Source: Pseudomonadota bacterium (GTDB lineage Bacteria; Pseudomonadota; Alphaproteobacteria; Acetobacterales; Acetobacteraceae). From it: DNA of 64,000 nt. Positions 1 to 64,000 of this stretch are shown here, one piece after another. The translations under genes were made by a program, and so were the position numbers. The DNA lies in contig JAJZVV010000006.1 of assembly GCA_021845595.1 (NCBI GenBank), positions 84,361 to 148,360 on the forward strand, written 5' to 3'. Below the pieces are notes generated by a model that worked only from the letters and a program-made list of their open reading frames with translations, had not been told where the DNA came from and did not search any database. How positions within the stretch are numbered: position 1 is the first letter of the stretch; every line of letters starts with the position of its first letter.

Positions 1-1704
1 GGCGAGCCTGGCGAGTTCCGCCTCGGCGGCGCGGGCGGCCCGGCGCAGCGGCGCCACCGCGGCACGCGCCTCCGCCCGCTCGCGCCGCTCATCCCGCCGC
101 CCCGCCCCGCCTCTGCCGCTCTCCTCCCGCGCCGCGCCCCGCGCCCGTTCGGCGAGCAGGGCGCGATACTCGTCGAGATCGCCGTCGAAGCCGCGCGCGC
201 TGCCATCCGCCACCAGCCACAGCCGATCCGCCACCAGCTCGACGAGATGCGGGTCATGCGTGATCAGCACCACCGCGCCGGCGAAATCGGCCAGCGCCTT
301 GACCAGTGCCTCGCGGGCATCGATGTCGAGATGGTTGGTCGGCTCGTCGAGGATCAGCACCTGCGGCGCCTCACGCGTCGCCAGCGAGAGCAGAAGGCGG
401 GCCTTCTCCCCGCCCGAGAGCGAGGCCACACGGGTCTCGGCGCGGTCGGCGTCGAGCCCGAACCGGGCCAACTGCGCGCGATGCACCGTGACGCTCGCCT
501 GCGGCAGCGCCCGCGCCATGTGGGCGAGCGGCGTCGCCGCGACGTCGAGCGCCTCGCCCTGATCCTGCGCGAAATACCCGACCTTGAGCCGCGGCGCGCG
601 GCGAACCTCGCCGGCCAGCGGCGCCAGGCGCCCGGCCAGCAGCCGCGCCAGGGTCGATTTGCCGTTGCCGTTGGCGCCCAGCAGCGCCACGCGGTCGTCC
701 ATGTCCAGCCGCAGCGAGACGCCGCGCAGCACCGGCTTGCCGTCATAGCCGGCATCGACGCCCTCGAGCGCGAGCACCGGCGGGGCGAGCGCGGCGGGGG
801 ACGGAAACTCGAACCGGGTCGGCGCGTCTTCCACCACCGCCTCGATCTGCGGCAGCCGCGCCAGCGCCTTGACCCGCGCCTGGGCCTGGCGGGCCTTGGT
901 CGCCTTGGCGCGGAACCGGTCGACGAAGGCCTGGATGCGCGCCCGCTCGGCGGCGATGCGCTCGGCGGCGCGGCCCTGCTGGGCAGCGCGCTCGGTGCGG
1001 ATGCGGACGAATTCGCTGTAGCCGCCCTGGGTCAGGCCAAGCTTGCCGCGATCGAGGAAGGCGATGGATTCGACGGCACGGTCGAGCAGGCCGCGATCGT
1101 GCGAGACGACGATGGCGGCGCCGGGAAACCGGGCCAGCCACGCCTCCAGCCACAGCGCTGCCTCGAGATCGAGATGGTTGGTCGGCTCGTCGAGCAGCAG
1201 CAGGTCCGGTGCCGCGAACAGCGCGGCGGCCAGCGCGACGCGCATCCGCCAGCCGCCGGAGAACTCGCCCACCGGCCGGGCCTGCGCCGCCGTGTCGAAG
1301 CCGAGCCCGGCCAGGATCGAGGCGGCCCGCGCCGGCGCCGCGTCGGCGCCGATCACCCGCAGCCGCTCGTGGATCTCGGCCAGCCGCGCCGGCGCGGCGC
1401 GGTCCGCCTCGGCGAGCAGCGCCAGCCGCTCGGCATCGGCCGCCAGCACCGTCTCCAACAGGCTCAGCGCGCCGTTCGGCGCCTCCTGGCGCACGGTGCC
1501 GACCCTGGCGCGCGTGGCCAGCCGGATGTCGCCGCCATCGGCGGCGATCTCACCCAGAATGGCGCGCAGCAGCGTCGATTTCCCGGCGCCGTTGCGCCCG
1601 ACCAGGCCGACACGCTGGCCAGGGGCGACCGCGAGATCGGCGTCATCGAGCAGCAGCCGGCCGCCGAGGCGCAGCGACAGGCCGGAGATCACGAGCAGGC
1701 TCAT
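1..1704 (-). CDS. ABC-F family ATPase (two ABC domains); 3' end runs off the window
   Basis: The frame is open to position 1, so it is not in the ORF track. My reverse-strand translation from the ATG (complement of 1702-1704) reads MSLLVISGLSLRLGGRLLLDDADLAVAPGQRVGLVGRNGAGKSTLLR (Walker A). It continues with FSGGWRMRVALAAALF...LLLLDEPTNHLD, a second Walker A (LLGANGNGKST) and LSGGEKARLLL...LILDEPTNHLD. The + ORFs 247-1719 and 260-562 are its antisense shadow (SPPES is the antisense of LSGGE). Confidence 0.85.
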   Translation of the reverse strand, partial: MSLLVISGLSLRLGGRLLLDDADLAVAPGQRVGLVGRNGAGKSTLLRAILGEIAADGGDIRLATRARVGTVRQEAPNGALSLLETVLAADAERLALLAEADRAAPARLAEIHERLRVIGADAAPARAASILAGLGFDTAAQARPVGEFSGGWRMRVALAAALFAAPDLLLLDEPTNHLDLEAALWLEAWLARFPGAAIVVSHDRGLLDRAVESIAFLDRGKLGLTQGGYSEFVRIRTERAAQQGRAAERIAAERARIQAFVDRFRAKATKARQAQARVKALARLPQIEAVVEDAPTRFEFPSPAALAPPVLALEGVDAGYDGKPVLRGVSLRLDMDDRVALLGANGNGKSTLARLLAGRLAPLAGEVRRAPRLKVGYFAQDQGEALDVAATPLAHMARALPQASVTVHRAQLARFGLDADRAETRVASLSGGEKARLLLSLATREAPQVLILDEPTNHLDIDAREALVKALADFAGAVVLITHDPHLVELVADRLWLVADGSARGFDGDLDEYRALLAERARGAAREESGRGGAGRRDERRERAEARAAVAPLRRAARAAEAELARLA

Positions 1705-1770
1705 GGCGCGCGGATGTAGTGCGAACCGCGCGCCGCGGGAAGCCGGGCTTGCCGCACCGCACCCAATCGT

Positions 1771-1966
1771 CTAGAGCAACGCCGCGATCAGACCGAACCG
1801 CTTCGCGGTCGGTCCGATCGGGCGAAGTTGCTCTAGACTCATAGGTTTCTAGAGCACGACCGTCCGATCGGATGCTTCCATCCGGTCGGACCGTGCTCTA
1901 GTCGTTATATTTTCTAGAGCACGACCGTCCGATCGGATGCTTCCATCCGGTCGGACCGTGCTCTAG
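1771..1966. repeat. Three consecutive CTAGAG...CTCTAG-bounded palindromic (REP/MITE-like) hairpin units
   Basis: Unit 1 (1771-1836) is CTAGAGCAAC...GTTGCTCTAG. Units 2 (1849-1901) and 3 (1914-1966) are identical 53-nt imperfect palindromes, ctagagcacgaccgtccgatcggatgcttccatccggtcggaccgtgctctag, spaced 65 nt apart. They lie in the divergent intergenic region between the ABC-F gene and ndk. Confidence 0.8.
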
Positions 1967-2012
1967 AGCCGCCGGAACTTCTACCCCGCCACGCGTCCTT
2001 CCCGAGGTTTCA

Positions 2013-2435
2013 ATGGCCACCGAGCGTACGCTGTCGATCATCAAGCCCGACGCCACCCGACGCAATCTCACCGGGCGCATCAATGCCGTCTTCGAGGCGC
2101 AAGGACTGCGGATCGTGGCGCAGAAGCGCCTGCATCTGACCCGTGGCCAGGCCGAGGGGTTCTACGCCGTGCATCGCGAGCGCGGCTTCTTCAACGACCT
2201 CGTCGCCTTCATGACCTCCGGCCCGGTGGTGGCGCAGGTGCTGGAAGGCGAGAACGCGGTGGCGCGCAACCGCGAGATCATGGGCGCGACCGACCCGAAG
2301 AAGGCCGCGCCGGGCACGATCCGCGCCGAGTTCGCCGAGAGCATCGAGGCCAATTCCGTGCACGGCTCGGACAGCGCCGAGAACGCCGCCGGCGAGATCG
2401 CGTTCTTCTTCGCCGGCATCGACATCGTCGGCTGA
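2013..2435 (+). CDS. ndk: Nucleoside diphosphate kinase
   Basis: The 140-aa ORF begins [14 protein letters not shown] and contains [16 protein letters not shown] and NSVHGSDS (active-site His). These are canonical Ndk features. Confidence 0.97.
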
Positions 2436-2450
2436 GCCGGCGGCGCGGTC

Positions 2451-2525
2451 TGGTTGGGGCGGGAGGATTCGAACCTCCGCATGGCGGAATCAAAATCCGC
2501 TGCCTTGCCGCTTGGCTACGCCCCA
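2451..2525 (-). tRNA. tRNA-Gln (anticodon UUG)
   Basis: The reverse complement is TGGGGCGTAGCCAAGCGGCAAGGCAGCGGATTTTGATTCCGCCATGCGGAGGTTCGAATCCTCCCGCCCCAACCA. It folds as a cloverleaf: 7-bp acceptor stem, anticodon stem GCGGA/TCCGC with loop TTTTGAT (anticodon TTG), T-arm GGAGG-TTCGAAT-CCTCC, and an encoded CCA. Confidence 0.93.
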
Positions 2526-2584
2526 CCGGCGGACCGCCGCGTGATAGGGCCTGATCCGGCGCCGGTCCAGAGGGAGCAACGACG

Positions 2585-3580
2585 ATGAGCCCGCGGCGAT
2601 TTCTCGTCACCGGCGGGGCCGGCTATGTCGGCAGCCATCTCGTCGCCGCCCTGCTCGCCCGCGGCGACGCCGTGGTGGTGTTCGACAATCTCCGCCAGGG
2701 CCATCGCGCCGCCGTGCTGCCCGGGGCGGCGCTGATCGAGGGCGATCTCGCCGACGCCGGCGCCATCGAGGCGGCGCTGGCCACCGGGCCGTGGGACGGC
2801 GTCTTCCACTTCGCCGCGCTCTCCCTCGTCGGCGACAGCATGGCGCAGCCGTTCCGCTATCTGGCCGAGAATGGCGGCAACGGCCTGCGGCTGATCGAGG
2901 CCTGCGTCCGCCATGGCGTGCCGCGGTTCGTGCTCTCCTCCACCGCCAATCTGTTCGGCGCGCCTGCGGTGATCCCGATCGGCGAGGACGCGCCGGTCGA
3001 TCCCGGCTCGCCCTACGGCGAGAGCAAGCACATGCTCGAGCGCGCGCTGGTCTGGGCCGAGCGCATCCACGGCATGCGCTACGCCGCGCTGCGCTATTTC
3101 AACGCCGCCGGCGCCGATCCCGACGGGCGGCTCGGCGAGGATCACCGGCCGGAGACGCATCTCATCCCGCTGGCGATCGACGCCGCGCTCGGGCGGCGCG
3201 CCGAGCTGACCGTGTTCGGCACCGACTACCCGACCGCGGACGGCACCTGCGTGCGCGACTATGTCCACGTCACCGACCTCGCCGAGGCGCATCTGCATGC
3301 GCTGGCGCGGCTCGATGCCGGCAGCGTCACCTACAATCTCGGCAACGGCGCCGGCCATTCGGTGCGCGCGGTGATCGACACCGTCGGCGCCGTGGCCGGG
3401 CGCCCGGTGCCGGTGCGCTTCGGCGCGCGCCGGGCGGGCGACCCGCCGGTGCTGGTCGCGGCCTCCGCGCGCATCCTGCGCGAGACCGGCTGGCAGCCGC
3501 GCTTCGCCGATCTCCGCCGCATCATCGAAACCGCCTACGCCTGGCGGCTGGCCCACCCGGAGGGCTACGGCGCCGCCTGA
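2585..3580 (+). CDS. galE: UDP-glucose 4-epimerase
   Basis: 331 aa. It has the Rossmann motif VTGGAGYVGSH, the catalytic YGESK (YxxxK), and YFNAAGADP typical of GalE. Confidence 0.9.
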   Translation: MSPRRFLVTGGAGYVGSHLVAALLARGDAVVVFDNLRQGHRAAVLPGAALIEGDLADAGAIEAALATGPWDGVFHFAALSLVGDSMAQPFRYLAENGGNGLRLIEACVRHGVPRFVLSSTANLFGAPAVIPIGEDAPVDPGSPYGESKHMLERALVWAERIHGMRYAALRYFNAAGADPDGRLGEDHRPETHLIPLAIDAALGRRAELTVFGTDYPTADGTCVRDYVHVTDLAEAHLHALARLDAGSVTYNLGNGAGHSVRAVIDTVGAVAGRPVPVRFGARRAGDPPVLVAASARILRETGWQPRFADLRRIIETAYAWRLAHPEGYGAA

Positions 3581-5883
3581 CCCGCGGGCGCGGCGGCCTT
3601 CTCCAGCATCTCGCCGAAGCGCCGGGTCAGCAGCCAGGCATCATAGAGCGCGCGCGGCGACTCGGGCTCGGGCGGAGCGTCCGGTCGGGCCAGAGGAAGC
3701 TGCACGGAGGGCACGACGAGGTTGCGCCGCCCCGCCTGCGCGAGCCGCAGGCAGAAATCGGCGCCGGCATAGTCACCGCCGAGATAGTCGCGCGACAGCC
3801 CGCCCTGCGCCTCAAACACGGCGCGCTCGACCAGCAGGCAGGCGAGGCCGAGCGCCGGAACGGGCATCGGGCCGTCGCTGGCCGCTGCCGTGACCGCCAT
3901 GGGCGCGGGTTCGGCGGTGAACAGCCCGCCCCACCGCCCCGCGCGCGTGACCCGCAGCCCGGCGCACGCCGCCTCGCCCTCGCCCGCGAGCACGAGGGGC
4001 CCGACCGCGCCCGGCCGCGCCGCCCGCCCGTGCGCGGCGACGAGCCGGCCGAGCCATCCCGGCTCGGCCGCCGCCAGGCCGGGGTCCAGCACCAGCAGCA
4101 AGCGCCCGCGCGCCAGGCTGGCGCCGAGATTGATGACCCCGGCCCGGCCCAGCGACCGCCGGCCATGGACGAGGCGGAGCTGCAGACCGAGGTCGGGAAC
4201 GCACGCGTGGCAGAGGCCGAGCGCTGCCTCGTGGGTATCCGGATCGTCCACCGCGAGCACGAGGTCGGCGCCGGCAAGGTCCGGATCGGCGGCGCAGGCG
4301 GCGAGCCATGGCGCCAGCCCGTCCGCGCCGCCGAGAAACGGCACCACGACCGAGACGGCGCGCTCCGTCGCCGGGCCGAAGGCGTCGACTACGGGCCGCA
4401 CCGCGGCATCGCACCCCGGCCACACCGCCGCCAGCGCCGGGCCGAGATGCGCGTCCAGCGCGGCGCGGATGGCGCGCCGGTTCGCCGGCAGCCGCGCCAG
4501 CACCGCCGCGGCGGCCTGGCGCGCATCGCCGGGCATGGCCGCGCGGGGCACGCGGGCATGGGCGATGCGCCGGGCGCCGTCGCCGAGCGCGAGATAAAGC
4601 CCGCCTTCCGCCGCCTGCGGCGCCCGGATGAAGGCGAGGAAGCCGGGCTCGTCGTCGCCGCGCCAGGCCCCGGCCGCTGCCAGCGCCGCCCGGGCCTGGG
4701 CATGAGGGTAGCGGAAGGCGACGCCGAGCAGCTCGGCCAGCGGCTCGGCGGTGCCGGCCTGGCGCAGGGCGAGCGAATCGAGGCGCGCGAGGTCGAGTGC
4801 GGCCCAGCCCTGGATCAGCACGCCCGCGCCGCGGATCGCCAGCGCCGGGTCGAGGTTGATGCGGAGATCGCGCTCCGGCCGGTCGAGCGCGCTCGGCAGC
4901 GCAGCGACCGCCACCTGCCACAGCCGGCGCAGCGCCGCCGCCTGCTCGCCGGTGGCCAGCGCCTCGGCCCCGCTTTCGGCCAGCATCTCCAGCAGCAGCA
5001 GACGCGAATCCGCGTCCAGCGCCGCCGCCGCCGCGGCCAGCGCGGCGATGCCCTCCCCGGGCGCGGCGATGGGGCATTCACAGGCCCGTCCGGAGCCCGC
5101 CAGCGACAGCACGAAGCCCTCGGCGCCGGCCGCCGGGCATTCGGCGACGAGGACGAAGCGGTCGCAACCGCCATCCGGCTCGCCGGGGCGCAGCACCGGC
5201 CCGCGCCGCAGCCGCGCCCGCAGGGGCGCATCGCCGTCTCCGGTCCGCACCTCGATCGTGCTCACCGCCCCGACCGGATCGTCGATCTCGCCGGCGAGGA
5301 CGAGCCGTTCGGGCAGCGCCCGCACGGCGAAGTCGAGGCTGAAGCGCAGCCGCCGCTCGATGCCGTGCGGCTGGTCCACGAGCAGGCGCTGGCCGTGGCC
5401 GCCGAAGGCCTCGGCGGCGAGCGGCGTGGCGACGGCCGGCTCCAGCCGCGCCAGCAGCGCGCGCAGCGGTGCCGCGTGGCGCGCGGCGAAATCGGCGAGC
5501 TCTGCCGGGTCGGCGGCGAGCGGCGCCTCCAGCCGCAGCGGCGGCGCGGCGGCCAGCGCGATGTGCAGCACCAGACGCTTGGCGTCCTGCCGGCGCGGAT
5601 CGACGCGCGCGGCCACCACCAGGCCGCAATCTTCGGGGCCGCAAGCCGCCTCCGGCCCCAGCGTTGCCAGCACGTCCGGCCGCGGATGGCGCAGTATCTG
5701 GGCGGTGACGTCGACGCGCACGGTGCCGATCTCGAGCGCCGCGCCGGTGATCCGCGCCGGGCCTTCGAGCAGCCAGCCGAGGACGAAGACATTGCCCTCG
5801 CGGGCGTAGGCGAGGTCGATGCAATGGCGCGGGTCCTTCGCGTCGCGCCGGCCGGTCCGCTTCTCCGCTACGCCCCGCGCCAT
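3565..5883 (-). CDS. Large (about 772 aa) protein with a C-terminal family-2 glycosyltransferase-like domain and an unrecognised N-terminal ~500 aa
   Basis: The track ORF 3565-6126 overlaps cysD at its 5' end. An internal ATG at 5883 sits 13 nt after the cysD stop and is preceded by GGGGGAG. The C-terminal region looks GT-A/GT2-like (VSVVVPFLGG, LVLAVDDPDT, ACLLVERAVFEAQGGLSRDY, DFCLRLAQAG). The N-terminal part contains several beta-rich segments with a GW motif and no family I recognise. Confidence 0.6.
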   Translation of the reverse strand: MARGVAEKRTGRRDAKDPRHCIDLAYAREGNVFVLGWLLEGPARITGAALEIGTVRVDVTAQILRHPRPDVLATLGPEAACGPEDCGLVVAARVDPRRQDAKRLVLHIALAAAPPLRLEAPLAADPAELADFAARHAAPLRALLARLEPAVATPLAAEAFGGHGQRLLVDQPHGIERRLRFSLDFAVRALPERLVLAGEIDDPVGAVSTIEVRTGDGDAPLRARLRRGPVLRPGEPDGGCDRFVLVAECPAAGAEGFVLSLAGSGRACECPIAAPGEGIAALAAAAAALDADSRLLLLEMLAESGAEALATGEQAAALRRLWQVAVAALPSALDRPERDLRINLDPALAIRGAGVLIQGWAALDLARLDSLALRQAGTAEPLAELLGVAFRYPHAQARAALAAAGAWRGDDEPGFLAFIRAPQAAEGGLYLALGDGARRIAHARVPRAAMPGDARQAAAAVLARLPANRRAIRAALDAHLGPALAAVWPGCDAAVRPVVDAFGPATERAVSVVVPFLGGADGLAPWLAACAADPDLAGADLVLAVDDPDTHEAALGLCHACVPDLGLQLRLVHGRRSLGRAGVINLGASLARGRLLLVLDPGLAAAEPGWLGRLVAAHGRAARPGAVGPLVLAGEGEAACAGLRVTRAGRWGGLFTAEPAPMAVTAAASDGPMPVPALGLACLLVERAVFEAQGGLSRDYLGGDYAGADFCLRLAQAGRRNLVVPSVQLPLARPDAPPEPESPRALYDAWLLTRRFGEMLEKAAAPAGQAAP

Positions 5884-5896
5884 GGCTCCCCCGTGG

Positions 5897-6805
5897 TCAG
5901 AAATAGCCCTCGCGCTTCTTCCGCTCCATCGAGGCGGACTGGTCGTGATCGATGACCCGGCCACTGCGCTCGGAGACCGAGGCCGCCTCGGTTTCGGCGA
6001 TGATCTCGTCGAGGCTCTGGGCACGCGAGGCGACGGCGGCGGTGAGCGGGTAGCAGCCGAGGGTCCGGAAGCGCACCCAGCGGCGCTCCACCACTTCGCC
6101 GGCGCGCAGGCGGAAGCGGTCGTCATCGACCATGATCACGCTGCCATCGCGCGTCACGACGGGGCGCTCGGCGGCGAAATAGAGCGGCACGACCTCGATC
6201 CGTTCAGCCGCGATGTAGCGCCAGACATCGAGTTCGGTCCAGTTCGAGAGCGGGAACACGCGCGCCGTCTCGCCCGGGCCGAGGCGGGTGTTGTAGAGAT
6301 CCCAGAGTTCCGGACGCTGGCGGCGCGGATCCCACGCGTGCGCGGCGCTGCGCACCGAAATGATGCGCTCCTTGGCCCGCGAGGCCTCCTCGTCGCGCCG
6401 CGCGCCGCCGAACGCGAAATCGAAGCCGTGCTGGTCGAGCGCCTGCTTCAGGCTCTCGGTCTTCATGATGTGGGTGTAGGTCGATGGATCGTGATCGAAC
6501 GGGTTGATGCCCTGGGCCAGCCCGTCGGTGTTCACCTGCACGATCAGCCGCACGCCGTAGCGCGCCGGCAGGCTGTCGCGCAGCGCGATCATCTCGCGGA
6601 ATTTCCAGGTGGTGTCGACATGCAGCAGCGGGAACGGCAGCGGCGCGGGGTGGAACGCCTTGCGCGCCAGGTGCAGCAGCACCGAGGAATCCTTGCCGAT
6701 CGAATAGAGCATCACCGGATTGCGCGCCTCCGCGGCGACCTCGCGGAAGATGTGGATGCTCTCGTCCTCGAGGCGCTTGAGCGCGATGCGGGCGTGGTCG
6801 GTCAC
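5897..6805 (-). CDS. cysD: Sulfate adenylyltransferase subunit 2
   Basis: The sequence reads [40 protein letters not shown] (PP-loop) and ends [10 protein letters not shown], the canonical CysD C-terminus. I place the start at GTG 6805 ([13 protein letters not shown]), preceded by GAGGAGA. It overlaps the ispE stop as GTGA. Confidence 0.9.
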
Positions 6806-7668
6806 GGCGAAATCTCCTCTGGTGCAATCAGCCCCCCGCCCCAGCGCCACCAGGGCGCCGGCAGCAGCGGGGCAGCCGCCTCGGCCTCGGCCGGGGTGGC
6901 GAAGATGGCGAAACACGTCGCGCCGGACCCGCTGAGCCGCGCCAGCAGCGCCCCCGGCAGGGCAGCGAGAGCGCCGAGAACGGGCCCGATCGCCGGGCAC
7001 AGCGCGCGCGCCGGCGGCTCCAGGTCATTGTTCAACCGCGCGAGATCGGCGGCCATGGCGGCGGCGCTGGCCCAGGCGTCGGGCAGCACCGCCGGCGGCG
7101 AGAAGGCGCCGCTGCGGGCGCGGAAGACGTCCGCGGTAGCAAGCGGCACACCCGGATTGGCCAGGACCAGGCCGAATTCCGGCAGGCGCGGTGCCGGGCC
7201 GAGCCGCTCGCCGGCGCCGCCCACCCGCGCCGGACGGCTGGCGAGGCAGACCGGCACGTCGGCGCCGAGCGTGGCCGCGATCGCCGCCAGATCCGTGCCG
7301 GCCCGGGCGTGGCCCAGCCGCGCCAGCAGGCGCAGCGCCGCGGCGGCATCCGCCGAGCCGCCGCCGATGCCGGCTGCCACCGGCAGGATTTTCTCCAGCG
7401 CGAAGCGCACCGCCGGCGGCGGCGCCAGCGCGCGGGCGGCGCGCAGGACGAGATTGTCCGCCTCGGCGGCCAGCGATGCCGCCTGCGGCCCATCGATCGC
7501 GAGCGCCAGCGAGGACGCCGGTGCCGCGCTCAGCCGGTCGGCGACCGCGACGAACACGACCAGACTGTCGAGCGCGTGATACGAATCCGCACGCCGGCCG
7601 AGCACGTGCAGGAACAGGTTGATCTTGGCCGGCGCCAGTTCGACGCGGCCGCGCTCATGGAGGCTCAT
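6802..7668 (-). CDS. ispE: 4-diphosphocytidyl-2-C-methyl-D-erythritol kinase
   Basis: [20 protein letters not shown] and the GHMP-kinase motif [17 protein letters not shown] are present. The start is taken at ATG 7668 (MSLHERG); the longer track ORF (to 7821) has an implausible Arg/Gly-rich leader. Confidence 0.9.
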
Positions 7669-7700
7669 CGCGGATACCGCCGTCGAGAAACGCGCGCGGC

Positions 7701-9392
7701 TCAGTGCGCGGTGGGTGTGACGGGCGTCGCGGCGCCGAGAGCGACCTCGGCCTCCTTCAGCTTGGCCTGCAGCCGCGGCACATCCTCGGCATCCGGCTTC
7801 AGCGACAGCGCCAGCCGCCATTGATAGGCAGCCTGCAGCTTGGCGCCGTCGGCCCAGTAGGCATCGCCGAGATGGCCGTTGATGGTGGGATCCTCGGGCT
7901 GCAATTCCGCCGCGCGTTCGAGCAGGCGCAGCGCCTCGCGGGCGTCGCCGCCGCGCAGCAGGACCCAGCCGAGACTGTCGATGATGGCGCCGTCGTCCGG
8001 CCGCTGCCGCATCGCCTGCTCCAGCATCCGCCGTGCCTCGGGCAGATTGCGCCCCTGCTCGGCCCAGGAATAGGCGAGATAGTTGAGCACGAACGGCTCG
8101 TTCGGCGAGAGCTGGAGCGCGCGCTCGAGATCCGACTGCGCCGCCTCCCAGTGGTGCAGCCGGTCCTCGGTGATGCCGCGGGCGAAGAACAGCGGCCAGT
8201 CGCCCGGGCGCGGGCGCGGGATGCGCGAGACCGCGATGTCGTAGGCCGCCACCGCCTCGGCGAACTTGCCCTGCTCGCGCAGCAGATCGCCGAGCTCGTT
8301 CGCCGCCTCCGGGCGCGCGGGATCGGCGGCGATCAGCCGCTGCAGCAGCGCGATCGCGGCGTCCGTCTGTCCGGCCTGGTTCTGCAGCGCGGCGCGGCGC
8401 AGATCGACCAGCGCGATCAGCGGGTCGTCGGCCGGCACCTTCGCCAGCAGCCGCAGCCCGAAGACGGGCTGATGCGCGCCGGCCAGGCTGTCGGCGAGCA
8501 GCAGGCGGACGGCGGTGAGGTCGGGGCGCATGTCGAGCGCCAGCCGGCCGAGGACGAGGCCGAAATTACGGTCGCCCTGCTGGGTCATGGTCGCGGCGAG
8601 CGCCAGATAGGCCTCGGCGATGCCATCGGCCGGCGAGGCCACGGCGCGGGTCTCGGGGTGGGCCAGCAGGGCCGGCACGACGGTGCCGACGGGATCGCCG
8701 GTATCGGCCAGCCCCTGCAGCATCCGCCGGGCGCGGTCCACCCGGCCCTGCCGCGCCTCCCAGCTCGCCAGAATCTGGGCGAGGCGGAGGTTGGCCGGGC
8801 CATATTCGGCGGCGGCGGCCTCGTAGAGCTGCTGCGCCTCCGCTTCCCGCCCGGCGAGGTCGGCGATCAGCGCCGCATGCAGGGCGTAGACCGCGCGGAG
8901 CTGCTTGCCCTGCATGTAGGGCCGCAGCGTCGCCATCGCCGCATCGGTGTGGCCGGCGCCCTGTTCGGCCCAGGCGACGAGCAGCGGCTGCAGGGTCAGC
9001 GCCACGCCCTCGTGCGGCAGCGCGTCATAGCGCGTGATCGCCCGCTCCCACTCACCCTTCCGCGCCGCGTCGTCGGCGAGCACCATCTGCGCGGCGACGT
9101 GGCCGGGCAGACGCGCGGCGAGCGAAACCGCCTCCGGCCGGCCATCGAGCAGGGCGGCGAGGAACGCCTGCTGCACCACCTCGTCGCTCTGCGGATCCTC
9201 GGCCGCCGCCTGCAGCAGCGCGCTCGCCGCGGTGGCGAAATCATCCCGCCCGGCGGCGAAGCTGCCGGCGAGGAAATCGCCGTAGACGGTGCCGGACTCG
9301 CGCGGGTCCGCGGCATGGGAACTCGCGCACGCGGTCAGCAGAGAGACCACGAGGACGGCGGCGTGGCGGACGGAAGCACTGGTGATGATCAT
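7701..9392 (-). CDS. TPR-repeat lipoprotein
   Basis: The N-terminus has a signal peptide with lipobox (VVSLLTAC). The body consists of tetratricopeptide-like helical repeats. This is the common neighbour upstream of ispE in alphaproteobacteria. Confidence 0.7.
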   Translation of the reverse strand: MIITSASVRHAAVLVVSLLTACASSHAADPRESGTVYGDFLAGSFAAGRDDFATAASALLQAAAEDPQSDEVVQQAFLAALLDGRPEAVSLAARLPGHVAAQMVLADDAARKGEWERAITRYDALPHEGVALTLQPLLVAWAEQGAGHTDAAMATLRPYMQGKQLRAVYALHAALIADLAGREAEAQQLYEAAAAEYGPANLRLAQILASWEARQGRVDRARRMLQGLADTGDPVGTVVPALLAHPETRAVASPADGIAEAYLALAATMTQQGDRNFGLVLGRLALDMRPDLTAVRLLLADSLAGAHQPVFGLRLLAKVPADDPLIALVDLRRAALQNQAGQTDAAIALLQRLIAADPARPEAANELGDLLREQGKFAEAVAAYDIAVSRIPRPRPGDWPLFFARGITEDRLHHWEAAQSDLERALQLSPNEPFVLNYLAYSWAEQGRNLPEARRMLEQAMRQRPDDGAIIDSLGWVLLRGGDAREALRLLERAAELQPEDPTINGHLGDAYWADGAKLQAAYQWRLALSLKPDAEDVPRLQAKLKEAEVALGAATPVTPTAH

Positions 9393-9447
9393 GCTTGAAC
9401 CCTATCAGGCCGGCGGCCTCCGCACCATGCGCGGGCGACCGGCGGGG

Positions 9448-10278
9448 TCATGCCGCGAGCCAAAGCGCGCCCTCCTGGCGGGCGCGTCCCTCGGCCTGGA
9501 GCTTGAGCAGATGTGCCAGCACGTTGCGTTCGGCGGCGCGGCGCAGCAGCGGGTCGAGCTTCGAGTAGAGCCGGTCCATCAGCGCGAACGTATCCGCCGG
9601 CCCGTCGCGCAGCGCCGCCGCGATCGCCCCCTCGCGCATCACGCGGTGGGTGAGCAGATCGCGCACGAACCCGGTCGGGCTGGTCAGGGCCGGGCCGTGA
9701 CCGGCCAGATAGACACTGTCGTCGCGCGTCAGCAGCCGCCGCAGACTGGCGAAATAGGCGCCCATGTCCCCGCCCGGCGGGCTGACGACGGAGGTCGACC
9801 AGGCCATGACGTGGTCGGCGCTGAACAGCACGCCGTCCCGGCGGGCGAAGCAGAGATGGTCGCTGGCGTGACCCGGCGTGTGCACCGCGACGAGGCCGGC
9901 GATCTCGTCGCCGTCGTCGAGGGGAATGTCCGGAACGAAGCCGGGATCGCCGCTGATCCGGTAGCCGGCCGTCGGCGCCCCGGTCGCCGCCTGCAGCGCG
10001 GCGGTGGCGCCGAGATGGTCGCGATGCGTGTGGCTGAGGAGGATGGTGGCGACCTTGCCCCCGGTGGCGGCCATGACCGCCGCGACATGCGCGGCGTCAT
10101 CCGGTCCCGGGTCGAGCACGACGAGGCCGTCGGCGGTCTCGATCAGATAGGTGTTGGTGCCGTGATAGGTCATCGGTCCCGGGTTGGCCGCGACGACGCG
10201 GCGGATGCCGGCGACGCCCTCGGGCAGAACCGCGTGCGGCACGCCGCGCGCGGGAACCTCCTCCGTCAAGAAAGCCAT
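9448..10278 (-). CDS. MBL-fold metallo-hydrolase
   Basis: 276 aa with the HxHxDH motif (LLSHTHRDHLGA) and a downstream HTPGH. Confidence 0.85.
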   Translation of the reverse strand: MAFLTEEVPARGVPHAVLPEGVAGIRRVVAANPGPMTYHGTNTYLIETADGLVVLDPGPDDAAHVAAVMAATGGKVATILLSHTHRDHLGATAALQAATGAPTAGYRISGDPGFVPDIPLDDGDEIAGLVAVHTPGHASDHLCFARRDGVLFSADHVMAWSTSVVSPPGGDMGAYFASLRRLLTRDDSVYLAGHGPALTSPTGFVRDLLTHRVMREGAIAAALRDGPADTFALMDRLYSKLDPLLRRAAERNVLAHLLKLQAEGRARQEGALWLAA

Positions 10279-10322
10279 CGCCTCTCCTTACCCGCCCGGG
10301 CTTTCCTACCCCAGGACTGCTG

Positions 10323-11159
10323 TCACCCGAGCGTCGCGTCCGCACTCATGCATATGGCGCCGAGATGGTCGCGCGTCTCAAGTCGCACAACCCCGGCCAT
10401 CGGGATACCCACCAGCGTCAGGGCGTTGCCGCCGAAGGCGGGGCGCAGGCCGCGATAGGCCAGACGCGCGAGCCGGGCCTCGGGGCGATGGCGGCGCAGC
10501 AGATCCGCCAGCAGGGTCGCCTGCAGCGGCCCGTGCACGACCAGCCCGGGATAGGCCTCGACGCGGGTGACGTAATCCAGGTCGTAGTGGATGCGGTGGC
10601 CATTGCCGGTCAGCGCCGAATAGCGGAACAGCAGCACGGGATCGGGCGTCAGGCTGCGGGTGAAGGCCTCGGCCGGCGGCGCCGGCGCCGGTTCGGCCGT
10701 GGCCACCGCCGCGGCCTCGCCGCCGCGATAGACGATGTCGTGCTCCTCGGCCAGCGCCACGCCCTCGCTGGTGCTGATCTCGTAGCCGACGGTGACGAAC
10801 ACGAGCCGCCCGGAGCGGCCGGACTTCTCCTCCACCCGGAGGATGGTGCCGGCGCGTCGCACCCTTTCGCCGATGCGGATCGGCGCACGGAACTCCACCC
10901 GCCCGCCGGCCCACATGCGCCGCGGCAGATCATCCACCGGCGGCAGGAACCCGCCGCGCCGCGGATGGCCGTCCGCGCCCAGCGCCTCCGGCTTCGCCCA
11001 GGTCTGGAACAGCGCCCAGTGCCAGAGCGGCGGCAGCGCCCCGTCCGGCGCCGCGGTGGCGGCATCGAGCCCGAGGCTGGCGGCGAGGCGCTCGACCAGC
11101 TCCGCCGGCACGACGTCCTCGCGCGTCTCGGTGCGCCCGACCCACGCCTCATAGCTCAT
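10323..11159 (-). CDS. MaoC/hotdog-fold acyl dehydratase family protein
   Basis: The C-terminal hotdog signature FRYSALTGNGHRIHYD is present, with an N-terminal FAS1-like dehydratase-type region. The start is taken at ATG 11159 (MSYEAWVGR). Confidence 0.7.
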   Translation of the reverse strand: MSYEAWVGRTETREDVVPAELVERLAASLGLDAATAAPDGALPPLWHWALFQTWAKPEALGADGHPRRGGFLPPVDDLPRRMWAGGRVEFRAPIRIGERVRRAGTILRVEEKSGRSGRLVFVTVGYEISTSEGVALAEEHDIVYRGGEAAAVATAEPAPAPPAEAFTRSLTPDPVLLFRYSALTGNGHRIHYDLDYVTRVEAYPGLVVHGPLQATLLADLLRRHRPEARLARLAYRGLRPAFGGNALTLVGIPMAGVVRLETRDHLGAICMSADATLG

Positions 11160-11274
11160 GCCAACCCCCTTCGGCGCGACCACTTCCCAAGCTGAACAGT
11201 CATGTCCTAAAGACGCTTGGCGCAGGCAGGGTTTTGCTGCATTGCGGCGGTTTCAGCAAGTAAGGGGGCGGATC

Positions 11275-12306
11275 ATGGGCTACAGGGTCGCGGTCGTCGG
11301 GGCCACCGGGGCGGTCGGGCGCGAAATGCTCAAGACCGTCGCCGAGCGCGGCTTTCCGGCCGACGAGGTGATCGCGCTCGCCTCCGGCCGCTCCGCCGGC
11401 ACCGAGGTCTCCTTCGGCGAGAGGCGCGTGCTGAAGGTGCAGAATCTGGAGACATTCGACTTCGCTGGCGTCGATATCGGCCTGTTCAGCCCCGGCGCCG
11501 CGGTTTCCGCCGTGCACGCCCCGCGCGCCGCCGCCGCCGGCTGCGTCGTCATCGACAATACCAGCCAGTTCCGCATGGAACCGGACGTGCCGCTGGTGGT
11601 GCCCGAGGTCAATCCGCATCACCTCGCCCGCTTCCGCGCCCGCAACATCATCGCCAACCCGAACTGCAGCACCATCCAGATGGTGGTCGCGCTGAAGCCG
11701 CTGCACGACCGCTTCAAGGTCCGGCGCGTCGTCGTCTCGACCTACCAGTCGGTCTCCGGCGCGGGCAAGGAGGCGATGGACGAGCTGTTCAACCACACGC
11801 GCGCCACCTTCGTGCACGAGCAGCCGGCGCCGGAGCAGTTCACCAAGGAGATCGCCTTCAACTGCATCCCGCAGATCGACCGCTTCATGGATGACGGCGC
11901 CACCAAGGAAGAGTGGAAGATGACGGTGGAGACGCGGAAGATCCTCGATCCGGATATCGCGGTGGTGGCCACCTGTGTGCGCGTGCCGGTGTTCATCGGC
12001 CATGGCGAGGCGGTGCATGTCGAGTTCGAGCGCCCGGTCGATATCGCCGCCGCCCGCGAGGCGCTGCGCGCGGCGCCGGGGGTGAGCCTCGTCGACCGGC
12101 GGGAGGATGGCGGCTATGTCACCCCGCTCGAATGCCAGGGCGAGGACGCGGTGTTCGTCAGCCGCCTGCGCCGCGACCCGACGGTGGCCAACGGCCTCGC
12201 CTTCTGGTGCGTCGCCGACAATCTGCGCAAGGGCGCGGCGCTGAACGCGGTGCAGATCGCGGAGACGCTGGTGGCCCAGGGGATGCTGCAGAAGCAGGCC
12301 GCGTAG
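11275..12306 (+). CDS. asd: Aspartate-semialdehyde dehydrogenase
   Basis: MGYRVAVVGATGAVGREML, the active-site block IIANPNCSTIQMV, and STYQSVSGAGK are present. ATG 11275 is preceded by AAGGGGG. Confidence 0.95.
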   Translation: MGYRVAVVGATGAVGREMLKTVAERGFPADEVIALASGRSAGTEVSFGERRVLKVQNLETFDFAGVDIGLFSPGAAVSAVHAPRAAAAGCVVIDNTSQFRMEPDVPLVVPEVNPHHLARFRARNIIANPNCSTIQMVVALKPLHDRFKVRRVVVSTYQSVSGAGKEAMDELFNHTRATFVHEQPAPEQFTKEIAFNCIPQIDRFMDDGATKEEWKMTVETRKILDPDIAVVATCVRVPVFIGHGEAVHVEFERPVDIAAAREALRAAPGVSLVDRREDGGYVTPLECQGEDAVFVSRLRRDPTVANGLAFWCVADNLRKGAALNAVQIAETLVAQGMLQKQAA

Positions 12307-12312
12307 CGGCAG

Positions 12313-13275
12313 CTAAGCGTCGCCGTCCCGGCCCCCTTGCCGGCCGACGGTGACGCCGGCCCAGGGCTCGATATGCTTGATCAGGGCGGTGAAATCCTGA
12401 TCCGGCCCGCCCTGGCCGAGGGCGTGGGTCCACATCTGCTTCACCGCCGCGCCGATCCACATCGGGAAATGCTGCGCCTCCGCTTCCGCGAGGCAGAGAT
12501 CGACATCCTTGGCCATCAGCCCGAGCGCGAAGCCGTGGTCGAAGCGCCGGTTGAGGATCGAGCGTGGGAACTTGTCCACGCTCGCGGTATTGCGGCCGCT
12601 GCCGGCGTTGATGACGTCGATCATCACGAACGGATCGAGCCCGGCCTTCACGCCGAGCACCACCGCCTCCGATGTCGCGGCGATGGCGGTGGCCGAGAGC
12701 AGGTTGTTCACCAGCTTCATCGTCTGCGCCAGGCCCGGCGCCTCGCCGATCTCGAACACGCGGCCGAAGACGCCGAGCACGGGCGTCAGCGCCGCGCGCA
12801 GGGCCGCCGGCGCGGCCAGCATCACCGCCAGGCTGCCGGCGCGCGCCCCGGCCACGCCGCCGCTGACCGGCGAATCGGCCATGGCGACGCCGTGCCGGGC
12901 GAGTTCGGCGGCGATCTCGCGCGTCGTCCGCGGGCCGGTGGTGGAGAGATCGACGAACACCCGCCGCCGCGTCCCCGCCAGCACGCCGTCCGCGCCGAGC
13001 GCCACCGCGCGCACCGCCTCGGGCCGCGGCAGGCTGGCGAGCACCAGCTCCGCCGCGCTCGCGACCTCGGCGGCGCTGGCGGCGAGCTCGGCGCCGCGAT
13101 CGGCGATGGCCCGCGCCGCCGCCGGGTCGCGGTCGTGGGCAATCACCTCATGCCCGGCGGCGATCAGGCGGGAGGCCATCGGCAGGCCCATGTTGCCGAT
13201 GCCGATGAAGCCGATGCGGCGCGTGTCGAGCGCACTGACATCGATCGCCGAAGCGTCGGTCGCTGGCGTGTCCAT
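12313..13275 (-). CDS. NAD(P)-dependent beta-hydroxyacid dehydrogenase (3-hydroxyisobutyrate dehydrogenase family)
   Basis: It has the Rossmann motif IGFIGIGNMGLPMASRL, plus SPVSGG and MKLVNNLL blocks typical of HIBADH/TSAR family enzymes. The start is taken at ATG 13275. Confidence 0.8.
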   Translation of the reverse strand: MDTPATDASAIDVSALDTRRIGFIGIGNMGLPMASRLIAAGHEVIAHDRDPAAARAIADRGAELAASAAEVASAAELVLASLPRPEAVRAVALGADGVLAGTRRRVFVDLSTTGPRTTREIAAELARHGVAMADSPVSGGVAGARAGSLAVMLAAPAALRAALTPVLGVFGRVFEIGEAPGLAQTMKLVNNLLSATAIAATSEAVVLGVKAGLDPFVMIDVINAGSGRNTASVDKFPRSILNRRFDHGFALGLMAKDVDLCLAEAEAQHFPMWIGAAVKQMWTHALGQGGPDQDFTALIKHIEPWAGVTVGRQGGRDGDA

Positions 13276-13401
13276 GGCTGACGGTCCCTCCCACGATGGC
13301 CTGGCGCCCATCATGCCGGGAAGCGGCATGGGCGCCAAGCCGGCCGGGCGGCGCGGGGCGATGGTCGTGGCGCTTTGTGATCAAGGTGTTCCAGGCTATG
13401 A

Positions 13402-15912
13402 TTGCTGCAGTCTACGAGACTCCGCCCCCGCATCTGCCTCGGACACCGCACTTCCATGGCCAGCATCGCCCGCTCCCGACCCGATCTGCGGCGTTTCGTT
13501 CCAACCGCGCCATTGCGTCCGGAGGGACCGGGCGGGCGGCTGCGCGCCGAAATGCGCCGCCGGCTGGCGGAGTTCGGCGGGCTGCTGCTCGGGCTGGCCG
13601 GCATCGTCGTGATCGTCGCGCTGGTTTCCTACGATCCGCACGACCCCTCGCTCGACACCGCCTCGGCCGGCGCGGTGCACAACCTCGCCGGGCCGGCGGG
13701 GGCGCTGATCTCGGATCTGCTGCTGCAGGGCTTCGGCATCGCCGGCGCCTTGCCGCCGCTGGCGATGCTGGCCTGGGCCTGGCGCATCGGCGCGCGCCGC
13801 GGCCTCGGCGGCGTCGGCTGGCGGTTGCTGGCGCTGCTGCTGGCGCTGCCCGCGATCGGCGCGCTGAGCGCGCTGTCCTCGGGCGGCTTGGCGTCCGGCC
13901 CGCTGGCGGCGGCGTTCCGGTGGCCGACCGCGGCCGGGCCGGGGGGGATGCTCGGCGACGTGCTGGCGGCCGATCTGGCCGCGGCCGGCCGCGCGGCGCT
14001 CGGCCCGCTGGGCGTCGCCCTGGTCTGGCTCCTCGCCGCCGGGCTGGCGCTGTGTCTCACCCTGCTGGCGCTGGGCCTTTCGGTCGCCGAATGGCGCGCC
14101 GCCGCGGCGCGCACCGGCTGCCTGGTCCGGCGCATCGCCGCCGCCGTGCGCTGGACGGCGCGGCTGTTCTGGCACGGACTGCCGCTGCCCGTCGCGGCGA
14201 TTTCCCGTCTCCTGCGGCCCTTCTCGGCCGCGGAGCCGCCTGCCGCCGAGCCGCCATTCTCGCCGGCTGAACGTCCCCTGCCTGAACGTCCCCTGCCTGA
14301 ACGCCCCCTGCCTGAACGTCCCGCAGCCGCCGCGCCGGCGCCCACCATCCGCACCGTGCGGCCGCGCCGGCCGGCGACGCAGGAGGCACTGCCGCTCGGC
14401 GATGCGAGCTGGCAATTCCCCTCCCTCGCCCTGCTCCAGGCCGCGCCACACCGCGCCAGCACCGGGCCCAGCGCCGATGCGCTGGAGGCCAACGCGCGCC
14501 TGCTGGAGACCGTGCTCGCCGATTACGGTGTCCAGGGCGCGATTCGCGAGATCCGCCCCGGGCCGGTGGTGACGCTCTACGAGCTCGAACCGGCGCCCGG
14601 CATCCGCAGCGCCCGCGTCATCGGCCTCGCCGACGACGTCGCCCGCTCGCTCTCGGTCACCGCCGTGCGCATCGCCACCGTGCCGGGGCGCAACGCCATC
14701 GGCATCGAGGTGCCGAACGCGAAGCGCGAGACGGTGTTTCTCAGCGAACTGCTCGGCGCGGAGGAATGGCAGCGCCATTCCGGCCGCCTCGCCCTCGCCC
14801 TCGGCAAGGACATCAGCGGCAGCCCGGTGATCGCCGACCTCGCCCGCATGCCGCATCTGCTGATCGCCGGCACCACCGGCTCGGGCAAGTCGGTCGGCGT
14901 CAACGCCATGATCCTGAGCCTGCTCTACCGGCTCTCGCCCGAGCAGTGCCGGCTGATCATGATCGATCCGAAAATGCTCGAACTCTCGGTCTATGAGGGC
15001 ATCCCGCATCTGATGGCGCCGGTGGTGACCGAGCCGGCCAAGGCGGTGACGGCGCTGAAATGGGTGGTGCGCGAGATGGAGCGCCGCTACCGCGCCATGA
15101 GCCAGCTCGCCGTGCGCAACATCGGCGGCTACAACGAGCGCGTCGAGCAGGCCCGCGCCCGCGGCGAGGTCGTGACGAGGCGGGTGCAGACCGGCTTCGA
15201 CCCGGAGACCGCCAGGCCGGTGTTCGAGGAAAGCCCGCTCGCCCTTGAACCGCTGCCCTTCATCGTCGTCGTCATCGACGAAATGGCCGACCTGATGATG
15301 GTCGCCGGCAAGGACATCGAGACCGCGGTGCAGCGCCTGGCGCAGATGGCGCGCGCGGCGGGCATCCACGTCATCATGGCGACGCAGCGGCCCTCGGTGG
15401 ACGTCATCACCGGCACGATCAAGGCCAATTTCCCCACCCGGATCAGCTTCCAGGTGATCAGCAAGTTCGACAGCCGCACCATCCTCGGCGAGCAGGGCGC
15501 CGAACAGCTGCTCGGCCAGGGCGACATGCTCTACATGGCCGGCGGCGGGCGCATCACCCGCACCCACGGCCCCTTCGTCACCGACCGCGAGGTGGAGGAC
15601 GTCGTCGCCTTCCTGCGCAGCCAGGGCGAGCCGCACTATCTCGAAGAGGTCACCGAGGCGGACGAGGACGACGGCGCGGCGCTGCCCGGGCTCGCCAGCG
15701 CGAGCGAGGGGGAGCGGACGCTGTTCGACCAGGCGGTGGCGCTGGTGGCGCGCGAGGGCAAGGCGAGCACGAGCTTCATCCAGCGCCATCTGCAGATCGG
15801 CTACAACCGCGCCGCCCGCCTGATCGAGCAGATGGAGAAGGAAGGCATCGTCGGCCCCGCCAACCATGTCGGCAAGCGCGAGGTGCTGGCGCGGCACACC
15901 GATCTGGACTGA
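13402..15912 (+). CDS. ftsK: DNA translocase FtsK
   Basis: It has N-terminal TM helices and a Pro-rich linker with (ERPLP)n. The motor domain carries Walker A (IAGTTGSGKS). A C-terminal gamma wHTH domain is present (SFIQRHLQIGYNRAARLIEQME). The true start may be ATG 13456 (MASIARS). Confidence 0.93.
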   Translation: MLQSTRLRPRICLGHRTSMASIARSRPDLRRFVPTAPLRPEGPGGRLRAEMRRRLAEFGGLLLGLAGIVVIVALVSYDPHDPSLDTASAGAVHNLAGPAGALISDLLLQGFGIAGALPPLAMLAWAWRIGARRGLGGVGWRLLALLLALPAIGALSALSSGGLASGPLAAAFRWPTAAGPGGMLGDVLAADLAAAGRAALGPLGVALVWLLAAGLALCLTLLALGLSVAEWRAAAARTGCLVRRIAAAVRWTARLFWHGLPLPVAAISRLLRPFSAAEPPAAEPPFSPAERPLPERPLPERPLPERPAAAAPAPTIRTVRPRRPATQEALPLGDASWQFPSLALLQAAPHRASTGPSADALEANARLLETVLADYGVQGAIREIRPGPVVTLYELEPAPGIRSARVIGLADDVARSLSVTAVRIATVPGRNAIGIEVPNAKRETVFLSELLGAEEWQRHSGRLALALGKDISGSPVIADLARMPHLLIAGTTGSGKSVGVNAMILSLLYRLSPEQCRLIMIDPKMLELSVYEGIPHLMAPVVTEPAKAVTALKWVVREMERRYRAMSQLAVRNIGGYNERVEQARARGEVVTRRVQTGFDPETARPVFEESPLALEPLPFIVVVIDEMADLMMVAGKDIETAVQRLAQMARAAGIHVIMATQRPSVDVITGTIKANFPTRISFQVISKFDSRTILGEQGAEQLLGQGDMLYMAGGGRITRTHGPFVTDREVEDVVAFLRSQGEPHYLEEVTEADEDDGAALPGLASASEGERTLFDQAVALVAREGKASTSFIQRHLQIGYNRAARLIEQMEKEGIVGPANHVGKREVLARHTDLD
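14269..14322 (+). repeat. 15-nt in-frame tandem repeat (about 3.5 copies) in the FtsK linker
   Basis: gaacgtcccctgcct x2, then gaacgccccctgcct, then a partial copy. The repeat encodes ERPLPERPLPERPLPERP. Confidence 0.85.
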
Positions 15913-16103
15913 CGCCGGCCTTCAGGCCCGACCCCACCCACGGCCGTCACGGAATTTCCACCACGAGCACGGACGCTAACAGATTTATTGTGTGCGGACC
16001 CACCAAGACAATCGACTTGAGTATATTGACTATAGCAGTAGCTGAATTATGGGTTTGTTCATAAATCCAGTCTGTGATAATCGTACCTGAAGGGGAACCC
16101 CAG

Positions 16104-17888
16104 ATGTCCTCGTCCCTCGCCACCTTCGCGACCGAGACCGTGGCCGGCGGCGCTGCCTTTCCGGCAGGAACAACCCTCTATCTTCCGTCCGATGGCGGCG
16201 CGCTGCCGGCCCTCTCGGCCCTGGAACTGGCCGCCGCCAACGGCTCCCTGAACTCGACCACCGATGCCGTTCTGGCCGCTGCGGTCTCCGGCAAAACGAA
16301 CGAGCTCCTGGTCGAGAGTGGCACCGCCGTTCACGTCCCGACCGGATACACCCAGATCGCCGACCTCTCGACGACGTCGGCGCCCACGATTTTCACCAAC
16401 GGAAACACGGCGACCACCGTCCTCGGCGGGCTCTCCGGCATGACGGTTTGGGACAGCAGTCTCGGTGAATCGGTCTTCACGGGCGGCGGCGACAACGTCA
16501 TCGGCTTGTCCGCAACCGTGTCAGAGCTGCTCTATGCCGACCTGTCCGGAGCCAGTGACGTTGTCGCCTTTGGCTACGGCGAAGGCAGCGTCACCGGCGG
16601 CGGAGCTTCGAACGTCATCTGGGGTTCGGGCACCAATGGCGTGAGCAACATGAATGTCAACCTGGTCCGTGGCTCGTCCACCGTGATGGCCGGGATTGGG
16701 ACGAACACCATCGACCTCGGCGGCACCAACGACGTGATTTTCGGCGGTGGCGGCACGAATAACGACACTATCAGCGGTGCCAATGACATTTTCGTCGGCG
16801 GGGCGGGGCCATCCACCGTGACTGCGGGTGCGAGCGACGTCATCTTCGCCGGCTCGAACACCATGACCGCGAACATCAACGGCGCTGGGGCAATTTTTGT
16901 CGGCAACACCGGGAATGACACCATCAATGCCGGCACGGGTGTAACGGGCTGGGGTGGCCTCGGGACGATGGAATTCATCGTCAATAATAGCCAGGCCACG
17001 ATTGTCGGCGGGCAAGGGTCCACAATGGTCTATCAGGCCGGCAGCACCAGTGTCGGCACCTATTTCAACAACGGTTCCGGCGTCATGACGGTCAACGGCG
17101 GTATCAACAGTACCGGTGGAACGATTGTCGAGAGATGGGCTGGGGCCGGCGGCATGCTTGTGGACGCCAGCACCAGTACGGGCGATACTATCGTCATGAC
17201 CGAAGGGAACGACACGGTCTGGGCAGGAACGGCTTTGAATGGAACGATGTATTACAATGGTAGCTTCCCGATACAGCCGAACAATGACACGATCAATTTT
17301 TACGGCAACGCCTCCGGAAGCATATTGTCCGGACAAGGCAATATAATTGGACTCGAAAGCAGCGGAAATGTGACTGTGAATGACTCCAATATCTCGGCTA
17401 GCAACGTGAATGGGATTATGTCTGGACATAATCTGATTGACGCACAGAATGCGACCGGGTCCGTCGACATCACGTTCTCTATCCTGGGTGATACGGTCAT
17501 CGGTGGTGCCGGCAGCAATACCTACACGCCTTTTGTTCCATCGACGTCAACTACGTCCCTGAATGGGGATGTCGAATCGGTATCTTTCGGAACCGGGATC
17601 AACAACCTGGTGCTGAATTCGAACAATACTGGAGTTGGAACAACTCTCGATGTCTACAATTTCAACCCAAATCGCGATAATATTGAGTTTATTGGGTTGA
17701 CTAACACGTCCCTGGCGCAGGAAGCGGCGACAATGGCCGAGCAGAACCTCGTCATGCCGAATGGCCAGGACAAGGCGTCGACGTTCTTCATTACGAATGC
17801 GCTGACCGTCGACCTCTATGCCGGGCCGTCGGCTTCATCGCTGACACCGATGTCGAGCATCGTCGCATCGCATTTCGTTACCGCCTGA
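16104..17888 (+). CDS. Cys-free, acidic Gly/Thr/Asn/Ser-rich repeat protein (beta-roll/beta-helix-like; possible type I secretion substrate) in a lower-GC islet
   Basis: 594 aa counted from ATG 16104, which is preceded by GAAGGGGA. There is no signal peptide, no Cys, and very few Lys/Arg. It carries degenerate nonapeptide-like repeats (GGGDNVIGL, GGTNDVIFGGGGTNNDTISGANDIFVGG, GNTGNDTINAGTG). The upstream region is AT-rich, and GC falls markedly toward the 3' half of the gene. Confidence 0.65.
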   Translation: MSSSLATFATETVAGGAAFPAGTTLYLPSDGGALPALSALELAAANGSLNSTTDAVLAAAVSGKTNELLVESGTAVHVPTGYTQIADLSTTSAPTIFTNGNTATTVLGGLSGMTVWDSSLGESVFTGGGDNVIGLSATVSELLYADLSGASDVVAFGYGEGSVTGGGASNVIWGSGTNGVSNMNVNLVRGSSTVMAGIGTNTIDLGGTNDVIFGGGGTNNDTISGANDIFVGGAGPSTVTAGASDVIFAGSNTMTANINGAGAIFVGNTGNDTINAGTGVTGWGGLGTMEFIVNNSQATIVGGQGSTMVYQAGSTSVGTYFNNGSGVMTVNGGINSTGGTIVERWAGAGGMLVDASTSTGDTIVMTEGNDTVWAGTALNGTMYYNGSFPIQPNNDTINFYGNASGSILSGQGNIIGLESSGNVTVNDSNISASNVNGIMSGHNLIDAQNATGSVDITFSILGDTVIGGAGSNTYTPFVPSTSTTSLNGDVESVSFGTGINNLVLNSNNTGVGTTLDVYNFNPNRDNIEFIGLTNTSLAQEAATMAEQNLVMPNGQDKASTFFITNALTVDLYAGPSASSLTPMSSIVASHFVTA

Positions 17889-17916
17889 TAGGTGGCCTCG
17901 CCGGGGGGCGCCGGTC

Positions 17917-18597
17917 TCAGAACACCTCGGGCCAGGTCTCGCGCAGCGCCCGATCCACGTCCGCGAGCGTCGCCGCGCGGCCGAGGGCGGCCAGGCTCGT
18001 CACGCCGTGCTCGGCGATGCCGCAGGGCACGATGCCGGCGAAATGGGAGAGATCGGGCGCCACGTTCAGCGCCACGCCGTGCCAGCTCACCCAGCGGCTG
18101 ACGCGCACGCCGATGGCGCCGATCTTCGCTTCCGCCCCGCTCGCCGCATCCACCACCCAGATGCCCACCCGGCCCTGCCGCCGCTCACCGCGCACGTCGA
18201 AGCGCGCCAGGGTGCGGATCAGCCATTCCTCCAGCCCCCAGACATAGGCGCGGAGGTCCCGCGCGCGCACCTGGCCGTGGGCATGCTCGAGATCGAGCAG
18301 GACATAGGCGGTGCGCTGGCCGGGGCCGTGATAGGTCCACTGCCCGCCGCGCCCTGCGGCATAGGTCGGGAACCGGTCCGGCGCGCGCAGATCCTCCGGG
18401 CGCGCCGAGGTGCCGGCGGTGTAGAGCGGCGGATGCTCCAGCAGCCAGACCAGCTCCGCCGCCGTCCCGGCGCGGATCGAAGCCGCCCGCTCGCGCATCG
18501 CCGCCAGCGCCTCCGGGTAGGCGACCCGGCCCGGCGCGACGCGCCATTCAGGACCGCCCGTCATCCGCGCGGCGGTGATTGATGCCGGCGCAGCCAT
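17917..18597 (-). CDS. lipB: Octanoyltransferase (lipoyl(octanoyl) transferase)
   Basis: [35 protein letters not shown] and the catalytic-Cys block GIVPCGI are present. The start may be the internal ATG at 18564. Confidence 0.9.
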
Positions 18598-18643
18598 CGG
18601 CTATATGCCCCCACCTCCCGGCGCATGGCGCCGGTCCCACGGT

Positions 18644-18729
18644 GCGGTCGTGGCGGAATGGTAGACGCGCAAGCTTGAGGTGCTTGTGGGGGAAACCCCG
18701 TGGAAGTTCGAGTCTTCTCGACCGCACCA
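18644..18729 (+). tRNA. tRNA-Leu (anticodon GAG)
   Basis: GCGGTCGTGGCGGAATGGTAGACGCGCAAGCTTGAGGTGCTTGTGGGGGAAACCCCGTGGAAGTTCGAGTCTTCTCGACCGCACCA. It is a type II tRNA with a long variable arm, anticodon loop TTGAGGT, acceptor stem GCGGTCG/CGACCGC, and an encoded CCA. Confidence 0.92.
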
Positions 18730-18785
18730 CTTCCTCTCCCGGCCGTTCGCTGGCATTGCTTGCATCGCAACCGGGAAGATGGGCC

Positions 18786-21062
18786 ATGGATGAGGATTTC
18801 CGCAAGGCGGCGCTCGACTATCACCGGCTGCCGCGACCCGGAAAAATCGCCGTGGAGCCGACCAAGCAGCTCGTCACCCAGCGCGATCTCGCCCTCGCCT
18901 ATTCCCCGGGCGTCGCCGCCGCCTGCGAGGCGATCGCCGCCGATCCGCAGACGGCGCGCGACTACACCGCCCGCGGCAACCTCGTCGCCGTCATCTCCAA
19001 CGGCACCGCCGTGCTCGGCCTCGGCGCCATCGGCGCGCTCGCCGGCAAGCCGGTGATGGAGGGCAAGGCGGTCCTGTTCAAGAAATTCGCCGGCATCGAC
19101 GTCTTCGACATCGAGGTGGACGCCACCGACCCGGACCTGTTCTGCACCGTCGTCGCCGCCCTGGAGCCGACCTTCGGGGCCATCAATCTCGAGGACATCA
19201 AGGCCCCCGAGTGCTTCGAGATCGAGTCGCGGCTGCGGGCGCGGATGGGCATCCCGGTGTTCCACGACGATCAGCACGGCACCGCCATCACCGTCGCGGC
19301 GGCGGTGCGCAACGGGCTCATGCTGCAGGGCAAGCGGCTGGAGGAGGTGCGGCTCGTCACCTCCGGCGCCGGCGCCGCGGCGCTCGCCTGCGTCGATCTC
19401 CTCGTCGCCATGGGGCTGCGGGCGGAGAACGTCACGCTCACCGACATCGCCGGCGTGGTCCGCGCCGACCGCGCCGGCATGCTGGCGAACATGGCCCGCT
19501 ATGCCCGCACCACCGACGCCGCCACCCTCGGCGAGGTGCTGGATGGCGCGGACCTGTTCCTCGGCCTCTCCGCCCCGCGCGTGCTGCGGCCGGAATGGCT
19601 GTCGCGGATGGCGCCGAAGCCGCTGATCCTGGCGCTGGCCAATCCGGAGCCGGAGATCCTGCCCGAGGCCGTGCGCGCCGTCCGCCCCGATGCGATCATC
19701 GCCACCGGGCGCAGCGACTTCCCCAACCAGGTCAACAACGTCCTCTGCTTCCCCTTCATCTTCCGCGGGGCGCTGGATGCCGGGGCGACGACCATCAACC
19801 AGGCGATGGAGCGCGCCGCCGTCGAAGCCATCGCGGCGCTGGCGCGGATGGAGGCCTCCGAGGTCGTCGCCGCGGCCTATGGCGGCGCGGCGCCGGTGTT
19901 CGGCCCCGACTACATCATCCCCAAGCCCTTCGATCCGCGGCTGATCCTGGAAATCGCGCCGGCGGTGGCGCGCGCGGCGATGGCGAGCGGCGTCGCCAGC
20001 CGGCCGATCGCCGATTTCGACGCCTACCGGCGCGAGCTGGAGCGATTCGTGTTCCGCTCCGGCCAGCTGATGCGCCCGGTGTTCGAAGCGGCACGCAGCG
20101 CGCCGCGGCGGATCGTCTATGCCGAGGGCGAGGATGCGCGGGTGCTGCGCGCGGCGCAGACCGTGCTCGACGACCGCACCGCGCGGCCGATCCTGCTCGG
20201 GCGGCGTGCGGTGATCGAGGCGCGCAGCCGCGACCTCGGGCTGCGGCTGACGGAGCAGCCGGGGCTCGAGATTCTCGACCCGGCCGAGGACAGCGCGACC
20301 TTCGGCCCTCTGCTCGCCGACTATCAGCAACTCGTCGGCCGTCGCGGCACCCCGCCGGCGGCGGCGGCGCGCCGGCTGGCCAACCGCAGCGCCGTCGCCG
20401 CGGCCATGCTGCTGCGCGCCGGCCTCGCCGATGCCGCGCTGATCGGCGGCAGCGGCGAATGGTGGCAGCAGGTGCAGTACGTGCTGCCGATCATTCCCCG
20501 GCGTGAGGGGGTGAGCCGCGTCTACGCGCTCTCGGCCGTCATCCTCGCGACCGGCACGCTGTTCCTGTGCGACACCCACATGAACCTGGACCCGACCGCC
20601 GAGCAGATCGCCGAGATGACGCTGCTCGCGGCGCAGGCGGTGCATGGGTTCGGCGTCACGCCGAAGGCGGCGCTGCTGTCGCACTCCAGCTTCGGCGCCT
20701 CGAACTCGCCCTCCGCGCGCAAGATGCGCGCCGCGCTGGCGCTGATCCGCGCCCGCGCGCCGGAGCTCGAGATCGACGGCGAGATGCACGCCGACGCCGC
20801 CCTGCTGCCGGCGGTGCGCGAGCGCGCCGTGCCCGACGGGCGGCTCACCGGCACCGCCAACCTGCTCATCCTGCCGACGCTGGACGCCGCCTCGATCGCC
20901 TTCAACCTGCTGAAGGCGGCGGCCGATGCGCTGCCGGTCGGGCCGCTGCTGCTCGGCATGGAGAAGCCCGTCCACGTGCTGGTGCCGAGCGTGACGGCGC
21001 GCGGCGTCGTCAATCTCAGCGCGCTCGCCGCCACCCAGGGCCATGCCGCGGCGCTGCCATGA
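18786..21062 (+). CDS. maeB: NADP-dependent malic enzyme (malic enzyme + PTA-like domain)
   Basis: The sequence starts [21 protein letters not shown] and continues with [10 protein letters not shown] and [35 protein letters not shown]-terminal phosphate-acetyltransferase-like domain follows. About 758 aa from ATG 18786. Confidence 0.93.
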
Positions 21063-21122
21063 TTTCGCCCGCCGCGGCTGCTTCCGTCGTACTGCCGTAA
21101 CGCCGCGCCGGCAGAGTGCGGC

Positions 21123-21179
21123 GACGACGGAGCGTGAAAGAGACGACGGAGCGTGAAAGGGACGACGGAGCGTGAAAGG
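21123..21179 (+). repeat. Three tandem 19-nt direct repeats immediately upstream of, and overlapping, the galU start region
   Basis: gacgacggagcgtgaaag occurs three times with a 19-nt period (21123, 21142, 21161). Each copy contains GGAG followed by GTG. Confidence 0.85.
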
Positions 21180-21189
21180 ACTGGCTGAC

Positions 21190-22074
21190 GTGAAGAAACC
21201 CCTGCGCAAGGCCGTGCTGCCCGTGGCCGGCCTCGGCACCCGATTTCTGCCGGCGACCAAGGCGATGGCCAAGGAAATGCTGCCGGTCGTGGACAAGCCG
21301 CTGATCCAGTACGCGGTCGAGGAGGCGCGCGCGGCCGGGATCGAGGAATTCTGCATGATCACCGGGCGCGGTAAGACCGCGCTGGTCGAGCATTTCGACA
21401 TCGCCTTCGAACTGGAAGCGACGCTGCGCGAGCGCGGCCGGCTGCACGCGGTCGAGGAGCTGCGCCGCACCACCTCGCTTCCCCCCGGCGCGATCGCCGC
21501 GGTGCGCCAGCAGGAGCCGCTCGGGCTCGGCCACGCCATCTGGTGCGCGCGGGCGTTCATCGGCGAGGATCCGTTCGCCATCCTGCTGCCCGACGATCTC
21601 GTGCTCTCCGAGACCCCGTGCATGGCCCAGCTCGCCGCCGCCTATCGCGAGACCGGCGGCAACGTCGTCGCCGTCTCCGAAGTGCCGCGCGAGCAGACCA
21701 ACCGCTACGGCATTCTCGACATCACCGCCGACGACGGCCGCCTGGTCGAGGTCAGCGGCCTGGTCGAGAAGCCGGATCCGCTGCTCGCCCCCTCGACGCT
21801 GGCGATCATCGGCCGCTACGTGCTGCTGCCGGAGGTGCTGACCCATCTCGCCCGGTTCGAGCGCGGCGCCGGCGGCGAGGTGCAGCTCACCGACGCGATG
21901 ACGCGCCTGATCGGCCACCACCCGTTCCACGGCCTGCGCTTCGAAGGCCGCCGGTTCGACTGCGGCGACAAGGCGGGGTTCCTGGAAGCCCAGATCGCCT
22001 TCGCGCTCCGCCGCCCCGACCTCGCCGACACGGTGCGCGCGTTCCTGCGCCGCTATGTCGAGCCCGCGATCTGA
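21190..22074 (+). CDS. galU: UTP--glucose-1-phosphate uridylyltransferase
   Basis: [45 protein letters not shown] is the canonical GalU N-terminus. I prefer GTG 21190. The track start (GTG 21172) lies inside the third 19-nt repeat and adds only six residues. Confidence 0.9.
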
Positions 22075-22099
22075 TCCCTCGCCAGCCACGGACCCAGCC

Positions 22100-23509
22100 A
22101 TGCCCTTCCGCCATGATTTCGACCCCACCACGCTGCGCGAGTACGACATCCGCGGCATCGTCGGCGAGACGCTGCACCCGGCCGACGCCTTCGCCATCGG
22201 CCGCGTCTTCGGCGCGATCATCGCCGGCGACGGCGGACGCAGCGTCGCCGTCGGCTATGACGGGCGCCTGTCCTCGCCGACGCTGGAAGCGGCGCTGGTC
22301 GAAGGGCTGGTCGCCTCGGGCATGGCGGCGGTGCGCATCGGCTGCGGGCCGACGCCGATGCTCTACTACGCCGCCACCACCCTGCCCGCCGATGGCGCGG
22401 TCATGGTCACGGGCAGCCACAACCCGCCGAACTACAACGGCTTCAAGATGATGCGCGGGAAGAAGCCGTTCTTCGGCGCCGACATCAAGATGCTCGGTGC
22501 GCGCGCCGCGGCGGGCGACGTCGTCGCCGAGGCGAAAGGCAGCGCCCGCACGCTCGACATCGCCGAGGCGTATGTCACCCGCGTCGCGGCGGACTGGGAC
22601 GGCGGCGCGCGCGCGCTCAACGTCGTCTGGGATGCCGGCAACGGCGCCGCCGGCGAGGTGCTGCAGCGGCTCGTCACCCGCCTGCCGGGGACGCACACGC
22701 TGCTCAACGCCGAGATCGATGGCCGGTTCCCGGCGCATCATCCCGACCCGACGGTGCCGGCCAACCTCGTCGAGCTCATCGCGCGCGTGCGGGCGCAGAA
22801 GGCCGATCTCGGCATCGCCTTCGACGGCGACGCCGACCGCATCGGGCTGGTCGACGACCAGGGCGGCATCCTGTTCGGCGATCAGCTGATGGTGCTGCTC
22901 AGCCGCGACCTGCTCGCCCGCCGCCCCGGCGCCACGATCATCGCCGACGTCAAGGCGAGCCAGGTGCTGTTCGACGAGATCCAGCGCGCCGGCGGCCAGC
23001 CGCTGATGTGGAAGACCGGGCACAGCCTGATCAAGGCGAAGATGGCCGAGACCGGCGCCCCGCTCGCCGGGGAGATGTCCGGCCATCTGTTCTTCGCCGA
23101 CCATTGGTACGGGTTCGACGATGCGCTCTACGCCGCGGTGCGCATCCTCGGCGTCATCGCGCGCATGGACCGCCCGCTTTCGGCCTGGCGCGAGGCCCTG
23201 CCGCACGTGGTCAACACGCCGGAGCTGCGGTTCGAATGCGCCGAGGATCGCAAGTTCGGCGTCATCGCCGAGGTCGCGGCGCGGCTGCGTGCCGCCGGGG
23301 CCCGGGTCGCGGACACCGACGGGGTGCGGGTGCAGACCGCCGACGGCTGGTGGCTGCTGCGCGCGTCGAACACGCAGGCGGTGCTGGTGGCGCGGGCGGA
23401 ATCGTCGGACGCGGCCGGGCTGGAACGGCTCAAGGCAGCGCTGGCGGCCGAACTCGCCGCCTCCGGCCTCGCCGCGCCGGATTTCTCCGCCGCCCACGCG
23501 GGGCACTGA
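22100..23509 (+). CDS. Phosphomannomutase/phosphoglucomutase (alpha-D-phosphohexomutase family)
   Basis: The phosphoserine loop [14 protein letters not shown], the metal loop FDGDADR, and the sugar loop GEMSGH are all present. The start is ATG 22100 (MPFRHDF). Confidence 0.9.
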
Positions 23510-23514
23510 TACCA

Positions 23515-23546
23515 ACCGGGCGAGATGCTGACACATCTCGCCCGGT
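23515..23546. terminator. Hairpin between convergent genes (candidate bidirectional terminator)
   Basis: ACCGGGCGAGATG-ctgaca-CATCTCGCCCGGT forms a perfect 13-bp stem, extendable to 23509-23552 with one mismatch. There is no clear U-tract. A second 12/13-bp hairpin lies at about 23603-23636. Confidence 0.45.
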
Positions 23547-23648
23547 CGGTATCGAGTCTTGGCTTCGCGCGCCGCCGCCCGCCAATCCGGCGCGCATACT
23601 AGCCGGCCGAAGCCTTGTGAGAGTCAAGCCTTCGGCCGACTGGTATGA

Positions 23649-23873
23649 TCAGGCCGGGTCGGAACCGCCCTCGATCGGCGTCCGCCCGCGCGGCGGACGT
23701 CCGGCCCGTGTCTGCAGCGCGACCTCGATGATCGCCTCCAGCCGCACCAGCCGCTCCTTGAGCCCGGCGACCTCGTCGGCGAGCCGCTCGACCTTGCGCG
23801 CCTGCGCCTGCACGCGCTCATCGATCAGGATCACCGAGCGGATGGCGGCGATGGCCTCGCCGTAGAGGCTCAC
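23649..23873 (-). CDS. Small coiled-coil protein (74 aa), translationally coupled to the upstream RHH gene
   Basis: This is the last 74 codons of track ORF 23649-25334: VSLYGEAIAAIRSVILIDERVQAQARKVERLADEVAGLKERLVRLEAIIEVALQTRAG... GC3 is strongly high (coding-like). The GTG start overlaps the TGA of the RHH gene (TCAC at 23870-23873, i.e. GTGA on the coding strand). Confidence 0.55.
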   Translation of the reverse strand: MSLYGEAIAAIRSVILIDERVQAQARKVERLADEVAGLKERLVRLEAIIEVALQTRAGRPPRGRTPIEGGSDPA

Positions 23874-24148
23874 CGCCGGCGTCGCGGCCGGGCCGGGCCG
23901 GCCAGCGTGGCGTCGAGCTTGCGGTCGGTGCGGTCGAGCTGGCGCAGCGTCTCGGCGCGGGTGCGCTTGAACAGGTCGAGCAGCGCGCGCAGCTCCTCGG
24001 CCTCGTTCTGGTCGGCGAGATCGTAGGCATCGACGGCGCGGCGCACGAGCTCGGCGGCCGAGATCGGCCCGACCCGGCTGGCCTTCGCCTCGAGCGCGGC
24101 CTTTTCCTCCGGGGTCATCAGCACCACGACGCGGGCGGTCGCCGACAT
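23870..24148 (-). CDS. Ribbon-helix-helix (CopG/MobC-like) DNA-binding protein
   Basis: MSATARVVVLMTPEEKAALEAKASRVGPISAAELVRRAVDAY fits the RHH pattern: a beta-strand followed by two helices. ATG 24148 is preceded by GGAG at a 7-nt spacing. Confidence 0.65.
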   Translation of the reverse strand: MSATARVVVLMTPEEKAALEAKASRVGPISAAELVRRAVDAYDLADQNEAEELRALLDLFKRTRAETLRQLDRTDRKLDATLAGPARPRRRR

Positions 24149-24162
24149 GTCCCAACTCCAAA

Positions 24163-24184
24163 CATGCACATGGACATGTGCATG
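24163..24184. promoter_or_regulatory. Perfect 10-2-10 palindrome upstream of the RHH gene (candidate operator)
   Basis: CATGCACATG-GA-CATGTGCATG lies 15 nt upstream of the RHH start codon, in the 81-nt gap after the ligA stop. Confidence 0.45.
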
Positions 24185-24229
24185 GTAGCGCCGCCCTTCG
24201 CCACTGCCAAGCGCCCGCCGCGCGCGCCG

Positions 24230-27966
<3,737 letters not shown>

Positions 27967-27991
27967 GGGCTCGGGGATCCCGGCCGGGCGC

Positions 27992-28825
27992 TCAGAACAG
28001 CCAGTCGAAGCTGCGGGCGAGGAAGCCGCCCTGCTGCGCCGTCGCAGGCGGCTTCACGTCGCCGTCCGCCACCAGCCGGTCGAACGAGTGCCGGTACCAC
28101 GAACTGCCCGGATAATTGTAGGCGAGCACGGCGGCGGTGCGCTTCGCCTCGGCGGTCATGCCCAGGGCGAGATAGATCTCGGTGAGGCGATAGAGCGCCT
28201 CCGGCACGTGGTTGGTGGTCTGATAATCGTCGACCACGCGCTGGAACCGGTTGATGGCCGCGGCATAGAGATGGCGGCTCTCGTACCAGCGGCCGATCGA
28301 CATCTCCGCGGCGGCGAGATGGTCGCTGCAGAGATCGATCTTCAGCCTGGCGTCGCGGGCATAGGCGCTGTCCGGGAACCGGTTCACCACCTCCTTGAGC
28401 GCGCCCAGGGCCAGCGCGGTATTCTTCTGGTCCCGGTCGATGTCCGACATCTGCTCGTAATAGCAGAGCGCACGCAGGTAATAGGCGTAGGCGATGCTCT
28501 TGCTGGTCGGGTGCAGCTGGGTGAAGCGCTCCAGCGTGGTGACGGCGTCGGCGTAGGAGCCTTCCAGATATTGGGCATAGCCCGCCATGAGCAGCGCGTT
28601 CGCCGCCCAGGCCGAGTAGGGGAAGTTCTCGGCCACCTTGTCGAACAGTTTTTCGGCCGTTTTGTAGCGGCCGGCATTCAGCGCATCGACGCCGCGATTA
28701 TAGATGTCCTCGACCCCCAGCCCGGCCATGAAACCGGGATCCTCCGCCTTGTCGCCCGAATCCGAGCAGCCGGCGACGGCCATCGGCGCCAGCAGGGCGG
28801 CGCCCAGCAGGCCGAAGCGCAGCAT
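27992..28825 (-). CDS. bamD: Outer membrane protein assembly factor BamD
   Basis: A lipoprotein signal (MLRFGLLGAALLAPMAVAGC) is followed by TPR-like repeats (YNRGVDALNAGRYKTAEKLFDKV...). The start is at ATG 28825; ATG 28864 is an alternative. The track start 29005 would overlap kdsA. Confidence 0.88.
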   Translation of the reverse strand: MLRFGLLGAALLAPMAVAGCSDSGDKAEDPGFMAGLGVEDIYNRGVDALNAGRYKTAEKLFDKVAENFPYSAWAANALLMAGYAQYLEGSYADAVTTLERFTQLHPTSKSIAYAYYLRALCYYEQMSDIDRDQKNTALALGALKEVVNRFPDSAYARDARLKIDLCSDHLAAAEMSIGRWYESRHLYAAAINRFQRVVDDYQTTNHVPEALYRLTEIYLALGMTAEAKRTAAVLAYNYPGSSWYRHSFDRLVADGDVKPPATAQQGGFLARSFDWLF

Positions 28826-28967
28826 GCGCCGTCGGGAAACGATGGGTGGGGCTAGGCAGGGCATCGGCGGTGGCGCCTCGTCGGTCCGTGGGGGTGACGC
28901 GGGGCGTTTATAGCATGCCTGGCGAGCAGGGAAGCCGTTGCGCATCCGCCCCCGGTCGCGTGCCCGA

Positions 28968-29834
28968 TCAGGCGCCGTCCCCGGCACCATGCTTCGCCAG
29001 CGCATCGAACGCCATCAGGCGCGCCAGCAGCGCCGGCATCGCGGCCAGCGGGATCATGTTCGGCCCGTCGGAGGGCGCGTGATCCGGGTCGGGATGGGTC
29101 TCGATGAACACCGCCGCCACGCCCACGGCCACCGCGGCGCGGGCCAGAACGGGGGCGAATTCGCGCTGCCCGCCGGAGGCGCCGCCGAGCCCGCCGGGCT
29201 GCTGCACCGAGTGGGTGGCGTCGAACACCACCGGATAGCCGGTCCGGGCCAGGATCGGCAGGGCGCGGAAATCGCTGACCAGGGTGTTGTAGCCGAAGCT
29301 CACGCCGCGTTCGGTGAGCAGAATGCGCTGATTGCCGGTGCTGGCGACCTTGGCGGCGACGTTTTCCATGTCCCACGGGGCCAGGAACTGGCCCTTCTTG
29401 ACGTTCACGGCGCAGCCGGTGGCCCCGGCGGCGAGCAGCAGATCGGTCTGGCGGCAAAGAAACGCCGGGATCTGCAGCACGTCCACCGCCGCGGCGGCCG
29501 GCGCGCACTGTTCGGCGGTGTGGACGTCGGTCAGCACCGGAACGGCGAACCGCTCGCGCACCTCGGCCAGGATGGCGAGCCCCTCGGCCAGCCCGACCCC
29601 GCGCGCGGCGGCGAGGCTGGTGCGGTTGGCCTTGTCGAAGCTGCTCTTGTAGATCAGCCCGATCCCGCGCGCGGCGGCGATCTCGACCAGGGCGGCGGCG
29701 ACCTCCAGCGCGTGGCCACGGCTCTCGATCTGGCACGGACCAGCGATGAGCACGAGCGGGCGGTCGTTGCCCAGCACGAGCGGGCCGATGCCGACAGGGC
29801 GCGACGCGGGCGCGGTGATAGCGGTCTCAGACAA
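28968..29834 (-). CDS. kdsA: 3-deoxy-8-phosphooctulonate synthase
   Basis: [50 protein letters not shown] and FDATHSVQ are canonical KdsA blocks. Confidence 0.95.
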
Positions 29835-29863
29835 GGTGGGGAACCTCAGACAAGGCGGGGGCC

Positions 29864-32039
<2,176 letters not shown>

Positions 32040-32131
32040 GAAAGCTCCGGGGCAAGGTGGCAGGCGGAAATCCGGGGCGGTTCTAGCCCCACCGGCGGCG
32101 GACCGCCAGAGAGCGCGCGGCGGCGGGGGGA

Positions 32132-32851
32132 TCAGGCCGCGTCGGCGAAAATCAGCCGCCGGCGGAGCACGGGCTGGCGCGGCGCGGCGGCGTAGGTGTC
32201 CTTCACCGCCTCGCTCAGGGTCAGGCCGGCGAGGTGCGGCACCAGCCGCCGCCCGGCCGCCTCCCACAGCGCGGCGCCGCGCAGGAACAGCCGCAGATGC
32301 GTCGGCGGCAGATAGAGCGCCGAGTCGCGCCGCTCGATGCGGAACAGCGATTCGGCGAGCAGGCGGCCGACCTGGCCGGGCGAATAGGGCTGACCATGGC
32401 CGAAGGGCGTGCTTTCGACATGCGCCCACATGCCGACGCGGTTCGGCGCCACCACCAGCAGCCGCCCATCGTCCTTGAGCACCCGCCACGCCTCGCGCAG
32501 CATCCGCCGCGCATTCTCCGCCGCTTCCAGCCCGTGGACCAGCAGGATGCGGTCGAAACTCAGGTCGGGGAACGGCAGCGCGTCCTCCTCGGCGGTGCAG
32601 GCGAGGTTCGGGGCGCCGGCGGGCCAGCGGGCGGCGCCGATCTGGGCCGGCGTCACCGCGACGCAGCGCGCCGCGCCCTCGCGCCAGAGGCGCAGATAGG
32701 GGCCGGCGTAGCCGAGCCCGAGATAGGCGAGCGGCGGCGCGCCCGGCCCGGCCGGCCAGAGCGCGGCGAGGCGCGCGCGCAGCAGCCGCGCCGCCACCGC
32801 GCCGCGTCGGGTGGCGTAGAACTCGGCGGCACTGAAGGCATCGGTCGGCAT
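32132..32851 (-). CDS. Class I SAM-dependent methyltransferase-like protein
   Basis: 239 aa. It shows a methyltransferase-type fold pattern (ILLVHGLE, DGRLLVVAPN). It is divergent from gloB, as commonly seen in alphaproteobacteria. Confidence 0.6.
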   Translation of the reverse strand: MPTDAFSAAEFYATRRGAVAARLLRARLAALWPAGPGAPPLAYLGLGYAGPYLRLWREGAARCVAVTPAQIGAARWPAGAPNLACTAEEDALPFPDLSFDRILLVHGLEAAENARRMLREAWRVLKDDGRLLVVAPNRVGMWAHVESTPFGHGQPYSPGQVGRLLAESLFRIERRDSALYLPPTHLRLFLRGAALWEAAGRRLVPHLAGLTLSEAVKDTYAAAPRQPVLRRRLIFADAA

Positions 32852-32914
32852 GCGCCGTTATATAACAATTGCTCCGGGTTGCGTCCGCCCGTCCCGGTGG
32901 CTAAATCCTTCGCC

Positions 32915-33640
32915 ATGACCGTCACCGCCACGCAAGTCCCCGTCCTGTCCGACAACTATTCCTGGCTGCTGCGCGACAGCGCCAGCGGAGCGACGGCGAT
33001 CGTCGATCCGCCGGTCGCCGAGCCGATCATCGCGGCCATCGAGCAGGCCGGCGGCCGGCTGGACATGATCCTGCTCACCCATCACCACGACGACCATATC
33101 GGCGGCGTCGACGCGCTGCGCGCCCGGTTCCCCGTGCCCGTCATCGGCGCAGCGGCCGATGCGCACCGGCTGCCGCGGCTCGATCGGGCGGTGGCGGAGG
33201 GCGACATCGTCCGTCTCGGCACCGCCGAGGGGCGCGTCATCGCCACCCCCGGCCACACGCTCGGCCACATCGCCTATTTCTTCGCCGACGGGCCCCTCCT
33301 CTGCTGCGGCGACACGATGTTCAGCCTCGGCTGCGGGCGTCTGTTCGAGGGCACGGCGCAGCAGATGTTCGACAGTTTCGCCAAGTTCGCCGCCCTGCCG
33401 GACGCGACGCTGATCTGCTGCGGCCATGAATACACCGCCTCCAATGCCCGCTTCGCGCTCGCCGTCGATCCCGACAACGCGGCGCTGAAGGCGCGCGCCG
33501 CCGAGGTCGAGCGCCTGCGCGCCGAGGGCCGGCCGACGGTGCCCGTTCGGCTCGACCTGGAACGGGCGACCAACCCGTTCCTGCGCGCGCCGACCGCGGC
33601 GGCGTTCGGCGAATTGCGCGCACACAAGGACCGCTTCTGA
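32915..33640 (+). CDS. gloB: Hydroxyacylglutathione hydrolase (glyoxalase II)
   Basis: VLSDNYSWLL and LLTHHHDDHIGG (the THxHxDH motif) are present, along with TPGHTLGHI and CGHEYT. Confidence 0.93.
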   Translation: MTVTATQVPVLSDNYSWLLRDSASGATAIVDPPVAEPIIAAIEQAGGRLDMILLTHHHDDHIGGVDALRARFPVPVIGAAADAHRLPRLDRAVAEGDIVRLGTAEGRVIATPGHTLGHIAYFFADGPLLCCGDTMFSLGCGRLFEGTAQQMFDSFAKFAALPDATLICCGHEYTASNARFALAVDPDNAALKARAAEVERLRAEGRPTVPVRLDLERATNPFLRAPTAAAFGELRAHKDRF

Positions 33641-33688
33641 GCCGCCGGCGGACCGGCGGCCAAGGGGGGGCCAAAAGGGGGGAAACGG

Positions 33689-34294
33689 ATGAAGCTGTAT
33701 TACAGTCCAACCAGCCCCTATGTGCGCAAGGTTGTCGCCTGCGCCATCGCCCGCGGCATCGACCCGCAACTGCGGCTGGTCACCACCAATCCGCACGCCT
33801 CCCCGGCCGATCTCGTGGCCGACAATCCGCTCTCGAAGGTTCCCTGCCTGGTCACCGAGGACGGGCTGGCGCTGTTCGACAGCCCGGTGATCTGCGAATA
33901 TCTCGACAGCATCGGCGACGCCGCGGCGGTGTTTCCCCGCCCCGGCAGTGCCCAGCGCTGGCATGCGCTGAAACTGCAAGCGCTCGGCGACGGCATTCTC
34001 GACGCCGCCCTGCTGCGGCGGATGGAGCAGGGCCGCCCGCGCGAGGCGGCGCGCGATGCGCTGATGGCGCGCCAGCGCGACATCGTCGGCCGGGCGCTCG
34101 ACACGCTGGAGACCGATCCGCCGGGCCGCGCGGCGGACATCGGCACGATCACCATCGGCTGCGCGCTGGGCTATATCGATTTCCGCTTCGCCGACGAGCC
34201 CTGGCGACCGACGCGCCCGAGGCTCGCGGCCTGGTACGCAGCCTTCGCCGAACATCCCTGCATGGCCCGGACGGCGCCGAAAGATCCGGCCTGA
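33689..34294 (+). CDS. Glutathione S-transferase family protein
   Basis: MKLYYSPTSPYVRKV, LSKVPCLV and LFDSPVICEYLD indicate an N-terminal thioredoxin-like GST fold. Confidence 0.85.
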   Translation: MKLYYSPTSPYVRKVVACAIARGIDPQLRLVTTNPHASPADLVADNPLSKVPCLVTEDGLALFDSPVICEYLDSIGDAAAVFPRPGSAQRWHALKLQALGDGILDAALLRRMEQGRPREAARDALMARQRDIVGRALDTLETDPPGRAADIGTITIGCALGYIDFRFADEPWRPTRPRLAAWYAAFAEHPCMARTAPKDPA

Positions 34295-34383
34295 TCCCGA
34301 CCAGGCCTGATCCCGGCCAGGCCTGATTCCGACCAGGCTTGATCCGGGCCAGGCCTGAGCCCGGCTAGGCCTGATCCCGACCG
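34288..34383. repeat. Six tandem 16-nt repeats filling the whole convergent GST/thyX spacer
   Basis: The copies are ggcctgatcccgacca / ggcctgatcccggcca / ggcctgattccgacca / ggcttgatccgggcca / ggcctgagcccggcta / ggcctgatcccgaccg. Copy 1 contains the GST stop codon. The array ends 4 nt before the thyX stop. Confidence 0.85.
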
Positions 34384-34387
34384 GCGC

Positions 34388-35317
34388 TCAGCCGATCACC
34401 GCCATCATTTCCGCCCATTCCCGCTTCGACAGGCCGCTCGCCTCCTGCGCCACGGTCTCGCCGGCCAGCATCCGCCGCAGCACGGCCAGCATCGGCGCGG
34501 ACAGCGTCGCCGCGCCGAGCCGATAGTCGCGAAACGCCTGATGCGCCGCCGGCACCCAGGCTTCGGTGATGCCGAGCATCGCCTCGGCATAGGCGCGGAT
34601 TTCGTACTGGGCGTGAGCATCGGCGCGCAGGGCGAGGAAATGAAATAGATTGTGTAAGTCGATCTTCCAGTACCACTGGGTATAGGTATTCAGCGTCAGG
34701 TTCATCCGCGCCAGTTCGCGCGCCAGCCCGGCGCGGGCCGGATCGCGCGGCGCGCCGTCGGCGCCCTCGTTGAGCATGGCGAGGTAATGGTCGTGGCAGC
34801 GCGCCGCGTCGGCGCGCAGCAGATCGAGCACCTCGGCCGCTTCGGCGCCCTCGAGCACGGCACCGCGCCCCTGCCGGTTGGTCTCGGATTGCGCGGCGAG
34901 ATGCTCGGGCGCGGGAAGGTAGAACTCCCGGTCGAGGATGGAATAGCGCGCCGAATATTCGTTCACGTTGGCGGTGCGATGGCGGATCCACTGCCGCGCG
35001 ACGAAGATCGGCAGCTTCACGTGCAGCTTGATCTCGCACATCTCGAACGGCGTCGAGTGATGGTGGCGCATGAGGTAGCGGATCAGCCCGGTATCCTCCG
35101 AGACGCGGCGCGTGCCGCGGCCGTAGGAGACCCGCGCCGCCTGCACGATGGCGCCGTCATCGCCCATGTAGTCGATGACGCGGACGAAGCCGTGGTCGAG
35201 CACGGCGATCGGCCGGTGCAGCATGGCCTCCAGCGCCGGCACGGTGGGGCGGCTCGTCTCGGCGCGGCGATCGCGCGCGGCGGCGATCTCGGCCTCCTGG
35301 TCCGCGGTCAGCTCCAT
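34388..35317 (-). CDS. thyX: FAD-dependent thymidylate synthase
   Basis: The ThyX motif [14 protein letters not shown] is present, along with HSTPFE. ATG 35317 (MELTADQ) is preceded by AAGGAG. Confidence 0.93.
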
Positions 35318-35359
35318 CGTGCGCTCCTTCCCTTGCCAGGCGGGATTGCCTATATGTCG

Positions 35360-35715
35360 AAAGCCGGTCCGCCGGCTATGGCGATAAACGGTGCGTGGAA
35401 TAAGCGTAGTGGACCCGGGGGCAGTACCCGGCGCCTCCACCAGATCGCATCGGTTCCAGCCCCGCGCCCTTCAGGGCGCCGGGGCCGGGCCGCTGCGCAG
35501 ACGGGGGCGAAACAGGCTCGACACGCGTGGTAAAGACCCATCTTTCGCTCGGCATGGTTCCGCCGTTATCGGGCCATATCACAGGTGCCAACGACAACAT
35601 GGCGCTCGCTGCCGCTGCATAAGCGGTAAGCGCGGTCCGGGGGGCACCGGGCAACAGAAGCCCCCCACTTCACCGCTTCGGCGGCCGGGACTGACACGCC
35701 GTCCTGCGCCGGGGG
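35360..35715 (+). ncRNA. ssrA: Two-piece (circularly permuted) alphaproteobacterial tmRNA gene; ends approximate
   Basis: The acceptor piece has a T-arm (CCGGG-GGCAGTA-CCCGG) and a 3' strand CGCCUCC-A-CCA, ending at 35442. A ~60-nt intervening segment follows. The coding piece starts with GGGGGCGAAACAGGCUCGAC at 35503, whose first 7 nt pair with CGCCUCC, including a G3:U wobble (the Ala identity element). The tag ORF is GCC AAC GAC AAC ATG GCG CTC GCT GCC GCT GCA TAA (35587-35622), giving ANDNMALAAAA. The 5' and 3' gene boundaries were not resolved. Confidence 0.8.
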
Positions 35716-35773
35716 CGCTTCCCCGCCCGCGTGGCACGCGCTATGTCAGCTTCGATCGGCAGAAGGGCCTGGC

Positions 35774-36268
35774 ATGGAAGACGACGGGGAACAGCAGCCG
35801 GAAAGCCTGCTGCCGTATCAGGAATGGACCGAGGAAGCGCTGCGGCTGGTGGTGGTCCGCGCGCTCCAGCACGCGGCCCGGCACGGGCTGCCCGGCGGGC
35901 ATCATTTCTACCTGAGCTTCCGCACCGACCAGCCGGGCGTGGTGATCCCGGCGCGGCTGCGTGCGCAATATCCGCGCGAAATGACCATCGTGCTCCAGCA
36001 CCAGTTCTGGGACCTGGTGATCGACGAGCCGGCCGGCCTGTTCAGCGTCGGGCTCTCCTTCGGCGGCACGCCCGCGAGCCTGACGATTCCCTTCGCGGCG
36101 ATCAGCGCCTTCGCCGATCCCGAGATCCGCTACGGGCTGCGGTTCACGATCGCCGAGCCGGACGCGGAGCCGGAGGCCGCGCCCGCACCCGAGACGCCGG
36201 CGGAGACGCCGACGCCGCAGATCGTCAGCCTCGACGCCTTCCGCCGGCGCACCCCGCCGAAGGAGTAG
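35774..36268 (+). CDS. sspB: ClpXP adaptor SspB (alphaproteobacterial type)
   Basis: 164 aa. HHFYLSFRTDQPGVVIPARLRAQYPREMTIVLQHQFWDLVIDE, GLSFGGTPASLTIPFAAISAFADP, an acidic/Pro linker, and a C-terminal IVSLDAFRRR (ClpX-binding-tail-like) match the SspB family pattern. Confidence 0.8.
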   Translation: MEDDGEQQPESLLPYQEWTEEALRLVVVRALQHAARHGLPGGHHFYLSFRTDQPGVVIPARLRAQYPREMTIVLQHQFWDLVIDEPAGLFSVGLSFGGTPASLTIPFAAISAFADPEIRYGLRFTIAEPDAEPEAAPAPETPAETPTPQIVSLDAFRRRTPPKE

Positions 36269-36332
36269 CGCTTCTCCGGGAGTAGCGCCGCTTCGCTTGC
36301 CTCGCCGGGCCGGGCACGCCATCCTCGCGCCC

Positions 36333-36971
36333 ATGACCGCATCGTCTGCCCCTCCCTCCCGCTTCGCCCGCGTCCGCCGCCTGCCCGAGCGCGGCGCCTA
36401 TGATCGCGCCACCATCGACGCCATCCTCGATGCCGCGCCGCTCTGCCATATCGGCCACGTCATCGACGGGCGGCCGGTCGTGATCCCGACCATCCATTGG
36501 CGGGTCGGCGATACGCTCTACTGGCACGGCAGCAGCGCCAGCCGCATGCTGGAGGCGACCCCCGGGGCCGAGGTTTGCCTCACCGCGACGCTGCTGGATG
36601 CCTACGTCCTCGCCCGCTCCGGGTTCAACCATTCGGTCAATTACCGCTCGGTGATGTGCTTCGGCCGTCCACGCGCGCTCGCCGCGGCGGCGGAGAAGGA
36701 AGCGGCGCTGGAGCACTTCATCGAGCATCTGTTTCCCGGCCGCTGGCCCTCCCTGCGCCCGCCCACGGTGCAGGAACTCAAGGCCACCGCCGTGCTGTCG
36801 ATGCCGATCGACGAGGCCTCGGCGAAGCTGCGCACGGACGGGCCGCACGACCCGGAGGCCGACCTCGCCTGGCCCGTCTGGGCCGGGCTCCTGCCCGTGT
36901 TCACGATGCGTGGCGCGCCGATGCCCGATGCCCACACCGCGCCCGGAACCGAGCCGCCCCAGGGATGGTGA
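36333..36971 (+). CDS. Pyridoxamine 5'-phosphate oxidase-family (FMN-binding split-barrel) protein
   Basis: ERGAYDRATIDAILDAAPLCHIGHVIDGRPVVIPT...LYWHGSSASRML...DAYVLARSGFNHSVNYRSVMCFG is the typical Pyridox_ox_2-type flavin-nucleotide-binding pattern. The start is taken at ATG 36333. Confidence 0.7.
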   Translation: MTASSAPPSRFARVRRLPERGAYDRATIDAILDAAPLCHIGHVIDGRPVVIPTIHWRVGDTLYWHGSSASRMLEATPGAEVCLTATLLDAYVLARSGFNHSVNYRSVMCFGRPRALAAAAEKEAALEHFIEHLFPGRWPSLRPPTVQELKATAVLSMPIDEASAKLRTDGPHDPEADLAWPVWAGLLPVFTMRGAPMPDAHTAPGTEPPQGW

Positions 36972-36988
36972 GCGCGGCATGGTGAATC

Positions 36989-39184
36989 TTGGGGCGCGCC
37001 GCCCGCCCGGTGGCGATCCCCGGCTCTAATCGGGCCCAACACGACCACCGCCGGAGGCAAGCCACGCCGGACGCGATCCCCTTCCTCCCGGCCCTCGCCT
37101 TGATCGTTCCGGGGCTGTTGGCCGTCGCTGCCGTCGAGGCCGCGCGGGCCGGGTTCGCGCGCGGGCCGGCGGCGCCAGGGCGAGCGGCCAATGCGGATCG
37201 CGGGCGGGGTGCGCGCGCCAGCCGGCCCGCCGCGAACGGCGCGCGCCGCGCCCGCATCGCCATCGTCACGCTCTGCCTCGCCGGAGCCGCGCTGGCCCTG
37301 GCGTGCCTGCTCGCTGCCCCCGCCCCGGCGAGCCTGCGGGTGCCATTGGGCGAGCCCGGCTTCGGTCTGGTGCTGGCGCTCGATGGGCTCTCCTGCTGGT
37401 TCATCCTCATTCTGTTCGCCGTCGCCGCTGCCGCCGTCGCATCATGCTCCGAAGCGAGCGCCGCGCCGCTCGCCGCCTTCGTCGCGGCCCTGGCGCTGAC
37501 CGTGCTCGCCGGCGACGGAGTGGCGTTGGTCCTCGGCCTCGAACTCACCGCGGTGACCGGCTGGGGCCTGATGCAGGCGGACACAGCCGCCGACGGGCCC
37601 GAACCGGCCCCCCGCGCGGGCGCGTCGCCGGCGTTCATCGGCATGGCCGTGCTCGGCGCCCTCGGGGTGCTCGGCGCCATCGTCCTGCTCGCCCCGGCGC
37701 TGCCCTCCGGCTTCCCGGACCTGCGCTTCGCCAGCCTGCGCGGCACGGCGCCGGCCGGCTGGAGCGAGATCGCGGTGCTGGCGCTGGCGCTGTTCGGCGC
37801 CGGCAGCCTGGCCGGCCTGGTGCCGCTGCATCTGTGGCTGCCGCCGTCTCTCAGCGCCGCACCCGTCCATGCCGGCGTGCTGATGGCCGGGGCGATGTTG
37901 CCCGTCGCCCTCTACACGCTCCTCCGCCTGCTGCTCGATCTCGCCGGCAGCGCCCCGCCGCTCGGCTGGGGCGTCGCGCTCGCCATGCTCGGGGGCTTCG
38001 CGGCGCTGCTCGGCGCGCTGCGGTCGGTGATCGAGACCGATTTGCGGGTGCTGCTCGCCTGCATCGCCATCGAACAGACCGGGCTGGTGACGATCGCCAT
38101 CGGCGTCGTCCTCATCGGCCGCGCGGCGGACCTGACGTCGCTGGCCAGCCTGGCGCTGGGGGCGGCGCTGCTGCTCGGTCTGACGCAGGGGCTGCTCTCG
38201 GCGCTGCTGCTGCTGGCCGCCGGCGCGGTCGAGCAGGGCGCGGGGACGCGCCATCTGCATCGTCTCGGCGGGTTGGCCCAGCGCATGCCGATGACCACGC
38301 TCTGCGCGCTGGTCGGCGCCGCCGGGCTCGCGGCGATGCCGCCGGGGCCGGGCTTCGCGGCGGCGTGGCTGCTGTTCCAGGCGCTGATCGGCGCGGCACG
38401 TGCCGGCGGGGTCGCGACCCAGCTCGCGCTCGCCGCCGCCGCTGCGCTGCTCGCCCTCGCCCTCGCCCTCGGCACCGTGGCCGCGCTGCGGCTGGTCGGC
38501 GTCGGCTTCCTCGGCCGCCCGCGTACCCCGCGCACCGCGGCGGCGGAAGACCCGGGGAGCGTTTCGCGGCGGGTGATGCTGGTGCTGGCCACGCTGGCGC
38601 TGATCATCGGCCTCGTCCCCGGGTTGCTGCTGCGCCTCGCCGGGCCGGCCTTCGCCGCGCTGCGCACCGAGCCGATGGGCGTGCGCGCGGCGCTCGCCGG
38701 TCTGCGCGCCCATCCCGAGCAGCCCGGCTACGCGCCGCTCGCCATCGCCGCGCTGCTCGCCGGCCTCGCCGCCATCGCATTCGTCCTGCTGCGCCGGGCC
38801 GATCCCGTCGGGCAGCAGCGCGGCCCGGCCTGGGATGGCGGCTTCGCGGCCCCGCCGCCATGGCTGCCGTTCGGCGATCCGCTGACCCAGTACGGCGCCG
38901 CATCCTTCTCGCAGATCCTGCGCCGCACGATCGGGGCCAGGCTCCTCGCGGCGCGCGAGACGGTGACCACGAAGCTGCCGGGCGAGACCAGCGCGGCACG
39001 GTTCCTGGTCACGACCCGCGATCCCGCCGCCGCCTGGCTGCTCGCCGCCATCGCCGCCGCCCGCCTGTGGCTGTGGCAGCGGATCGACCGGCTGCGGCCG
39101 TTCCCCCTTGGCGGCGCGCCGGCGCTCACGCTCGCCGCGCTGGCGGCGCTGCTGGCGGTGCTCGCCTGGCGAGGTCTGCGATGA
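36989..39184 (+). CDS. HyfB/HycC/NuoL-like antiporter-type membrane subunit (divergent)
   Basis: 731 aa and polytopic. It carries the proton_antipo_M-like block LFGAGSLAGLVPLHLWLPPSLSAAPVHAGVLMAGAMLPVALY and the TM5-like LGLELTAVTGWGLM. The track start is a TTG only 18 nt after the preceding stop, so the true start is uncertain. Confidence 0.7.
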   Translation: MGRAARPVAIPGSNRAQHDHRRRQATPDAIPFLPALALIVPGLLAVAAVEAARAGFARGPAAPGRAANADRGRGARASRPAANGARRARIAIVTLCLAGAALALACLLAAPAPASLRVPLGEPGFGLVLALDGLSCWFILILFAVAAAAVASCSEASAAPLAAFVAALALTVLAGDGVALVLGLELTAVTGWGLMQADTAADGPEPAPRAGASPAFIGMAVLGALGVLGAIVLLAPALPSGFPDLRFASLRGTAPAGWSEIAVLALALFGAGSLAGLVPLHLWLPPSLSAAPVHAGVLMAGAMLPVALYTLLRLLLDLAGSAPPLGWGVALAMLGGFAALLGALRSVIETDLRVLLACIAIEQTGLVTIAIGVVLIGRAADLTSLASLALGAALLLGLTQGLLSALLLLAAGAVEQGAGTRHLHRLGGLAQRMPMTTLCALVGAAGLAAMPPGPGFAAAWLLFQALIGAARAGGVATQLALAAAAALLALALALGTVAALRLVGVGFLGRPRTPRTAAAEDPGSVSRRVMLVLATLALIIGLVPGLLLRLAGPAFAALRTEPMGVRAALAGLRAHPEQPGYAPLAIAALLAGLAAIAFVLLRRADPVGQQRGPAWDGGFAAPPPWLPFGDPLTQYGAASFSQILRRTIGARLLAARETVTTKLPGETSAARFLVTTRDPAAAWLLAAIAAARLWLWQRIDRLRPFPLGGAPALTLAALAALLAVLAWRGLR

Positions 39185-40140
39185 CCCTGCTCAGCGGCCT
39201 CGTCGCCCAGGCCCTGCACCTCGCGCTCATGCTCGGGCTGGCGCCGGGATTAGCCGGGTTCGTCCGGTGGCTGAAAGCGCGGCTGCTGCACCGGGCCGGA
39301 CCGCCGCCGCGGCTCGCCTATCGGGACCTGCTGCGGCTGATGCGCAAGCAGACGGTGCGCCCGCAGAGCAGCTCCTTCGTCTTCGCCGCCGCGCCCGTCG
39401 TCGCCACGGCCGCCAGCGTGCTCGCCGCGGCGCTGGTTCCATCCTTCGCCCGCGGCATGACGACCGCGCCGCTCGCCGACCTGCTGCTGATCGCGGGCCT
39501 GTTCGCCCTGGCGCGGAGCGCGCTGGTGCTGGGCGCGATGGATGCGGGCAGCGCCGTCGGCGGCATCGGCGCCAGCCGCGTCGCCGCCTACGCCGTCTTC
39601 GCCGAGCCGGCGACGCTGCTCGTCGTCGTGACGCTCGCCGTTCTCCTCGGCACCACCAATCTCGACCAACTCACCGGGCTGCTCCAACCCGGCGGGGTCG
39701 CAGCGCACGCGCCGCTCGGCCTCGCACTGGCCCCGCTGGTGGCGAGCGCCCTGGCCCAGGTCGGGGTCGGGCCGATCGCAGGCGCAGCGAGCGCGGCCGA
39801 GCCGGCGATGCTGTTCGAGGCCCTGACGCTCGAACATGGCGGGCGTGACCTGGCGCTGCTGGAGTTCGGCGCGGCCGTGCGGCTGATCACCTGGTTCAGC
39901 CTGATCGCCGCGCTGTTTCTGCCCGCCTTCACCGCCCCCGCCGCCGCCTTTCCGCTCGGTTGGCTGATCGGCCTCGCCGCCTGGGCGGTCAAACTGACCG
40001 TGCTGGCCGGGGCGGTGGCGCTGGCCGAGGCCGCGATGGCGCGGCTGGGCGTTGCGCGGGTCCCCGGGGTCCTCGGTGCGGCCATCGTGCTGGGCCTGCT
40101 GGCCGCGGCACTCGTCGCCCTCGGCGAGGGGCTCGCCTGA
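39181..40140 (+). CDS. HycD/HyfC/NuoH-like membrane subunit
   Basis: The gene starts at ATG 39181 (ATGA overlap with the upstream stop). MTLLSGLVAQALHLALMLGLAP..ARLLHRAGPPPRLAYRDLLRLMRKQTV, MDAGSAVGGIGASR and LAEAAMARLGV align block-for-block with my recollection of E. coli HycD. It is the 3' part of track ORF 37303-40140. Confidence 0.8.
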   Translation: MTLLSGLVAQALHLALMLGLAPGLAGFVRWLKARLLHRAGPPPRLAYRDLLRLMRKQTVRPQSSSFVFAAAPVVATAASVLAAALVPSFARGMTTAPLADLLLIAGLFALARSALVLGAMDAGSAVGGIGASRVAAYAVFAEPATLLVVVTLAVLLGTTNLDQLTGLLQPGGVAAHAPLGLALAPLVASALAQVGVGPIAGAASAAEPAMLFEALTLEHGGRDLALLEFGAAVRLITWFSLIAALFLPAFTAPAAAFPLGWLIGLAAWAVKLTVLAGAVALAEAAMARLGVARVPGVLGAAIVLGLLAAALVALGEGLA

Positions 40141-40763
40141 TGGCCATCCCGCTCACCCAGCCGCTGGCGCCCCTGTTCGGCAGCGTGGCGCTGATGGCCG
40201 GCCTGGTGCTGATGACGCGCCGGCGCGCTGGCGCGCTGATCGGCGCGGGCGCGGTCCAGGCCTGGGCGGCGGCCGGCGTCGCAGCCGTACGCGGCGGCCT
40301 CGCCGGGGACGCGGGCCTCGTCGCCGCCGCGCTGATCACCCTGGCGGCGAGCGGCGTGGCGATCCCGATCGCGCTCACACTCATCACCCGCCGGCGCGAT
40401 GCGGCGCCGGTGTCGGCGCCGGGAAGCATGGGGCTCGGCGCCGCGCTGGTCGGGCTGGCCGCGCTGGCGGTCCCGGGCGTGGCCATTGCCGGCGGTGCGC
40501 TGACCCGCGAGAGCCTGGCGGTCGCCATCGCAGTGGGGCTGCTCGGCGCGCTGCTCGTCGCCATGCGCCGCAGCCCGCTCGCGCAACTCGCCGGGGTTCT
40601 CTCGCTCGGCAACGGGGTGATCCTGGCCGCCACGCCGGGCGTGCCGCTGATCGCAACGGTCCCGCTGGTAGCGCTGGCACCGGCGGCGCTGCTGCTGGGT
40701 GCCATGGGGCTGGGTGCGGTCGATCTGGACGCCGGCGCCACGCCCGGCTCGCCGGGGCCATGA
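40140..40763 (+). CDS. HyfE/NuoK-like small membrane subunit
   Basis: 207 aa starting at ATG 40140 (TGATG overlap). It is a multi-TM Ala/Leu/Gly-rich protein. The block LAVAIAVGLLGALLVAMRRSPLAQLAGVLSLGNGVILAA resembles the HyfE block ...QRNILRQIFGYCLMENG... Confidence 0.6.
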   Translation: MAIPLTQPLAPLFGSVALMAGLVLMTRRRAGALIGAGAVQAWAAAGVAAVRGGLAGDAGLVAAALITLAASGVAIPIALTLITRRRDAAPVSAPGSMGLGAALVGLAALAVPGVAIAGGALTRESLAVAIAVGLLGALLVAMRRSPLAQLAGVLSLGNGVILAATPGVPLIATVPLVALAPAALLLGAMGLGAVDLDAGATPGSPGP

Positions 40764-42166
40764 ACCCGCCGCTCGCCGCGCTGGTGCCTTGCATCCCGTT
40801 CGCTGCGGCGATCGCGCTCGGCCTGATCGGCGATCGGCGATTGGGCGGCCGGCGGATCGGCGTCTGGGTCAATCTCGCCGCCGCCGGCGCGACGTTTCTC
40901 GCCGCCCTCGCCTTCGCCCTTGAGCCGCCGGCGTCCTCGGCCCTTCTGCTGGCCGATCCGCTGGCGCGGCATTTCGCCCTGCTCGCCGGCTTCGTCGGCC
41001 TCACCGCTTCCTGCGCCGAGTTCGGGCAGGCGGACCCACACGACCTCGCCCACGCCCTCGGCCAAGGCTTCCTCGGCGCCGTTCTGGCGGCGCTGATGTC
41101 GAACAGCCTCGTCGTCACCATCGCCGCGGCCGAGGCCGCTTGCCTCGCGCTCGCCGCCGCCGCGGCCCTGCCGCTGACGCCAGAGGCGATGCGGGCGGCC
41201 TGGACCGGCACCGTCACCGCGGGCCTCGCCGGCGGCCTCGCCCTGTTCGGCGTGATCCTGCTCGCCCTCGCGGCCCTGCCGGCACCAACCGCGCCGGCGC
41301 CAACCGCGCCGGCGCTGACCTGGAGCGCGCTGCCCCAGGTCGTGGCCGCCGGCCAGGGCGGCCTGCTCAGCCTCGGCTTCGTGTTCGTCCTCGTCGGCGC
41401 CGCGGCGATGGCGATGCTGGCGCCGCTGCATCTATGGAGTTCGGGGCGGGACGAAGCCGCGCCGGCGATGACAGTGCCGCTGCTGACGACCCCGTTGATG
41501 ACGACCCCGTTGATGACGACGCTGGCGATCACGGTCATTCTCCGGCTGCGCCAGGCGGTCGCGGACACTGTCGACGCGGCTCTGCCCGGGCCGGCGGTTC
41601 TGGCGCTCGGCCTGCTGGCGCTGCTGATCGCGGCGCTGGCACTGGGGCGGCAGCGCGACGCGCGGCGCCTCGTCGCCGTCGCCACGGTGGGACAGGCCGG
41701 CCTCGTGGCCGTCGCGATCGGGCTCGGCACCAGCGCGGCCGTGTTCGCCGGCGTGCTGCACCTGACGCTCGCGACGCTGGTGCTGACCGCGCTGCTGTCA
41801 CGCGCCAGGACGGCCGAGGCCGGCGTGACGGTCGCCGCCGGCCTGGTCGCGCTGGCGGGGCTGCCGCCCTTCGGCCTTTTCTCTGGCATCGTTCTCATCG
41901 CCGCGGCCGCCGCGCACGCCGCGCCGCTGCTGCTGGCCCCGCTCGGCGCGGCTCTCGGCCTCAGTGCCTGGGCCATGCTGGCGCGGCTGCCGGCGCTCCG
42001 GGCGCCAGGCGCGGCGACGAGCCCGACCGCGCCGCGCGCGGCAGGCTGGGCACACGTGAGGATCATCGTGCCCTGGCTGCATCTGGCGCTCACCGCGCTG
42101 CTCGGCCTGGCCATGCCGATCCCGCTGGTGCGCTGGTTCGCCACCATCGCCGGCAGTCTGGGATGA
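40760..42166 (+). CDS. HyfF/NuoN-like antiporter-type membrane subunit (divergent)
   Basis: 468 aa starting at ATG 40760 (ATGA overlap). It is polytopic, with the block GFVFVLVGAAAMAMLAPLHLWSSGRDEAAPAMTVPLL resembling the G.GxKxxxxPxHxWLP motif. It contains two internal 15-nt tandem duplications. Confidence 0.65.
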   Translation: MNPPLAALVPCIPFAAAIALGLIGDRRLGGRRIGVWVNLAAAGATFLAALAFALEPPASSALLLADPLARHFALLAGFVGLTASCAEFGQADPHDLAHALGQGFLGAVLAALMSNSLVVTIAAAEAACLALAAAAALPLTPEAMRAAWTGTVTAGLAGGLALFGVILLALAALPAPTAPAPTAPALTWSALPQVVAAGQGGLLSLGFVFVLVGAAAMAMLAPLHLWSSGRDEAAPAMTVPLLTTPLMTTPLMTTLAITVILRLRQAVADTVDAALPGPAVLALGLLALLIAALALGRQRDARRLVAVATVGQAGLVAVAIGLGTSAAVFAGVLHLTLATLVLTALLSRARTAEAGVTVAAGLVALAGLPPFGLFSGIVLIAAAAAHAAPLLLAPLGAALGLSAWAMLARLPALRAPGAATSPTAPRAAGWAHVRIIVPWLHLALTALLGLAMPIPLVRWFATIAGSLG

Positions 42167-43674
42167 GCGCCGCCGCCGCCATCATCCGTGCCGGCGCGGC
42201 CGCCGACCAGCGCCCCTGGCCGCGTCATGCGCTGAGCCGCGACCGCTGGCAGGCGATGGCGGCGGCGCTGGGCGCGGCGGATGCGCCCTCGCTGCAAGGA
42301 GTGTGGGCCGAGGCCGAACGCGTCCACGCCTTGTTCCTCGATGCCGGATCGCCGCTATCGGCCTCGGTCGAGATCGCTGGCGGGACCTACCCGGCGCTGT
42401 CGCCGCACTGCCCCGCCGCGTCCTGGTTCGAGCGCATGATCCACGATCTGTTCGGCCATGCCGCCGAGGGTGGGCGCGATGTGCGGGCGTGGCTCGACCA
42501 CGGCGCCTGGGCCACCGCCGCCCCGCTCGGCCCACGCCAGGCCGCGTTGCCGCCGCGCGTCGGCGCCCCGGAGCCGCCGGAATTCCTCCTCGCCGAGGGT
42601 GAGGATCTGAACCAGATCGGGCTCGGGCCGGTCGCCGGCGCCATCGCCGAGCCGGCGCATCTGCGGCTCACCGCCCAGGGCGAGACGCTGGTGCGGCTGG
42701 AGGTTCGGCTCGGCTACGCCCACAAGGGCACGCTCGGGCTGATGCGGGGCACGCCGCCACGCGCCGCGGCACGGTTCGCCGCTCGCCTGTCCGGCAGCGC
42801 GACCGTGGCGCACGGGCTGGCCTATGCCCACGCCGTGGAGGCGGCGCTCGGCGTGGTCCCGCCGCCGCGCGCGGTGGCGCTGCGGGCGGTGATGGCGGAG
42901 CTGGAGCGCATCCGGTCCCATCTCGATGCCGCCGCCGCGATCCTCGCCGAGGCCGGCGCGGCCTTCCTGGAGACGCGGTTCGGCTGGCATCGGGAAGCGA
43001 TGCACGAGGCCGCCGGCCGCGCCTTCGGGCACCGGCTGATGATGGACGGCGTCGCGCCCGGCGGGCTCGCCACCGATCTCGCCGCCGACGGCGCCGCCGC
43101 GATCCGCGCCGCGCTGGAGGCGCTCGCCGCCGAACTGCCGGATCTCGTGCGCAGGCTGGACCGCTCGGCGAGCCTCGGCACCCGCATGGCCGGGATCGGC
43201 CGCCTCGCGCCCGACCTCGCCGCCGGGTTCGGCGCTTCCGGACCGGTTGGGCGTGCGTCCGGGCGTGGCGGCGATGCGCGCCTCGTGCCGGGCTATCCGC
43301 CCTACCCGGCGCTCGGCCTCGAGGTCCCGACCCGCGCCGGGGGCGATGTCGCGGCGCGGCTGCGCGTGCGCCTCGGCGAGGTGCCTCAGAGCACGCGGCT
43401 GCTGCGCGCCCTGCTCGACGCGCTACCCGATGGCACCATCGCGACCGCCCTGCCGGCGGCGAGCGGCGAGGGACTGGGCGTCGCCGAGTCCAGCCGGGGC
43501 ACGGTCTGGCACTGGGTGCGCATCGAGGGCGGCCTCATCGCCGCCGCCTTCGCCCGCGACCCCGACTGGCTGCACTGGCCGCTCCTGGAAGCGGCCATGC
43601 GCAACGGCATGCTCGAAGACCTGCCGCTCTGCGCCGCCTCCTTCGGCCTCACCAGCTCGGGAGTGGACCTGTGA
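42163..43674 (+). CDS. Fused NuoC-NuoD / HycE(HyfG)-like large subunit lacking the [NiFe] cysteine ligands
   Basis: 503 aa starting at ATG 42163 (ATGA overlap). The NuoC-like part reads YPALSPHCPAASWFERMIHDLFGHAAEG. The large-subunit part reads GLGPVAGAIAEPAHLRLTAQGETLVRLEVRLGYAHKG. The L1 position reads RLSGSATVAH instead of RxCGxCxxxH. The C-terminus SFGLTSSGVDL replaces (S)FDPCxxCxxR. Confidence 0.8.
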   Translation: MSAAAAIIRAGAAADQRPWPRHALSRDRWQAMAAALGAADAPSLQGVWAEAERVHALFLDAGSPLSASVEIAGGTYPALSPHCPAASWFERMIHDLFGHAAEGGRDVRAWLDHGAWATAAPLGPRQAALPPRVGAPEPPEFLLAEGEDLNQIGLGPVAGAIAEPAHLRLTAQGETLVRLEVRLGYAHKGTLGLMRGTPPRAAARFAARLSGSATVAHGLAYAHAVEAALGVVPPPRAVALRAVMAELERIRSHLDAAAAILAEAGAAFLETRFGWHREAMHEAAGRAFGHRLMMDGVAPGGLATDLAADGAAAIRAALEALAAELPDLVRRLDRSASLGTRMAGIGRLAPDLAAGFGASGPVGRASGRGGDARLVPGYPPYPALGLEVPTRAGGDVAARLRVRLGEVPQSTRLLRALLDALPDGTIATALPAASGEGLGVAESSRGTVWHWVRIEGGLIAAAFARDPDWLHWPLLEAAMRNGMLEDLPLCAASFGLTSSGVDL

Positions 43675-44201
43675 CGATCTGGCAGCGGTTGCGGCACACG
43701 CTGCGCCACGGGCCGGCGACCCTGCCGGCAGCGGCGCCATCGGCGGAGACGGCGGCGGCGCTGGCGGCGCGGCTGGACGCGGCGGCGCAGCGCCGGCTCG
43801 GGCGCAGCCTCGCCATCCGCCATGTCGGCGCCGGCGGCTGCGATGGCTGCGAGCTCGAACTGCGCGCGCTGACCGGCATCGTCTACGACCTCGAACGGTT
43901 CGGCCTGCGCTTCGTCACCAGCCCCCGCCACGCCGACATCCTGCTCGCGACCGGCCCGCTCACGCGCAGCATGGCCGAGGCGCTGGCGCGCACGCACGCG
44001 GCCATGGGCGAGCCGAAATGGGTCGTCGCGGTCGGCGACTGCGCCATCGACGGCGGCGTGTTCAAGGGCAGCTACGCCTGCCTCGGCGGCATCACGACCC
44101 TGCCCGTCGATCTCGTCATCCGCGGCTGCCCGCCGACGCCGTGGCAGGTGCTGGAGGGGCTGCGGGCGCTGATCGAGGCCAACGCGGCGCCGGCGCGCTG
44201 A
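43671..44201 (+). CDS. HycG/HyfI/NuoB-like small subunit ([4Fe-4S] ligands retained)
   Basis: 176 aa starting at GTG 43671 (GTGA overlap). GAGGCDGCELE, VAVGDCAIDGGVF and IRGCPPTP give the four-Cys pattern of the proximal/N2-type cluster of the NuoB/HycG family. Confidence 0.85.
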   Translation: MTIWQRLRHTLRHGPATLPAAAPSAETAAALAARLDAAAQRRLGRSLAIRHVGAGGCDGCELELRALTGIVYDLERFGLRFVTSPRHADILLATGPLTRSMAEALARTHAAMGEPKWVVAVGDCAIDGGVFKGSYACLGGITTLPVDLVIRGCPPTPWQVLEGLRALIEANAAPAR

Positions 44202-44214
44202 GCGGACCCGGACG

Positions 44215-44631
44215 ATGCTGCATCTCGTCAAACTCGCCGTCGGCATCCGCGATGTGGCGCATCTGGCCGCGGTGCAGCAGGCGCGGGCGGCTGCCGATCC
44301 GCCGCTGCGGCACCTGACCCGCAACAATCCGAGGCGCGCCAGCGAGATCGTCGCCGGCGGCTCGATCTACTGGAGCATCGCCGGCACCCTCCAGGTACGC
44401 CAGCGCATCCTGGCCATCGAACCGGCCACGCGCCCGGACGGCAGTGCCTGCACCGCGCTGGTCCTCGAACCGGCGCTGGTGCGCGTCGTCGCCCAGGCGA
44501 TGAAACCCTTCCAGGGCTGGCGCTATCTGCGCCCCGAGGATGCGCCGCCCGACCTCGCCGAGGCCTCCAGCGACGCCGACGGCATGCCGCCTTCCATGCA
44601 GGCGGCCCTGCGCGCGCTCGGCCTGCTATAG
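44215..44631 (+). CDS. DUF1489 family protein
   Basis: MLHLVKLAVGIRDVAHL...HLTRNNPRRASEIVAGGSIYWSIAGTLQVRQRILAIE matches my recollection of the conserved alphaproteobacterial DUF1489 pattern. It starts 13 nt after the small-subunit stop. Confidence 0.7.
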   Translation: MLHLVKLAVGIRDVAHLAAVQQARAAADPPLRHLTRNNPRRASEIVAGGSIYWSIAGTLQVRQRILAIEPATRPDGSACTALVLEPALVRVVAQAMKPFQGWRYLRPEDAPPDLAEASSDADGMPPSMQAALRALGLL

Positions 44632-45501
44632 GCGCCCGCCCGGCCCGTCCGGGTCGGCCATCGCCAGCACCGCCGCGGGCGAGAACCCGGCGGCGCGCAG
44701 CGCGCGCAGGCTCGGCGCCCCGTCGCGCTTGGCCAGCCGCCGTCCGGCTGCATCCGCGAGCAGCCGATGGTGCGCGTAGCGCGGCGCCGGCCAGCCGAAC
44801 AGGGCCTGAAGCAGCCGGTGCAGGTCCGTCGCCGGCTGGAGGTCCTCGGCCCGGGTGACCAGGGTCACGCCCTGGAGCGCATCGTCGTGGGTGACGCAGA
44901 GATGGTAGCTCGCCGGCATGTCCTTGCGCGCCAGCACGACATCGCCGAAGCGCTCCGGCGCGCAGACGCGGCGCCCCTCGCCCAGCTCCTCGAAATCCAA
45001 CGGCGCCGCCAGCGTGGCGAGCGCGCGGCCGATGTCGAGCCGGAGCGCATAGCGTTCGCCCGTCTCCAGCCGGCGCCGGCGCTGCGCGGGCGCCAGCGCG
45101 CGGCAGGTGCCCGGATAGACCGCGCTGCCATCCGGCGCGTGCGGCGCCGCACCCGCTGCTGCCACCTCGCGCTGGATGTCGGCGCGCGTGCAGAAGCACG
45201 GGTAGAGCAGGCCGCGCGCGGCGAGGGCATCGAGCGCGGCGGCGTAGTCCTCCATGTGCGCGGACTGCACCCGCACCTCGCCGTCCCAGTGGAGCCCGAG
45301 CCAGGCGAGGTCTTCGCGGATCGCGGCGGCGAACTCGGCGCGGCAGCGGCTGGCATCGATATCCTCCAGCCGCAGCAGAAACCGCCCGCCCGCCCCCCCA
45401 CCGGCCCGCCGCGCCGCGCGCCAGGCACGGAGCGCGGCATGGGCGTGGCCGAGATGGAGCAGTCCGGTCGGGCTCGGGGCGAAGCGGGTGACGAATTCCA
45501 T
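44626..45501 (-). CDS. gluQ: tRNA glutamyl-Q(34) synthetase
   Basis: MEFVTRFAPSPTGLLHLGHAHAAL (HIGH motif) and LLRLEDID are present. It is a truncated GluRS-like catalytic domain of 291 aa with no anticodon-binding domain. Confidence 0.88.
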   Translation of the reverse strand: MEFVTRFAPSPTGLLHLGHAHAALRAWRAARRAGGGAGGRFLLRLEDIDASRCRAEFAAAIREDLAWLGLHWDGEVRVQSAHMEDYAAALDALAARGLLYPCFCTRADIQREVAAAGAAPHAPDGSAVYPGTCRALAPAQRRRRLETGERYALRLDIGRALATLAAPLDFEELGEGRRVCAPERFGDVVLARKDMPASYHLCVTHDDALQGVTLVTRAEDLQPATDLHRLLQALFGWPAPRYAHHRLLADAAGRRLAKRDGAPSLRALRAAGFSPAAVLAMADPDGPGGRL

Positions 45502-45665
45502 CCATGCGGCCTGTGCGAAGCGCCGAGCATAGCGGTTCCCCGCGCGCCGGCGACAGATCGCCCGCCCCCCCGCGCGAGCGGGCCGATCAAGCCAACGCCC
45601 GGAAGCGGACCGTGCCCTGGAAACGATAGGGCTGGCGATCCGCCCCGCTTTTCAGCAGCAAGGAT

Positions 45666-45790
45666 AGCAAGCGTAGGGTGGGGTGCCTTCGCACCCCACC
45701 GCCTGTGCCGGTCGCCATGCTGCTATCTGCCGACCTGCCGAAAGTTGGTGGGGTGCGAAGGGCACCCCACCCTACGCTTGCTACGCTTGC
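45666..45790. repeat. Inverted pair of REP-like palindromic elements plus a 9-nt duplication
   Basis: agcaagcgtagggtggggtgccttcgcaccccacc (45666-45700) and its inverse ggtggggtgcgaagggcaccccaccctacgcttgct (45747-45781) form the pair. Each contains its own GGTGGGGTGC/GCACCCCACC hairpin. They are followed by ctacgcttg-ctacgcttg. Confidence 0.8.
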
Positions 45791-45791
45791 T

Positions 45792-46883
45792 CTAGCGGGC
45801 ACTCACCCCGTAGGTCGCCACCAGGCCCTTGATGATATTCGTCTGCCTCTCCGCCTTCAGGGCTTCGGTGATCTTTTTCAGCTCACTGAGGAGGACGAAT
45901 TGCTTGACATAGGCCGGATTGGCCCTGCGCTCGCCATCATCCGGGAAATCCTCTTTCAGCTTCGCCAGCGCAGTCTCGGCTTTTTCAATTTGAGCCTGGA
46001 CCTCGGCCACTTGCTTTTTGAGTTTGTCGTTGTCTTTTTGCCCCGTGGGCGTTGTGGACGACTTTTCCCCCGCGGCGTCGGTATAGGCAGTGCCGGGCTG
46101 GCCCTTCACGGAGGCATGCTCGTAGCCGTTCTTTTTCAGTAGCTGCCACACGGAGCGGGCAAACGATTCATAGTCATAATCCGAGTTCGGAGGCGCGATC
46201 CCGCCGGCCGCGGTGAAGCAGCCGCTGAGCCAGACCGTTCCGGAGAAATTCTTGCTGAGGCGCTTCCTCTTGTCGCCCGAGGTCAGCAGATCGACGATCT
46301 GTTGCGGCGTGCGCTTGCCCAGCTTTGTCCCGATGATCGTGCCGTTGACTTCGACCCGGCTGCCATGGGCGGCAAGAATGACGTAGCCGGAGGTGAGATC
46401 GCCGAATTCGGCGTCATCCGGTTCCTCGACCGTGGTGCCGAACTTCTTGGCCTGCGCTTTCGCGGCGTTGTCGATGGTCTTGTCACCCTTCTGCAGGTTG
46501 ACGACCGCATTCGCCTGGTTCTGGGACGCCGTCACGATGGAGGCGAAGTCCTTGCGGATCACCACGGTATCGTCGATTTTCGCCGGCTTGCCCTTGCGCG
46601 ACAGGATTCCGCTCACCGTCAGCGCAAGTTGGCCCTTGGTGTCAATGCCCGCGCGCACCGAGAGCTCATTTGACGTGCCCTTGATCTCTTTCTGATAATT
46701 ACTGATCGTCGACATCGCGTCCGACAGCCCCGGAAGCTTGATGCCCTGCAAATCCAGAACGCCCTCGTCCTTGCAGTAAGCAACGACCGCCGTGTTCAGC
46801 TCCGAAGCAATGTCCTTCACGTCCGACAGGTTTTTCGGCGTATTGCTGCCCTTTTTCGGGTAGATGTACGTTTCGAGTGCCAT
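45792..46883 (-). CDS. Hypothetical Lys-rich protein (363 aa) in a lower-GC islet; possible His/Cys (clan CD, C80-like) protease core plus C-terminal coiled coil
   Basis: ATG 46883 (MALETYIYPKK) is preceded by GAGGGGGTGGGGAA. The composition (many K, N, T, S) is unlike its neighbours. The core GYVILAAHGSRVEVNGTIIGTKLGKRTPQQIVDLL...GTVWLSGCFTAAGG has a hydrophobic strand ending in HG, and about 46 aa later a hydrophobic strand ending in GC. The C-terminal ~90 aa is heptad-like (KLKKQVAEVQAQIEKAETALAKLKE). I recognise no family with confidence. Confidence 0.6.
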   Translation of the reverse strand: MALETYIYPKKGSNTPKNLSDVKDIASELNTAVVAYCKDEGVLDLQGIKLPGLSDAMSTISNYQKEIKGTSNELSVRAGIDTKGQLALTVSGILSRKGKPAKIDDTVVIRKDFASIVTASQNQANAVVNLQKGDKTIDNAAKAQAKKFGTTVEEPDDAEFGDLTSGYVILAAHGSRVEVNGTIIGTKLGKRTPQQIVDLLTSGDKRKRLSKNFSGTVWLSGCFTAAGGIAPPNSDYDYESFARSVWQLLKKNGYEHASVKGQPGTAYTDAAGEKSSTTPTGQKDNDKLKKQVAEVQAQIEKAETALAKLKEDFPDDGERRANPAYVKQFVLLSELKKITEALKAERQTNIIKGLVATYGVSAR

Positions 46884-47108
46884 TTCCCCACCCCCTCGGT
46901 GTACGACCTGAGATGCTATCACGCATTGCAGGTCTCAGCAATGAATCTACGCGGTTCTGCGTTTCATCAGGCCGTCAATCGCTCTGGTCCGCTCCGTCCC
47001 TGTGCTTCTTGCGTGCCCGCCCGGCCAAGCCGGTCCCGCAGGCGCGCCGGGAGCCGCACTCGCATTGCGCCGGCCGCCATCCCGGCGCTCGCCGTCGTGG
47101 CGAAAATC

Positions 47109-47135
47109 GGCGGGGTGCGAAGGGCACCCCACCCT
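47109..47135. repeat. Third copy of the REP-like element
   Basis: ggcggggtgcgaagggcaccccaccct has the same orientation as, and is near-identical to, the copy at 45747. Together the two bracket the lower-GC gene and its upstream region. Confidence 0.75.
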
Positions 47136-47143
47136 CTGCACCC

Positions 47144-47992
47144 TCACCCCAGATCGAGCATCACCGCACCGAGCAGAATCGTCAGCGCGGCGAGAATGGC
47201 CCGCTTGTGCGGGCGTTCGTTCAGGAACAGCCAGGCGAAGGCGACGCCGAAGACCATCGCCGATTCCCGCAGCGCCGCCACTGCGCCGATCGGCGCCAGC
47301 GTCATCGCCCACAGCGCCAGCGTGTAGGAGGCGACCGAGCACGCGCCGCCGCCCACGCCGCGCGCGAGGATGGCGCCGGCCGATTCCTCGGCGAACACGC
47401 GGCCCACGCGGCCGCGCAGCAGGATCAGCGCGGTCGGCACGCCGGGCAGCACGAAGGTCCACAGCGCATAGGCGATCGGCGAATGCGAGAGGCGTGCGCC
47501 GATGCCGTCATTGACGGTGTAGAGCGCGATGACGAGCGCGTTTGCCAGCGCGACCGCCAGCGCCCGGCCCTCACCGGACACGCCGCGGCGGCGGGCCTGC
47601 AGGGAAACGCCGGCCGAGATCGCCACCAGCCCGGCCCAGCCCGCCGGCCGCAGCCGCTCGCCGAAGGCCACCGCCGCCAGCACCGCCGCCAGTGCCGGCG
47701 CCGTGCCGCGCATCACCGGGTAGGTGAGGCTGATCGCGCCGAGGGCGTAGGCTTCCGCCACCAGGTTGAAATAAACGACGTGCAGGACAGCGGAAATCGC
47801 CAGGTGCGGCCACGCCGCGGCGTCCGGCGCGGGCAGGGCCGGCAGCGCGGCGGCGCCGAGCAGGCTCGTCGAGACCGCCAGCACCGCCGTCGCCTCGCGC
47901 TGCCGCGCGCCGGAGCGGAGGCCCACATTCCACGCCGCATGCAGCGCCGCCCCGACCAGCACCGAAGCGGCGGCGGCCGGCGGCAGGATCAT
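47144..47992 (-). CDS. EamA/DMT-superfamily transporter
   Basis: 282 aa with about 10 TM segments and duplicated EamA-like halves (YPVMRGTAPALAAVLAAVAFGERL; LRESAMVFGVAFAWLFLNERP). Confidence 0.8.
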   Translation of the reverse strand: MILPPAAAASVLVGAALHAAWNVGLRSGARQREATAVLAVSTSLLGAAALPALPAPDAAAWPHLAISAVLHVVYFNLVAEAYALGAISLTYPVMRGTAPALAAVLAAVAFGERLRPAGWAGLVAISAGVSLQARRRGVSGEGRALAVALANALVIALYTVNDGIGARLSHSPIAYALWTFVLPGVPTALILLRGRVGRVFAEESAGAILARGVGGGACSVASYTLALWAMTLAPIGAVAALRESAMVFGVAFAWLFLNERPHKRAILAALTILLGAVMLDLG

Positions 47993-48048
47993 GCCCGCCA
48001 GCCCGCCCCGCTCCCGCCGGCCATCTCACACCGCCCGGGTGCCGCGGT

Positions 48049-48810
48049 TCAGCCGCCGAGCTGCTTGACGTATTTGGTGAAGAAGTTGACCCGGTCGAGC
48101 AGCTTGTCGTTCAGACCGCGGCAGGCCTTCGCCTTGGCGGCGACGGTGGCGGCGAGCGTCTGGGCGTCGTCGCAGAGCGCATCCGTGCTCGGCAGGAACA
48201 CCGCCGACTTGCGCCTTTTCAGCACCGAGGCCGCGGAATCCGCGGCGCTCTCGCCGGTGGTGATCTGCCCGCCCACCTCCTTCACCCGCTGCGTGAGCTG
48301 CTTCAGCACCGGGCTCAGCGCCTTGATCTTGTCGGCGGGGTTCTTCGTTTTCTTGTCGATGTCGTCGAGGGTTTCGGCCTCGCCGGGCAGCGTGATCGCG
48401 GCGCCGCCGAGAAACTCCGCGCTGTCCTTGAGCTGCTTGAGGACGGGGCCGAGATCCTTGGCCATCGCGCCGTCCTCGTCCTCGGCCTTGTCGGCGTAGC
48501 CGGCGTACTGGTCGAGGTTGGTGCGCAGCGAGGCCAGTGCCGATTTCGCATCCTTGATGGAGTCGGCGAGGGATTTCTTCAGCTTGGCATCGATGCCGGA
48601 CTTCTGCACGTCCTTGTTGAGCTTCTCGGCCGCGGCGATCTGCTTGTCGCAGCCGTCCGCGTCCTTGCCGAAACCGGCGATGTCGGCCTTGATCTGCTTG
48701 AACCCGACCTTGCGGTCCTTGAAATAGCCTTGAATCTTGTCGGCCATGCCGCCGGCGAGCTTGGGATAGGTGTCGAGCAGGGCAACCGCGTCCTTCGCGT
48801 CCTGCGCCAT
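48049..48810 (-). CDS. Hypothetical Lys/Asp-rich all-helical protein (about 253 aa)
   Basis: MAQDAKDAVALLDTYPKLAGGMADKIQGYFKDRKVGFKQIKADIAGFGKD... There is no signal peptide, and the composition is unlike the neighbouring genes. I recognise no family. An alternative GTG start at 48861 adds 17 aa. Confidence 0.55.
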   Translation of the reverse strand: MAQDAKDAVALLDTYPKLAGGMADKIQGYFKDRKVGFKQIKADIAGFGKDADGCDKQIAAAEKLNKDVQKSGIDAKLKKSLADSIKDAKSALASLRTNLDQYAGYADKAEDEDGAMAKDLGPVLKQLKDSAEFLGGAAITLPGEAETLDDIDKKTKNPADKIKALSPVLKQLTQRVKEVGGQITTGESAADSAASVLKRRKSAVFLPSTDALCDDAQTLAATVAAKAKACRGLNDKLLDRVNFFTKYVKQLGG

Positions 48811-48986
48811 TTTCTTTTCGTCGTCGGCCACCGCGTCCCCCCCCCGCCTGGCCGGTCGCACCGGCCGCGTTTTCCCCCCGGAAATCTGGCACAGCGGGCG
48901 GACGGCGACAATCGGGGCGTGTGCCGGCCCGCTCGGGTGGGCCGCGATTCAGCCAACGCCCTGAAGCGGGCGTCGGCGTCGCCCCG

Positions 48987-50096
48987 CTACTCCACGACGA
49001 TGCGCGGCGCCGGCGCGGCGGCGGCGAGCGCGGCTTCGGTCGCCTCCCACACCCGCTGGGCCAGGGCGGCGAAGGCGCGGGCGGCCTCGCTCTCCGGGGC
49101 GGCGGCGACGATGGGGGTGCCGGCGTCGGAGGCGGTGCGGATGTCGAGCAGCAGCGGCACCTCGCCGAGGAACGGCGCGCCGAGCCGCGCGGCCTCCGCG
49201 CGCGCGCCGCCATGGCCGAAAATCTCGGCGCGGTGGCCGCAGTTCGGGCAGCAATAATAGCTCATGTTCTCGACCAGCCCGAGCACGGGGACATTGACGC
49301 GCTCGAACATGCGCACCCCGCGCCTTGCATCGAGCAGCGCGATGTCCTGCGGCGTCGAGACGATCACCGCGCCGGTCAGCGCCACGCGCTGGGCCATGGT
49401 CAACTGCGCGTCCCCGGTGCCGGGCGGCATGTCCACCACCATCACGTCGAGCTTGCCCCACTCGGCCTGGCCCATCATCTGCTCCAGCGCGCCCATCACC
49501 ATCGGGCCGCGCCAGATCATCGGCGTTTCCTCATCGACGAGGAAGCCGATGGACATCGCCTTCAGCCCCCAGGCTTCCAGCGGGATCATCCGCTCCTGGC
49601 CCTTGGCGCCGCGCACCTCCGGCTTGCGCGCCAGCCCGAGCATGCGCGGCAGGCTCGGGCCGTAGATGTCGGCATCGAGCAGCCCGACGGCGAGGCCCTG
49701 GCGGGCCAGGGCGACGGCGAGATTGACCGCGACGGTGGATTTGCCCACCCCGCCCTTGCCCGAGGCGACGGCGATGATCGCGCGCACGCCGGGCAGCAGC
49801 GCGGCGCGCTGGCCGGGCGCCGGCGGCGGCTTCGCGGGCTCGGGCGGCTTGTGGGCGGTGAGGATGACGGCGGCGTTGGTCACCCCCGGCTGGCGGGCGA
49901 GCAGCGCCTCCGCCTCCCGGCGCAGCGGCTCCAGCGCCGCGGCGCGGGCGCGCTCGACGCTGAGCGCCACCTGCACCAGCCCGCCGCGCACCTCGATGCC
50001 CTCGACCATGCCGGCGGCGACGATGTCCTGCCCGCTCGCCGGGTCGCGCAGAGTGCGCAGCGCCGCGCGCAGTGTCTCCTGTGTGGGGTTGCTCAT
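48987..50096 (-). CDS. apbC: Mrp/NBP35-family iron-sulfur cluster carrier ATPase
   Basis: An N-terminal DUF59-like region is followed by the deviant Walker A AVASGKGGVGKST and a CPNCGH motif. The start is ATG 50096 (MSNPTQETL). Confidence 0.92.
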   Translation of the reverse strand: MSNPTQETLRAALRTLRDPASGQDIVAAGMVEGIEVRGGLVQVALSVERARAAALEPLRREAEALLARQPGVTNAAVILTAHKPPEPAKPPPAPGQRAALLPGVRAIIAVASGKGGVGKSTVAVNLAVALARQGLAVGLLDADIYGPSLPRMLGLARKPEVRGAKGQERMIPLEAWGLKAMSIGFLVDEETPMIWRGPMVMGALEQMMGQAEWGKLDVMVVDMPPGTGDAQLTMAQRVALTGAVIVSTPQDIALLDARRGVRMFERVNVPVLGLVENMSYYCCPNCGHRAEIFGHGGARAEAARLGAPFLGEVPLLLDIRTASDAGTPIVAAAPESEAARAFAALAQRVWEATEAALAAAAPAPRIVVE

Positions 50097-50216
50097 GCGC
50101 TTGCCAGCCTTTCCTGTCCGGTCGATAACCATCCGCCGCTCCGGCTCTCGATATGCATCCGGCCGGCGCGCACGCCAATGGCCCCGCCCTGCGGCGCGGA
50201 TACAGGAGGAGCGGCG

Positions 50217-51428
50217 ATGTCTTGGAACAGCGGCGGGAATGCCGGCGGCTCGGGGCCGTGGGGCCCGCCCGGGCGGCCGAACGGCCCGCGCCCGCCGCCA
50301 CCGGGCCGCGGCGGCCCGCCCTTCCCCGACCTCGACGAGTTCCTCGCCTGGCTGCGCTCGACCTTCGGCGGCGGCGGAGGAGGCCGGCCGGGCGGGCTCG
50401 GGCCGGCGAGCTTCGGCGGCGGCCGCGGCCTCGGCCTGCTCGTGGTCGGGCTGATCGGCGTCTGGCTCGCCAGCGGCTTCTTCCGCGTCCAGCCGGACCA
50501 GCAGGGTCTGGTGCTGCGCTTCGGCGCCTTCGTGCGCAGCGCCGGGCCGGGGCTGAACTACCACCTGCCCTGGCCGATCGAGACGGTCGAACGGCCGGCG
50601 GTGACGCGCATCAACCGGATCGAGATCGGCTATCGCTCGCGCGGACGCGACGAGATCACCGGCGAGATGCGCCCGCCGCGCGATGTCGGCGCCGAAAGCC
50701 TCATGCTCACCGGCGACGAGAACATCATCGACATCAATTTCACCGTGTTCTGGCACATCAGCAACGCCGCGGATTTCCTGTTCGGCGTGCGCAACCCGGA
50801 GGAAACGGTGAAATCCGCCGCCGAAAGCGTGATGCGCGAGGTGATCGGCCGCACGCCGATCCAGCCGGCGCTGACCGCGGCGCGCGCGCAGATCGAGACC
50901 GCCGTGCACAAGGGCACGCAGGCGATCCTCGACCGCTACGGCGCCGGCGTCGAGATCACCCAGGTGCAGCTCCAGCGCGTCGATCCGCCGGCCGCGGTGA
51001 TCGACAGTTTCCGCGACGTGCAGCGCGCCAATACCGACGCCGAACGCATGCGCAACGAGGCCGAGGCTTACCACAACGACATCGTCCCGCGCGCGCGCGG
51101 CGATGCGGCGCGCATCGTCGCCGAGGCGGAGGGCGCGCGGCAGGCGGCGATCGCGCAGGCCACCGGGGAGGCGCAGCGCTTCGACAGCGTGCTCGCCGCC
51201 TACCGCGCGGCCAAGGACGTGACATTGCGCCGGCTCTATATCGACGCCATGCAGAGCGTGGTCGAACACGCCCAGACGGTGGTGGTGGACCCGGCGCTGA
51301 AGGGCGTACTGCCGCTGCTGAACCTCGTGCCCGAGCCAGCGCGGGCTCCTTCGCCGGCTCGGGCGGAAGTGCCGGCGCAACCCTCCGCTCCGCCGCCCGC
51401 CACGGCCCAACCGGGAAAAGCGCCATGA
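50217..51428 (+). CDS. hflK: FtsH protease modulator HflK
   Basis: A Gly/Pro-rich N-terminus and one TM segment precede the SPFH/band-7 domain (FRVQPDQQGLVLRFG..., MLTGDENIIDINF). ATG 50217 is preceded by AGGAGGA. Confidence 0.92.
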   Translation: MSWNSGGNAGGSGPWGPPGRPNGPRPPPPGRGGPPFPDLDEFLAWLRSTFGGGGGGRPGGLGPASFGGGRGLGLLVVGLIGVWLASGFFRVQPDQQGLVLRFGAFVRSAGPGLNYHLPWPIETVERPAVTRINRIEIGYRSRGRDEITGEMRPPRDVGAESLMLTGDENIIDINFTVFWHISNAADFLFGVRNPEETVKSAAESVMREVIGRTPIQPALTAARAQIETAVHKGTQAILDRYGAGVEITQVQLQRVDPPAAVIDSFRDVQRANTDAERMRNEAEAYHNDIVPRARGDAARIVAEAEGARQAAIAQATGEAQRFDSVLAAYRAAKDVTLRRLYIDAMQSVVEHAQTVVVDPALKGVLPLLNLVPEPARAPSPARAEVPAQPSAPPPATAQPGKAP

Positions 51429-52384
51429 ACCGGCTGCTGCCCTTCGGCGCCATTCTGCTGCTGCTGGCCGCGATCGTCGCCGGCTCCAGCCTGTTCACCG
51501 TCGCCCAGACCGAGCAGGTGCTGATCACCCAGTTCGGCCAGCCGATCCGCGTCATCACCGTGCCGGGCCTGCATGCCAAGCTGCCGTTCGTGCAGACCGC
51601 GATCGCGTTCGACCGCCGGCTGCTGGATTTCGACGTCGCCAGCGAAGAGGTCATCCTCGGCGACCAGCGCCGGCTGATCGTGGACAGTTTCACCCGCTTC
51701 CGCATCGTCGACCCGCTGCGCCTGTTCCAGGCCGCCGGCCCGACCGAGGGCGTGATCGAGGCCCGCCTCGGCGCCGTCGTCTCCGGCAGCCTCCGGCGCG
51801 TGCTCGGCAACGAAAGCCTGCTCGACGTGCTCTCCGCCCAGCGCGACCGCATCATGAGCCGCATCCGCACCGAGGTGAACGCGGAGATGCAGGGCTTCGG
51901 CCTCGCCGTCGAGGATGTCCGCATCCGCCGCGCCGACCTGCCGGAGGAGAATACCGAGGCCATCCTCAGCCGCATGCAGTCCGAACGCGAGCGCGTCGCC
52001 CGCCAGGCGCGCGCCGAGGGGGCCGAGGCCTCCGCGCGCATCCGCGCCGGGGCGGAGCGCGAGCGCACGGTGCTGCTGGCCGACGCCCGCGGCACGGCGG
52101 AGAAACTGCGCGGCGAAGGCGAGCAGAAAGCGATCGGCATCTATGCCGCGGCCTTCGGCAAGGACCCGACCTTCTTCACCACCTGGCGGACGCTGGAAGC
52201 CTATCGCGCGGGCTTCGGCGCCGGGACGAGCCGCCTGGTGCTCTCAGGCGATGCCGACTTCCTGCGCCTGCTGCGCCACGCCCCAACCGCGCACGAGCCG
52301 ACGGCTCAGGATGTGGGCGCCGCCCAGCCATCCTCGCCAGGCTCGATCGACATCCCCGAACTCGGCTCGACCCAGACCAGGTGA
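51425..52384 (+). CDS. hflC: FtsH protease modulator HflC
   Basis: There is an ATGA overlap with hflK. The SPFH domain is present (FTVAQTEQVLITQFG..., VEDVRIRRADLP). The last ~26 codons overlap the convergent CBS gene. Confidence 0.9.
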   Translation: MNRLLPFGAILLLLAAIVAGSSLFTVAQTEQVLITQFGQPIRVITVPGLHAKLPFVQTAIAFDRRLLDFDVASEEVILGDQRRLIVDSFTRFRIVDPLRLFQAAGPTEGVIEARLGAVVSGSLRRVLGNESLLDVLSAQRDRIMSRIRTEVNAEMQGFGLAVEDVRIRRADLPEENTEAILSRMQSERERVARQARAEGAEASARIRAGAERERTVLLADARGTAEKLRGEGEQKAIGIYAAAFGKDPTFFTTWRTLEAYRAGFGAGTSRLVLSGDADFLRLLRHAPTAHEPTAQDVGAAQPSSPGSIDIPELGSTQTR

Positions 52385-53052
52385 TCGCGCACTTCCTTCA
52401 CCCCGGGCGCGTTCTCCGCCACCACCCGTAGCGCCTTGCGCTCGCGCTCGTCGAAGATCACGCCGTCGAGATGCACCAGCCCGTCATGGACGGTGACGAT
52501 CACCCCGTCCCGCCGGCCCCAGGGCTGGCGCTCGATCTCGGCCAGGATGGCGCGGCGGATCGCGGTATCGCCCGGCGCCGGCTCGGTATCCTTGGCCAGC
52601 ATCTGCGACAGCGCGCGGATGAGGTCGGCGCGGCTGACGATGCCCACCGGCACGCCGGCGCTCACCACCGGCAGGCGGCGGACGCGCTTGCGCTCCATCA
52701 GCCAGACGACGTCGGCGAGCGGCGTGTCGGGGGCGACGGAGACGACATCGGCGGTCATGATCTCGCCCACCGTGCGCGCGTGCGCCTGCACGTAATCGGC
52801 CGCCATCCGCCCCGGCCCGAGCAGGAAGCCGAGCCAGCGCGGCCGCTCGGTCTGCGTGCCGAGCTCGGCGCGGCGCAGCAGATCCCCCTCGGTGAGGATG
52901 CCGACCAGCCTGCCATGCGCGTCCACCACCGGCAGGCCGCTGATGTGCTTGTCCAGCATGGTATGGATCGCATCGCGCACCGCCGCGTCGGCGCGGACGG
53001 TGGTGATCTCGCGGGTCATGATGTCGGCGACGGTCGCGGGTGATGCTGGCAT
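52306..53052 (-). CDS. CBS-pair + BON domain protein
   Basis: It has two CBS motifs (VADIMTREITTV...GLPVVDAHGRLVGILTEGDLL; VGEIMTADVVSV...RLPVVSAGVPVGIVSRADLI) and a C-terminal BON-like region (VTVHDGLVHLDGVI...APGVKEV). ATG 53052 is preceded by AGGAAGG. Confidence 0.82.
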   Translation of the reverse strand: MPASPATVADIMTREITTVRADAAVRDAIHTMLDKHISGLPVVDAHGRLVGILTEGDLLRRAELGTQTERPRWLGFLLGPGRMAADYVQAHARTVGEIMTADVVSVAPDTPLADVVWLMERKRVRRLPVVSAGVPVGIVSRADLIRALSQMLAKDTEPAPGDTAIRRAILAEIERQPWGRRDGVIVTVHDGLVHLDGVIFDERERKALRVVAENAPGVKEVRDHLVWVEPSSGMSIEPGEDGWAAPTS

Positions 53053-53176
53053 TGGCCTTCCTGGCACTGACGGTCCTGGCATCCCCACTCTCCTGACGCT
53101 TCGCGACGTGGAAACGCATCGATGCCCCCAAGCCTCGCGCGCCGCGTTGATGCAGGTCAAGTGCCGGCGCTTGCTG

Positions 53177-54013
53177 CTATTGCAGGTCGTGCCGCCAGGG
53201 CAGCAATGCCCGCTCCAGGCGATGGACCAGCGCTGACAGCACCAGCGCCAGCGCCACGGTGACGGCGAGCTCGGCGAACACTTTGGAGATCACGTAGAGA
53301 CTGCCGGCCTTGAAGATGGCATGGCCGAGCCCCTCGTCGGAGGACATGAACTCGCCGATGATCGCGCCGACGAGGGCGAAGCCGACGGTGAGCTTGAGGC
53401 CGGCGAAAATGTCGGTGAGCGAGGCCGGCAGCACCAGATGGCGGAAAATCTGGTGCTTGTCGGCGCCGAGCGAGCGCATCAGGTTGATCTGGTCCGGATC
53501 GACGCCGAGCGCGCCCTTGTAGGCGATGACCAGCGACACGACGACGACCGAGAGCGTCGCCATCGCCAGCTTGGAGGCGAAGCCGGTGCCGAACCAGATG
53601 ATGACGATCGGCGCCAGCGCCACGATGGGGATCGAGCCCAGCGCCAGGATGAACGGCTGCAGCACGCGCGAGACGAAGCGCGAATACCACAGCGCGAGCC
53701 CGATGCCGGTGCCGAGCAGGTTGCCGAGCACGAAGCCGGCCAGTGTCTCCAGCCCGGTCACGAGCGTATCGGTGAACAGCGTGCCGTCGCGCGCGGCGGC
53801 GATGAGCGCGGCGGCAATTCCCCCCGGCGACCCGAACAGGAACGCGTTCACCGCCGCCCCGCGCGTCGCCGCCTCCCACGCCGCCAGCAGCAGCGCCAGC
53901 AGCGCCAGTTGCGCCGCGAGCACCCCGAGCCGCCCGCGCCAGCGCCGCCGCGCGCGGCCGGCGGGTTTCGGCGCCATCACGGCGGTCTCGACGCGGTCCG
54001 ACACCGAAACCAT
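53177..54013 (-). CDS. ABC transporter permease (NitT/TauT family)
   Basis: 278 aa with 6 TM segments and an EAA-like loop (MRSLGADKHQIFRHLVLPASL). Confidence 0.85.
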   Translation of the reverse strand: MVSVSDRVETAVMAPKPAGRARRRWRGRLGVLAAQLALLALLLAAWEAATRGAAVNAFLFGSPGGIAAALIAAARDGTLFTDTLVTGLETLAGFVLGNLLGTGIGLALWYSRFVSRVLQPFILALGSIPIVALAPIVIIWFGTGFASKLAMATLSVVVVSLVIAYKGALGVDPDQINLMRSLGADKHQIFRHLVLPASLTDIFAGLKLTVGFALVGAIIGEFMSSDEGLGHAIFKAGSLYVISKVFAELAVTVALALVLSALVHRLERALLPWRHDLQ

Positions 54014-54015
54014 GC

Positions 54016-54822
54016 TCAGTGCAGCTCCAGCTCGTTCCAGATGGAGCGCACATAATGCGCGAAATCCGGCGCCTCGCGCGCCTGGATCATGTCGGTGCGG
54101 TCGCCCGGCAGCGCGATGCGGTGCTCGGTGATGACGCGCGAGGGCCGGCGCGAGAGCACGATCACGCGGTCCGAAAGGCTGACGGCCTCCTCGATGTCGT
54201 GCGTGATCAGCAGCAGCGCGCGCTGCTCCTCGCGCACCAGCCGCGCCGTGTCGCGCTCGATCAGCAGCTTGGTCTGGAAATCCAGCGCCGAGAACGGCTC
54301 GTCGAGCAGCAGCACCTCGGGGTCCGGCGCCAGCGTGCGCGCCAGCGCCACGCGCTGGCGCATGCCCCCCGAAAGCGCGCTGGGATAGAAGCCCGCGAAG
54401 CCGGCGAGGCCGAGCCGCTCGAGCGCACCCATCGCCCGCGCGCGCCGCTCGGCACGGCCGACACGCTTGATCTGCAGCCCGAGTTCGGCATTCTCCACCG
54501 CCGTGCGCCAGGGCAGCAGCAGATCCTTCTGCAGCATGTAGCCGACGCGCTCCGGCGTGCCGACGAGCGGGCGACCGAACCAGGCGATGCGGCCACGGCT
54601 CGGCGCCAGCAGGCCGCAGATCAGATTGAGCAGCGTCGTCTTGCCGCAGCCGGACGGCCCGACCAGGCTGACGATCTCGCCACGCGCCAGCGCGAAGGAA
54701 ACGGAGCGGATCACCTCCACCGGCGCGGCGTCATCCTCGCCGAAACTCTTGCCGAGATCGGTGGCGGCGAAAATCTCGCCGGCGGCGGCCGCGCCGCCGG
54801 CGATCGTCCGCGCGAAACTCAC
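54016..54822 (-). CDS. ABC transporter ATP-binding protein (NitT/TauT family)
   Basis: Walker A GPSGCGKTT, the signature LSGGMRQRVALAR, and Walker B LLLDEPFSALD are present. Confidence 0.92.
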   Translation of the reverse strand: MSFARTIAGGAAAAGEIFAATDLGKSFGEDDAAPVEVIRSVSFALARGEIVSLVGPSGCGKTTLLNLICGLLAPSRGRIAWFGRPLVGTPERVGYMLQKDLLLPWRTAVENAELGLQIKRVGRAERRARAMGALERLGLAGFAGFYPSALSGGMRQRVALARTLAPDPEVLLLDEPFSALDFQTKLLIERDTARLVREEQRALLLITHDIEEAVSLSDRVIVLSRRPSRVITEHRIALPGDRTDMIQAREAPDFAHYVRSIWNELELH

Positions 54823-54835
54823 CTCCGGCCGCGCG

Positions 54836-55876
54836 TCACGCGGCGTGCGCCTTCATCGCGAAACTGTTGTCCACGATCTGCGCGAACGTCGTCGTGCCCT
54901 TGATGTTCTTGAGATAGACCTGCATCTTCATGAGATTGTCCCATTGCGCCGGGTCGACCACGACCGACTGCGCCGGGATCTTGTATTTCAGTTCCGATTC
55001 GATCGCCTTGTCGACGACCTTCACCGGCAGCTCGGGAAATTCCATATGCGCCACGGCTACCGCGTAGTCGGGATCCTCGTAGACGCGCCGGTCGGCCAGC
55101 TCGAACCCGTCGCACAGCGCCTGCACGATCGCCGGCTGCCGGGCGATGGTTTCGTTCAGCACCATGATGCCGGTGTTGCAGAACGGGCCGATGGCGTTGG
55201 AGAAATCGAACACCGTGCGCGCGCCCTGGTCCTCGGCCTCGGCGACACCCGGCTGGTAGGCGATGGCGACATCGGCGCGCCCGGCCAGCATCGCCGCGAT
55301 CTCGGTGCCGGGGCTCACCTGCAGCATCTTCACGTCCTTGCCGACGACGAGCCCGGCCTCCTCGAGCAGCTTCTTGGTGACGCTGTAATTGGTGTTGGGC
55401 TCGGGCGAGGTGACGACGGTGAGCCCCTTGAACTGCTTCGGATCCGTGATCGGCGCGACGGTTTTGGAGACGCCGAAATAATGCGCCCGCTGCACCACCG
55501 TGCCGACGACCTTGCCCGGCCCGCCATTCTCCACCGACATCGGCACCATGGTCGGATCCCCGATGCCGAACAGCGCCGAGCGCCCGAGCACGGCGGCGAA
55601 AGCCTGCGTGTCGCCGCCCGCGGCCTTGACGTTGAGCTTGATGCCGAACTTCTCGAAATAGCCGCCGCGCTGGCCGACATAGAGGTCGATATAGCCGAGA
55701 TTATGCACCGCCTCGACGAAGTTCACCTCGACGAGCGCCGCGCGCGCGATGTGCGGCGCGGCCAGCGCCACGGCAGCGCCCGCCGCACCGGCGCCCAGCA
55801 CTTGCCGTCGCGACAGCACGGGCCGCCGCGAGAACGTCGCCCGCGCCGATGCCATGGTCCCTGATGTCATCTTCAT
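54836..55876 (-). CDS. ABC transporter substrate-binding protein (NMT1/SsuA/TauA-like) with Tat-type signal
   Basis: SRRQVLGAGAAGAAVALAAPHIARA is a twin-arginine-like signal. The body has a periplasmic binding-protein fold. The start is at ATG 55876 or 55870. Confidence 0.78.
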   Translation of the reverse strand: MKMTSGTMASARATFSRRPVLSRRQVLGAGAAGAAVALAAPHIARAALVEVNFVEAVHNLGYIDLYVGQRGGYFEKFGIKLNVKAAGGDTQAFAAVLGRSALFGIGDPTMVPMSVENGGPGKVVGTVVQRAHYFGVSKTVAPITDPKQFKGLTVVTSPEPNTNYSVTKKLLEEAGLVVGKDVKMLQVSPGTEIAAMLAGRADVAIAYQPGVAEAEDQGARTVFDFSNAIGPFCNTGIMVLNETIARQPAIVQALCDGFELADRRVYEDPDYAVAVAHMEFPELPVKVVDKAIESELKYKIPAQSVVVDPAQWDNLMKMQVYLKNIKGTTTFAQIVDNSFAMKAHAA

Positions 55877-56103
55877 TGTGCACCCCATTCCTGTCCCTGC
55901 CTCGCCTCGCAGCAACCCGGCGCGCTCCGGCTCAAGCCAACCCCCAACGCCAGCCCCGGAAGCCTGCCCGCATCCGCCCTCTTGCGGAAAACGCAATGCT
56001 GCAATGCAATGATTGCCTTGCCAGGAGCTCTGTCAAGCGGGATTTGGGCGCGATTGCACGAATACTGGGCGGAATGCTCCGCGCCCAGCCTGTTCATCGC
56101 ATC

Positions 56104-56143
56104 ATTTCTGGCGCGATTTCTGGCGCGATTTCTGGGGCGATTG
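56104..56143. repeat. 12-nt tandem repeat (about 3.3 copies)
   Basis: atttctggcgcg x2, then atttctggggcg, then a partial copy. It lies in the intergenic region between the PEP-CTERM gene stop and the SBP gene upstream region. Confidence 0.75.
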
Positions 56144-56167
56144 CCTGCAACCCAGCAATCGCAGCGA

Positions 56168-56770
56168 TCAGCGCGCGGAATTCACGCCCCGCCGGACGCG
56201 GATGGCGCCGAGAAGCGCGAGGCCGCCGCCGAGCAGCGCGAACGGCATCGGCTCGGGGATCGGCGTCACGGAGCCGGAGGCGAAGCCGATCGGGGCGAAG
56301 ATGCCGTCGAGGAAGCACTGGCTGGACTGGCAGGCGAAGCTCGAGGCAGCGGCCGGCCCGAACGCGGTGTCGATGCTGCCGGGCTCGAAGACGAGCGTGG
56401 TGGGCGTGATCTCGAAATTCAGCGTCAGTTGGCCGGAGGTGGCGAAGAATTCGATCTGGACGAAACTCCCCGCCGGGCTCGTGCCGGTGAACGGCAGCAC
56501 GCTGACGAGCGAAAGAATCGTCGAGTCGAAGGTCACGGTCGGCGCGGTGAACTGGAAGCTCGGCACCGAAAGTGTGGTCGCGTCCCAGACGAACTGGCCG
56601 GTGACGGCGCTGCTGCCGGAGACCGAACTGGCGAGCGTGCCCTGGAACGCGTACGGCTGCAGCACGTCGGCCCTGGCCGGATGCAGGCCGAGCAGCCCCC
56701 CGGCCAGCAGGCCGCCCGCCAGACCGATCGCCAGCCTGATTTTGGAGATCCCGCGCAGTTCGATGGGCAT
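56168..56770 (-). CDS. PEP-CTERM sorting-domain protein
   Basis: It has a signal peptide (MPIELRGISKIRLAIGLAGGLLAGGLLGLHPARA). The C-terminus VTPIPEPMPFALLGGGLALLGAIRVRRG gives the PEP motif, a TM helix and a basic cluster. Confidence 0.8.
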   Translation of the reverse strand: MPIELRGISKIRLAIGLAGGLLAGGLLGLHPARADVLQPYAFQGTLASSVSGSSAVTGQFVWDATTLSVPSFQFTAPTVTFDSTILSLVSVLPFTGTSPAGSFVQIEFFATSGQLTLNFEITPTTLVFEPGSIDTAFGPAAASSFACQSSQCFLDGIFAPIGFASGSVTPIPEPMPFALLGGGLALLGAIRVRRGVNSAR

Positions 56771-56978
56771 TCGGCCGACCCTTTTTGGTCTGTCCCAATT
56801 AAGACGAGAGGGCCGGTTGGTGTCAACCAATGTCCGGTTGTGGAGATGCGGTCTTCACACACCGTTCATGGGCCGGTAGCGGTCCTGCGCACGCGCCCGT
56901 CCCCGCCTCCTCGTTTTTCGCTTGTGCCCGGGGCCGCACTTGCGCATCCTCCGCGCCGACGAGAACAAAACGGGATCA

Positions 56979-58256
56979 TCGATGCCCGCCTCCGAGTTCG
57001 ACCCCATTCTCGAGTTCGACCCCCTGCGCACCCACAGCGCCGCCGCCATCGCGCGCCGCGAGGCCGAGCGGGCCCGCGACCTCGCCTTCATCGCGCGCGA
57101 CCGCAAGCGGTTCGACATCCCCGAGGCCGAGCAGCGCGCGAACCGCGAGGCCGCCCGCGCCGCCGATGCCCTCGCCGCCCGGAGCCGGCGGCAGACGCAG
57201 GTCCGCGCCGCCGCGCTGGGCCTGTTCGCCCGCCGCGGCGTCGCCGCCATCTCGCTCGCCCGCCTCGCCTGGGAAATGGGCTGCGGCGAGGCCGCGCTGC
57301 GCCGCGCCTACCCGGACAAGCCCTGCCTGCTCGCCGCCATCCTCACCGAGGCCATGGACGCGCTCGACGAAGCCGTGCTCGGCGCCCACGATGCCGCCGG
57401 CGACCCCGCCCAGGACCCTGCGGCCGCCGCCGCCGCCCGCCTCGCCGCCATGGCCGAGGCCTATCTCAGCCACCGCGCCGGGCCCGGGGCGGCGGCGCAG
57501 CGCATCCTGCCCGAGGCCATCGCCCTGCTGCCGCCGGCCGCCGCCGAGCCGATCACCGTCCGCCGCCGCTGGCTCGCCGCGCCGTTCGAGACCGCGCTCG
57601 AACAGGCCCTCGCCGAGCCGGACCGCGCCCGCGTCGCCCTGCTCGCCCACGCAATGCTCGGCCTGCTCGACGCCCATGCCGATCTGGCGGACCCTCCGCC
57701 CGAGGCCGACTATGCCGCATTCGCCCTCGCCGCCATTCTCGGCGCCGCCACCGCGCCCTGCCCGCCCGGCGTCCGCGCGCCCTTCCATCCGGCGCCGTCC
57801 GATCCGGCCGCAAGGTTGACACCGCCGCCCGCCTGCGCCCACTTTCCGCCCATCCTTCCCGGGCAGGAAACGAGAGGCCGCCATGGCACAGCACGACAAG
57901 AGCAAGCACGGCGCGCGCCCGCTGCGCTCGCGCCGCTGGTTCGACGATCCGCACGATCCCGGCATGACCGCGCTCTATGTCGAGCGCTACCTGAATTTCG
58001 GCCTGACCCGCGAAGAGCTGCAGTCGGGCAAGCCGATCATCGGCATCGCCCAGACCGGCTCGGACCTCTCGCCGTGCAACCGCCACCATCTGCAACTGGC
58101 GGAGCGGGTGCGCGACGGCATCCGCGATGCGGGGGGCATTCCGCTGGAATTCCCCCTCCATCCCATCCAGGAAACCGGCAAGCGCCCGACCGCGGCGCTG
58201 GACCGCAATCTCGCCTATCTCGGCCTCGTCGAGGTGCTGCACGGCTATCCGCTTGA
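56979..58256 (+). CDS. TetR-family-like regulator ORF with no stop until 58256 (3' boundary doubtful)
   Basis: An HTH-like block RAAALGLFARRGVAAISLARLAWEMGCGEAALRRAYPDKPCLLAAIL follows a ~65-aa N-terminal extension. The frame stays open for 374 nt into the next gene. Confidence 0.45.
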   Translation, partial: SMPASEFDPILEFDPLRTHSAAAIARREAERARDLAFIARDRKRFDIPEAEQRANREAARAADALAARSRRQTQVRAAALGLFARRGVAAISLARLAWEMGCGEAALRRAYPDKPCLLAAILTEAMDALDEAVLGAHDAAGDPAQDPAAAAAARLAAMAEAYLSHRAGPGAAAQRILPEAIALLPPAAAEPITVRRRWLAAPFETALEQALAEPDRARVALLAHAMLGLLDAHADLADPPPEADYAAFALAAILGAATAPCPPGVRAPFHPAPSDPAARLTPPPACAHFPPILPGQETRGRHGTARQEQARRAPAALAPLVRRSARSRHDRALCRALPEFRPDPRRAAVGQADHRHRPDRLGPLAVQPPPSATGGAGARRHPRCGGHSAGIPPPSHPGNRQAPDRGAGPQSRLSRPRRGAARLSA

Positions 58257-59682
58257 CGGCGTCGTGCTCACCACCGGCTGCGACAAGACCACGCCCGCCT
58301 GCCTGATGGGCGCGGCAACGGTGAACATTCCCGCCATCGTGCTCTCCGGCGGGCCGATGCTGGATGGATGGTGGAAGGGCAGGCTCTCCGGCTCCGGCAC
58401 CATCGTCTGGGAGGGCCGCAAGCTCTATGCCGAGGGCAAGATCGGCTACGACGAGTTCATGGACATGGCCGCCTCCTCCGCGCCCTCGGCCGGCCACTGC
58501 AACACCATGGGCACGGCGACCTCGATGAACAGCCTGGCCGAGGCGCTCGGCATGTCGCTGCCCGGGTGCGCCGCCATTCCCGCGCCCTATCGCGAGCGCG
58601 GCCAGATGGCCTACGAGACCGGGCGGCGCATCGTCGCCATGGTGCACGAGAATCTGCTGCCCTCGGACATCATGACCAAAGCCGCGTTCGAGAACGTCGT
58701 CGCCGCCGCCGCCGCACTCGGCGCCTCGTCGAACTGCCCGATCCACATGATCGCCATCGCGCGCCACATGGGCGTCGAGCACACGCTCGAGGACTGGCAG
58801 CGCATCGGGCCGGAGATTCCGCTGCTGGTCGATTGCCAGCCCGCCGGGCGGTTCCTCGGCGAGGCGTTCCATCGCGCCGGCGGCGTGCCGGCGGTGATGA
58901 AGGAGCTGCTGCAGGCGGGCCGGATCGACGGCGCGGCGATGACCGTCACCGGGCGGAGCATGGCGGAGAATCTCGCCGCCGTGCCGACGCCCGACCGCGA
59001 GGTGATCCGCGCCTACGAGGCGCCGCTGAAGGCCGCCGCCGGCTACGTCGTCATGACCGGCAATCTGTTCGAGAGCGCGGTGATGAAAATGAGCGTCATC
59101 GACGAGGCGTTCCGCCGCCGCTTCCTCTCGGATCCGGCGCATCCGAACGTGTTCGAGGGCAAGGTCGCGGTGTTCGAGGGGCCGGAGGATTATCACGCCC
59201 GCATCGAGGATCCTACGCTCGGCATCGACGAGCACACCGTGCTGGTGGTGCGCAACTGCGGCCCGGTCGGCTATCCCGGCAGCGCCGAAGTGGTGAACAT
59301 GCAGCCGCCGGCAGCGCTTTTGAAGCGTGGCATCGACGCGCTGCCGACCATGGGCGACGGACGGCAATCCGGCACCTCGGCCAGCCCCTCGATCCTCAAC
59401 GTCACGCCGGAGGCCGCCGTCGGCGGCGGGCTGGCGCTGCTGAAGAGCGGCGACCGCATCCGCATCGACCTCACCAACCGCAAGGTGGACGTGCTGCTGG
59501 CGGAGGGTGAACTCGCCGCCCGCCGCGCCGCCTGGCGTGCTCCGGCGCTGAAGCACCAGACGCCGTGGGAGGAAATCTACCGCTCCATGGTCGGCCAGCT
59601 CGGCACCGGCGCCTGTCTGGAGCCGGCGACGATGTATCTCAACATCATCGAGACGCGCGGCGAAGCGCGCAACAACCACTGA
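57883..59682 (+). CDS. IlvD/Edd-family sugar-acid dehydratase (D-xylonate/L-arabinonate dehydratase-like)
   Basis: 599 aa. The blocks [77 protein letters not shown] and [12 protein letters not shown], and the C-terminal ...RNNH, agree closely with my recollection of Caulobacter XylD. Confidence 0.88.
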   Translation: [599 protein letters not shown]

Positions 59683-59692
59683 GGGGGCGGCG

Positions 59693-60442
59693 ATGAGCGC
59701 GCGTCTCGCCGGCAAGAAGGCGTTCGTCACCGCCGCGGCGCAGGGCATCGGCCGGGCCATCGCCGAAGCCCTCGCCGCCGCCGGCGCGGAGGTGGTGGCG
59801 ACCGATGTCAACGAGGACAAGCTCGGCGCGATCGCCGCGCCGCGCATCCGCACCATGCGGCTCGATGCGCTGCACGCGGCGGACATTTTCTATGTCGCGG
59901 ATTCCGTAGGCCCCATCGACATCCTCGCCAACTGCGCCGGATTCGTCCACCAGGGCAGCGTGCTGGAGGCGAGCGAGGAGGAGTGGGATTTCGCCTTCGA
60001 CCTCAATGTGCGCTCGCAGTTCCGCACCATCCGCGCCTTCCTGCCCGGCATGCTGGCGAAGGGCAGCGGCGCCATCGTCAACATCGCCTCGGTCGCCTCC
60101 AGCGTGAAGGGCGTGCCGAACCGCTTCGTCTACGCCACCACCAAGGCCGCGGTGATCGGATTGACCAAGTCCGTGGCTGCGGATTTCGTCGGCAAGGGGA
60201 TCCGCTGCAACTGCATCTGCCCCGGCACCGTCGCCTCGCCGAGCCTGGAGGAGCGCATCGCCGCCAACGCCGCCGCCGCCGGCTCGCTCGAGGCCGCGCG
60301 CGCCGCCTTCGTCGATCGCCAGCCGATGGGCCGGCTCGGCCGGCCGGAGGAGATCGCCGCCCTCGCCGTCTATCTCGCCAGCGACGAGAGCGCCTTCGTC
60401 ACCGGTCAGGCGATGGTCATCGATGGCGGCTTCACTTTGTGA
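59693..60442 (+). CDS. SDR-family oxidoreductase (candidate 2-keto-3-deoxy-sugar-acid 4-dehydrogenase)
   Basis: The cofactor motif VTAAAQGIGRA, NIASVAS, and the catalytic YATTKAAV (YxxxK) are present. Confidence 0.85.
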   Translation: MSARLAGKKAFVTAAAQGIGRAIAEALAAAGAEVVATDVNEDKLGAIAAPRIRTMRLDALHAADIFYVADSVGPIDILANCAGFVHQGSVLEASEEEWDFAFDLNVRSQFRTIRAFLPGMLAKGSGAIVNIASVASSVKGVPNRFVYATTKAAVIGLTKSVAADFVGKGIRCNCICPGTVASPSLEERIAANAAAAGSLEAARAAFVDRQPMGRLGRPEEIAALAVYLASDESAFVTGQAMVIDGGFTL

Positions 60443-60461
60443 TCCGAGGAAGAGGGAAATC

Positions 60462-61307
60462 ATGAAACTTCTGCGTGTCGGTCCGTCCGGGGCCGAGAAG
60501 CCGGCCATGCTCGACGCCGACGGGGGCTTGCGCGATCTCTCCGGCGTGATCACCGATATCGACGGCGACACGCTCTCGCCGGACGGGCTCGATCAGTTGC
60601 GCGGGCTGGACCCCAAGCGTCTGCCGCGCGTCGCCGGCAATCCGCGCATCGGCCCGTGCGTGGTGCGGCCGCTGAACTATGTCTGCATCGGCCTCAACTA
60701 CGCCGACCACGCCGCCGAGACCGGCTCGCCGATCCCCAAGGAGCCGATCATCTTCCTCAAATCCCTCGGCGCCTTCTGCGGTCCCTTCGACGCGGTGAAA
60801 ATTCCCCGCGGCTCGAAGAAGACCGACTGGGAAGTGGAGCTCGGCGTCGTCATCGGCACCCGCGCCAGCTACGTCACCGAAGCGGAGGCGATGACCCACG
60901 TCGCCGGCTACTGCGTCTGCAATGATGTCAGCGAGCGGGAATACCAGCTCGAGCGCGGCGGCACCTGGGACAAGGGCAAAAGCTGCGACACGTTCGGCCC
61001 CACCGGCCCGTGGATGGTGACGCGCGACGAGATCGCCGATCCGCAGAACCTCGCCATGTGGCTCGATGTCGACGGCGTGCGGATGCAGAACGGCAGCACG
61101 AAGACGATGATTTTTGGCGTCGCCAAGCTGGTTTCCTACGTCAGCCACTTCATCACGCTGCATCCTGGCGACGTGATCTCCACCGGCACGCCGCCGGGGG
61201 TGGGCATGGGCAAGAAGCCGGAGCCGGTGTTCCTCCGGGCCGGGCAGACCATGCGGCTCGGCATCGCCGGGCTCGGCGAGCAGGAGCAGGCACTCGTCGC
61301 CGCGTGA
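60462..61307 (+). CDS. Fumarylacetoacetate hydrolase (FAH)-family protein
   Basis: CIGLNYADHAAE, the metal-ligand block DWEVELGVVIG, CNDVSERE and GDVISTGTPPGVG are present. ATG 60462 is preceded by GAGGAAGAGGG. Confidence 0.88.
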   Translation: MKLLRVGPSGAEKPAMLDADGGLRDLSGVITDIDGDTLSPDGLDQLRGLDPKRLPRVAGNPRIGPCVVRPLNYVCIGLNYADHAAETGSPIPKEPIIFLKSLGAFCGPFDAVKIPRGSKKTDWEVELGVVIGTRASYVTEAEAMTHVAGYCVCNDVSEREYQLERGGTWDKGKSCDTFGPTGPWMVTRDEIADPQNLAMWLDVDGVRMQNGSTKTMIFGVAKLVSYVSHFITLHPGDVISTGTPPGVGMGKKPEPVFLRAGQTMRLGIAGLGEQEQALVAA

Positions 61308-61362
61308 CCGGCCGGCGCCCGAGCCGCGGGCGCTGCTGCTCCTGATCCTGGGGACCGCGCTG

Positions 61363-62769
61363 GTGCGGCTGGCGCTGGCCGCGGTTCTCGGGCTCGGGGT
61401 GGACGAGAGCTACATGGTGGCGGCCGGACGGTCGCTGCACTGGGCCTATTTCGACCACCCGCCGCTGGCGTGGTGGCTCGGCTGGGGTGCCGCGCATCTG
61501 TTCGGCACCGAGGCGGCGCTGGCGGTGCGGGCGCCGTTCATCGCCCTGTTCGCGCTCTCGACCTGGCTGATGGCGCGGCTCGGCGGCGCGCTGTTCGGCC
61601 CGCGCGCGGGGGTGTGGGCGGCGGTGGGGCTCAATCTGGCGCCGGTCTTCGGCGTCACCGCGGGCTCGTGGGTGCTGCCGGACGGGCCGCTGATCGCCGC
61701 CCTGCTCGGCGCCGCGCTGTGCCTGGTGCGCGCGGTCGAAGGCGGGCGCTGGGCAGCCTGGCTTGGCGCCGGGGCGTTGCTCGGGCTGGCGCTGGCGGCG
61801 AAATATACCGCCGTGCTGACCGCGTTCGGCGCGGTCGCCTTTCTCGCCACCAGCGCCCGGCACCGGGTCTGGCTGGCACGGCCGCAGCCCTACCTCGCCG
61901 CCTTGGTCGCGGCGCTGGTGTTCAGCCCGGTGCTGATCTGGAACGCGCGCCACGGCTGGGCCTCGATCGCCTTCCAGGGTGGGCGCGCGGCCGGCGGCGC
62001 GTTCCATCCGCTGGTTCCGTTCGCCGTGCTGGCCGGGGAGGCATTGTTTCTGCTGCCCTGGATCTGGGCCGGGCTGATCGGCGTCCTGATCGCGGCGCTG
62101 CGGCGCGGGCCGGCGGAGTGGCGCGGCTGGGTGTGCGCGATGCTGGCACTGCCGCCGATCCTGCTCTTTGCCGCCGTCGCCCTCTGGTCGCGCCAGCGGG
62201 TGCTGTTCCACTGGGCGGCGCCGGGCTACCTGTTCCTGTTCCCCCTGCTCGGCCAATTTGCCGCCGCCCGCGCGGCGGCGGCGCGGCGGTGGGCGGCGGG
62301 CACGGCCGTGGTCCTCGCCCTGCTGCTGGCCGCGCTGGGCAGCGACGCGCGATGGAACTGGCTCGCCGTTCTGCGCCCCGGCGCCGATCCGCTGGTCGAG
62401 GCGGTGGACTGGGACAGCGTCCGCACCGACCTCGCCGCCCGCGCCCTGCTCGCCCCCGACGGGCCGGTGATCGCGGCGCTGCGCTGGCAGGACGCCGGCA
62501 AGCTCGCCTACGCGCTCGGGCCCGGCGTGCGCGTCGTCTGTCTCGGCCCCGATCCGCGCCAGTTCGGTGCCGACCAGGCGCTGGGCACGCTGGCCGGGCG
62601 CACGCTGCTGATCGTCGCGCCCCGGTTCGATCTCGCCCGGCTGCGCCAGGCGCTGGGCGGACGCTTCGCCGCCCTGACGCCCCTACCGCCCGCCCCGCTC
62701 CGCCACGGCGGGGACACGGTTCTCGACATACCGCTGTTCCTCGGCACGGAGTTTCGCCCGCCCGGCTGA
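61363..62769 (+). CDS. ArnT/PMT-like (GT39/GT83-type) membrane glycosyltransferase
   Basis: It is polytopic, with the N-terminal loop motif GLGVDESYMVAAGR (DExY) and AKYT. The listed GTG start removes a plausible first TM helix (ALLLLILGTALVRLALAA) that is in frame upstream but has no ATG/GTG/TTG start codon. Confidence 0.72.
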   Translation: MRLALAAVLGLGVDESYMVAAGRSLHWAYFDHPPLAWWLGWGAAHLFGTEAALAVRAPFIALFALSTWLMARLGGALFGPRAGVWAAVGLNLAPVFGVTAGSWVLPDGPLIAALLGAALCLVRAVEGGRWAAWLGAGALLGLALAAKYTAVLTAFGAVAFLATSARHRVWLARPQPYLAALVAALVFSPVLIWNARHGWASIAFQGGRAAGGAFHPLVPFAVLAGEALFLLPWIWAGLIGVLIAALRRGPAEWRGWVCAMLALPPILLFAAVALWSRQRVLFHWAAPGYLFLFPLLGQFAAARAAAARRWAAGTAVVLALLLAALGSDARWNWLAVLRPGADPLVEAVDWDSVRTDLAARALLAPDGPVIAALRWQDAGKLAYALGPGVRVVCLGPDPRQFGADQALGTLAGRTLLIVAPRFDLARLRQALGGRFAALTPLPPAPLRHGGDTVLDIPLFLGTEFRPPG

Positions 62770-64000
62770 GCCCGCCGGCTCCGGCGCCGCGCCCATCTGG
62801 GGCAGCACCAGCCGGAACACCGCGCCGCCCTCGGGATGGGTCTGCGCGCTGACGTGCCCGCCATGCATCGCCGCCGCCTCGGCGACGATGGCCAAACCCA
62901 GCCCGGCCGCGCCGCCGCCGACCGCGCCGCGCACGAACGGCTTGAACAGCAGCTCGCGCATCGTCGGATCGATCCCCGGGCCGTGGTCGCGCACCTCGAC
63001 GACGATGCCCGGCCCGATCCGCACCGCCACCTCCGAGCCCGCCGGGGTGAAGCGGACGGCGTTTTCCACCAGATTGCAGATCGCCCGCTCCACCACCTCG
63101 CCATTGCCGCGCAGCGTCAGCGACCTCCCCTCCGGCACGTCGAGCACGATGTCCTTGCCCGCCGCCAGCACCAGCGGCGCGATCCGGGCGATGCAGTCGC
63201 GCGCGAGGGCGACGACATTGACCATGTCGTCGAGCGGCAGCTGCCTGGCCTCGAAGCGCGCCATGGTCAGCAACTGATCGACGGTGCGCCCCAGCCGGTC
63301 GATGTCGCTCAGCAGCGCCGGCGCCGCCGCCGGTTCGACGCTGCTCTCGACGCGCGCGCGCAGCACGGCGAGCGGCGTGCGCAATTCATGGGCGGCGCTG
63401 GCGGTGAAACGCTGCTGCTGGCGCAGCGCCTCGCCGAGCCGGGCCAGGGCCGCGTTTGCTGCCGCCACCACGGGCAGAATCTCCTGCGGCACGGTGGCGG
63501 TGCGGATGCGCGTCTCGCCGCCGTCGACCCCGATCGCGCGCGCCTCGGCCGAGACCGCGTGCAGCGGCCGGAGCACCCGGCGCACGGTGAGCCAGGTGAT
63601 CGCCAGCGTCGCGATCAGCATCGGCACGAAGGTCGGCAGGGTTTCGTCCATCAGTTCGTGGCGCGCCCAGATCAGCACGTCGAACAGCGGGTTGTCGCCC
63701 TTGACCACGGTCACCCGCATCGTGCCCAGCTTGGTCTTGACGGTGCGGAAGGCGGCGTAGCGCCAGCGGCCGCGCGGCGAGAGGAAGGCGAACTCGCCGT
63801 CCAGCGGTTCGGTCGCGGCGTTGATCGACGGCACCTCGAACCCGTCCGCGCCGGCGATCTGGCGGTTGGTGGCCAGATCGGTGACGACCACGCCCCGATC
63901 GGCGAACCGGGCGACGCGCCGCTCGAGGTCCGGTGTCAGGCGGAGCATCAGCTGGCCATGCGCACCGGCGGTGACGCTCGCGCCGATCTCTTCGGCGAGC
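62683..64000 (-). CDS. Sensor histidine kinase; 5' end probably beyond the window
   Basis: It has a TM+HAMP-like region, the H-box FTASAAHELRTPLAVL, the N-box NLVENAVRFT and G-boxes DHGPGI/GLGLAIV. The frame remains open upstream of ATG 63948 to position 64000. The C-terminal tail overlaps the convergent GT39 gene by 87 nt. Confidence 0.85.
   Translation of the reverse strand, partial: LAEEIGASVTAGAHGQLMLRLTPDLERRVARFADRGVVVTDLATNRQIAGADGFEVPSINAATEPLDGEFAFLSPRGRWRYAAFRTVKTKLGTMRVTVVKGDNPLFDVLIWARHELMDETLPTFVPMLIATLAITWLTVRRVLRPLHAVSAEARAIGVDGGETRIRTATVPQEILPVVAAANAALARLGEALRQQQRFTASAAHELRTPLAVLRARVESSVEPAAAPALLSDIDRLGRTVDQLLTMARFEARQLPLDDMVNVVALARDCIARIAPLVLAAGKDIVLDVPEGRSLTLRGNGEVVERAICNLVENAVRFTPAGSEVAVRIGPGIVVEVRDHGPGIDPTMRELLFKPFVRGAVGGGAAGLGLAIVAEAAAMHGGHVSAQTHPEGGAVFRLVLPQMGAAPEPAGSAGRAKLRAEEQRYVENRVPAVAERGGR

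Follow-up and report, generated by a model that had tools for sequence, protein, structure and literature searches.

An operon in the 64,000-nucleotide stretch of DNA analyzed here (referred to as the window; 76% G+C), which derives from an Acetobacteraceae-like MAG, encodes a hydrogenase-like membrane complex whose [NiFe] ligands are gone. The operon comprises six same-strand genes at 36989-44201 (+), referred to as g1 to g6, which are translationally coupled by overlapping start and stop codons at 39181 (ATGA), 40138-40142 (TGATG), 40760 and 42163 (both ATGA) and 43671 (GTGA). An earlier note, made from the letters of the DNA only, had described a hyf-ordered Ehr-type set at this position, and its reading frame coordinates and overlaps proved to be exact. 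Each frame ends with a single terminal stop codon, and in-frame GC3 is 0.90-0.95.

Profile-HMM searches backed the subunit labels given in that note for five of the six genes. g1 (36989..39184, +) is a HyfB/HyqB/EhrA-like antiporter-type subunit of the NuoL family (Pfam Proton_antipo_M, 2.3e-23; top PDB match HycC, 7z0s_C) and g4 (40760..42166, +) a HyfF/HyqF-like antiporter-type subunit of the NuoM/N family (Proton_antipo_M, 1e-6). Their top NCBIfam matches, hydrogenase 4 subunit B (HyfB) and subunit F (HyfF), scored far below the equivalog cut-offs with 335 versus 667 bits and 155 versus 533 bits, respectively. g2 (39181..40140, +) represents the HycD/HyqC/NuoH-like subunit (NADHdh, 6.2e-24; top PDB match HycD 7z0s_D, 6e-27), g5 (42163..43674, +) the fused NuoC-NuoD/HycE/HyqG-like large subunit (EhrL; Complex1_49kDa, 3.9e-31; NiFeSe_Hases, 3.3e-10; Complex1_30kDa, 4e-5) and g6 (43671..44201, +) the NuoB/HycG/HyqI-like small subunit (EhrS; Oxidored_q6, 6e-28; NCBIfam NuoB subfamily, 116.5 bits versus a cut-off of 116). 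g3 (40140..40763, +) itself yielded neither a Pfam nor an NCBIfam match; it is tentatively labelled a HyfE/HyqE-like small membrane subunit with a NuoK-like C-terminal half from just two indications, its operon position and weak, sub-threshold PF00420 matches in 11 of 12 orthologues (best 2.6e-5). The length of 731 aa previously given for g1 is probably an overestimate. Orthologues are ~645 aa long, and comparison of the first ~85 codons with close relatives revealed 20, 18 and 22 differences at codon positions 1, 2 and 3, respectively, and thus no bias. Translation probably begins further downstream than TTG 36989; other TTG codons in the same frame (codons 38 and 44) are found at about 37100-37120.

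The large subunit is related to that of group 4 hydrogenases. Its top PDB sequence match is HycE (3e-45), and Foldseek searches with an AF2 model of g5 (pLDDT 85, pTM 0.88) ranked HycE (7z0s_E) first with a TM score of 0.90, followed by E. coli NuoCD (0.87). As the earlier note had stated, all four [NiFe] cysteines are missing: positions 210 and 213 in L1 and 497 and 500 in L2, which are Cys in the 11 true hydrogenases of a joint alignment, are Ser, Ala, Thr and Gly in the window. The L1 remnant (42784..42813, +; also recovered by HMMER alignment to 7z0s_E) reads RLSGSATVAH compared to RVCGICGFAH in HycE and a family consensus of RLSGDSTVAH. The L2 remnant at the C-terminus (43639..43671, +) reads SFGLTSSGVDL, where hydrogenases have SFELCYxCxDR and the alphaproteobacterial family has SFNCSYSGVDL. 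The complex I quinone ligands His38 and Tyr87 of Nqo4 correspond to Ala and Gly in g5. The [NiFe] cysteines are likewise absent from about 95 of the 108 representative large subunits nearest to the window.

The six-gene order is that of the already described hyfBCEFGI or Ehr cluster (PMC2864759, PMC7735108, PMC5596200, PMC7894505, PMC10284858, PMC6728331), which is on record in Cupriavidus, Acidithiobacillus, Nitrospira, Geobacter and Mycobacterium (M. tuberculosis Rv0082-87) and is called Hyq in alphaproteobacterial diazotrophs. The name Ehr has been used for Ech-hydrogenase-related (Coppi; Geobacter GSU0739-45) and for "energy-converting hydrogenase-related" (Marreiros 2013). Matches occurred in at least 599 species genomes; of the 80 loci fetched from these, all that were long enough showed the identical order B-C-E-F-G-I. 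The Ehr-type assignment holds for the window, with its group 4 hydrogenase-type large and small subunits, missing NiFe cysteines and NuoL/M/N-, NuoH- and HyfE-like membrane subunits, but the architecture is widespread and previously described and not novel. The view that no role had been established also requires partial correction, as hyqRBCEFGI of Azorhizobium caulinodans was studied genetically in 2009-2012 and proposed to encode an H2:quinone "endo-hydrogenase" (PMC2650096, PMC3357923). Its deletion affected H2 recycling and evolution, with H2 evolution increased 10-15 fold in diazotrophic cultures and microaerobic H2 output decreased, and the operon is NifA-dependent; the missing CxxC motifs of HyqG were noted by the same authors (PMC2650096, PMC3357923).

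The A. caulinodans operon (AZC_4360-4355) carries the same six structural genes in the same order as the window. HyqG, a NuoC::NuoD fusion of 504 aa (g5, 503 aa), lacks both CxxC motifs, HyqI like g6 provides CxxC...C...C for a single [4Fe-4S] cluster, and both systems are devoid of NuoI, HyfA and HyfD. The window protein also retrieved orthologous loci from Xanthobacter, Bradyrhizobium and Azospirillum. However, hyqR, located upstream in at least about 28 Hyphomicrobiales loci, is absent from the window, as are nif genes and a convincing sigma-54-type promoter site at the operon, and most conserved ionisable residues of HyqB/C/E/F are gone. This orthology to a cluster with H2 deletion phenotypes would argue for a genuine hydrogenase with a non-canonical site in the window as well, oxidizing or evolving H2 against the quinone pool as put forward by the Ludwig laboratory. 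We regard this as very improbable, since besides the NiFe cysteines g5 has lost two family residues, H158 and D212, close to where the active site used to be, and retains only one of the three cysteines conserved in the HyqG family (L261/C490/L496; the family cysteine at position 496, 86% conserved, is Leu), and the window contains no hyp genes. Moreover, the endo-hydrogenase claim is contested: cell-free hydrogenase activity has never been demonstrated, A. caulinodans Hyq included, and HydDB calls hyfBCEFGI catalytic subunits non-hydrogenases (PMC7735108).

Pfam scans of all 53 likely window genes detected no Fer4/NuoI/HycB, hyp, fdh or nuo genes, and the sole CxxCxxCxxxC motif of the window is located in a non-coding frame, confirming the reported absence of NuoI/HycF-type, HycB, hyp and fdh partners. 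E. coli FHL-1 (Hyc, PDB 7Z0S) provides the best matches for g1, g2, g5 and g6 (HycC, HycD, HycE and HycG), the gene order follows hyf (FHL-2), and the FHL small subunit shares the hydrogenase-type CxxC with g6; unlike FHL, the window lacks the NiFe site, HycF/HyfH, HycB/HyfA, HyfD, FdhF, hyp genes and HycI. Core homologues of complex I (Nuo/Nqo) and cyanobacterial NDH-1 are present (NuoB, C, D, H, K(-like), L and M/N), whereas NuoA, E, F, G, I and J are missing, g6 carries CxxC instead of the tandem CC of the complex I small subunit, and the membrane charges have been lost. Second-best PDB matches were MbhH, MbhL, MbhJ and MbhM. The archaeal MBH/MBS (Mbx) and Mrp systems have antiporter-like subunits and a NuoB/D-like module in common with the window, but MBH/MBS comprise 13-14 subunits including NuoI-like MbhN/MbsN and MrpE/F/G-like proteins and, unlike the window, retain the buried charges.

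What is new here is that the window encodes a strongly degenerate copy of a known complex, in which the ionisable residues of the membrane arm are mostly lost. Of the positions conserved to at least 90% elsewhere, 12-52% per subunit differ in the window (35/128, 27/87, 33/63, 74/146, 33/160 and 8/69 for g1 to g6), compared to a median deviation of 1-2 in other genomes. Conserved ionisable residues kept amount to 15/24, 17/25, 5/13, 10/23, 46/54 and 11/12, respectively. The lost residues align with residues in TM5/7/8/11/12 of NuoM, MbhH and HycC and with the HycD loop. In g1, K274L, H288L, K305P, H396L, H400Q, K404S and E459A affect sites otherwise 98-100% conserved (58 canonical genomes). In g4, K217M aligns with the TM7 lysine of E. 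coli NuoM, the motif WLPDAH is changed to WSSGRD, and H338A, K342L, E377I and a ~20-aa deletion were also found. Both family-invariant NuoK-type glutamates of g3 are gone (E157G, E173T), together with K71S. In the g2 loop the family sequence AENARIPVDNPATHLELTMVHEAMVLEYSGR is replaced by AQVGVGPIAGAASAAEPAMLFEALTLEHGGR; the substitutions in g2 are E134V, E193Q, R196V, D200A, H205A and H212F. Canonical Ehr complexes keep the large-subunit signature RxSGDSxVAH...SFNLSYSG and the full membrane charge network, a network that the window lacks; the number of large-subunit signature residues kept by the window is 0 of 14.

These losses bear on the possibility of a fully functional energy-converting Ehr complex, in which some cytoplasmic redox reaction at the large/small subunit interface would drive ion translocation through the membrane arm. 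The complete six-subunit set, the tight translational coupling, the intact [4Fe-4S] site, the TM5 glutamates retained in g1 and g4, residues E142, E207, E213 and E218 retained in g2, and a canonical family that clearly keeps the pumping-type residue set are all consistent with it. Nevertheless, we consider it improbable for this copy, as the equivalents of the TM7 Lys, TM8 Lys, TM11 His/Lys and TM12 Glu in g1 and g4, both NuoK-type glutamates and six NuoH-like residues have been replaced by non-ionisable ones, and constraint on the membrane genes is relaxed. Single residue losses are not diagnostic, because E. coli HycC too lacks the TM7 lysine in the alignment. MBS is a precedent for new chemistry following loss of the NiFe site, and the earlier note implied the same for this complex (the match of g5 to MbsL is weak, 5e-15); with most conserved membrane-arm ionisable residues lost, that picture probably does not apply here.

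The losses are common to six independent assemblies of the window clade and to four other Acetobacteraceae lineages (L009, L060, L054 and L070). In a crude NJ tree of g5 these four cluster with the window; in a second tree the window stood beside a canonical representative. Between degenerate lineages g5 has diverged to 47-58% identity. Identity to outgroups was below that of canonical Acetobacteraceae in every subunit, most strongly for g3 (29% versus 53%) and g4 (34% versus 50%).

The operon genes are still under purifying selection, with dN/dS significantly below 1 for each of them: 0.15-0.19 for g6, the lowest of the operon, 0.22-0.31 for g5, 0.26-0.48 for g2, 0.35-0.38 for g1, 0.41-0.55 for g4 and 0.47-0.65 for g3. 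Values for neighbouring genes were 0.09-0.25; relative to these, constraint on the membrane genes is relaxed 2-5 fold. In Ala/Leu-rich membrane proteins, values below 1 may partly reflect hydrophobicity constraint or the composition bias of 76% G+C DNA. Two in-frame 15-bp tandem repeats are located in g4. The first (41278..41315, +; 2.5 copies, TRF score 69, 95% matches) coincides with a length difference to L085. The second (41484..41520, +; 2.5 perfect copies, TRF score 74, 100% matches) encodes a repeated TTPLM pentapeptide, the protein reading PLLTTPLMTTPLMTT, and lies directly after the degenerate TM7 motif, where length differences to L085 and L090 occur. Relaxed membrane genes and in-frame repeat expansion are a pattern also expected of slow decay. 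The operon might be undergoing pseudogenization after losing its use, for example in H2 recycling linked to nitrogen fixation, with ORFs surviving through the rarity of stop codons in such G+C-rich DNA, in which long spurious ORFs are commonplace across the window. The massive loss of key residues, accelerated evolution of g1 to g4, the repeat expansion and deletion in g4, and the absence of both hyqR and a sigma-54-type promoter would fit, as would the related degenerate loci L054, L070, L060 and L009, in which g3 is unrecognizable or has no room, and the frameshifted appearance of L079. We nevertheless judge decay rather unlikely. dN/dS of g5 and g6 equals that of neighbouring housekeeping genes, and each of the 13 internal indels relative to L085 and L090 has a length divisible by three, against a background of about 1,260 substitutions, a pattern with a chance probability of about (1/3)^13. 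In addition, all five overlaps and the four Fe-S cysteines are retained in every clade member, and the degenerate state has endured through the divergence of g5 between lineages.

With moderate confidence we therefore favour an Ehr/Hyq orthologue that is still made and assembled but does not pump, its membrane arm anchoring a single-cluster redox module. Such a complex would be L-shaped and minimal, related to both complex I and group 4 hydrogenases, with a membrane arm of NuoL-like, NuoH-like, HyfE/NuoK-like and NuoM/N-like subunits and a peripheral module of two proteins, the fused NuoC-NuoD-like large and the NuoB-like small subunit with one [4Fe-4S] cluster. In canonical relatives, conservation of the full buried Lys/Glu/His set implies that ion movement is coupled to some reaction where the peripheral module meets the NuoH-like subunit; for Hyq, the Ludwig laboratory proposed H2:ubiquinone oxidoreduction. 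In the common ancestor of the window's lineage, the charge network would have been stripped from the two antiporter-like subunits and the NuoH loop, with loss of the NuoK-like glutamates and of two of the three HyqG-family cysteines. As conservation remains high in the small Fe-S subunit and across most of the large one, the complex is most likely assembled with a residual redox role, possibly electron transfer or redox sensing, and the membrane arm would mainly serve as anchor or scaffold. Judging from the residues, proton translocation by the superfamily mechanism has most likely been lost; other ion paths may exist. g6 aligns with HycG and MbhJ across CxxC...C...GCPP, and its [4Fe-4S] site is intact (C57 and C60, 43839-43850; C124, 44040-44042; C153, 44127-44129), the four cysteines being 100% conserved in 69 canonical genomes and present in all degenerate relatives.

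Six reading frames on the + strand of the window, referred to here as g1 (36989-39184), g2 (39181-40140), g3 (40140-40763), g4 (40760-42166), g5 (42163-43674) and g6 (43671-44201), form the operon under study. Each contains one terminal stop and shows a GC3 of 0.90-0.95, and the overlaps ATGA, TGATG, ATGA, ATGA and GTGA described in an earlier note made from the sequence alone proved to be exact. Pfam searches agreed with the subunit types assigned there for five of the genes, yielding Proton_antipo_M for g1 and, as a weak match, for g4, NADHdh for g2, Complex1_30kDa plus Complex1_49kDa/NiFeSe_Hases for g5 and Oxidored_q6 for g6; g3 gave no Pfam match. Hydrogenase 4 subunit B and subunit F were the best NCBIfam models for g1 and g4, respectively, and all NCBIfam scores stayed far under the equivalog cut-offs, with g6 alone just reaching the NuoB subfamily cut-off. 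The HyfE-type identity of g3 is the weakest of the six and is suggested by its operon position and by weak matches to PF00420 (NuoK/ND4L), which were observed below threshold in the C-terminal half of 11 out of 12 orthologues and were absent from the window copy. A profile of the g3 orthologues found no match among PDB sequences. The frame of 731 aa attributed to g1 is present, but the true protein is probably shorter, as the orthologues have approximately 645 aa. Within the first ~85 codons of g1, differences from close relatives are spread equally over all three codon positions. Between the stop codon of the preceding Pyridox_ox_2 gene and the probable real start of g1, a stretch of ~90-100 nt (37020-37110) has a nucleotide sequence that is better conserved across the relatives of this clade than its surroundings; it contains GGAGG, shows no codon-position bias and may be non-coding, acting as a leader or regulatory element. 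Start codons are annotated differently from one relative to another.

One genome per GTDB species was scanned, resulting in at least 599 matching stretches, of which 80 loci were fetched. The order B-C-E-F-G-I was found in every sufficiently long locus. Almost all of the fetched loci belong to Alphaproteobacteria, including Acetobacteraceae, Bradyrhizobium, Xanthobacter, Azospirillum and Hyphomicrobium. A scan of metagenome contigs with g2 detected only one distant relative, the close relatives being found in the protein database. The genes g1-g6 are orthologous to those of the complex known as Hyq or Ehr, the latter short for Ech- or energy-converting hydrogenase-related, with which they share the hyqBCEFGI order and the fused NuoC::NuoD subunit (about 504 aa in HyqG of Azorhizobium caulinodans, PMC3357923). 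The cluster has been named hyfBCEFGI in Cupriavidus metallidurans and C. necator (PMC2864759), is present in Nitrospira (PMC5596200, PMC10284858) and has been reported for M. tuberculosis (PMC6728331), ammonia-oxidising archaea (PMC10432482) and candidate phyla (PMC6349859). In Geobacter it is the Ehr complex, the subunits of which are more abundant on formate (PMC7894505), and in Acidithiobacillus ferrooxidans HydDB classes the catalytic subunit as non-hydrogenase (PMC7735108). A fitness paper on C. necator contains nothing on its hyf-like genes (PMC11540253). In A. caulinodans, expression of hyqRBCEFGI is NifA-dependent, and a hyq deletion slows diazotrophic growth, increases H2 evolution 10-15 fold at 20 uM O2 and, below 1 uM O2, reduces the output of H2; its authors put the complex forward as an H2:ubiquinone oxidoreductase of six subunits and conceded that a cell-free assay was lacking (PMC2650096, PMC3357923). 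Consequently, the architecture, for which the earlier note knew of no established role, is known, widespread and partly characterised. What is new is the degeneracy of this particular copy.

The ligands of a [NiFe] site are lost from g5, as previously proposed. Its L1 motif reads RLSGSATVAH compared to RVCGICGFAH in HycE and deviates from the group 4 consensus RxCGxCxxxH; likewise, L2 reads GLTSSGVDL (within SFGLTSSGVDL) compared to DPCYSCTDR in HycE, deviating from DPCxxCxxH/R. A search of 1.84 billion proteins with the large subunit retrieved 5,237 matches at E<=1e-3 and 483 at E<=1e-30, from which 107 representatives were aligned with the window protein. The four ligand positions are S210, A213, T497 and G500 in g5 and cysteine throughout in the 11 true hydrogenases of this alignment, and ~95 of the 108 large subunits similarly lack the cysteines. 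Thus, g5 carries no NiFe site. The closest solved structures of the operon are E. coli HycC, HycD, HycE and HycG, followed by P. furiosus MBH and then by complex I, with best PDB matches at 3e-45 for the large subunit (HycE) and 1.3e-30 for the small subunit (HycG). An AlphaFold2 model of g5 (pLDDT 85, pTM 0.88) gave Foldseek TM values of 0.90 to HycE and 0.87 to E. coli NuoCD. Confidence was low in the inter-domain linker, the beta1-beta2 loop (156-164) and the C-terminus (498-503), which represent the former active-site elements. A true hydrogenase role in this organism is unlikely. The positions of the quinone-binding residues His38 and Tyr87 of T. thermophilus Nqo4 in complex I are occupied by Ala and Gly in g5.

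The authors of the Hyq work described both CxxC motifs of HyqG as missing and three other cysteines as conserved (PMC2650096, PMC3357923). These family cysteines (Cys-258, -491 and -497 in A. caulinodans) occur at 88%, 93% and 86% frequency among canonical members, that is, those keeping the conserved residues; the window has L261, C490 and L496 at the respective positions and thus retains one out of three. Moreover, of 14 positions with ~100% conservation among canonical alphaproteobacterial proteins, none is retained in g5. The small subunit g6 keeps the hydrogenase-type CxxC (C57, C60) together with C124 and C153. All four match the cluster ligands of HycG and MbhJ in the alignment and represent the four HyqI cysteines for an N2-type [4Fe-4S] cluster; the [4Fe-4S] site of g6 is intact.

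Classification as an Ehr-type complex was correct, since the large and small subunits are homologous to those of group 4 [NiFe] hydrogenases, the L1/L2 CxxC ligands are gone, and membrane subunits of the NuoH, NuoL/M/N and HyfE types are encoded in the same cluster. Degli Esposti placed ehr alongside hyq among the group 4 subtypes that have no NiFe ligands (PMC4758237). In addition to the motifs, the window differs from the group 4 hydrogenases Hyf, Hyc, Ech and Mbh in having neither a NuoI-like subunit nor hyp genes within 64 kb. Complex I (NDH-1) comprises 11 to 14 subunits including NuoA, I and J, whereas the window holds six genes, and the small subunit contains CxxC instead of the tandem CC of NuoB.

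The genomic surroundings were inspected for missing partners. The window has a G+C content of 72%, carries a two-piece alphaproteobacterial tmRNA and, apart from the operon, encodes only housekeeping functions according to Pfam scans of its 53 likely genes. The reported absence of a NuoI-like 2x[4Fe-4S] subunit, hyp and fdh from the cluster and the 64-kb window was borne out by these scans, which detected no ferredoxin-type (Fer4), NuoI-type (HycF/HyfH/EchF/MbhN), HycB, hyp, fdh or nuo gene; the motif CxxCxxCxxxC matched once in the window, in a non-coding frame. Clustering of flanking ORFs across the loci revealed no conserved redox partner, and no candidate is encoded near the operon in the window or its relatives. 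Neighbouring genes in the window encode SspB, a Pyridox_ox_2 flavoprotein at a distance of 18 bp upstream and, 14 bp downstream, DUF1489. The Pyridox_ox_2 gene (36297-36971) was considered as an electron-input module and rejected, because it is adjacent only in the clade of the window and in 0 of 80 other loci. DUF1489 (44215-44631, + strand) was also dismissed as a seventh subunit; it adjoins the operon in only ~9-12 Acetobacteraceae loci (next to the small-subunit gene in L006, L007, L012, L014, L018, L020, L050, L058 and L089) and lies there on the opposite strand, sharing the strand of the operon only in the clade of the window. Such synteny without co-orientation makes a role as a subunit improbable.

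Only one neighbour recurs, a small HTH gene (~80-100 aa) directly upstream on the same strand, detected in ~28 or more loci, all from Hyphomicrobiales (L029, L032, L034, L044, L049, L051, L064, L080 and ~20 more, at about 4530-4930), and presumably the hyqR gene known from Azorhizobium. A second HTH copy, located just downstream on the opposite strand, occurs in several Bradyrhizobium loci. The hyq operon has hyqR at its head and a NifA/sigma-54 control region. The window lacks hyqR and any homologue of this HTH gene, and none of its sigma-54 consensus matches upstream of the operon is convincing (60 matches in the window versus 64.6 expected, corresponding to chance level).

The degeneracy became evident when the six proteins were aligned with those extracted from 65-76 other genomes. 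Among columns conserved to at least 90%, the window deviates in 35/128 (g1), 27/87 (g2), 33/63 (g3), 74/146 (g4), 33/160 (g5) and 8/69 (g6), compared to a median of 1-2 in other genomes. Conserved ionisable residues are kept at 15/24 positions in g1, 17/25 in g2, 5/13 in g3, 10/23 in g4, 46/54 in g5 and 11/12 in g6. Substitutions comprise K274L, H288L, K305P, H396L, H400Q, K404S and E459A in g1; E134V, E193Q, R196V, D200A, H205A and H212F in g2, in the loop where the family reads AENARIPVD...LEYSGR; and E157G and E173T in g3, which remove both invariant glutamates. In g4, K217M, H338A, K342L and E377I are accompanied by a change of WLPDAH to WSSGRD and a deletion of ~20 residues. Once the degenerate loci L009, L060, L054 and L070 are set aside, conservation at the lost sites is 97-100% across 58-69 canonical genomes; the window carries L, P, Q, S, A, M, G, T or I there. 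In g4 of a canonical Bradyrhizobium, K217 falls on the TM7 Lys motif of E. coli NuoM and MbhH, E125 on their TM5 Glu motif and E377 on their TM12 Glu motif (K234, E144 and E407 in the published numbering), and the lost sites of g1 and g2 align with the corresponding motifs of HycC, MbhH and HycD. By these alignments, the residues lost are the functional ones, and the conserved charge network is gone. The copy thus differs from Ehr in missing the buried Lys/Glu/His network that implies charge translocation and stands behind the term "energy-converting". In this organism, a canonical role in energy conversion is unlikely. Single losses call for caution, as Leu also occupies the TM7 position in E. 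coli HycC; the argument is therefore cumulative and does not rest on one site.

The same substitutions are present in all close relatives, which derive from six independent assemblies with 86-94% protein identity (L081-L083, L085-L088, L090). The 57% identical lineage represented by L089, in contrast, retains every canonical residue. In four further Acetobacteraceae loci (L009, L060 and, from Rhodopila, L054 and L070) the same sites and more are lost, and the four Fe-S cysteines are present in all of them. A crude neighbour-joining tree of g5 groups these four with the window, and a second, equally crude tree places the window beside a canonical representative. Approximately 45 of the 108 representatives form a fast-evolving group with at most 5/14 signature residues. 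In every subunit, the identity of the window to outgroups from Bradyrhizobium, Xanthobacter and Azospirillum is below that of canonical Acetobacteraceae, the largest gaps being 29% versus 53% for g3 and 34% versus 50% for g4. Some irregular gene structures were also observed. In L054 and L070, the most strongly eroded of the relatives, a single ORF of 511-634 codons at ~8100-10000 lies between g2 and g5, so that g3 and g4 cannot both be accommodated there as separate genes of normal size; a loss or fusion of g3 is possible. L079 (4952-9718) is probably a frameshifted pseudogene, g1, g2 and g4 each being split into two HSPs. In the L089 locus (7979-14612), the g1 call is truncated, with a 300-bp gap behind it, and g4 and g5 are called as one fusion of 988 aa; the protein P0070 is a 672-aa fusion of large and small subunits.

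The main rival explanation is slow decay following loss of an original role such as H2 recycling during N2 fixation, as in the Hyq model. The missing regulator and the further erosion in some relatives fit this explanation, as do the relaxed membrane genes. Nei-Gojobori dN/dS values between the window and close relatives were 0.15-0.19 for g6, 0.22-0.31 for g5, 0.26-0.48 for g2, 0.35-0.38 for g1, 0.41-0.55 for g4 and 0.47-0.65 for g3, compared to 0.09-0.11 for ThyX, SspB and Pyridox_ox_2 and 0.19-0.25 for DUF1489 and GluQRS. Hence, constraint on the peripheral module is about at the level of the neighbours and that on the membrane arm 2-5 times less. Decay is opposed by the low omega and by the indels. 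The window differs from L085 over 7.15 kb by 979 substitutions and nine internal indels and from L090 by 280 substitutions and four indels, and all 13 indel lengths are multiples of three; some of the length changes stem from two 15-bp tandem repeats that lie in frame within g4. In-frame indels and low dN/dS indicate that all six reading frames are being maintained and show that purifying selection continues on the operon.

The window copy is a new, degenerate variant of Hyq/Ehr and no new kind of complex. We tentatively suggest, while regarding it as rather doubtful, that it belongs to an old, diversified Acetobacteraceae subclade of Hyq/Ehr, in which the whole proton-translocation network has been shed, the Fe-S small subunit and the large subunit are under near-normal purifying selection, and the complex I-type scaffold has been repurposed as a non-energy-converting, membrane-anchored redox or sensing module with a single cluster. 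Apart from this bolder proposal, the most likely interpretation is that the complex still assembles but would be incapable of proton translocation by a complex I-type mechanism, and that selection preserves the single-cluster large/small subunit module anchored in the membrane. Ehr/Hyq complexes occur very widely and, among the natural relatives of complex I, are the smallest. The sole functional claim made for them, a cysteine-less "endo-hydrogenase" in Azorhizobium, is biochemically unconfirmed. The window offers a natural variant with the coupling machinery erased and the Fe-S module still under selection. If functional, it would imply a role of the peripheral module independent of ion pumping and provide a ready-made comparative control for residues serving the unknown chemistry. 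Should the repurposed subclade be real, comparing its conservation with that of canonical members would separate residues for the peripheral-arm reaction from those for coupling. If the operon is merely decaying, caution is advised for annotation in high-G+C genomes, in which intact "hydrogenase 4", "formate hydrogenlyase" or "NADH-quinone oxidoreductase" labels can mask non-functional or re-purposed complexes.

Several minor features of the window were recorded. Approximately 4.8 kb downstream of the operon, an ApbC/Mrp/NUBPL-type Fe-S carrier (FeS_assembly_P plus ParA/NUBPL) is encoded at 48987-51380 on the - strand, with an N-terminal extension of ~430 aa that has no Pfam match; the ORF may be over-extended. 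NUBPL homologues supply Fe-S clusters to mitochondrial complex I. The closeness of this gene to the operon is probably a coincidence. A 772-aa ORF (3565-5883, - strand) has strong coding statistics (GC3 0.91) and no Pfam match. The region 16000-18000, adjoining tRNA-Leu (18644-18729), has a G+C content of 0.59 compared to 0.70-0.77 elsewhere and contains one weak ORF (16574-16999) without a Pfam match; Rfam at the gathering threshold yielded nothing for this region, which may be an island remnant or a non-coding RNA region. Finally, two short ORFs, 74 and 99 aa long, overlap each other between housekeeping genes at 23649-24169 on the - strand, the longer one with a sub-threshold NikA-like (mobilisation/RHH) match, and may represent a toxin-antitoxin pair or the remnant of a mobile element.

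Follow-up and report, generated by a model that had tools for sequence, protein, structure and literature searches.

What does a hydrogenase-type large subunit do once every cysteine that should hold its Ni-Fe centre has been replaced? The question is raised by a HycE-like protein encoded in a 64-kb stretch of an Acetobacteraceae genome (GCA_021845595.1, contig JAJZVV010000006.1, 84,361-148,360 of the forward strand), here called the window. Its gene, ehrL, is the fifth in a six-gene, translationally coupled operon, ehrABCDLS (Table 1; subunit names follow PMC7894505), in which all five junctions are stop/start codon overlaps: the ehrB ATG overlaps the ehrA stop (ATGA), the ehrC start the ehrB stop (TGATG), the ehrD start the ehrC stop (ATGA), the ehrL ATG the ehrD stop (ATGA), and the ehrS start, a GTG, the ehrL stop (GTGA). 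The coordinates and start codon that the initial annotation had assigned to ehrL are correct, since the ATG at 42163 overlaps the upstream stop and the homologues begin at the same Met; the translation comprises 503 amino acids followed by a stop codon. The start of ehrA is uncertain, with TTG 36989, GTG 37010 and TTG 37100 as candidates. A promoter and terminator scan of positions 35500-45700 gave no excess over chance. The top PDB matches of the ehrA product are HycC (7z0s_C, 4e-33) and MbhH (1e-27), and the sole PDB match of EhrD is MbsH (6u8y_H, 9e-08).

Table 1. The ehr operon and the ligand-motif segments of EhrL, in window positions
Feature	Position	Strand	Description	Evidence
ehrA	36989..39184	+	HyfB/HycC/NuoL-like antiporter-type membrane subunit	Pfam Proton_antipo_M 2.3e-23
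ehrB	39181..40140	+	NuoH/HycD/HyfC-like membrane subunit	Pfam NADHdh 1e-22
ehrC	40140..40763	+	HyfE-like small membrane subunit	Position kept in related loci
ehrD	40760..42166	+	HyfF/NuoN-like antiporter-type membrane subunit	Pfam Proton_antipo_M 5.8e-07
ehrL	42163..43674	+	Large subunit: NuoC-like N-terminal domain and HycE/NuoD-like domain, without Ni-Fe ligands	
L1-equivalent segment of EhrL (R208-L-S-G-S-A-T-V-A-H217)	42784..42813	+	Cys1 replaced by S210, Cys2 by A213	Alignments to HycE, MbhL and Nqo4
L2-equivalent segment of EhrL (S493-F-G-L-T-S-S-G-V-D-L503, C-terminus)	43639..43671	+	Cys3 replaced by T497, Cys4 by G500	Profile alignment to HycE
ehrS	43671..44201	+	NuoB/HycG/MbhJ-like small subunit	Pfam Oxidored_q6 6e-28

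The initial annotation had placed the L1 and L2 ligand motifs by eye and concluded that all four Ni-Fe cysteines are substituted and the metal site is gone. Both placements hold: a phmmer search against the PDB sets the HycE segment RvCGiCgfaH over R208-H217 (7z0s_E, E=3e-45), and an EhrL family profile of 48 sequences, which aligns to HycE at E=2.4e-67, sets gSlDPCysCtD over S493-D502. The register is secure because HycE has identical residues at the anchors R208, H217, S493 and D502, which vary little or not at all within the family. The group 4 [NiFe] motifs RxCGxCxxxH and DPCxxCxx(R/H) are thus absent, EhrL reading RLSGSATVAH and SFGLTSSGVDL, and all four ligand positions (S210, A213, T497 and G500) are non-Cys, so that EhrL cannot bind a Ni-Fe centre via the canonical cysteine ligands. 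The terminal Arg of L2 is also replaced, as had been proposed: L503, the last residue, aligns to the HycE cleavage-site Arg, which we take to be the residue after which HycI cleaves, and EhrL therefore has no C-terminal extension for HycI-type processing.

A Pfam NiFeSe_Hases match (3.3e-10 over residues 193-254) could be read as the mark of a true [NiFe]-hydrogenase with ligands overlooked owing to misalignment or a sequence error, but this is vanishingly improbable. A residue count confirms just two Cys in the protein (83 and 490), neither of them at the site, and L1/L2 segments carrying CxxC pairs elsewhere in EhrL, which the initial annotation had named as the case against itself, do not occur. 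Moreover, none of 121 sequences (the query plus the 120 90%-identity clusters nearest to it) has a Cys at any ligand position, the residues being S/A at 210, S/A/T at both 213 and 497, and G at 500 in 121/121. The family consensus is RLSGD(S/A/T)TVAH in L1 and SFN(C)SYSGVDL in L2, the substitutions extend to most of 150 diverse representatives, and true CCCC relatives emerge only at about 32-35% identity. With no hyp genes within the 64-kb window, we regard a true hydrogenase as effectively refuted by the Cys count and the homologue survey.

The suggestion that the hydrogenase fold has outlived its metal is well supported. EhrL matches the Pfam families Complex1_49kDa (PF00346), NiFeSe_Hases (PF00374) and Complex1_30kDa (PF00329), and its AlphaFold2 model (pLDDT 88.2, pTM 0.91; low-confidence in the L2 tail, with pLDDT <50 at residues 499-503) superimposes on HycE (7z0s_E) with a Foldseek TM of 0.91 and on E. 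coli NuoCD with a TM of about 0.85. The hydrogenase-type blocks E163-P164-x-H166, R208, H217, R445-G446 (the 'PRG' block) and D502 are retained, in line with the initial annotation. With the C-terminal 74 residues of EhrL an alignment to MbsL was not recovered, and only weak group 1 hydrogenase matches on the 'PRGxxxHW' block appeared.

Could the pocket, then, hold a quinone? An uncoupled or alternative quinone reductase, with a NuoCD-type Q-module fed by ferredoxin or flavodoxin, would be in keeping with the NuoB-, NuoD- and NuoH-like subunits, the N2-type cluster and NuoD being the NCBIfam top match of EhrL; with small residues where the Ni-Fe centre used to sit, there would be a cavity by the cluster, and a same-strand gene for an FMN-binding Pyridox_ox_2 protein lies 15-18 nt upstream. 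We nevertheless consider it quite improbable. The NuoD scores fall far below the equivalog cut-offs (156.8 vs 360; 122.9 vs 459), and the NuoD quinone pair, whose presence the initial annotation had proposed to check, is missing: Nqo4 Tyr87 aligns to G211, and the His38-loop positions 162-164 have no His, the loop being of hydrogenase length and carrying EPxH. The flavoprotein gene is found beside none of the more distant Ehr loci (two close ones, L001 and L002, lie on contigs that end at ehrA). A complex I NuoD is itself ruled out by the cut-offs, the missing Tyr/His and the operon content, NuoA, E, F, G, I and J genes being absent from the ehr operon. Lacking the Ni-Fe Cys, the processing peptide and the NuoD Tyr/His pair, EhrL is therefore not a hydrogenase, and not a standard Q-module of complex I either.

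These features are instead those of the complexes abbreviated Ehr (energy-converting-hydrogenase-related), reportedly named in Geobacter in 2005 and said to have been surveyed by Marreiros et al. in 2013. Ehr complexes have a wide distribution that includes Nitrospira, Geobacter, Mycobacterium tuberculosis, Burkholderia and ammonia-oxidising archaea among others, with examples in Geobacter sulfurreducens (EhrA-D, L, S; GSU0739-45), Nitrospira/Nitrospirales and M. tuberculosis (Rv0082-Rv0087, EhrL being Rv0087). They are [NiFe]-hydrogenase-related complexes defined by a large subunit without the Ni-Fe CxxC pairs, and the literature on the family demonstrates no function for any of them (PMC6349859, PMC10284858, PMC12342949, PMC7894505, PMC6728331, PMC10432482). 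The window encodes each element of this definition: a group 4 large-subunit homologue with both CxxC pairs absent, a NuoB-like [4Fe-4S] subunit, and NuoH-like, HyfE-like and two NuoL/M/N-like membrane subunits, in the order ehrABCDLS. These six genes recur in this order in nearly all of the related loci, 37 in number and ranging from Acetobacteraceae to Nitrospirota, Acidobacteriota and Leptospirales; a Nitrospirota locus (L030) whose EhrL shares 36-37% identity is one that has all six. The names of the homologue clusters include Burkholderia, Thermodesulfovibrio, Methanoregula and Thermoplasmatota; Geobacter and Mycobacterium are not among the names returned. Literature matches for Cupriavidus necator and Rhodospirillum rubrum consisted only of author names or unrelated hydrogenase text and were discarded. 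The Cys-less HycE-like subunit is thus a known Ehr signature and not a singular event.

Within Ehr, the operon falls in a derived, fast-evolving alphaproteobacterial subgroup, in which both the EhrL pocket and the proton relay have been replaced. The EhrL of canonical Ehr loci has a strictly conserved polar pocket, RLSGD(S/T)TVAH ... SFNxSYSGxDL, of which H158, D212, N252, D256, N495 and Y498 are replaced in the derived subgroup; in the window clade (represented by three genomes, with truncated contigs in two) 15 of the 184 EhrL columns conserved at ≥93% have changed, D212 and N495 among them. In the membrane arm, about 20 canonical loci share invariant columns reading E-K-H-K-D-K-E-H-H-K-E in EhrA, E-K-H-E-D-K-H-H-K in EhrD and E-E in EhrC. 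These relay columns are replaced in the window and in loci L001, L002, L021, L017 and L041 to L044; in the window, EhrA carries K237L, K268P, H359L, H363Q, K367S and E422A (numbering from 37100), EhrD K217M, E233A, H338A and K342L, and EhrC E157G and E173T at two family-invariant Glu. The calls lie in Ala/Leu-rich transmembrane segments, where a single-column misalignment is possible, and separate phmmer alignments to HycC and MbhH repeat the Lys-to-Pro and Lys-to-Ser changes of EhrA. An intact Lys/His/Glu relay, conserved in canonical Ehr and a functional expectation outside the published definition, is therefore not found here. In complex I the relay Lys, His and Glu are essential, as established by mutagenesis. 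The derived loci group together in a neighbour-joining tree, on long branches and with highly variable pocket residues, so that the loss of pocket and relay may represent a single historical event, unreplicated. Other derived loci have membrane subunits that Pfam does not recognise, or have subunits missing.

What has been kept is the iron-sulfur site. EhrS retains a complete [4Fe-4S] site, with the four ligands C57, C60, C124 and C153 aligning to the CxxC, GxC and GCPP motifs of HycG and MbhJ; these Cys are conserved in 33-34/35 family members and in every derived locus checked. The family-conserved acidic residues of EhrB (D99, D120, E141, E206, E212 and E282) are also all kept, as is the TM5 Glu in both EhrA and EhrD, and non-canonical ion movement is therefore possible.

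Despite the replaced pocket and relay, codon comparisons show the ehr genes to be under purifying selection. In YN00 estimates, ehrL has an omega of 0.12 and ehrA to ehrD lie at 0.14-0.27, compared with 0.09-0.12 for the flanking gluQ; NG86 puts ehrS at 0.17-0.19, ehrL at 0.24-0.29, and ehrC and ehrD at 0.47-0.65. Estimates of dS at a GC3 of about 0.9 are method-dependent. The peripheral module is therefore constrained, and the membrane arm relaxed yet not neutral.

Relaxation of this kind in the membrane subunits is also what a decaying, functionless remnant would show, in which the ORFs persist only because stops are rare at 72-77% GC. Long chance ORFs are expected at such GC, and the long branches and variable pockets of the derived subgroup, some of whose loci have lost subunits, would fit as well, but we judge it rather unlikely. 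Every ehr gene has an omega well under 1, and ehrL and ehrS are as constrained as the housekeeping gluQ, or about twice as relaxed; on these dN/dS values a pseudogene reading was rejected. Furthermore, EhrS is 94-98% identical across the window clade with 4/4 Cys kept, the overlap junctions are intact, L001 and L002 keep the gene order with matches that run contiguously and in frame, and the GC3 of ehrA (about 0.92; the sole ehr gene passing the filter) resembles that of its neighbours. One locus, L038, was left out, with ehrA and ehrB frame-split; the splits were not counted as pseudogenes because the contig is labelled 2x coverage.

The same signs of selection, together with six intact and translationally coupled genes, the retained TM5 Glu and EhrB acidic residues and the complete EhrS cluster ligands, would agree with a fully functional canonical energy-converting Ehr, in which EhrS-EhrL redox chemistry is coupled to ion translocation via other residues or water wires. 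This we find unlikely, given that ten to twelve cross-phylum invariant residues, homologous to the Lys/His/Glu of NuoL/M/N, MbhH and HycC, are now L, P, Q, S, A or M, that omega for ehrC and ehrD is 2-5x that of canonical pairs (NG86, 0.05-0.29), and that the other derived loci include the unrecognised or missing membrane subunits described above.

No CxxCxxCxxxCP ferredoxin motif is present in any frame of the 64-kb window, which also holds no NuoI/HycF-type ferredoxin or formate dehydrogenase gene, and neither hycI nor a HycB/HyfA ferredoxin subunit lies near the operon. A conserved flanking redox partner was sought by clustering the ORFs of the 37 loci and by Pfam, and nothing family-wide emerged: the flanking genes vary, the window neighbours Pyridox_ox_2, DUF1489 and gluQ are common only to the closest relatives or a few loci, and the recurrent flanking families are phosphodiesterase, epimerase, PTS-EIIA/HTH regulators, esterase and CoxE-VWA.

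On balance, the protein is probably the EhrL of an Ehr complex that forms a non-hydrogenase Fe-S membrane module and does not pump. Such a complex would no longer use redox chemistry to pump ions in the manner of complex I and MBH, and selection would maintain the EhrS-EhrL-EhrB junction as a membrane-anchored Fe-S module. As there is no NuoI-like cap, a soluble carrier would most likely dock directly on EhrS and exchange electrons with the module, which may hand them on to a membrane or cytoplasmic partner, or sense such a partner, with no canonical pumping involved.

Taken alone, the loss of the cysteines matters mainly for annotation: proteins of this kind stand in public records as 'hydrogenase large subunit', as 'Ni,Fe-hydrogenase III large subunit' and even as 'HypE', and they should not be counted as H2-metabolising. 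The comparative pattern could matter more, in that canonical Ehr keep a hydroxyl/carboxylate-rich pocket at the former Ni-Fe site and an intact proton relay, whereas the derived subgroup has lost both and kept the Fe-S cluster alone; this may provide mutagenesis targets for canonical Ehr, and natural 'pump-dead' variants with which to probe the role of the complex. More tentatively, the derived alphaproteobacterial Ehr might constitute a distinct functional class, [4Fe-4S] membrane modules that gave up the polar site and pumping and were repurposed, possibly for redox sensing or as a point where electrons enter without coupling. If so, the joint loss would mark the six pocket residues listed above as the site at which catalysis or ion binding drives canonical Ehr pumping.

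Compared with known systems, the operon agrees with Ehr in subunit types, names and order, in the large subunit without CxxC and in the NuoB-like Fe-S small subunit, but differs from canonical Ehr (the named Geobacter and Mycobacterium proteins being compared by description) in the replaced EhrL pocket and EhrA/EhrC/EhrD relay. The top match in both sequence and structure is HycE of E. coli FHL-1 (26% identity), with which EhrL shares the NuoC-like N-terminal fusion and the EPxH, R208, H217, PRG and D502 blocks, and the gene order is Hyf-like, corresponding to E. coli hyf B-C-E-F-G-I minus the ferredoxin-type subunits; in contrast to HycE and Hyf, EhrL has neither Ni-Fe Cys nor C-terminal peptide, and no HycF/HyfH, HycB/HyfA, formate dehydrogenase or hyp/hycI genes are nearby. 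With complex I (NuoCD/Nqo4/NDUFS2) the large subunit shares its fold, the loss of the Ni-Fe ligands and an N2-type cluster in the partner subunit, and it departs from it in lacking the Tyr87/His38 quinone ligands, in its sub-cut-off NuoD scores and in the missing Nuo genes. The MBH (6cfw) and MBS/Mbx (6u8y) complexes of P. furiosus have a homologous L, J, M-type core and antiporter-like subunit (MbhL 2.2e-29, MbhJ 1.7e-28, MbhH 1e-27, MbsL 5e-15), but MBH retains its Ni-Fe site, and both possess a NuoI-like subunit, Mrp-type modules and intact relay residues. The window, with six subunits only, no ferredoxin-type gene and a weak MbsL match, does not encode an MBS/Mbx sulfane-sulfur reductase. 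MBS nevertheless provides the precedent of a hydrogenase-derived complex that abandoned H2 chemistry.

Translation of the ehrL ORF gives a large subunit, EhrL, of 503 residues (its numbering is used unless another subunit is named). The ATG of the ORF and the preceding gene's stop codon overlap as ATGA, and its own stop codon and the GTG that opens the following gene overlap as GTGA; homologues share the same Met start, with lengths of 495-510 amino acids. Pfam assigned it Complex1_49kDa (3.9e-31), NiFeSe_Hases (3.3e-10, residues 193-254) and a Complex1_30kDa/NuoC-like piece at the N-terminus, and the top NCBIfam match, NuoD, scored 156.8 bits, far below the equivalog cut-off of 360. Against PDB sequences E. 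coli HycE ranked first (7z0s_E, 3e-45), followed by P. furiosus MbhL (2.2e-29), T. thermophilus Nqo4 (1.4e-27) and, far weaker, P. furiosus MbsL (5e-15).

The motifs L1 and L2 of group 4 hydrogenases hold the four Ni-Fe-ligating Cys. HMMER placed R208-L-S-G-S-A-T-V-A-H217 under RvCGiCgfaH of HycE, and a 48-sequence family profile (E=2.4e-67) placed S493-F-G-L-T-S-S-G-V-D502 under SLDPCYSCTD, so that the ligand positions are S210, A213, T497 and G500. C83 and C490 are the only Cys, and the chain ends one residue beyond D502. The coordinates, residues and Cys count of the initial annotation, and its remark that the protein ends at L2, were thus correct. Modelled by AlphaFold2 from the family alignment, the protein reached a pLDDT of 88.2 and a pTM of 0.91 (last five residues with pLDDT below 50), and Foldseek gave a TM of 0.91 to HycE and of about 0.85 to E. 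coli NuoCD. Together with the non-Cys ligand positions, this confirms the further proposal that the fold is kept while the metal site is gone. The complex is almost certainly not a hydrogenase, and would neither make nor split H2; a true hydrogenase has a negligible probability, as all four positions are free of Cys in EhrL and its 120 closest 90%-identity clusters (0/121 with Cys).

The initial annotation also proposed a search for the quinone-site Tyr/His pair of complex I. Where the Nqo4 alignment runs without gaps, the chain residue equals the query residue minus 124. This sets Tyr87 of Nqo4 against G211, a Gly that is invariant here just as it is in hydrogenases, and His38 against A162, or against P164 if a two-residue loop difference is allowed; the pair is absent from EhrL in this alignment. 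The beta1-beta2 loop has the hydrogenase length and retains the HycE-like E163-P164-x-H166, and R208, H217, R445-G446 and D502 are family-invariant. By this comparison EhrL is not a complex I Q-site either.

The operon packs six genes closely together, with a stop/start overlap at every junction (see table), and ehrL is the fifth. EhrS, the small subunit, has all four [4Fe-4S] Cys (CxxC, GxC, GCPP) when aligned to HycG and MbhJ. The 64 kb window contains no NuoI/HycF- or HycB-type ferredoxin (the CxxCxxCxxxCP motif is absent from every frame), no formate dehydrogenase genes and no hyp genes, and the surrounding genes are alphaproteobacterial housekeeping ones (pyrG, secG, thyX, alpha-tmRNA, sspB, gluQ, ligA, recN, ftsK and others).

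Features of the window, with dN/dS of the ehr genes and of the flanking control gluQ
Feature	Position	Strand	dN/dS (YN00)	dN/dS (NG86)
604-aa ORF, low GC	16074-17888	+		
thyX ORF call	34388-35440	-		
Two-piece (permuted) tmRNA gene, alphaproteobacterial	35324-35669	+		
sspB (SsrA-tag adaptor)	35774-36268	+		
Pyridox_ox_2 gene	36297-36971	+		
ehrA, HyfB/HycC/NuoL-like subunit	about 36989-39184		0.19	0.34
ehrB, NuoH/HycD-like subunit	39181-40140		0.14-0.21	0.26-0.48
ehrC, HyfE-like subunit	40140-40763		0.22-0.27	0.47-0.65
ehrD, HyfF/NuoN-like subunit	40760-42166		0.26	0.48-0.50
ehrL, large subunit	42163-43674	+	0.12	0.24-0.29
ehrS, NuoB/HycG-like small subunit	43671-44201			0.17-0.19
DUF1489 gene	44215-44631	+		
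Two overlapping long ORFs, Band_7/SPFH	48921-52384	+		
gluQ (flanking control)			0.09-0.12	0.19-0.22

Upstream of the operon, a gene for an FMN-binding split-barrel protein (Pyridox_ox_2, pyridoxamine-5'-phosphate-oxidase-like) lies on the same strand and ends 15-18 nt ahead of the ehrA frame. It is conceivable that its product is a flavin electron partner of the complex; the gene was not found beside ehr in more distant loci, and the contigs of the two closest relatives (L001 and L002) end before that position. The DUF1489 gene directly downstream of ehrS adjoins it also in L001, L002 and L004; in L012 and L027 it has the opposite orientation, and elsewhere it is absent. Farther upstream, the tmRNA gene immediately precedes sspB and is overlapped by the thyX ORF call, whose true start must therefore be further in. 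The 604-aa ORF occupies the sole low-GC stretch (0.59 vs ~0.72). Its product contains much Gly, Thr, Asn and Ser and repetitive 'GG..N..I/V' segments; Pfam matched nothing in it, and it has the look of a repeat protein, secreted or of beta-helix type, gained by horizontal transfer. The two Band_7/SPFH ORFs, in different frames and each with the domain in its C-terminal part, are probably two neighbouring SPFH genes whose ORFs were called too long.

The six-gene module very probably encodes an Ehr (energy-converting-hydrogenase-related) complex. It recurs in the same order in nearly all of 37 related loci, from Acetobacteraceae, Betaproteobacteria, Nitrospirota, Acidobacteriota and Leptospirales, across which there are no conserved flanking genes. 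The nearest public loci, the Acetobacteraceae metagenome bins L001 and L002, have 87-93% EhrL identity, and the next-nearest, including Limobrevibacterium and Rhodovastum, about 55-60%. EhrA (NuoL-like), EhrC (HyfE-like), EhrL and EhrS are named in a Geobacter annotation (PMC7894505), and the M. tuberculosis Rv0081-87 cluster was assigned to the Ehr family (PMC6728331). Among the 150 best representatives at 50% identity, the full CCCC set occurs in 12, surfacing only at ~32-35% identity (e.g. a Carbobacillus HycE). Given Ehr membership and Cys loss across the family, the substitution first noted is a family trait already known, correctly found again, and the gene is a new member of a known Cys-less family. 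Public labels of Cys-less homologues (P0034, P0102, P0158 and others) range from 'hydrogenase large subunit' and 'Ni,Fe-hydrogenase III large subunit' through 'NADH-quinone oxidoreductase subunit C' to 'hydrogenase expression protein HypE'; such labels would inflate H2-metabolism counts in surveys.

At the former Ni-Fe region the family consensus is R-L-S-G-D-(S/A/T)-T-V-A-H and S-F-N-(C)-S-Y-S-G-V-D-L, with D212 conserved in 112/121 sequences, N495 in 109/121, Y498 in 90/121 and G500 in 121/121. Canonical loci have a polar, hydroxyl- and carboxylate-rich set there, namely RLSGD(S/T)TVAH, N252, D256 and the C-terminal SFN(C/L)SYSG(V/H)DL, as judged at the columns that correspond to window residues 158, 210-213, 252, 256 and 495-500 in L003, L005, L006, L009-L012, L014, L016, L020, L022, L025 and L030-L032. 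This pocket recurs in loci ranging from Acetobacteraceae to Nitrospirota and Acidobacteriota, and in canonical Ehr the region looks like a real selected site and not a degenerate scar. The window departs from the consensus at D212 (to S), N495 (to G), C496 (to L) and Y498 (to S), and in its clade 15 of the 184 EhrL columns conserved at ≥93% have changed, including H150, G160, G165, F167, N252 and D256.

The membrane subunits tell a similar story. Strictly kept in about 20 canonical loci from several phyla are E148, K237, H244, K268, D314, K316, E325, H359, H363, K367 and E422 of EhrA, E125, K217, H224, E233, D300, K302, H334, H338 and K342 of EhrD, and E157 and E173 of EhrC, which are homologues of the Lys/His/Glu relay in NuoL/M/N, MbhH and HycC. 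The window, L001 and L002 carry K237L, K268P, H359L, H363Q, K367S and E422A in EhrA, K217M, E233A, H338A and K342L in EhrD, and E157G and E173T in EhrC. These transmembrane alignments rest on low-complexity Ala/Leu-rich sequence; phmmer alignments to HycC and MbhH, made independently, again gave the Lys-to-Pro and HxxxK-to-QxxxS changes. Both antiporter-like subunits still have their TM5 Glu, and EhrB its acidic residues. Through these, or through other residues, an Ehr could still pump; with so much of the relay replaced, we regard this as unlikely.

Selection was estimated by YN00 and NG86 for the window against L001 and L002, with gluQ as control. The values indicate that the operon is not a pseudogene, and that constraint falls mainly on EhrS and EhrL, the membrane arm being more relaxed; in six canonical locus pairs NG86 gave 0.05-0.29 for ehrC and ehrD and 0.06-0.24 for ehrL. 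Amino-acid identity within the clade follows the same trend (EhrS 93-97%, EhrL 87-92%, EhrD 72-90%). A decaying relic, compatible with the relaxed membrane arm and at odds with the constraint on EhrS and EhrL, is slightly less probable still than residual pumping.

On balance, we favour a non-pumping Ehr derivative, on the basis of the missing canonical Cys ligands for Ni-Fe, the complete EhrS Fe-S site, the loss of the canonical proton relay, purifying selection, and a window with neither NuoI-like cap nor ferredoxin subunit. Pumping by the complex I/MBH mechanism would be impossible, and the EhrS-EhrL-EhrB junction would be maintained as a membrane-anchored Fe-S module, probably exchanging electrons directly with a soluble carrier. 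An uncoupled ferredoxin/flavodoxin:quinone reductase overlaps with this non-pumping derivative; with the Tyr/His pair missing, we consider it improbable. Any specific downstream role is doubtful.

In an NJ tree of EhrL, the window's clade groups with L004, L015, L017, L018, L021 and L023; their branches are long and arise from within the canonical Acetobacteraceae sequences, and the relay is also missing in these loci wherever membrane genes are readable. Of the 150 representatives, 78 are complete, Cys-less sequences that fail a strict five-residue pocket test, many with highly variable pocket residues and some one residue from canonical. In four more such loci (L041 to L044) the membrane genes are mostly unrecognised by Pfam, subunits are missing, or a second canonical-looking cluster lies nearby; the four Cys are kept in every EhrS examined from L040 to L044. 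L041 (2-4861) has ehrA-ehrB-ehrL-ehrS only, without ehrC or ehrD, and L044 (3956-12078) encodes an Oxidored_q6 protein of 502 aa, ~3x the usual EhrS length. L042 (GCA_027371955.1, DAHXKA010000142.1) bears two ehr-like clusters on one contig, one on the minus strand with membrane subunits recognised by Pfam, the other a derived ehrA-ehrB-ehrL without adjacent ehrS, a pair which hints that derived forms arise as paralogues. The derived loci may go back to a single ancestral event. The opposite pattern is seen in the actinobacterial Ehr-like locus L029 (Micromonospora solifontis NZ_RJLN01000063.1), where an EhrS-like gene (~5411-5770) has all four [4Fe-4S] Cys replaced (AGSDGSDE, GTDA, PGNPASP) and the EhrD-like subunit has the full Lys/His/Glu relay.

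The point first noted is ordinary for specialists. The derived state, with the Ehr pocket and relay lost and the Fe-S site kept under selection, appears to be undescribed in the literature searched, and its comparison with canonical Ehr provides a usable handle on what these complexes do.

Follow-up and report, generated by a model that had tools for sequence, protein, structure and literature searches.

The gene at 43671..44201 (plus strand) of the 64,000-nucleotide stretch of DNA analysed here, referred to as the window, is the iron-sulfur small subunit of a Hyq/Ehr-class six-gene cluster, and the ferredoxin-less six-subunit layout of this cluster is the fixed architecture of a large alphaproteobacterial Hyq/Ehr-type family. 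Relative to the canonical Hyq cluster carried on another contig (C21) of the same genome, the window copy is a divergent paralog; its membrane arm is under relaxed constraint while its Fe-S subunit is tightly constrained. Judged from the sequences, these results are probably best explained by a Hyq/Ehr Fe-S subunit acting in single-cluster electron transfer, within a decayed paralog that would keep a cluster-dependent role.

The small subunit and its predicted [4Fe-4S] cluster

The small-subunit ORF encodes 176 aa, its GTG start overlapping the stop of the large subunit (GTGA), and matches the Pfam profile PF01058 (Oxidored_q6) over residues 57-167 at 97.5 bits, the cut-off being 27. Its cysteine motifs read GGC57DGC60E, GDC124A and GC153PP, with Cys57-x-x-Cys60 at 43839..43850 (TGC codons at 43839 and 43848), Cys124 at 44040..44042 and Cys153 at 44127..44129, the last two also TGC codons and all on the plus strand. 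The best PDB sequence match in phmmer is E. coli HycG (7z0s_G, E 1.3e-30), where GGCDGCELE of the small subunit pairs with GGCNGCEIE, GDCA with GACG and GCPPTP with GCPPTP, and the alignment with P. furiosus MbhJ (6cfw_J, E 1.7e-28) pairs the Cys motifs in the same way. C57, C60, C124 and C153 occupy the ligand positions of the proximal (N2-equivalent) [4Fe-4S] cluster, and the binding of a single such cluster is predicted. The initial annotation had recognised a four-Cys pattern for a proximal/N2-type cluster; with the motifs present and aligned with the ligands of HycG and MbhJ, that assignment stands.

The CxxC pair is of the hydrogenase type and not the CC pair of complex I. A tandem Cys-Cys was not found in the small subunit, the first Cys of the CC pair aligning to Gly59, and the protein is not complex-I NuoB proper, TIGR01957 giving 103 bits against a cut-off of 142.7 and every NuoB equivalog profile scoring far under its cut-off. 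With NuoB/Nqo6/PSST it nevertheless shares the fold, the position adjoining NuoD-like and NuoH-like subunits and three of the four ligand positions, C60, C124 and C153 matching what we take, from alignment offsets, to be Cys46, Cys111 and Cys140 of Nqo6 (T. thermophilus numbering). Complex I differs by its N-module, its NuoI/NuoG chain and its tandem Cys-Cys, none of which is present in the window cluster. The same CxxC/C/CPP ligand pattern is that of the proximal cluster G1 of HycG (7Z0S chain G), the equivalent of N2, which also lacks the tandem Cys pair (PMC9474812).

The small-subunit cysteines are the best-conserved feature of the family, kept far beyond what chance would give. At an overall identity of about 57-70%, C57, C60 and C124 were kept in 60/60 family small subunits and C153 in 58/60, the two exceptions being a sequence cut at a contig end and an aberrant 294-aa ORF. 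All four were invariant across 51 database homologues, and all three Cys motifs were present in 75 of 76 further named loci. The AF2 model of the small subunit (pLDDT 82.3, pTM 0.76) has the flavodoxin-like NuoB/HycG fold, Foldseek returning a probability of 1.00 to PSST, HycG and MbhJ with an rmsd of 3.4-3.5 Å to MbhJ/MbsJ; to MbhJ (6CFW chain J) and MbsJ (6U8Y chain J), which carry the same ligand motifs, the likeness amounts to 41% identity and 3.5 Å rmsd. As for length, the earlier figure of about 250 aa for HycG was right (255 aa), but the view that 176 aa is short was not, since family members span 170-191 aa, MbhJ has 167 and T. thermophilus Nqo6 181. HycG is longer because the enterobacterial protein has a C-terminal extension, and the window protein is therefore not truncated.

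A six-gene layout without a ferredoxin gene

Upstream of the small subunit (HyqI/EhrS type), five further genes lie on the plus strand. A HyfB/NuoL-like antiporter-type membrane subunit (36989..39184; PF00361, 83 bits) has an uncertain start codon, the TTG at 36989 giving the longest ORF, and reaches 335 bits on the NCBIfam model 'hydrogenase 4 subunit B', under its cut-off. It is followed with an ATGA overlap by a HycD/NuoH-like membrane subunit (39181..40140; PF00146, 85 bits), then by a HyfE-like small membrane subunit (40140..40763) recognised by tblastn homology to HyfE of the paralog and related loci and without any Pfam match, by a strongly degenerate HyfF/NuoN-like antiporter-type membrane subunit (40760..42166; PF00361, 28.6 bits) and by a NuoC-NuoD fusion, the HycE-like large subunit of HyqG/EhrL type (42163..43674; PF00346, PF00374, PF00329). 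The order hyfB-C-E-F-G-I with stop/start overlaps and without hyfA, hyfD or hyfH is that of the Hyq/Ehr layout, and the six genes are translationally coupled. A scan of 35500-45800 for promoters and terminators gave nothing exceeding shuffled expectation.

Two neighbours were considered. The DUF1489 gene located 13 nt downstream of the small subunit (44215..44631, plus strand; PF07370, 160 bits) is probably not a subunit, being downstream on the same strand only in three genomes of the source genus; in four other loci it has the reverse orientation, and the rest do not have it. As a seventh subunit it was rejected. A PNPOx-family flavoprotein encoded upstream (36297-36971) was dismissed as electron donor of the family, as an upstream homologue was found only in locus L078, in a comparison where the same-genus contigs end at that point; for this genus it stays a candidate.

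The initial annotation had stated that no NuoI/HycF/HyfH-type ferredoxin subunit is encoded between the large and small subunits or elsewhere in the window, and scans and HMM searches agree, re-annotation having revealed no small ferredoxin ORF within the cluster. Searching all six frames of the window for CxxCxxCxxxC gave one off-frame noise match at 62132, the Fer4_7 HMM produced 17 matches in the whole genome and zero inside the window, and no 2x[4Fe-4S] gene of NuoI/HycF type was found in the cluster, the window or its flanks. Genome-wide, TIGR01971 (NuoI) exceeds its cut-off only at C23:140205-140570, within the nuo operon, in the one NuoI (C23:140148-140636) of this 97%-complete genome. 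The search for an orphan HycF/HyfH recovered 10 ORFs with two CxxCxxCxxxC motifs in the six-frame genome scan, none of them a free-standing subunit of ~180 aa; by eye they were NuoI, GlcF-like, PreA/PreT-like, a BoxA-like Fd-FNR fusion, CcoG, FdsA, DmsB-like, TcuB-like and AsrA-like proteins.

A ferredoxin-type subunit supplied in trans, by the NuoI of complex I or by a soluble 7Fe ferredoxin of FdxA type, would reconcile the layout with the NuoI-type subunits present in all solved superfamily structures (PMC9474812), and the genome does encode NuoI as well as an FdxA-like 7Fe ferredoxin (C44:493-897, same contig, 84 kb upstream). With a cluster-linked gene of this type in 0/178 loci, a single NuoI confined to the nuo operon and no additional NuoI copy despite two Hyq-type clusters, we regard such a supply as highly improbable.

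The absence of the usual ferredoxin partner had been presented as an oddity of the locus; it is instead common to 178/178 related loci inspected, with the hyfB-C-E-F-G-I order unchanged throughout, and is already in print. No linked 2x[4Fe-4S] ORF was found in 58 short, 40 ~20-kb and 80 named loci, and the neighbourhood comparison proposed earlier thus brought up no locus with a linked ferredoxin gene. The HycF/NuoI ferredoxin subunit was never part of the complex in this lineage, and the layout being fixed without it, the genes predict no Fe-S centre other than the small-subunit cluster. Some relatives carry inserts between the large and small subunits (glyoxalase-fold-like, small unknown and YnfA-like ORFs), and these hold no Fe-S motifs. 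Clustering of ORFs from 42 regions of ~20 kb, called by a crude GC3-based caller which weak signals may escape, showed no conserved redox neighbour, only the cluster genes recurring; aldo-keto-reductase-like proteins occurred near the cluster in 6 loci, and members of a small HTH family likewise in 6.

The closest described system is Hyq of A. caulinodans (AZC_4355-4360), which has the same B-C-E-F-G-I order and likewise no NuoI/HyfH, HyfA or HyfD (Ng 2009, PMC2650096; Sprecher 2012, PMC3357923), a large subunit of about 503-504 aa that is a NuoC-D fusion without either CxxC motif, and a small subunit of ~175 aa whose four conserved Cys were attributed to a cluster of N2 type. The published account presents Hyq as a complex-I 'core' of six subunits, without a NuoI counterpart and with conserved HyqI cysteines (PMC3357923), printed as Cys55/58/112/152 (PMC3357923), and HyqG as devoid of both CxxC motifs (PMC3357923, PMC2650096). 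Among other relatives, HycG is fed by HycF (two clusters) and HycB and feeds the [NiFe] site in HycE, partners that the window does not encode; Mbh and Mbs possess a NuoI-like subunit through which ferredoxin is used, Mbh having a NiFe site as well. The locus puzzle is therefore largely answered, the ferredoxin-less layout being ordinary for the family and already published. The Hyq/Ehr cluster occurs in 164/301 genomes of the taxonomic family (E <= 1e-90), in 48/401 alphaproteobacterial genomes and in more than 550 stretches of species-representative genomes. Ehr/Hyq complexes are widespread, with further occurrences in nitrifiers, in Geobacter and among acidophiles.

The large subunit and the hydrogenase question

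The best PDB match of the large subunit is HycE (7z0s_E, 3e-45), and in this alignment all four NiFe Cys positions are substituted, RVCGICGFAH of HycE facing RLSGSATVAH and the C-terminal DPCxxC position facing GLTSSG. The large subunit, reading ..GLTSSGVDL, does not hold the NiFe ligands of a group 4 [NiFe]-hydrogenase, and the expression 'former NiFe pocket' used in the initial annotation is thus apt. The motifs SGDSTVAH, EPGHFRF and CNKSFNCSYSG, highly conserved across the family, read SGSATVAH, EPAHLRL and CAASFGLTSSG in the window copy, and in an ungapped alignment to Nqo4 the complex-I quinone-binding Tyr, and probably His, are replaced by Gly and Ala, a point against a quinone site there. 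HypD (PF01924), nifH above cut-off and any true or other NiFe large subunit were all looked for in the 97%-complete genome, and none was found. Without NiFe ligands, and in a genome with neither HypD nor nitrogenase, the complex of the source organism cannot be a [NiFe]-hydrogenase, nor, with no HypD, nifH or true NiFe large subunit, can it recycle nitrogenase H2. Among the cluster-bearing genomes of the taxonomic family 120/164 (73%) have no HypD; in the family genome sample HypD is positively associated with the cluster (odds ratio 3.2), which could hint at a link to H2 metabolism.

These observations bear on the proposal, made for A. caulinodans Hyq, of a genuine H2:quinone oxidoreductase ('endo-hydrogenase'), in which a non-canonical site of the large subunit would activate H2 and the electrons would go straight to ubiquinone; as the single [4Fe-4S] cluster would feed ubiquinone directly, no ferredoxin wire would be needed. 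In its favour, H2 recycling and microaerobic H2 evolution are both lost in hyq deletion mutants and NifA regulates hyq (PMC2650096, PMC3357923); the window cluster matches Hyq in its six-gene layout and in its four small-subunit Cys, and the weak HypD association points the same way. Opposed to it are the loss of all four NiFe ligands, a genome without HypD, nifH or another hydrogenase, and the prevalence of HypD-less hosts given above. In addition, of the three Cys that HyqG is reported to conserve the window copy retains a single one, Cys258/Cys491/Cys497 corresponding to Leu/Cys490/Leu, while the paralog on C21 reads Cys258/489/495; the canonical Hyq orthologue in the genome is this C21 cluster and not the window copy. 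HydDB-based work classes such subunits as non-hydrogenase (PMC7735108), and Nitrospira Ehr is not H2-induced (PMC12342949). For the window copy we therefore consider the endo-hydrogenase very unlikely. The A. caulinodans hyq deletions, the only experiments on the family, were interpreted by their authors as H2 uptake and evolution, which our main reading does not explain.

Further differences separate the window copy from Hyq: it belongs to the '..SGVDL' group, no hyqR-like regulator lies directly upstream, and its genome carries no nif or hyp genes. The Ehr complexes, represented by Geobacter sulfurreducens GSU0739-45, Nitrospira and At. ferrooxidans hyfBCEFGI, are likewise group 4 relatives without NiFe cysteines; the absence of NiFe ligands is documented for them and their function has been called unknown (PMC6349859, PMC10284858, PMC12342949, PMC7735108), a status unchanged as of 2025 (PMC12342949, PMC10284858, PMC7735108, PMC7894505). 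Ehr subunit sets vary, non-alphaproteobacterial Ehr being set beside the window cluster by description only, and a membrane-arm degeneration of the window type is not reported for non-alphaproteobacterial Ehr.

Membrane-arm degeneration and constraint on the Fe-S subunit

The second, canonical Hyq cluster lies at C21:42484-49624. In the large-subunit tree it falls inside a '..SGHDL' clade (100% SH-aLRT) that also holds Bradyrhizobium, Azospirillum and Xanthobacter sequences, and the window copy is placed outside it, in the Acetobacteraceae '..SGVDL' group, a type also carried by the culturable Paracraurococcus ruber JCM 9931, Siccirubricoccus deserti and Roseomonas oleicola. Rooting with the genome's own NuoD was tried and abandoned, the outgroup branch being very long (10 changes per site), so that the tree fixes no root and '..GVDL' may be a clade or a grade. 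The second cluster and the decay of membrane arm and pocket motifs, lying outside the window or being visible by comparison, had not featured in the initial annotation.

The window copy has lost the HyfB TM7 Lys and most of the conserved HyfF/HyfE charges that Hyq has. In HyfB the TM7 motif GAGSKAG..PLHxWLP reads GAGSLAG, the Lys being replaced by Leu, and 16/104 family-conserved positions are changed. In HycD 21/84 (25%) are changed, including E193Q, R196V and D200A, and the figures rise to 39/72 (54%) in HyfE and 58/125 (46%) in HyfF, where the substitutions include, at positions with a family conservation of 90% or more, K149T, K217M (TM7), E233A, H338A, K342L and E377I. The pump residues expected of antiporter-like subunits (TM5 Glu, TM7 Lys, TM12 Lys/Glu) are thus not all in place, the canonical antiporter lysines being kept in most family members. 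The small subunit has 11% of its family-conserved sites changed.

Substitution rates, estimated by NG86, which is rough at 73% GC, with the paralog in the same genomes as control, gave a dN/dS of 0.48-0.65 for HyfE and 0.50-0.55 for HyfF (0.10-0.11 for HyfF in the paralog), the membrane genes of the window copy standing three- to six-fold above those of the paralog (0.07-0.20). The small subunit has the lowest value of the window cluster, 0.16-0.19, against 0.21-0.25 in the paralog, and the large subunit has 0.24-0.29; all six genes remain below 1. In three species of the genus, at a dS of ~0.06-0.33, all six ORFs are intact and coupled. Partial degeneration recurs in loci L077, L078 and L081, and each degenerate lineage keeps all four Cys.

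Relaxed membrane-gene constraint could equally mean that the whole copy is heading for loss. A redundant duplicate in slow decay, in which the cysteines would persist only because the small subunit is the last to degrade or is still needed for folding while the complex is useless, is favoured by the canonical paralog in the same genome, the vanished pump residues and pocket motifs, the raised membrane-gene dN/dS and the recurrence of partial degeneration. It is less easily reconciled with six intact, coupled ORFs across three species, with a dN/dS below 1 in every gene, with a large subunit still at the values given above, with a small subunit at least as constrained as that of the paralog and with the four Cys retained by every degenerate lineage. 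We hold such a decay to be unlikely.

A complex devoid of redox chemistry, whose cluster would be structural or an O2/redox sensor and which would serve as ion transporter or membrane scaffold, appears less likely still. It finds some support in the absence of an electron-input module or conserved redox neighbour at any locus, in the loss of the catalytic metal site and in the canonical lysines that most family members keep in their Mrp-like antiporter subunits. But SGDSTVAH, EPGHFRF and CNKSFNCSYSG are conserved across the family beside the cluster, which points to a site of ligand binding or reaction and not to a purely structural element, and the window copy loses the transporter residues and keeps the Fe-S subunit, the reverse of what a pure transporter would lead one to expect.

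Single-cluster electron transfer by the Hyq/Ehr Fe-S subunit stays the preferred reading. In single-electron steps, the cluster would link a pocket with a docking partner. The pocket, where the large, small and NuoH-like subunits meet, corresponds to the quinone site of complex I; the partner would bind directly to the surface that NuoI covers elsewhere in the superfamily and would most plausibly be a soluble ferredoxin or flavodoxin. Canonical members would couple this chemistry to the passage of ions through both antiporter-like subunits. As the membrane arm loses charges while the Fe-S subunit remains constrained, the window copy probably keeps a cluster-dependent role, which may be redox or sensing, without canonical ion pumping. 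A more specific proposal, which we advance tentatively and judge rather unlikely, is that in this Acetobacteraceae genus the duplicated complex, which has shed its pump residues and pocket motifs while purifying selection still acts on the Fe-S subunit and on all six reading frames, is a natural separation-of-function variant with the peripheral module working uncoupled; the large/small module would then act in redox sensing or in membrane-anchored transfer with a docking soluble partner. If true, the Ehr class would have its core function in the [4Fe-4S] module instead of in ion pumping.

What is new here is a genome without HypD, nifH or a true NiFe large subunit, a second, canonical Hyq cluster on another of its contigs, and a window copy decayed in its membrane subunits and pocket motifs whose small subunit is the most constrained. 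Taken together, the ferredoxin-less single-cluster layout is universal in the branch, it occurs mostly in genomes unable to mature the NiFe cofactor, and the Fe-S ligands outlast the decay of the membrane arm, which directs attention to the Fe-S module and its direct partner and not to hydrogen.

Gene layout and cysteine ligands of the small subunit

The ORF at 43671-44201 is the sixth and final gene of a same-strand run lying in a region of about 72-77% GC, whose members were identified from Pfam and NCBIfam profiles as a HyfB/NuoL-like antiporter-type subunit (36989-39184, +), a HycD/NuoH-like subunit (39181-40140, +), a small membrane protein at the HyfE position with no Pfam match (40140-40763, +), a HyfF/NuoN-like subunit (40760-42166, +), a NuoC-NuoD fusion or HycE-like large subunit (42163-43674, +) and, lastly, the NuoB/HycG-like small subunit (+; PF01058, 97.5 bits). 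All six genes are joined by stop/start overlaps (39181, 40140, 40760, 42163 and 43671), the last start being a GTG that overlaps the large-subunit stop (GTGA), and the small-subunit product is 176 aa long. Directly upstream of the cluster lies a PNPOx-family (Pyridox_ox_2) gene (36297-36971), for which a homologue of 79% identity was found in the equivalent position in one other locus only (L078, from another member of the Acetobacteraceae), the same-genus contigs ending before it. Downstream, 13 nt separate the end of the small-subunit ORF from a DUF1489 gene (44215-44631), which shares the cluster's strand in the three genomes of the genus; in four further Acetobacteraceae loci it lies nearby in the opposite orientation, and its position is therefore read as synteny and not as operon membership.

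Structure matching, modelling and alignment established the small subunit's identity and fold and the conservation of its ligands. The top solved-structure matches were E. coli HycG (7z0s_G, E 1.3e-30) and P. furiosus MbhJ (6cfw_J, 1.7e-28), followed by complex-I PSST/NuoB chains. The four-Cys pattern that the initial annotation had assigned to a proximal/N2-type cluster is kept and aligns with the HycG/MbhJ ligand motifs, GGC57DGC60ELE pairing with GGCNGCEIE of HycG, GDC124A with GACG and GC153PPTP with GCPPTP. A failure of these cysteines to align with the NuoB ligands had been named as grounds for abandoning the assignment; when the alignment was run, C60 fell on the second Cys of the tandem CC of complex-I chains, with Gly59 at the first position. 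By alignment offsets (query 56-163 vs Nqo6 42-150), C60, C124 and C153 are presumed to correspond to Cys46, Cys111 and Cys140 in the T. thermophilus Nqo6 ligand numbering. The hydrogenase-type CxxC is a known variant of the N2-equivalent site (PMC9474812).

An AlphaFold2 model of the small subunit (51 homologues; pLDDT 82.3, pTM 0.76) was matched by Foldseek with probability 1.00 to PSST, HycG, MbhJ and MbsJ, with an rmsd of 3.5 A and 41% identity to MbhJ. The four cysteines are invariant across 51 database homologues, and among 60 family small subunits (about 57-70% identical overall) C57, C60 and C124 are each present in 60/60 and C153 in 58/60, the two exceptions being a sequence cut by a contig end and an aberrant 294-aa ORF. 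All three motifs occur in 75 of 76 named loci, and this conservation is far above background. The protein is short relative to HycG (255 aa), as had been claimed, but this is not a meaningful trait since family members span 170-191 aa, MbhJ has 167 aa and Nqo6 181 aa.

A six-subunit, ferredoxin-less architecture

The reported lack of a ferredoxin subunit was confirmed: a six-frame Fe-S motif scan of the window gave one off-frame noise match and nothing else, whole-genome NuoI (TIGR01971) and Fer4_7 HMM searches had no match inside the window, and the small ferredoxin-like ORF within the cluster that could have overturned the claim was looked for and not found. The search for orphan ferredoxins that had been called for, carried out over the source genome (3.62 Mb, 50 contigs, 97% complete), recovered a single NuoI, within the nuo operon on contig C23, and one FdxA-type 7Fe ferredoxin gene 84 kb upstream, all remaining ORFs with two 4Fe-4S motifs being domains of larger enzymes. 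Supply of a ferredoxin subunit in trans is considered extremely unlikely.

Neighbourhoods were compared in 178 loci altogether, comprising 58 found by searching genomes at class and family level and taken with 1.5-kb flanks, 40 of about 20 kb and 80 named loci from species-representative genomes. The small-subunit gene comes after the large-subunit gene in every locus uncut by a contig end, the B-C-E-F-G-I order is held in nearly all 20-kb loci, and no other gene family recurs beside the cluster among the latter. Across the 178 loci, only one ORF carrying two or more 4Fe-4S motifs was found near a cluster, and none within one. This exception (L082 in genome G570, 16820-19486, minus strand) codes for 889 aa with three such motifs, lies downstream of the cluster at a distance of about 4 kb, and appears unrelated. 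In a few Acetobacteraceae a small non-Fe-S gene separates the large- and small-subunit genes, and none of these inserts carries Fe-S motifs. The insert is an ORF of ~115 aa resembling the glyoxalase/bleomycin-resistance (VOC) fold in L118 (Paracraurococcus ruber), L125, L126, L127 and L165 (Plastoroseomonas arctica), a different small ORF in L135 and L159, and a YnfA-like membrane ORF in L128.

The arrangement equals that of Azorhizobium caulinodans hyqBCEFGI, an operon named by Ng et al. (PMC2650096). Hyq was described as a six-subunit 'core' of complex I with no counterpart of NuoI listed, a 504-aa HyqG without either CxxC motif, and four Cys in all HyqI orthologues 'likely coordinating a N2-type' cluster (Sprecher et al., PMC3357923). 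Elsewhere the class is called Ehr, lacks NiFe ligands and has its function described as unknown (PMC6349859, PMC10284858, PMC12342949), and the catalytic subunit of At. ferrooxidans hyfBCEFGI was classified as non-hydrogenase (PMC7735108). The features first noticed here are already in print for Hyq, and the name hyfBCEFGI implies them. The puzzle of the missing partner is a genuine one, though one of the family as a whole and not of this locus, the missing ferredoxin being the normal, already published state.

Paralogous clusters and asymmetric constraint

A complete second six-gene cluster of matching gene order is present on another contig of the source genome (C21:42484-49624), its large and small subunits being 49% and 58% identical to those of the window copy; the two clusters are paralogs. 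In the large-subunit tree, the C21 copy falls within a 100%-supported clade with the C-terminus ..CNKSFNCSYSGHDL, which also holds the class-wide matches (named loci with this C-terminus include Bradyrhizobium, Azospirillum and Hyphomicrobium), and the window copy falls in an Acetobacteraceae-centred '..SGVDL' group on a long branch shared with its two congeners. The C21 motifs are canonical for the family, including the HyfB TM7 Lys, and its large subunit has Cys258, Cys489 and Cys495, counterparts of the three Cys reported conserved in HyqG. A small XRE-type HTH ORF, which may be hyqR-like, lies ~200 nt upstream of the C21 cluster; such an ORF recurs upstream in six loci.

In the window copy, the pocket-lining motifs R-x-SGDSTVAH/Y, EPGHFRF and CNKSFNCSYSG of the family read SGSATVAH, EPAHLRL and CAASFGLTSSG, and the HyfB TM7 lysine (GAGSKAG..PLHxWLP) is replaced by Leu. 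Among positions at least 90% conserved in other loci, those changed number 58/125 in HyfF (K149T, K217M, E233A, H338A, K342L and E377I among them), 39/72 in HyfE, 21/84 in HycD, 16/104 in HyfB, 20/150 in the large subunit and 8/71, none of them Cys, in the small subunit; the median per subunit is about 2 in other loci, and 0-2 are changed in the C21 paralog. Within the genus (Nei-Gojobori, the same three genomes for both copies), dN/dS was 0.36 for HyfB (C21 paralog, 0.20-0.22), 0.26-0.45 for HycD (0.10-0.13), 0.48-0.65 for HyfE (0.07-0.12), 0.50-0.55 for HyfF (0.10-0.11), 0.24-0.29 for the large subunit (0.19-0.28) and 0.16-0.19 for the small subunit (0.21-0.25). Constraint among the six window-cluster genes is thus asymmetric and, at the sequence level, the copy is degenerate everywhere but in its Fe-S subunit, which argues against canonical ion pumping.

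Decay of the membrane arm appears to have happened repeatedly within the '..SGVDL' group, as three other Acetobacteraceae loci (L077, L078 and L081) have independently and partly degenerate membrane subunits and large-subunit C-terminal motif, with all three small-subunit Cys motifs retained. Taken together, the degeneration, the dN/dS pattern and the Cys kept in other decayed lineages indicate that the Fe-S subunit is the last to be given up by the family, which bears out the emphasis first placed on the cluster. That the window copy is simply a decaying duplicate, as its membrane arm would allow, is judged unlikely; in the genus's two other species, every gene of the window cluster that was recovered is open, both contigs ending within or before hyfB.

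NiFe chemistry and the proposed electron transfer

The pocket was rightly described as a former NiFe site: all four ligands are lost in the alignment of the large subunit to HycE, whose RVCGICGFAH aligns to RLSGSATVAH and whose C-terminal DPCxxC position aligns to GLTSSG. In the source genome, at 97% completeness, HypD is absent, nifH is not found above cut-off, and the two Hyq-type genes are the only homologues of a NiFe large subunit; therefore the [NiFe] cofactor cannot be made and no nitrogenase H2 is available for recycling. NiFe chemistry is absent from this organism, and the window complex cannot be a hydrogenase in it. At a contig start (C39:1-1200, context cut by the contig end) lies an AsrA-like ORF carrying two 4Fe-4S motifs, though the genome shows no NiFe large subunit; AsrA-like proteins are frequent neighbours of cytoplasmic hydrogenases or sulfite reductases. 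In the family sample of 301 genomes (Acetobacteraceae, judged by the names of named loci), 164 have a strong homologue of the cluster (E at or below 1e-90), and HypD is absent from 120 of these. HypD is present in 44/164 genomes with the cluster vs 14/137 without, a positive association (odds ratio 3.2, p 2e-4) that is raw and ignores kinship and genome size.

It is proposed that the single [4Fe-4S] cluster would pass one electron at a time between two sites, namely the pocket where the large, small and NuoH-like subunits meet and a partner that would dock directly at the place of NuoI. All solved relatives have NuoI at that place (PMC9474812). The transfer would be coupled to the antiporter-like subunits in canonical members of the family, a coupling probably absent from the window copy. 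Alignment with Nqo4 places a weakness in this electron-transfer reading, the complex-I quinone-binding Tyr being absent from the large subunit and the His probably absent too. A non-redox cluster, structural or sensory, is considered improbable. The H2 phenotypes of A. caulinodans are unaccounted for by single-cluster electron transfer; a true non-NiFe H2:quinone enzyme might accommodate them but is judged very improbable.

The window locus is a further member of a known, functionally unexplained class, to which are added here a family-wide quantification, the finding that most hosts have no Hyp, and the recognition of the window copy as a paralog with a degenerate membrane arm whose Fe-S subunit is still protected.
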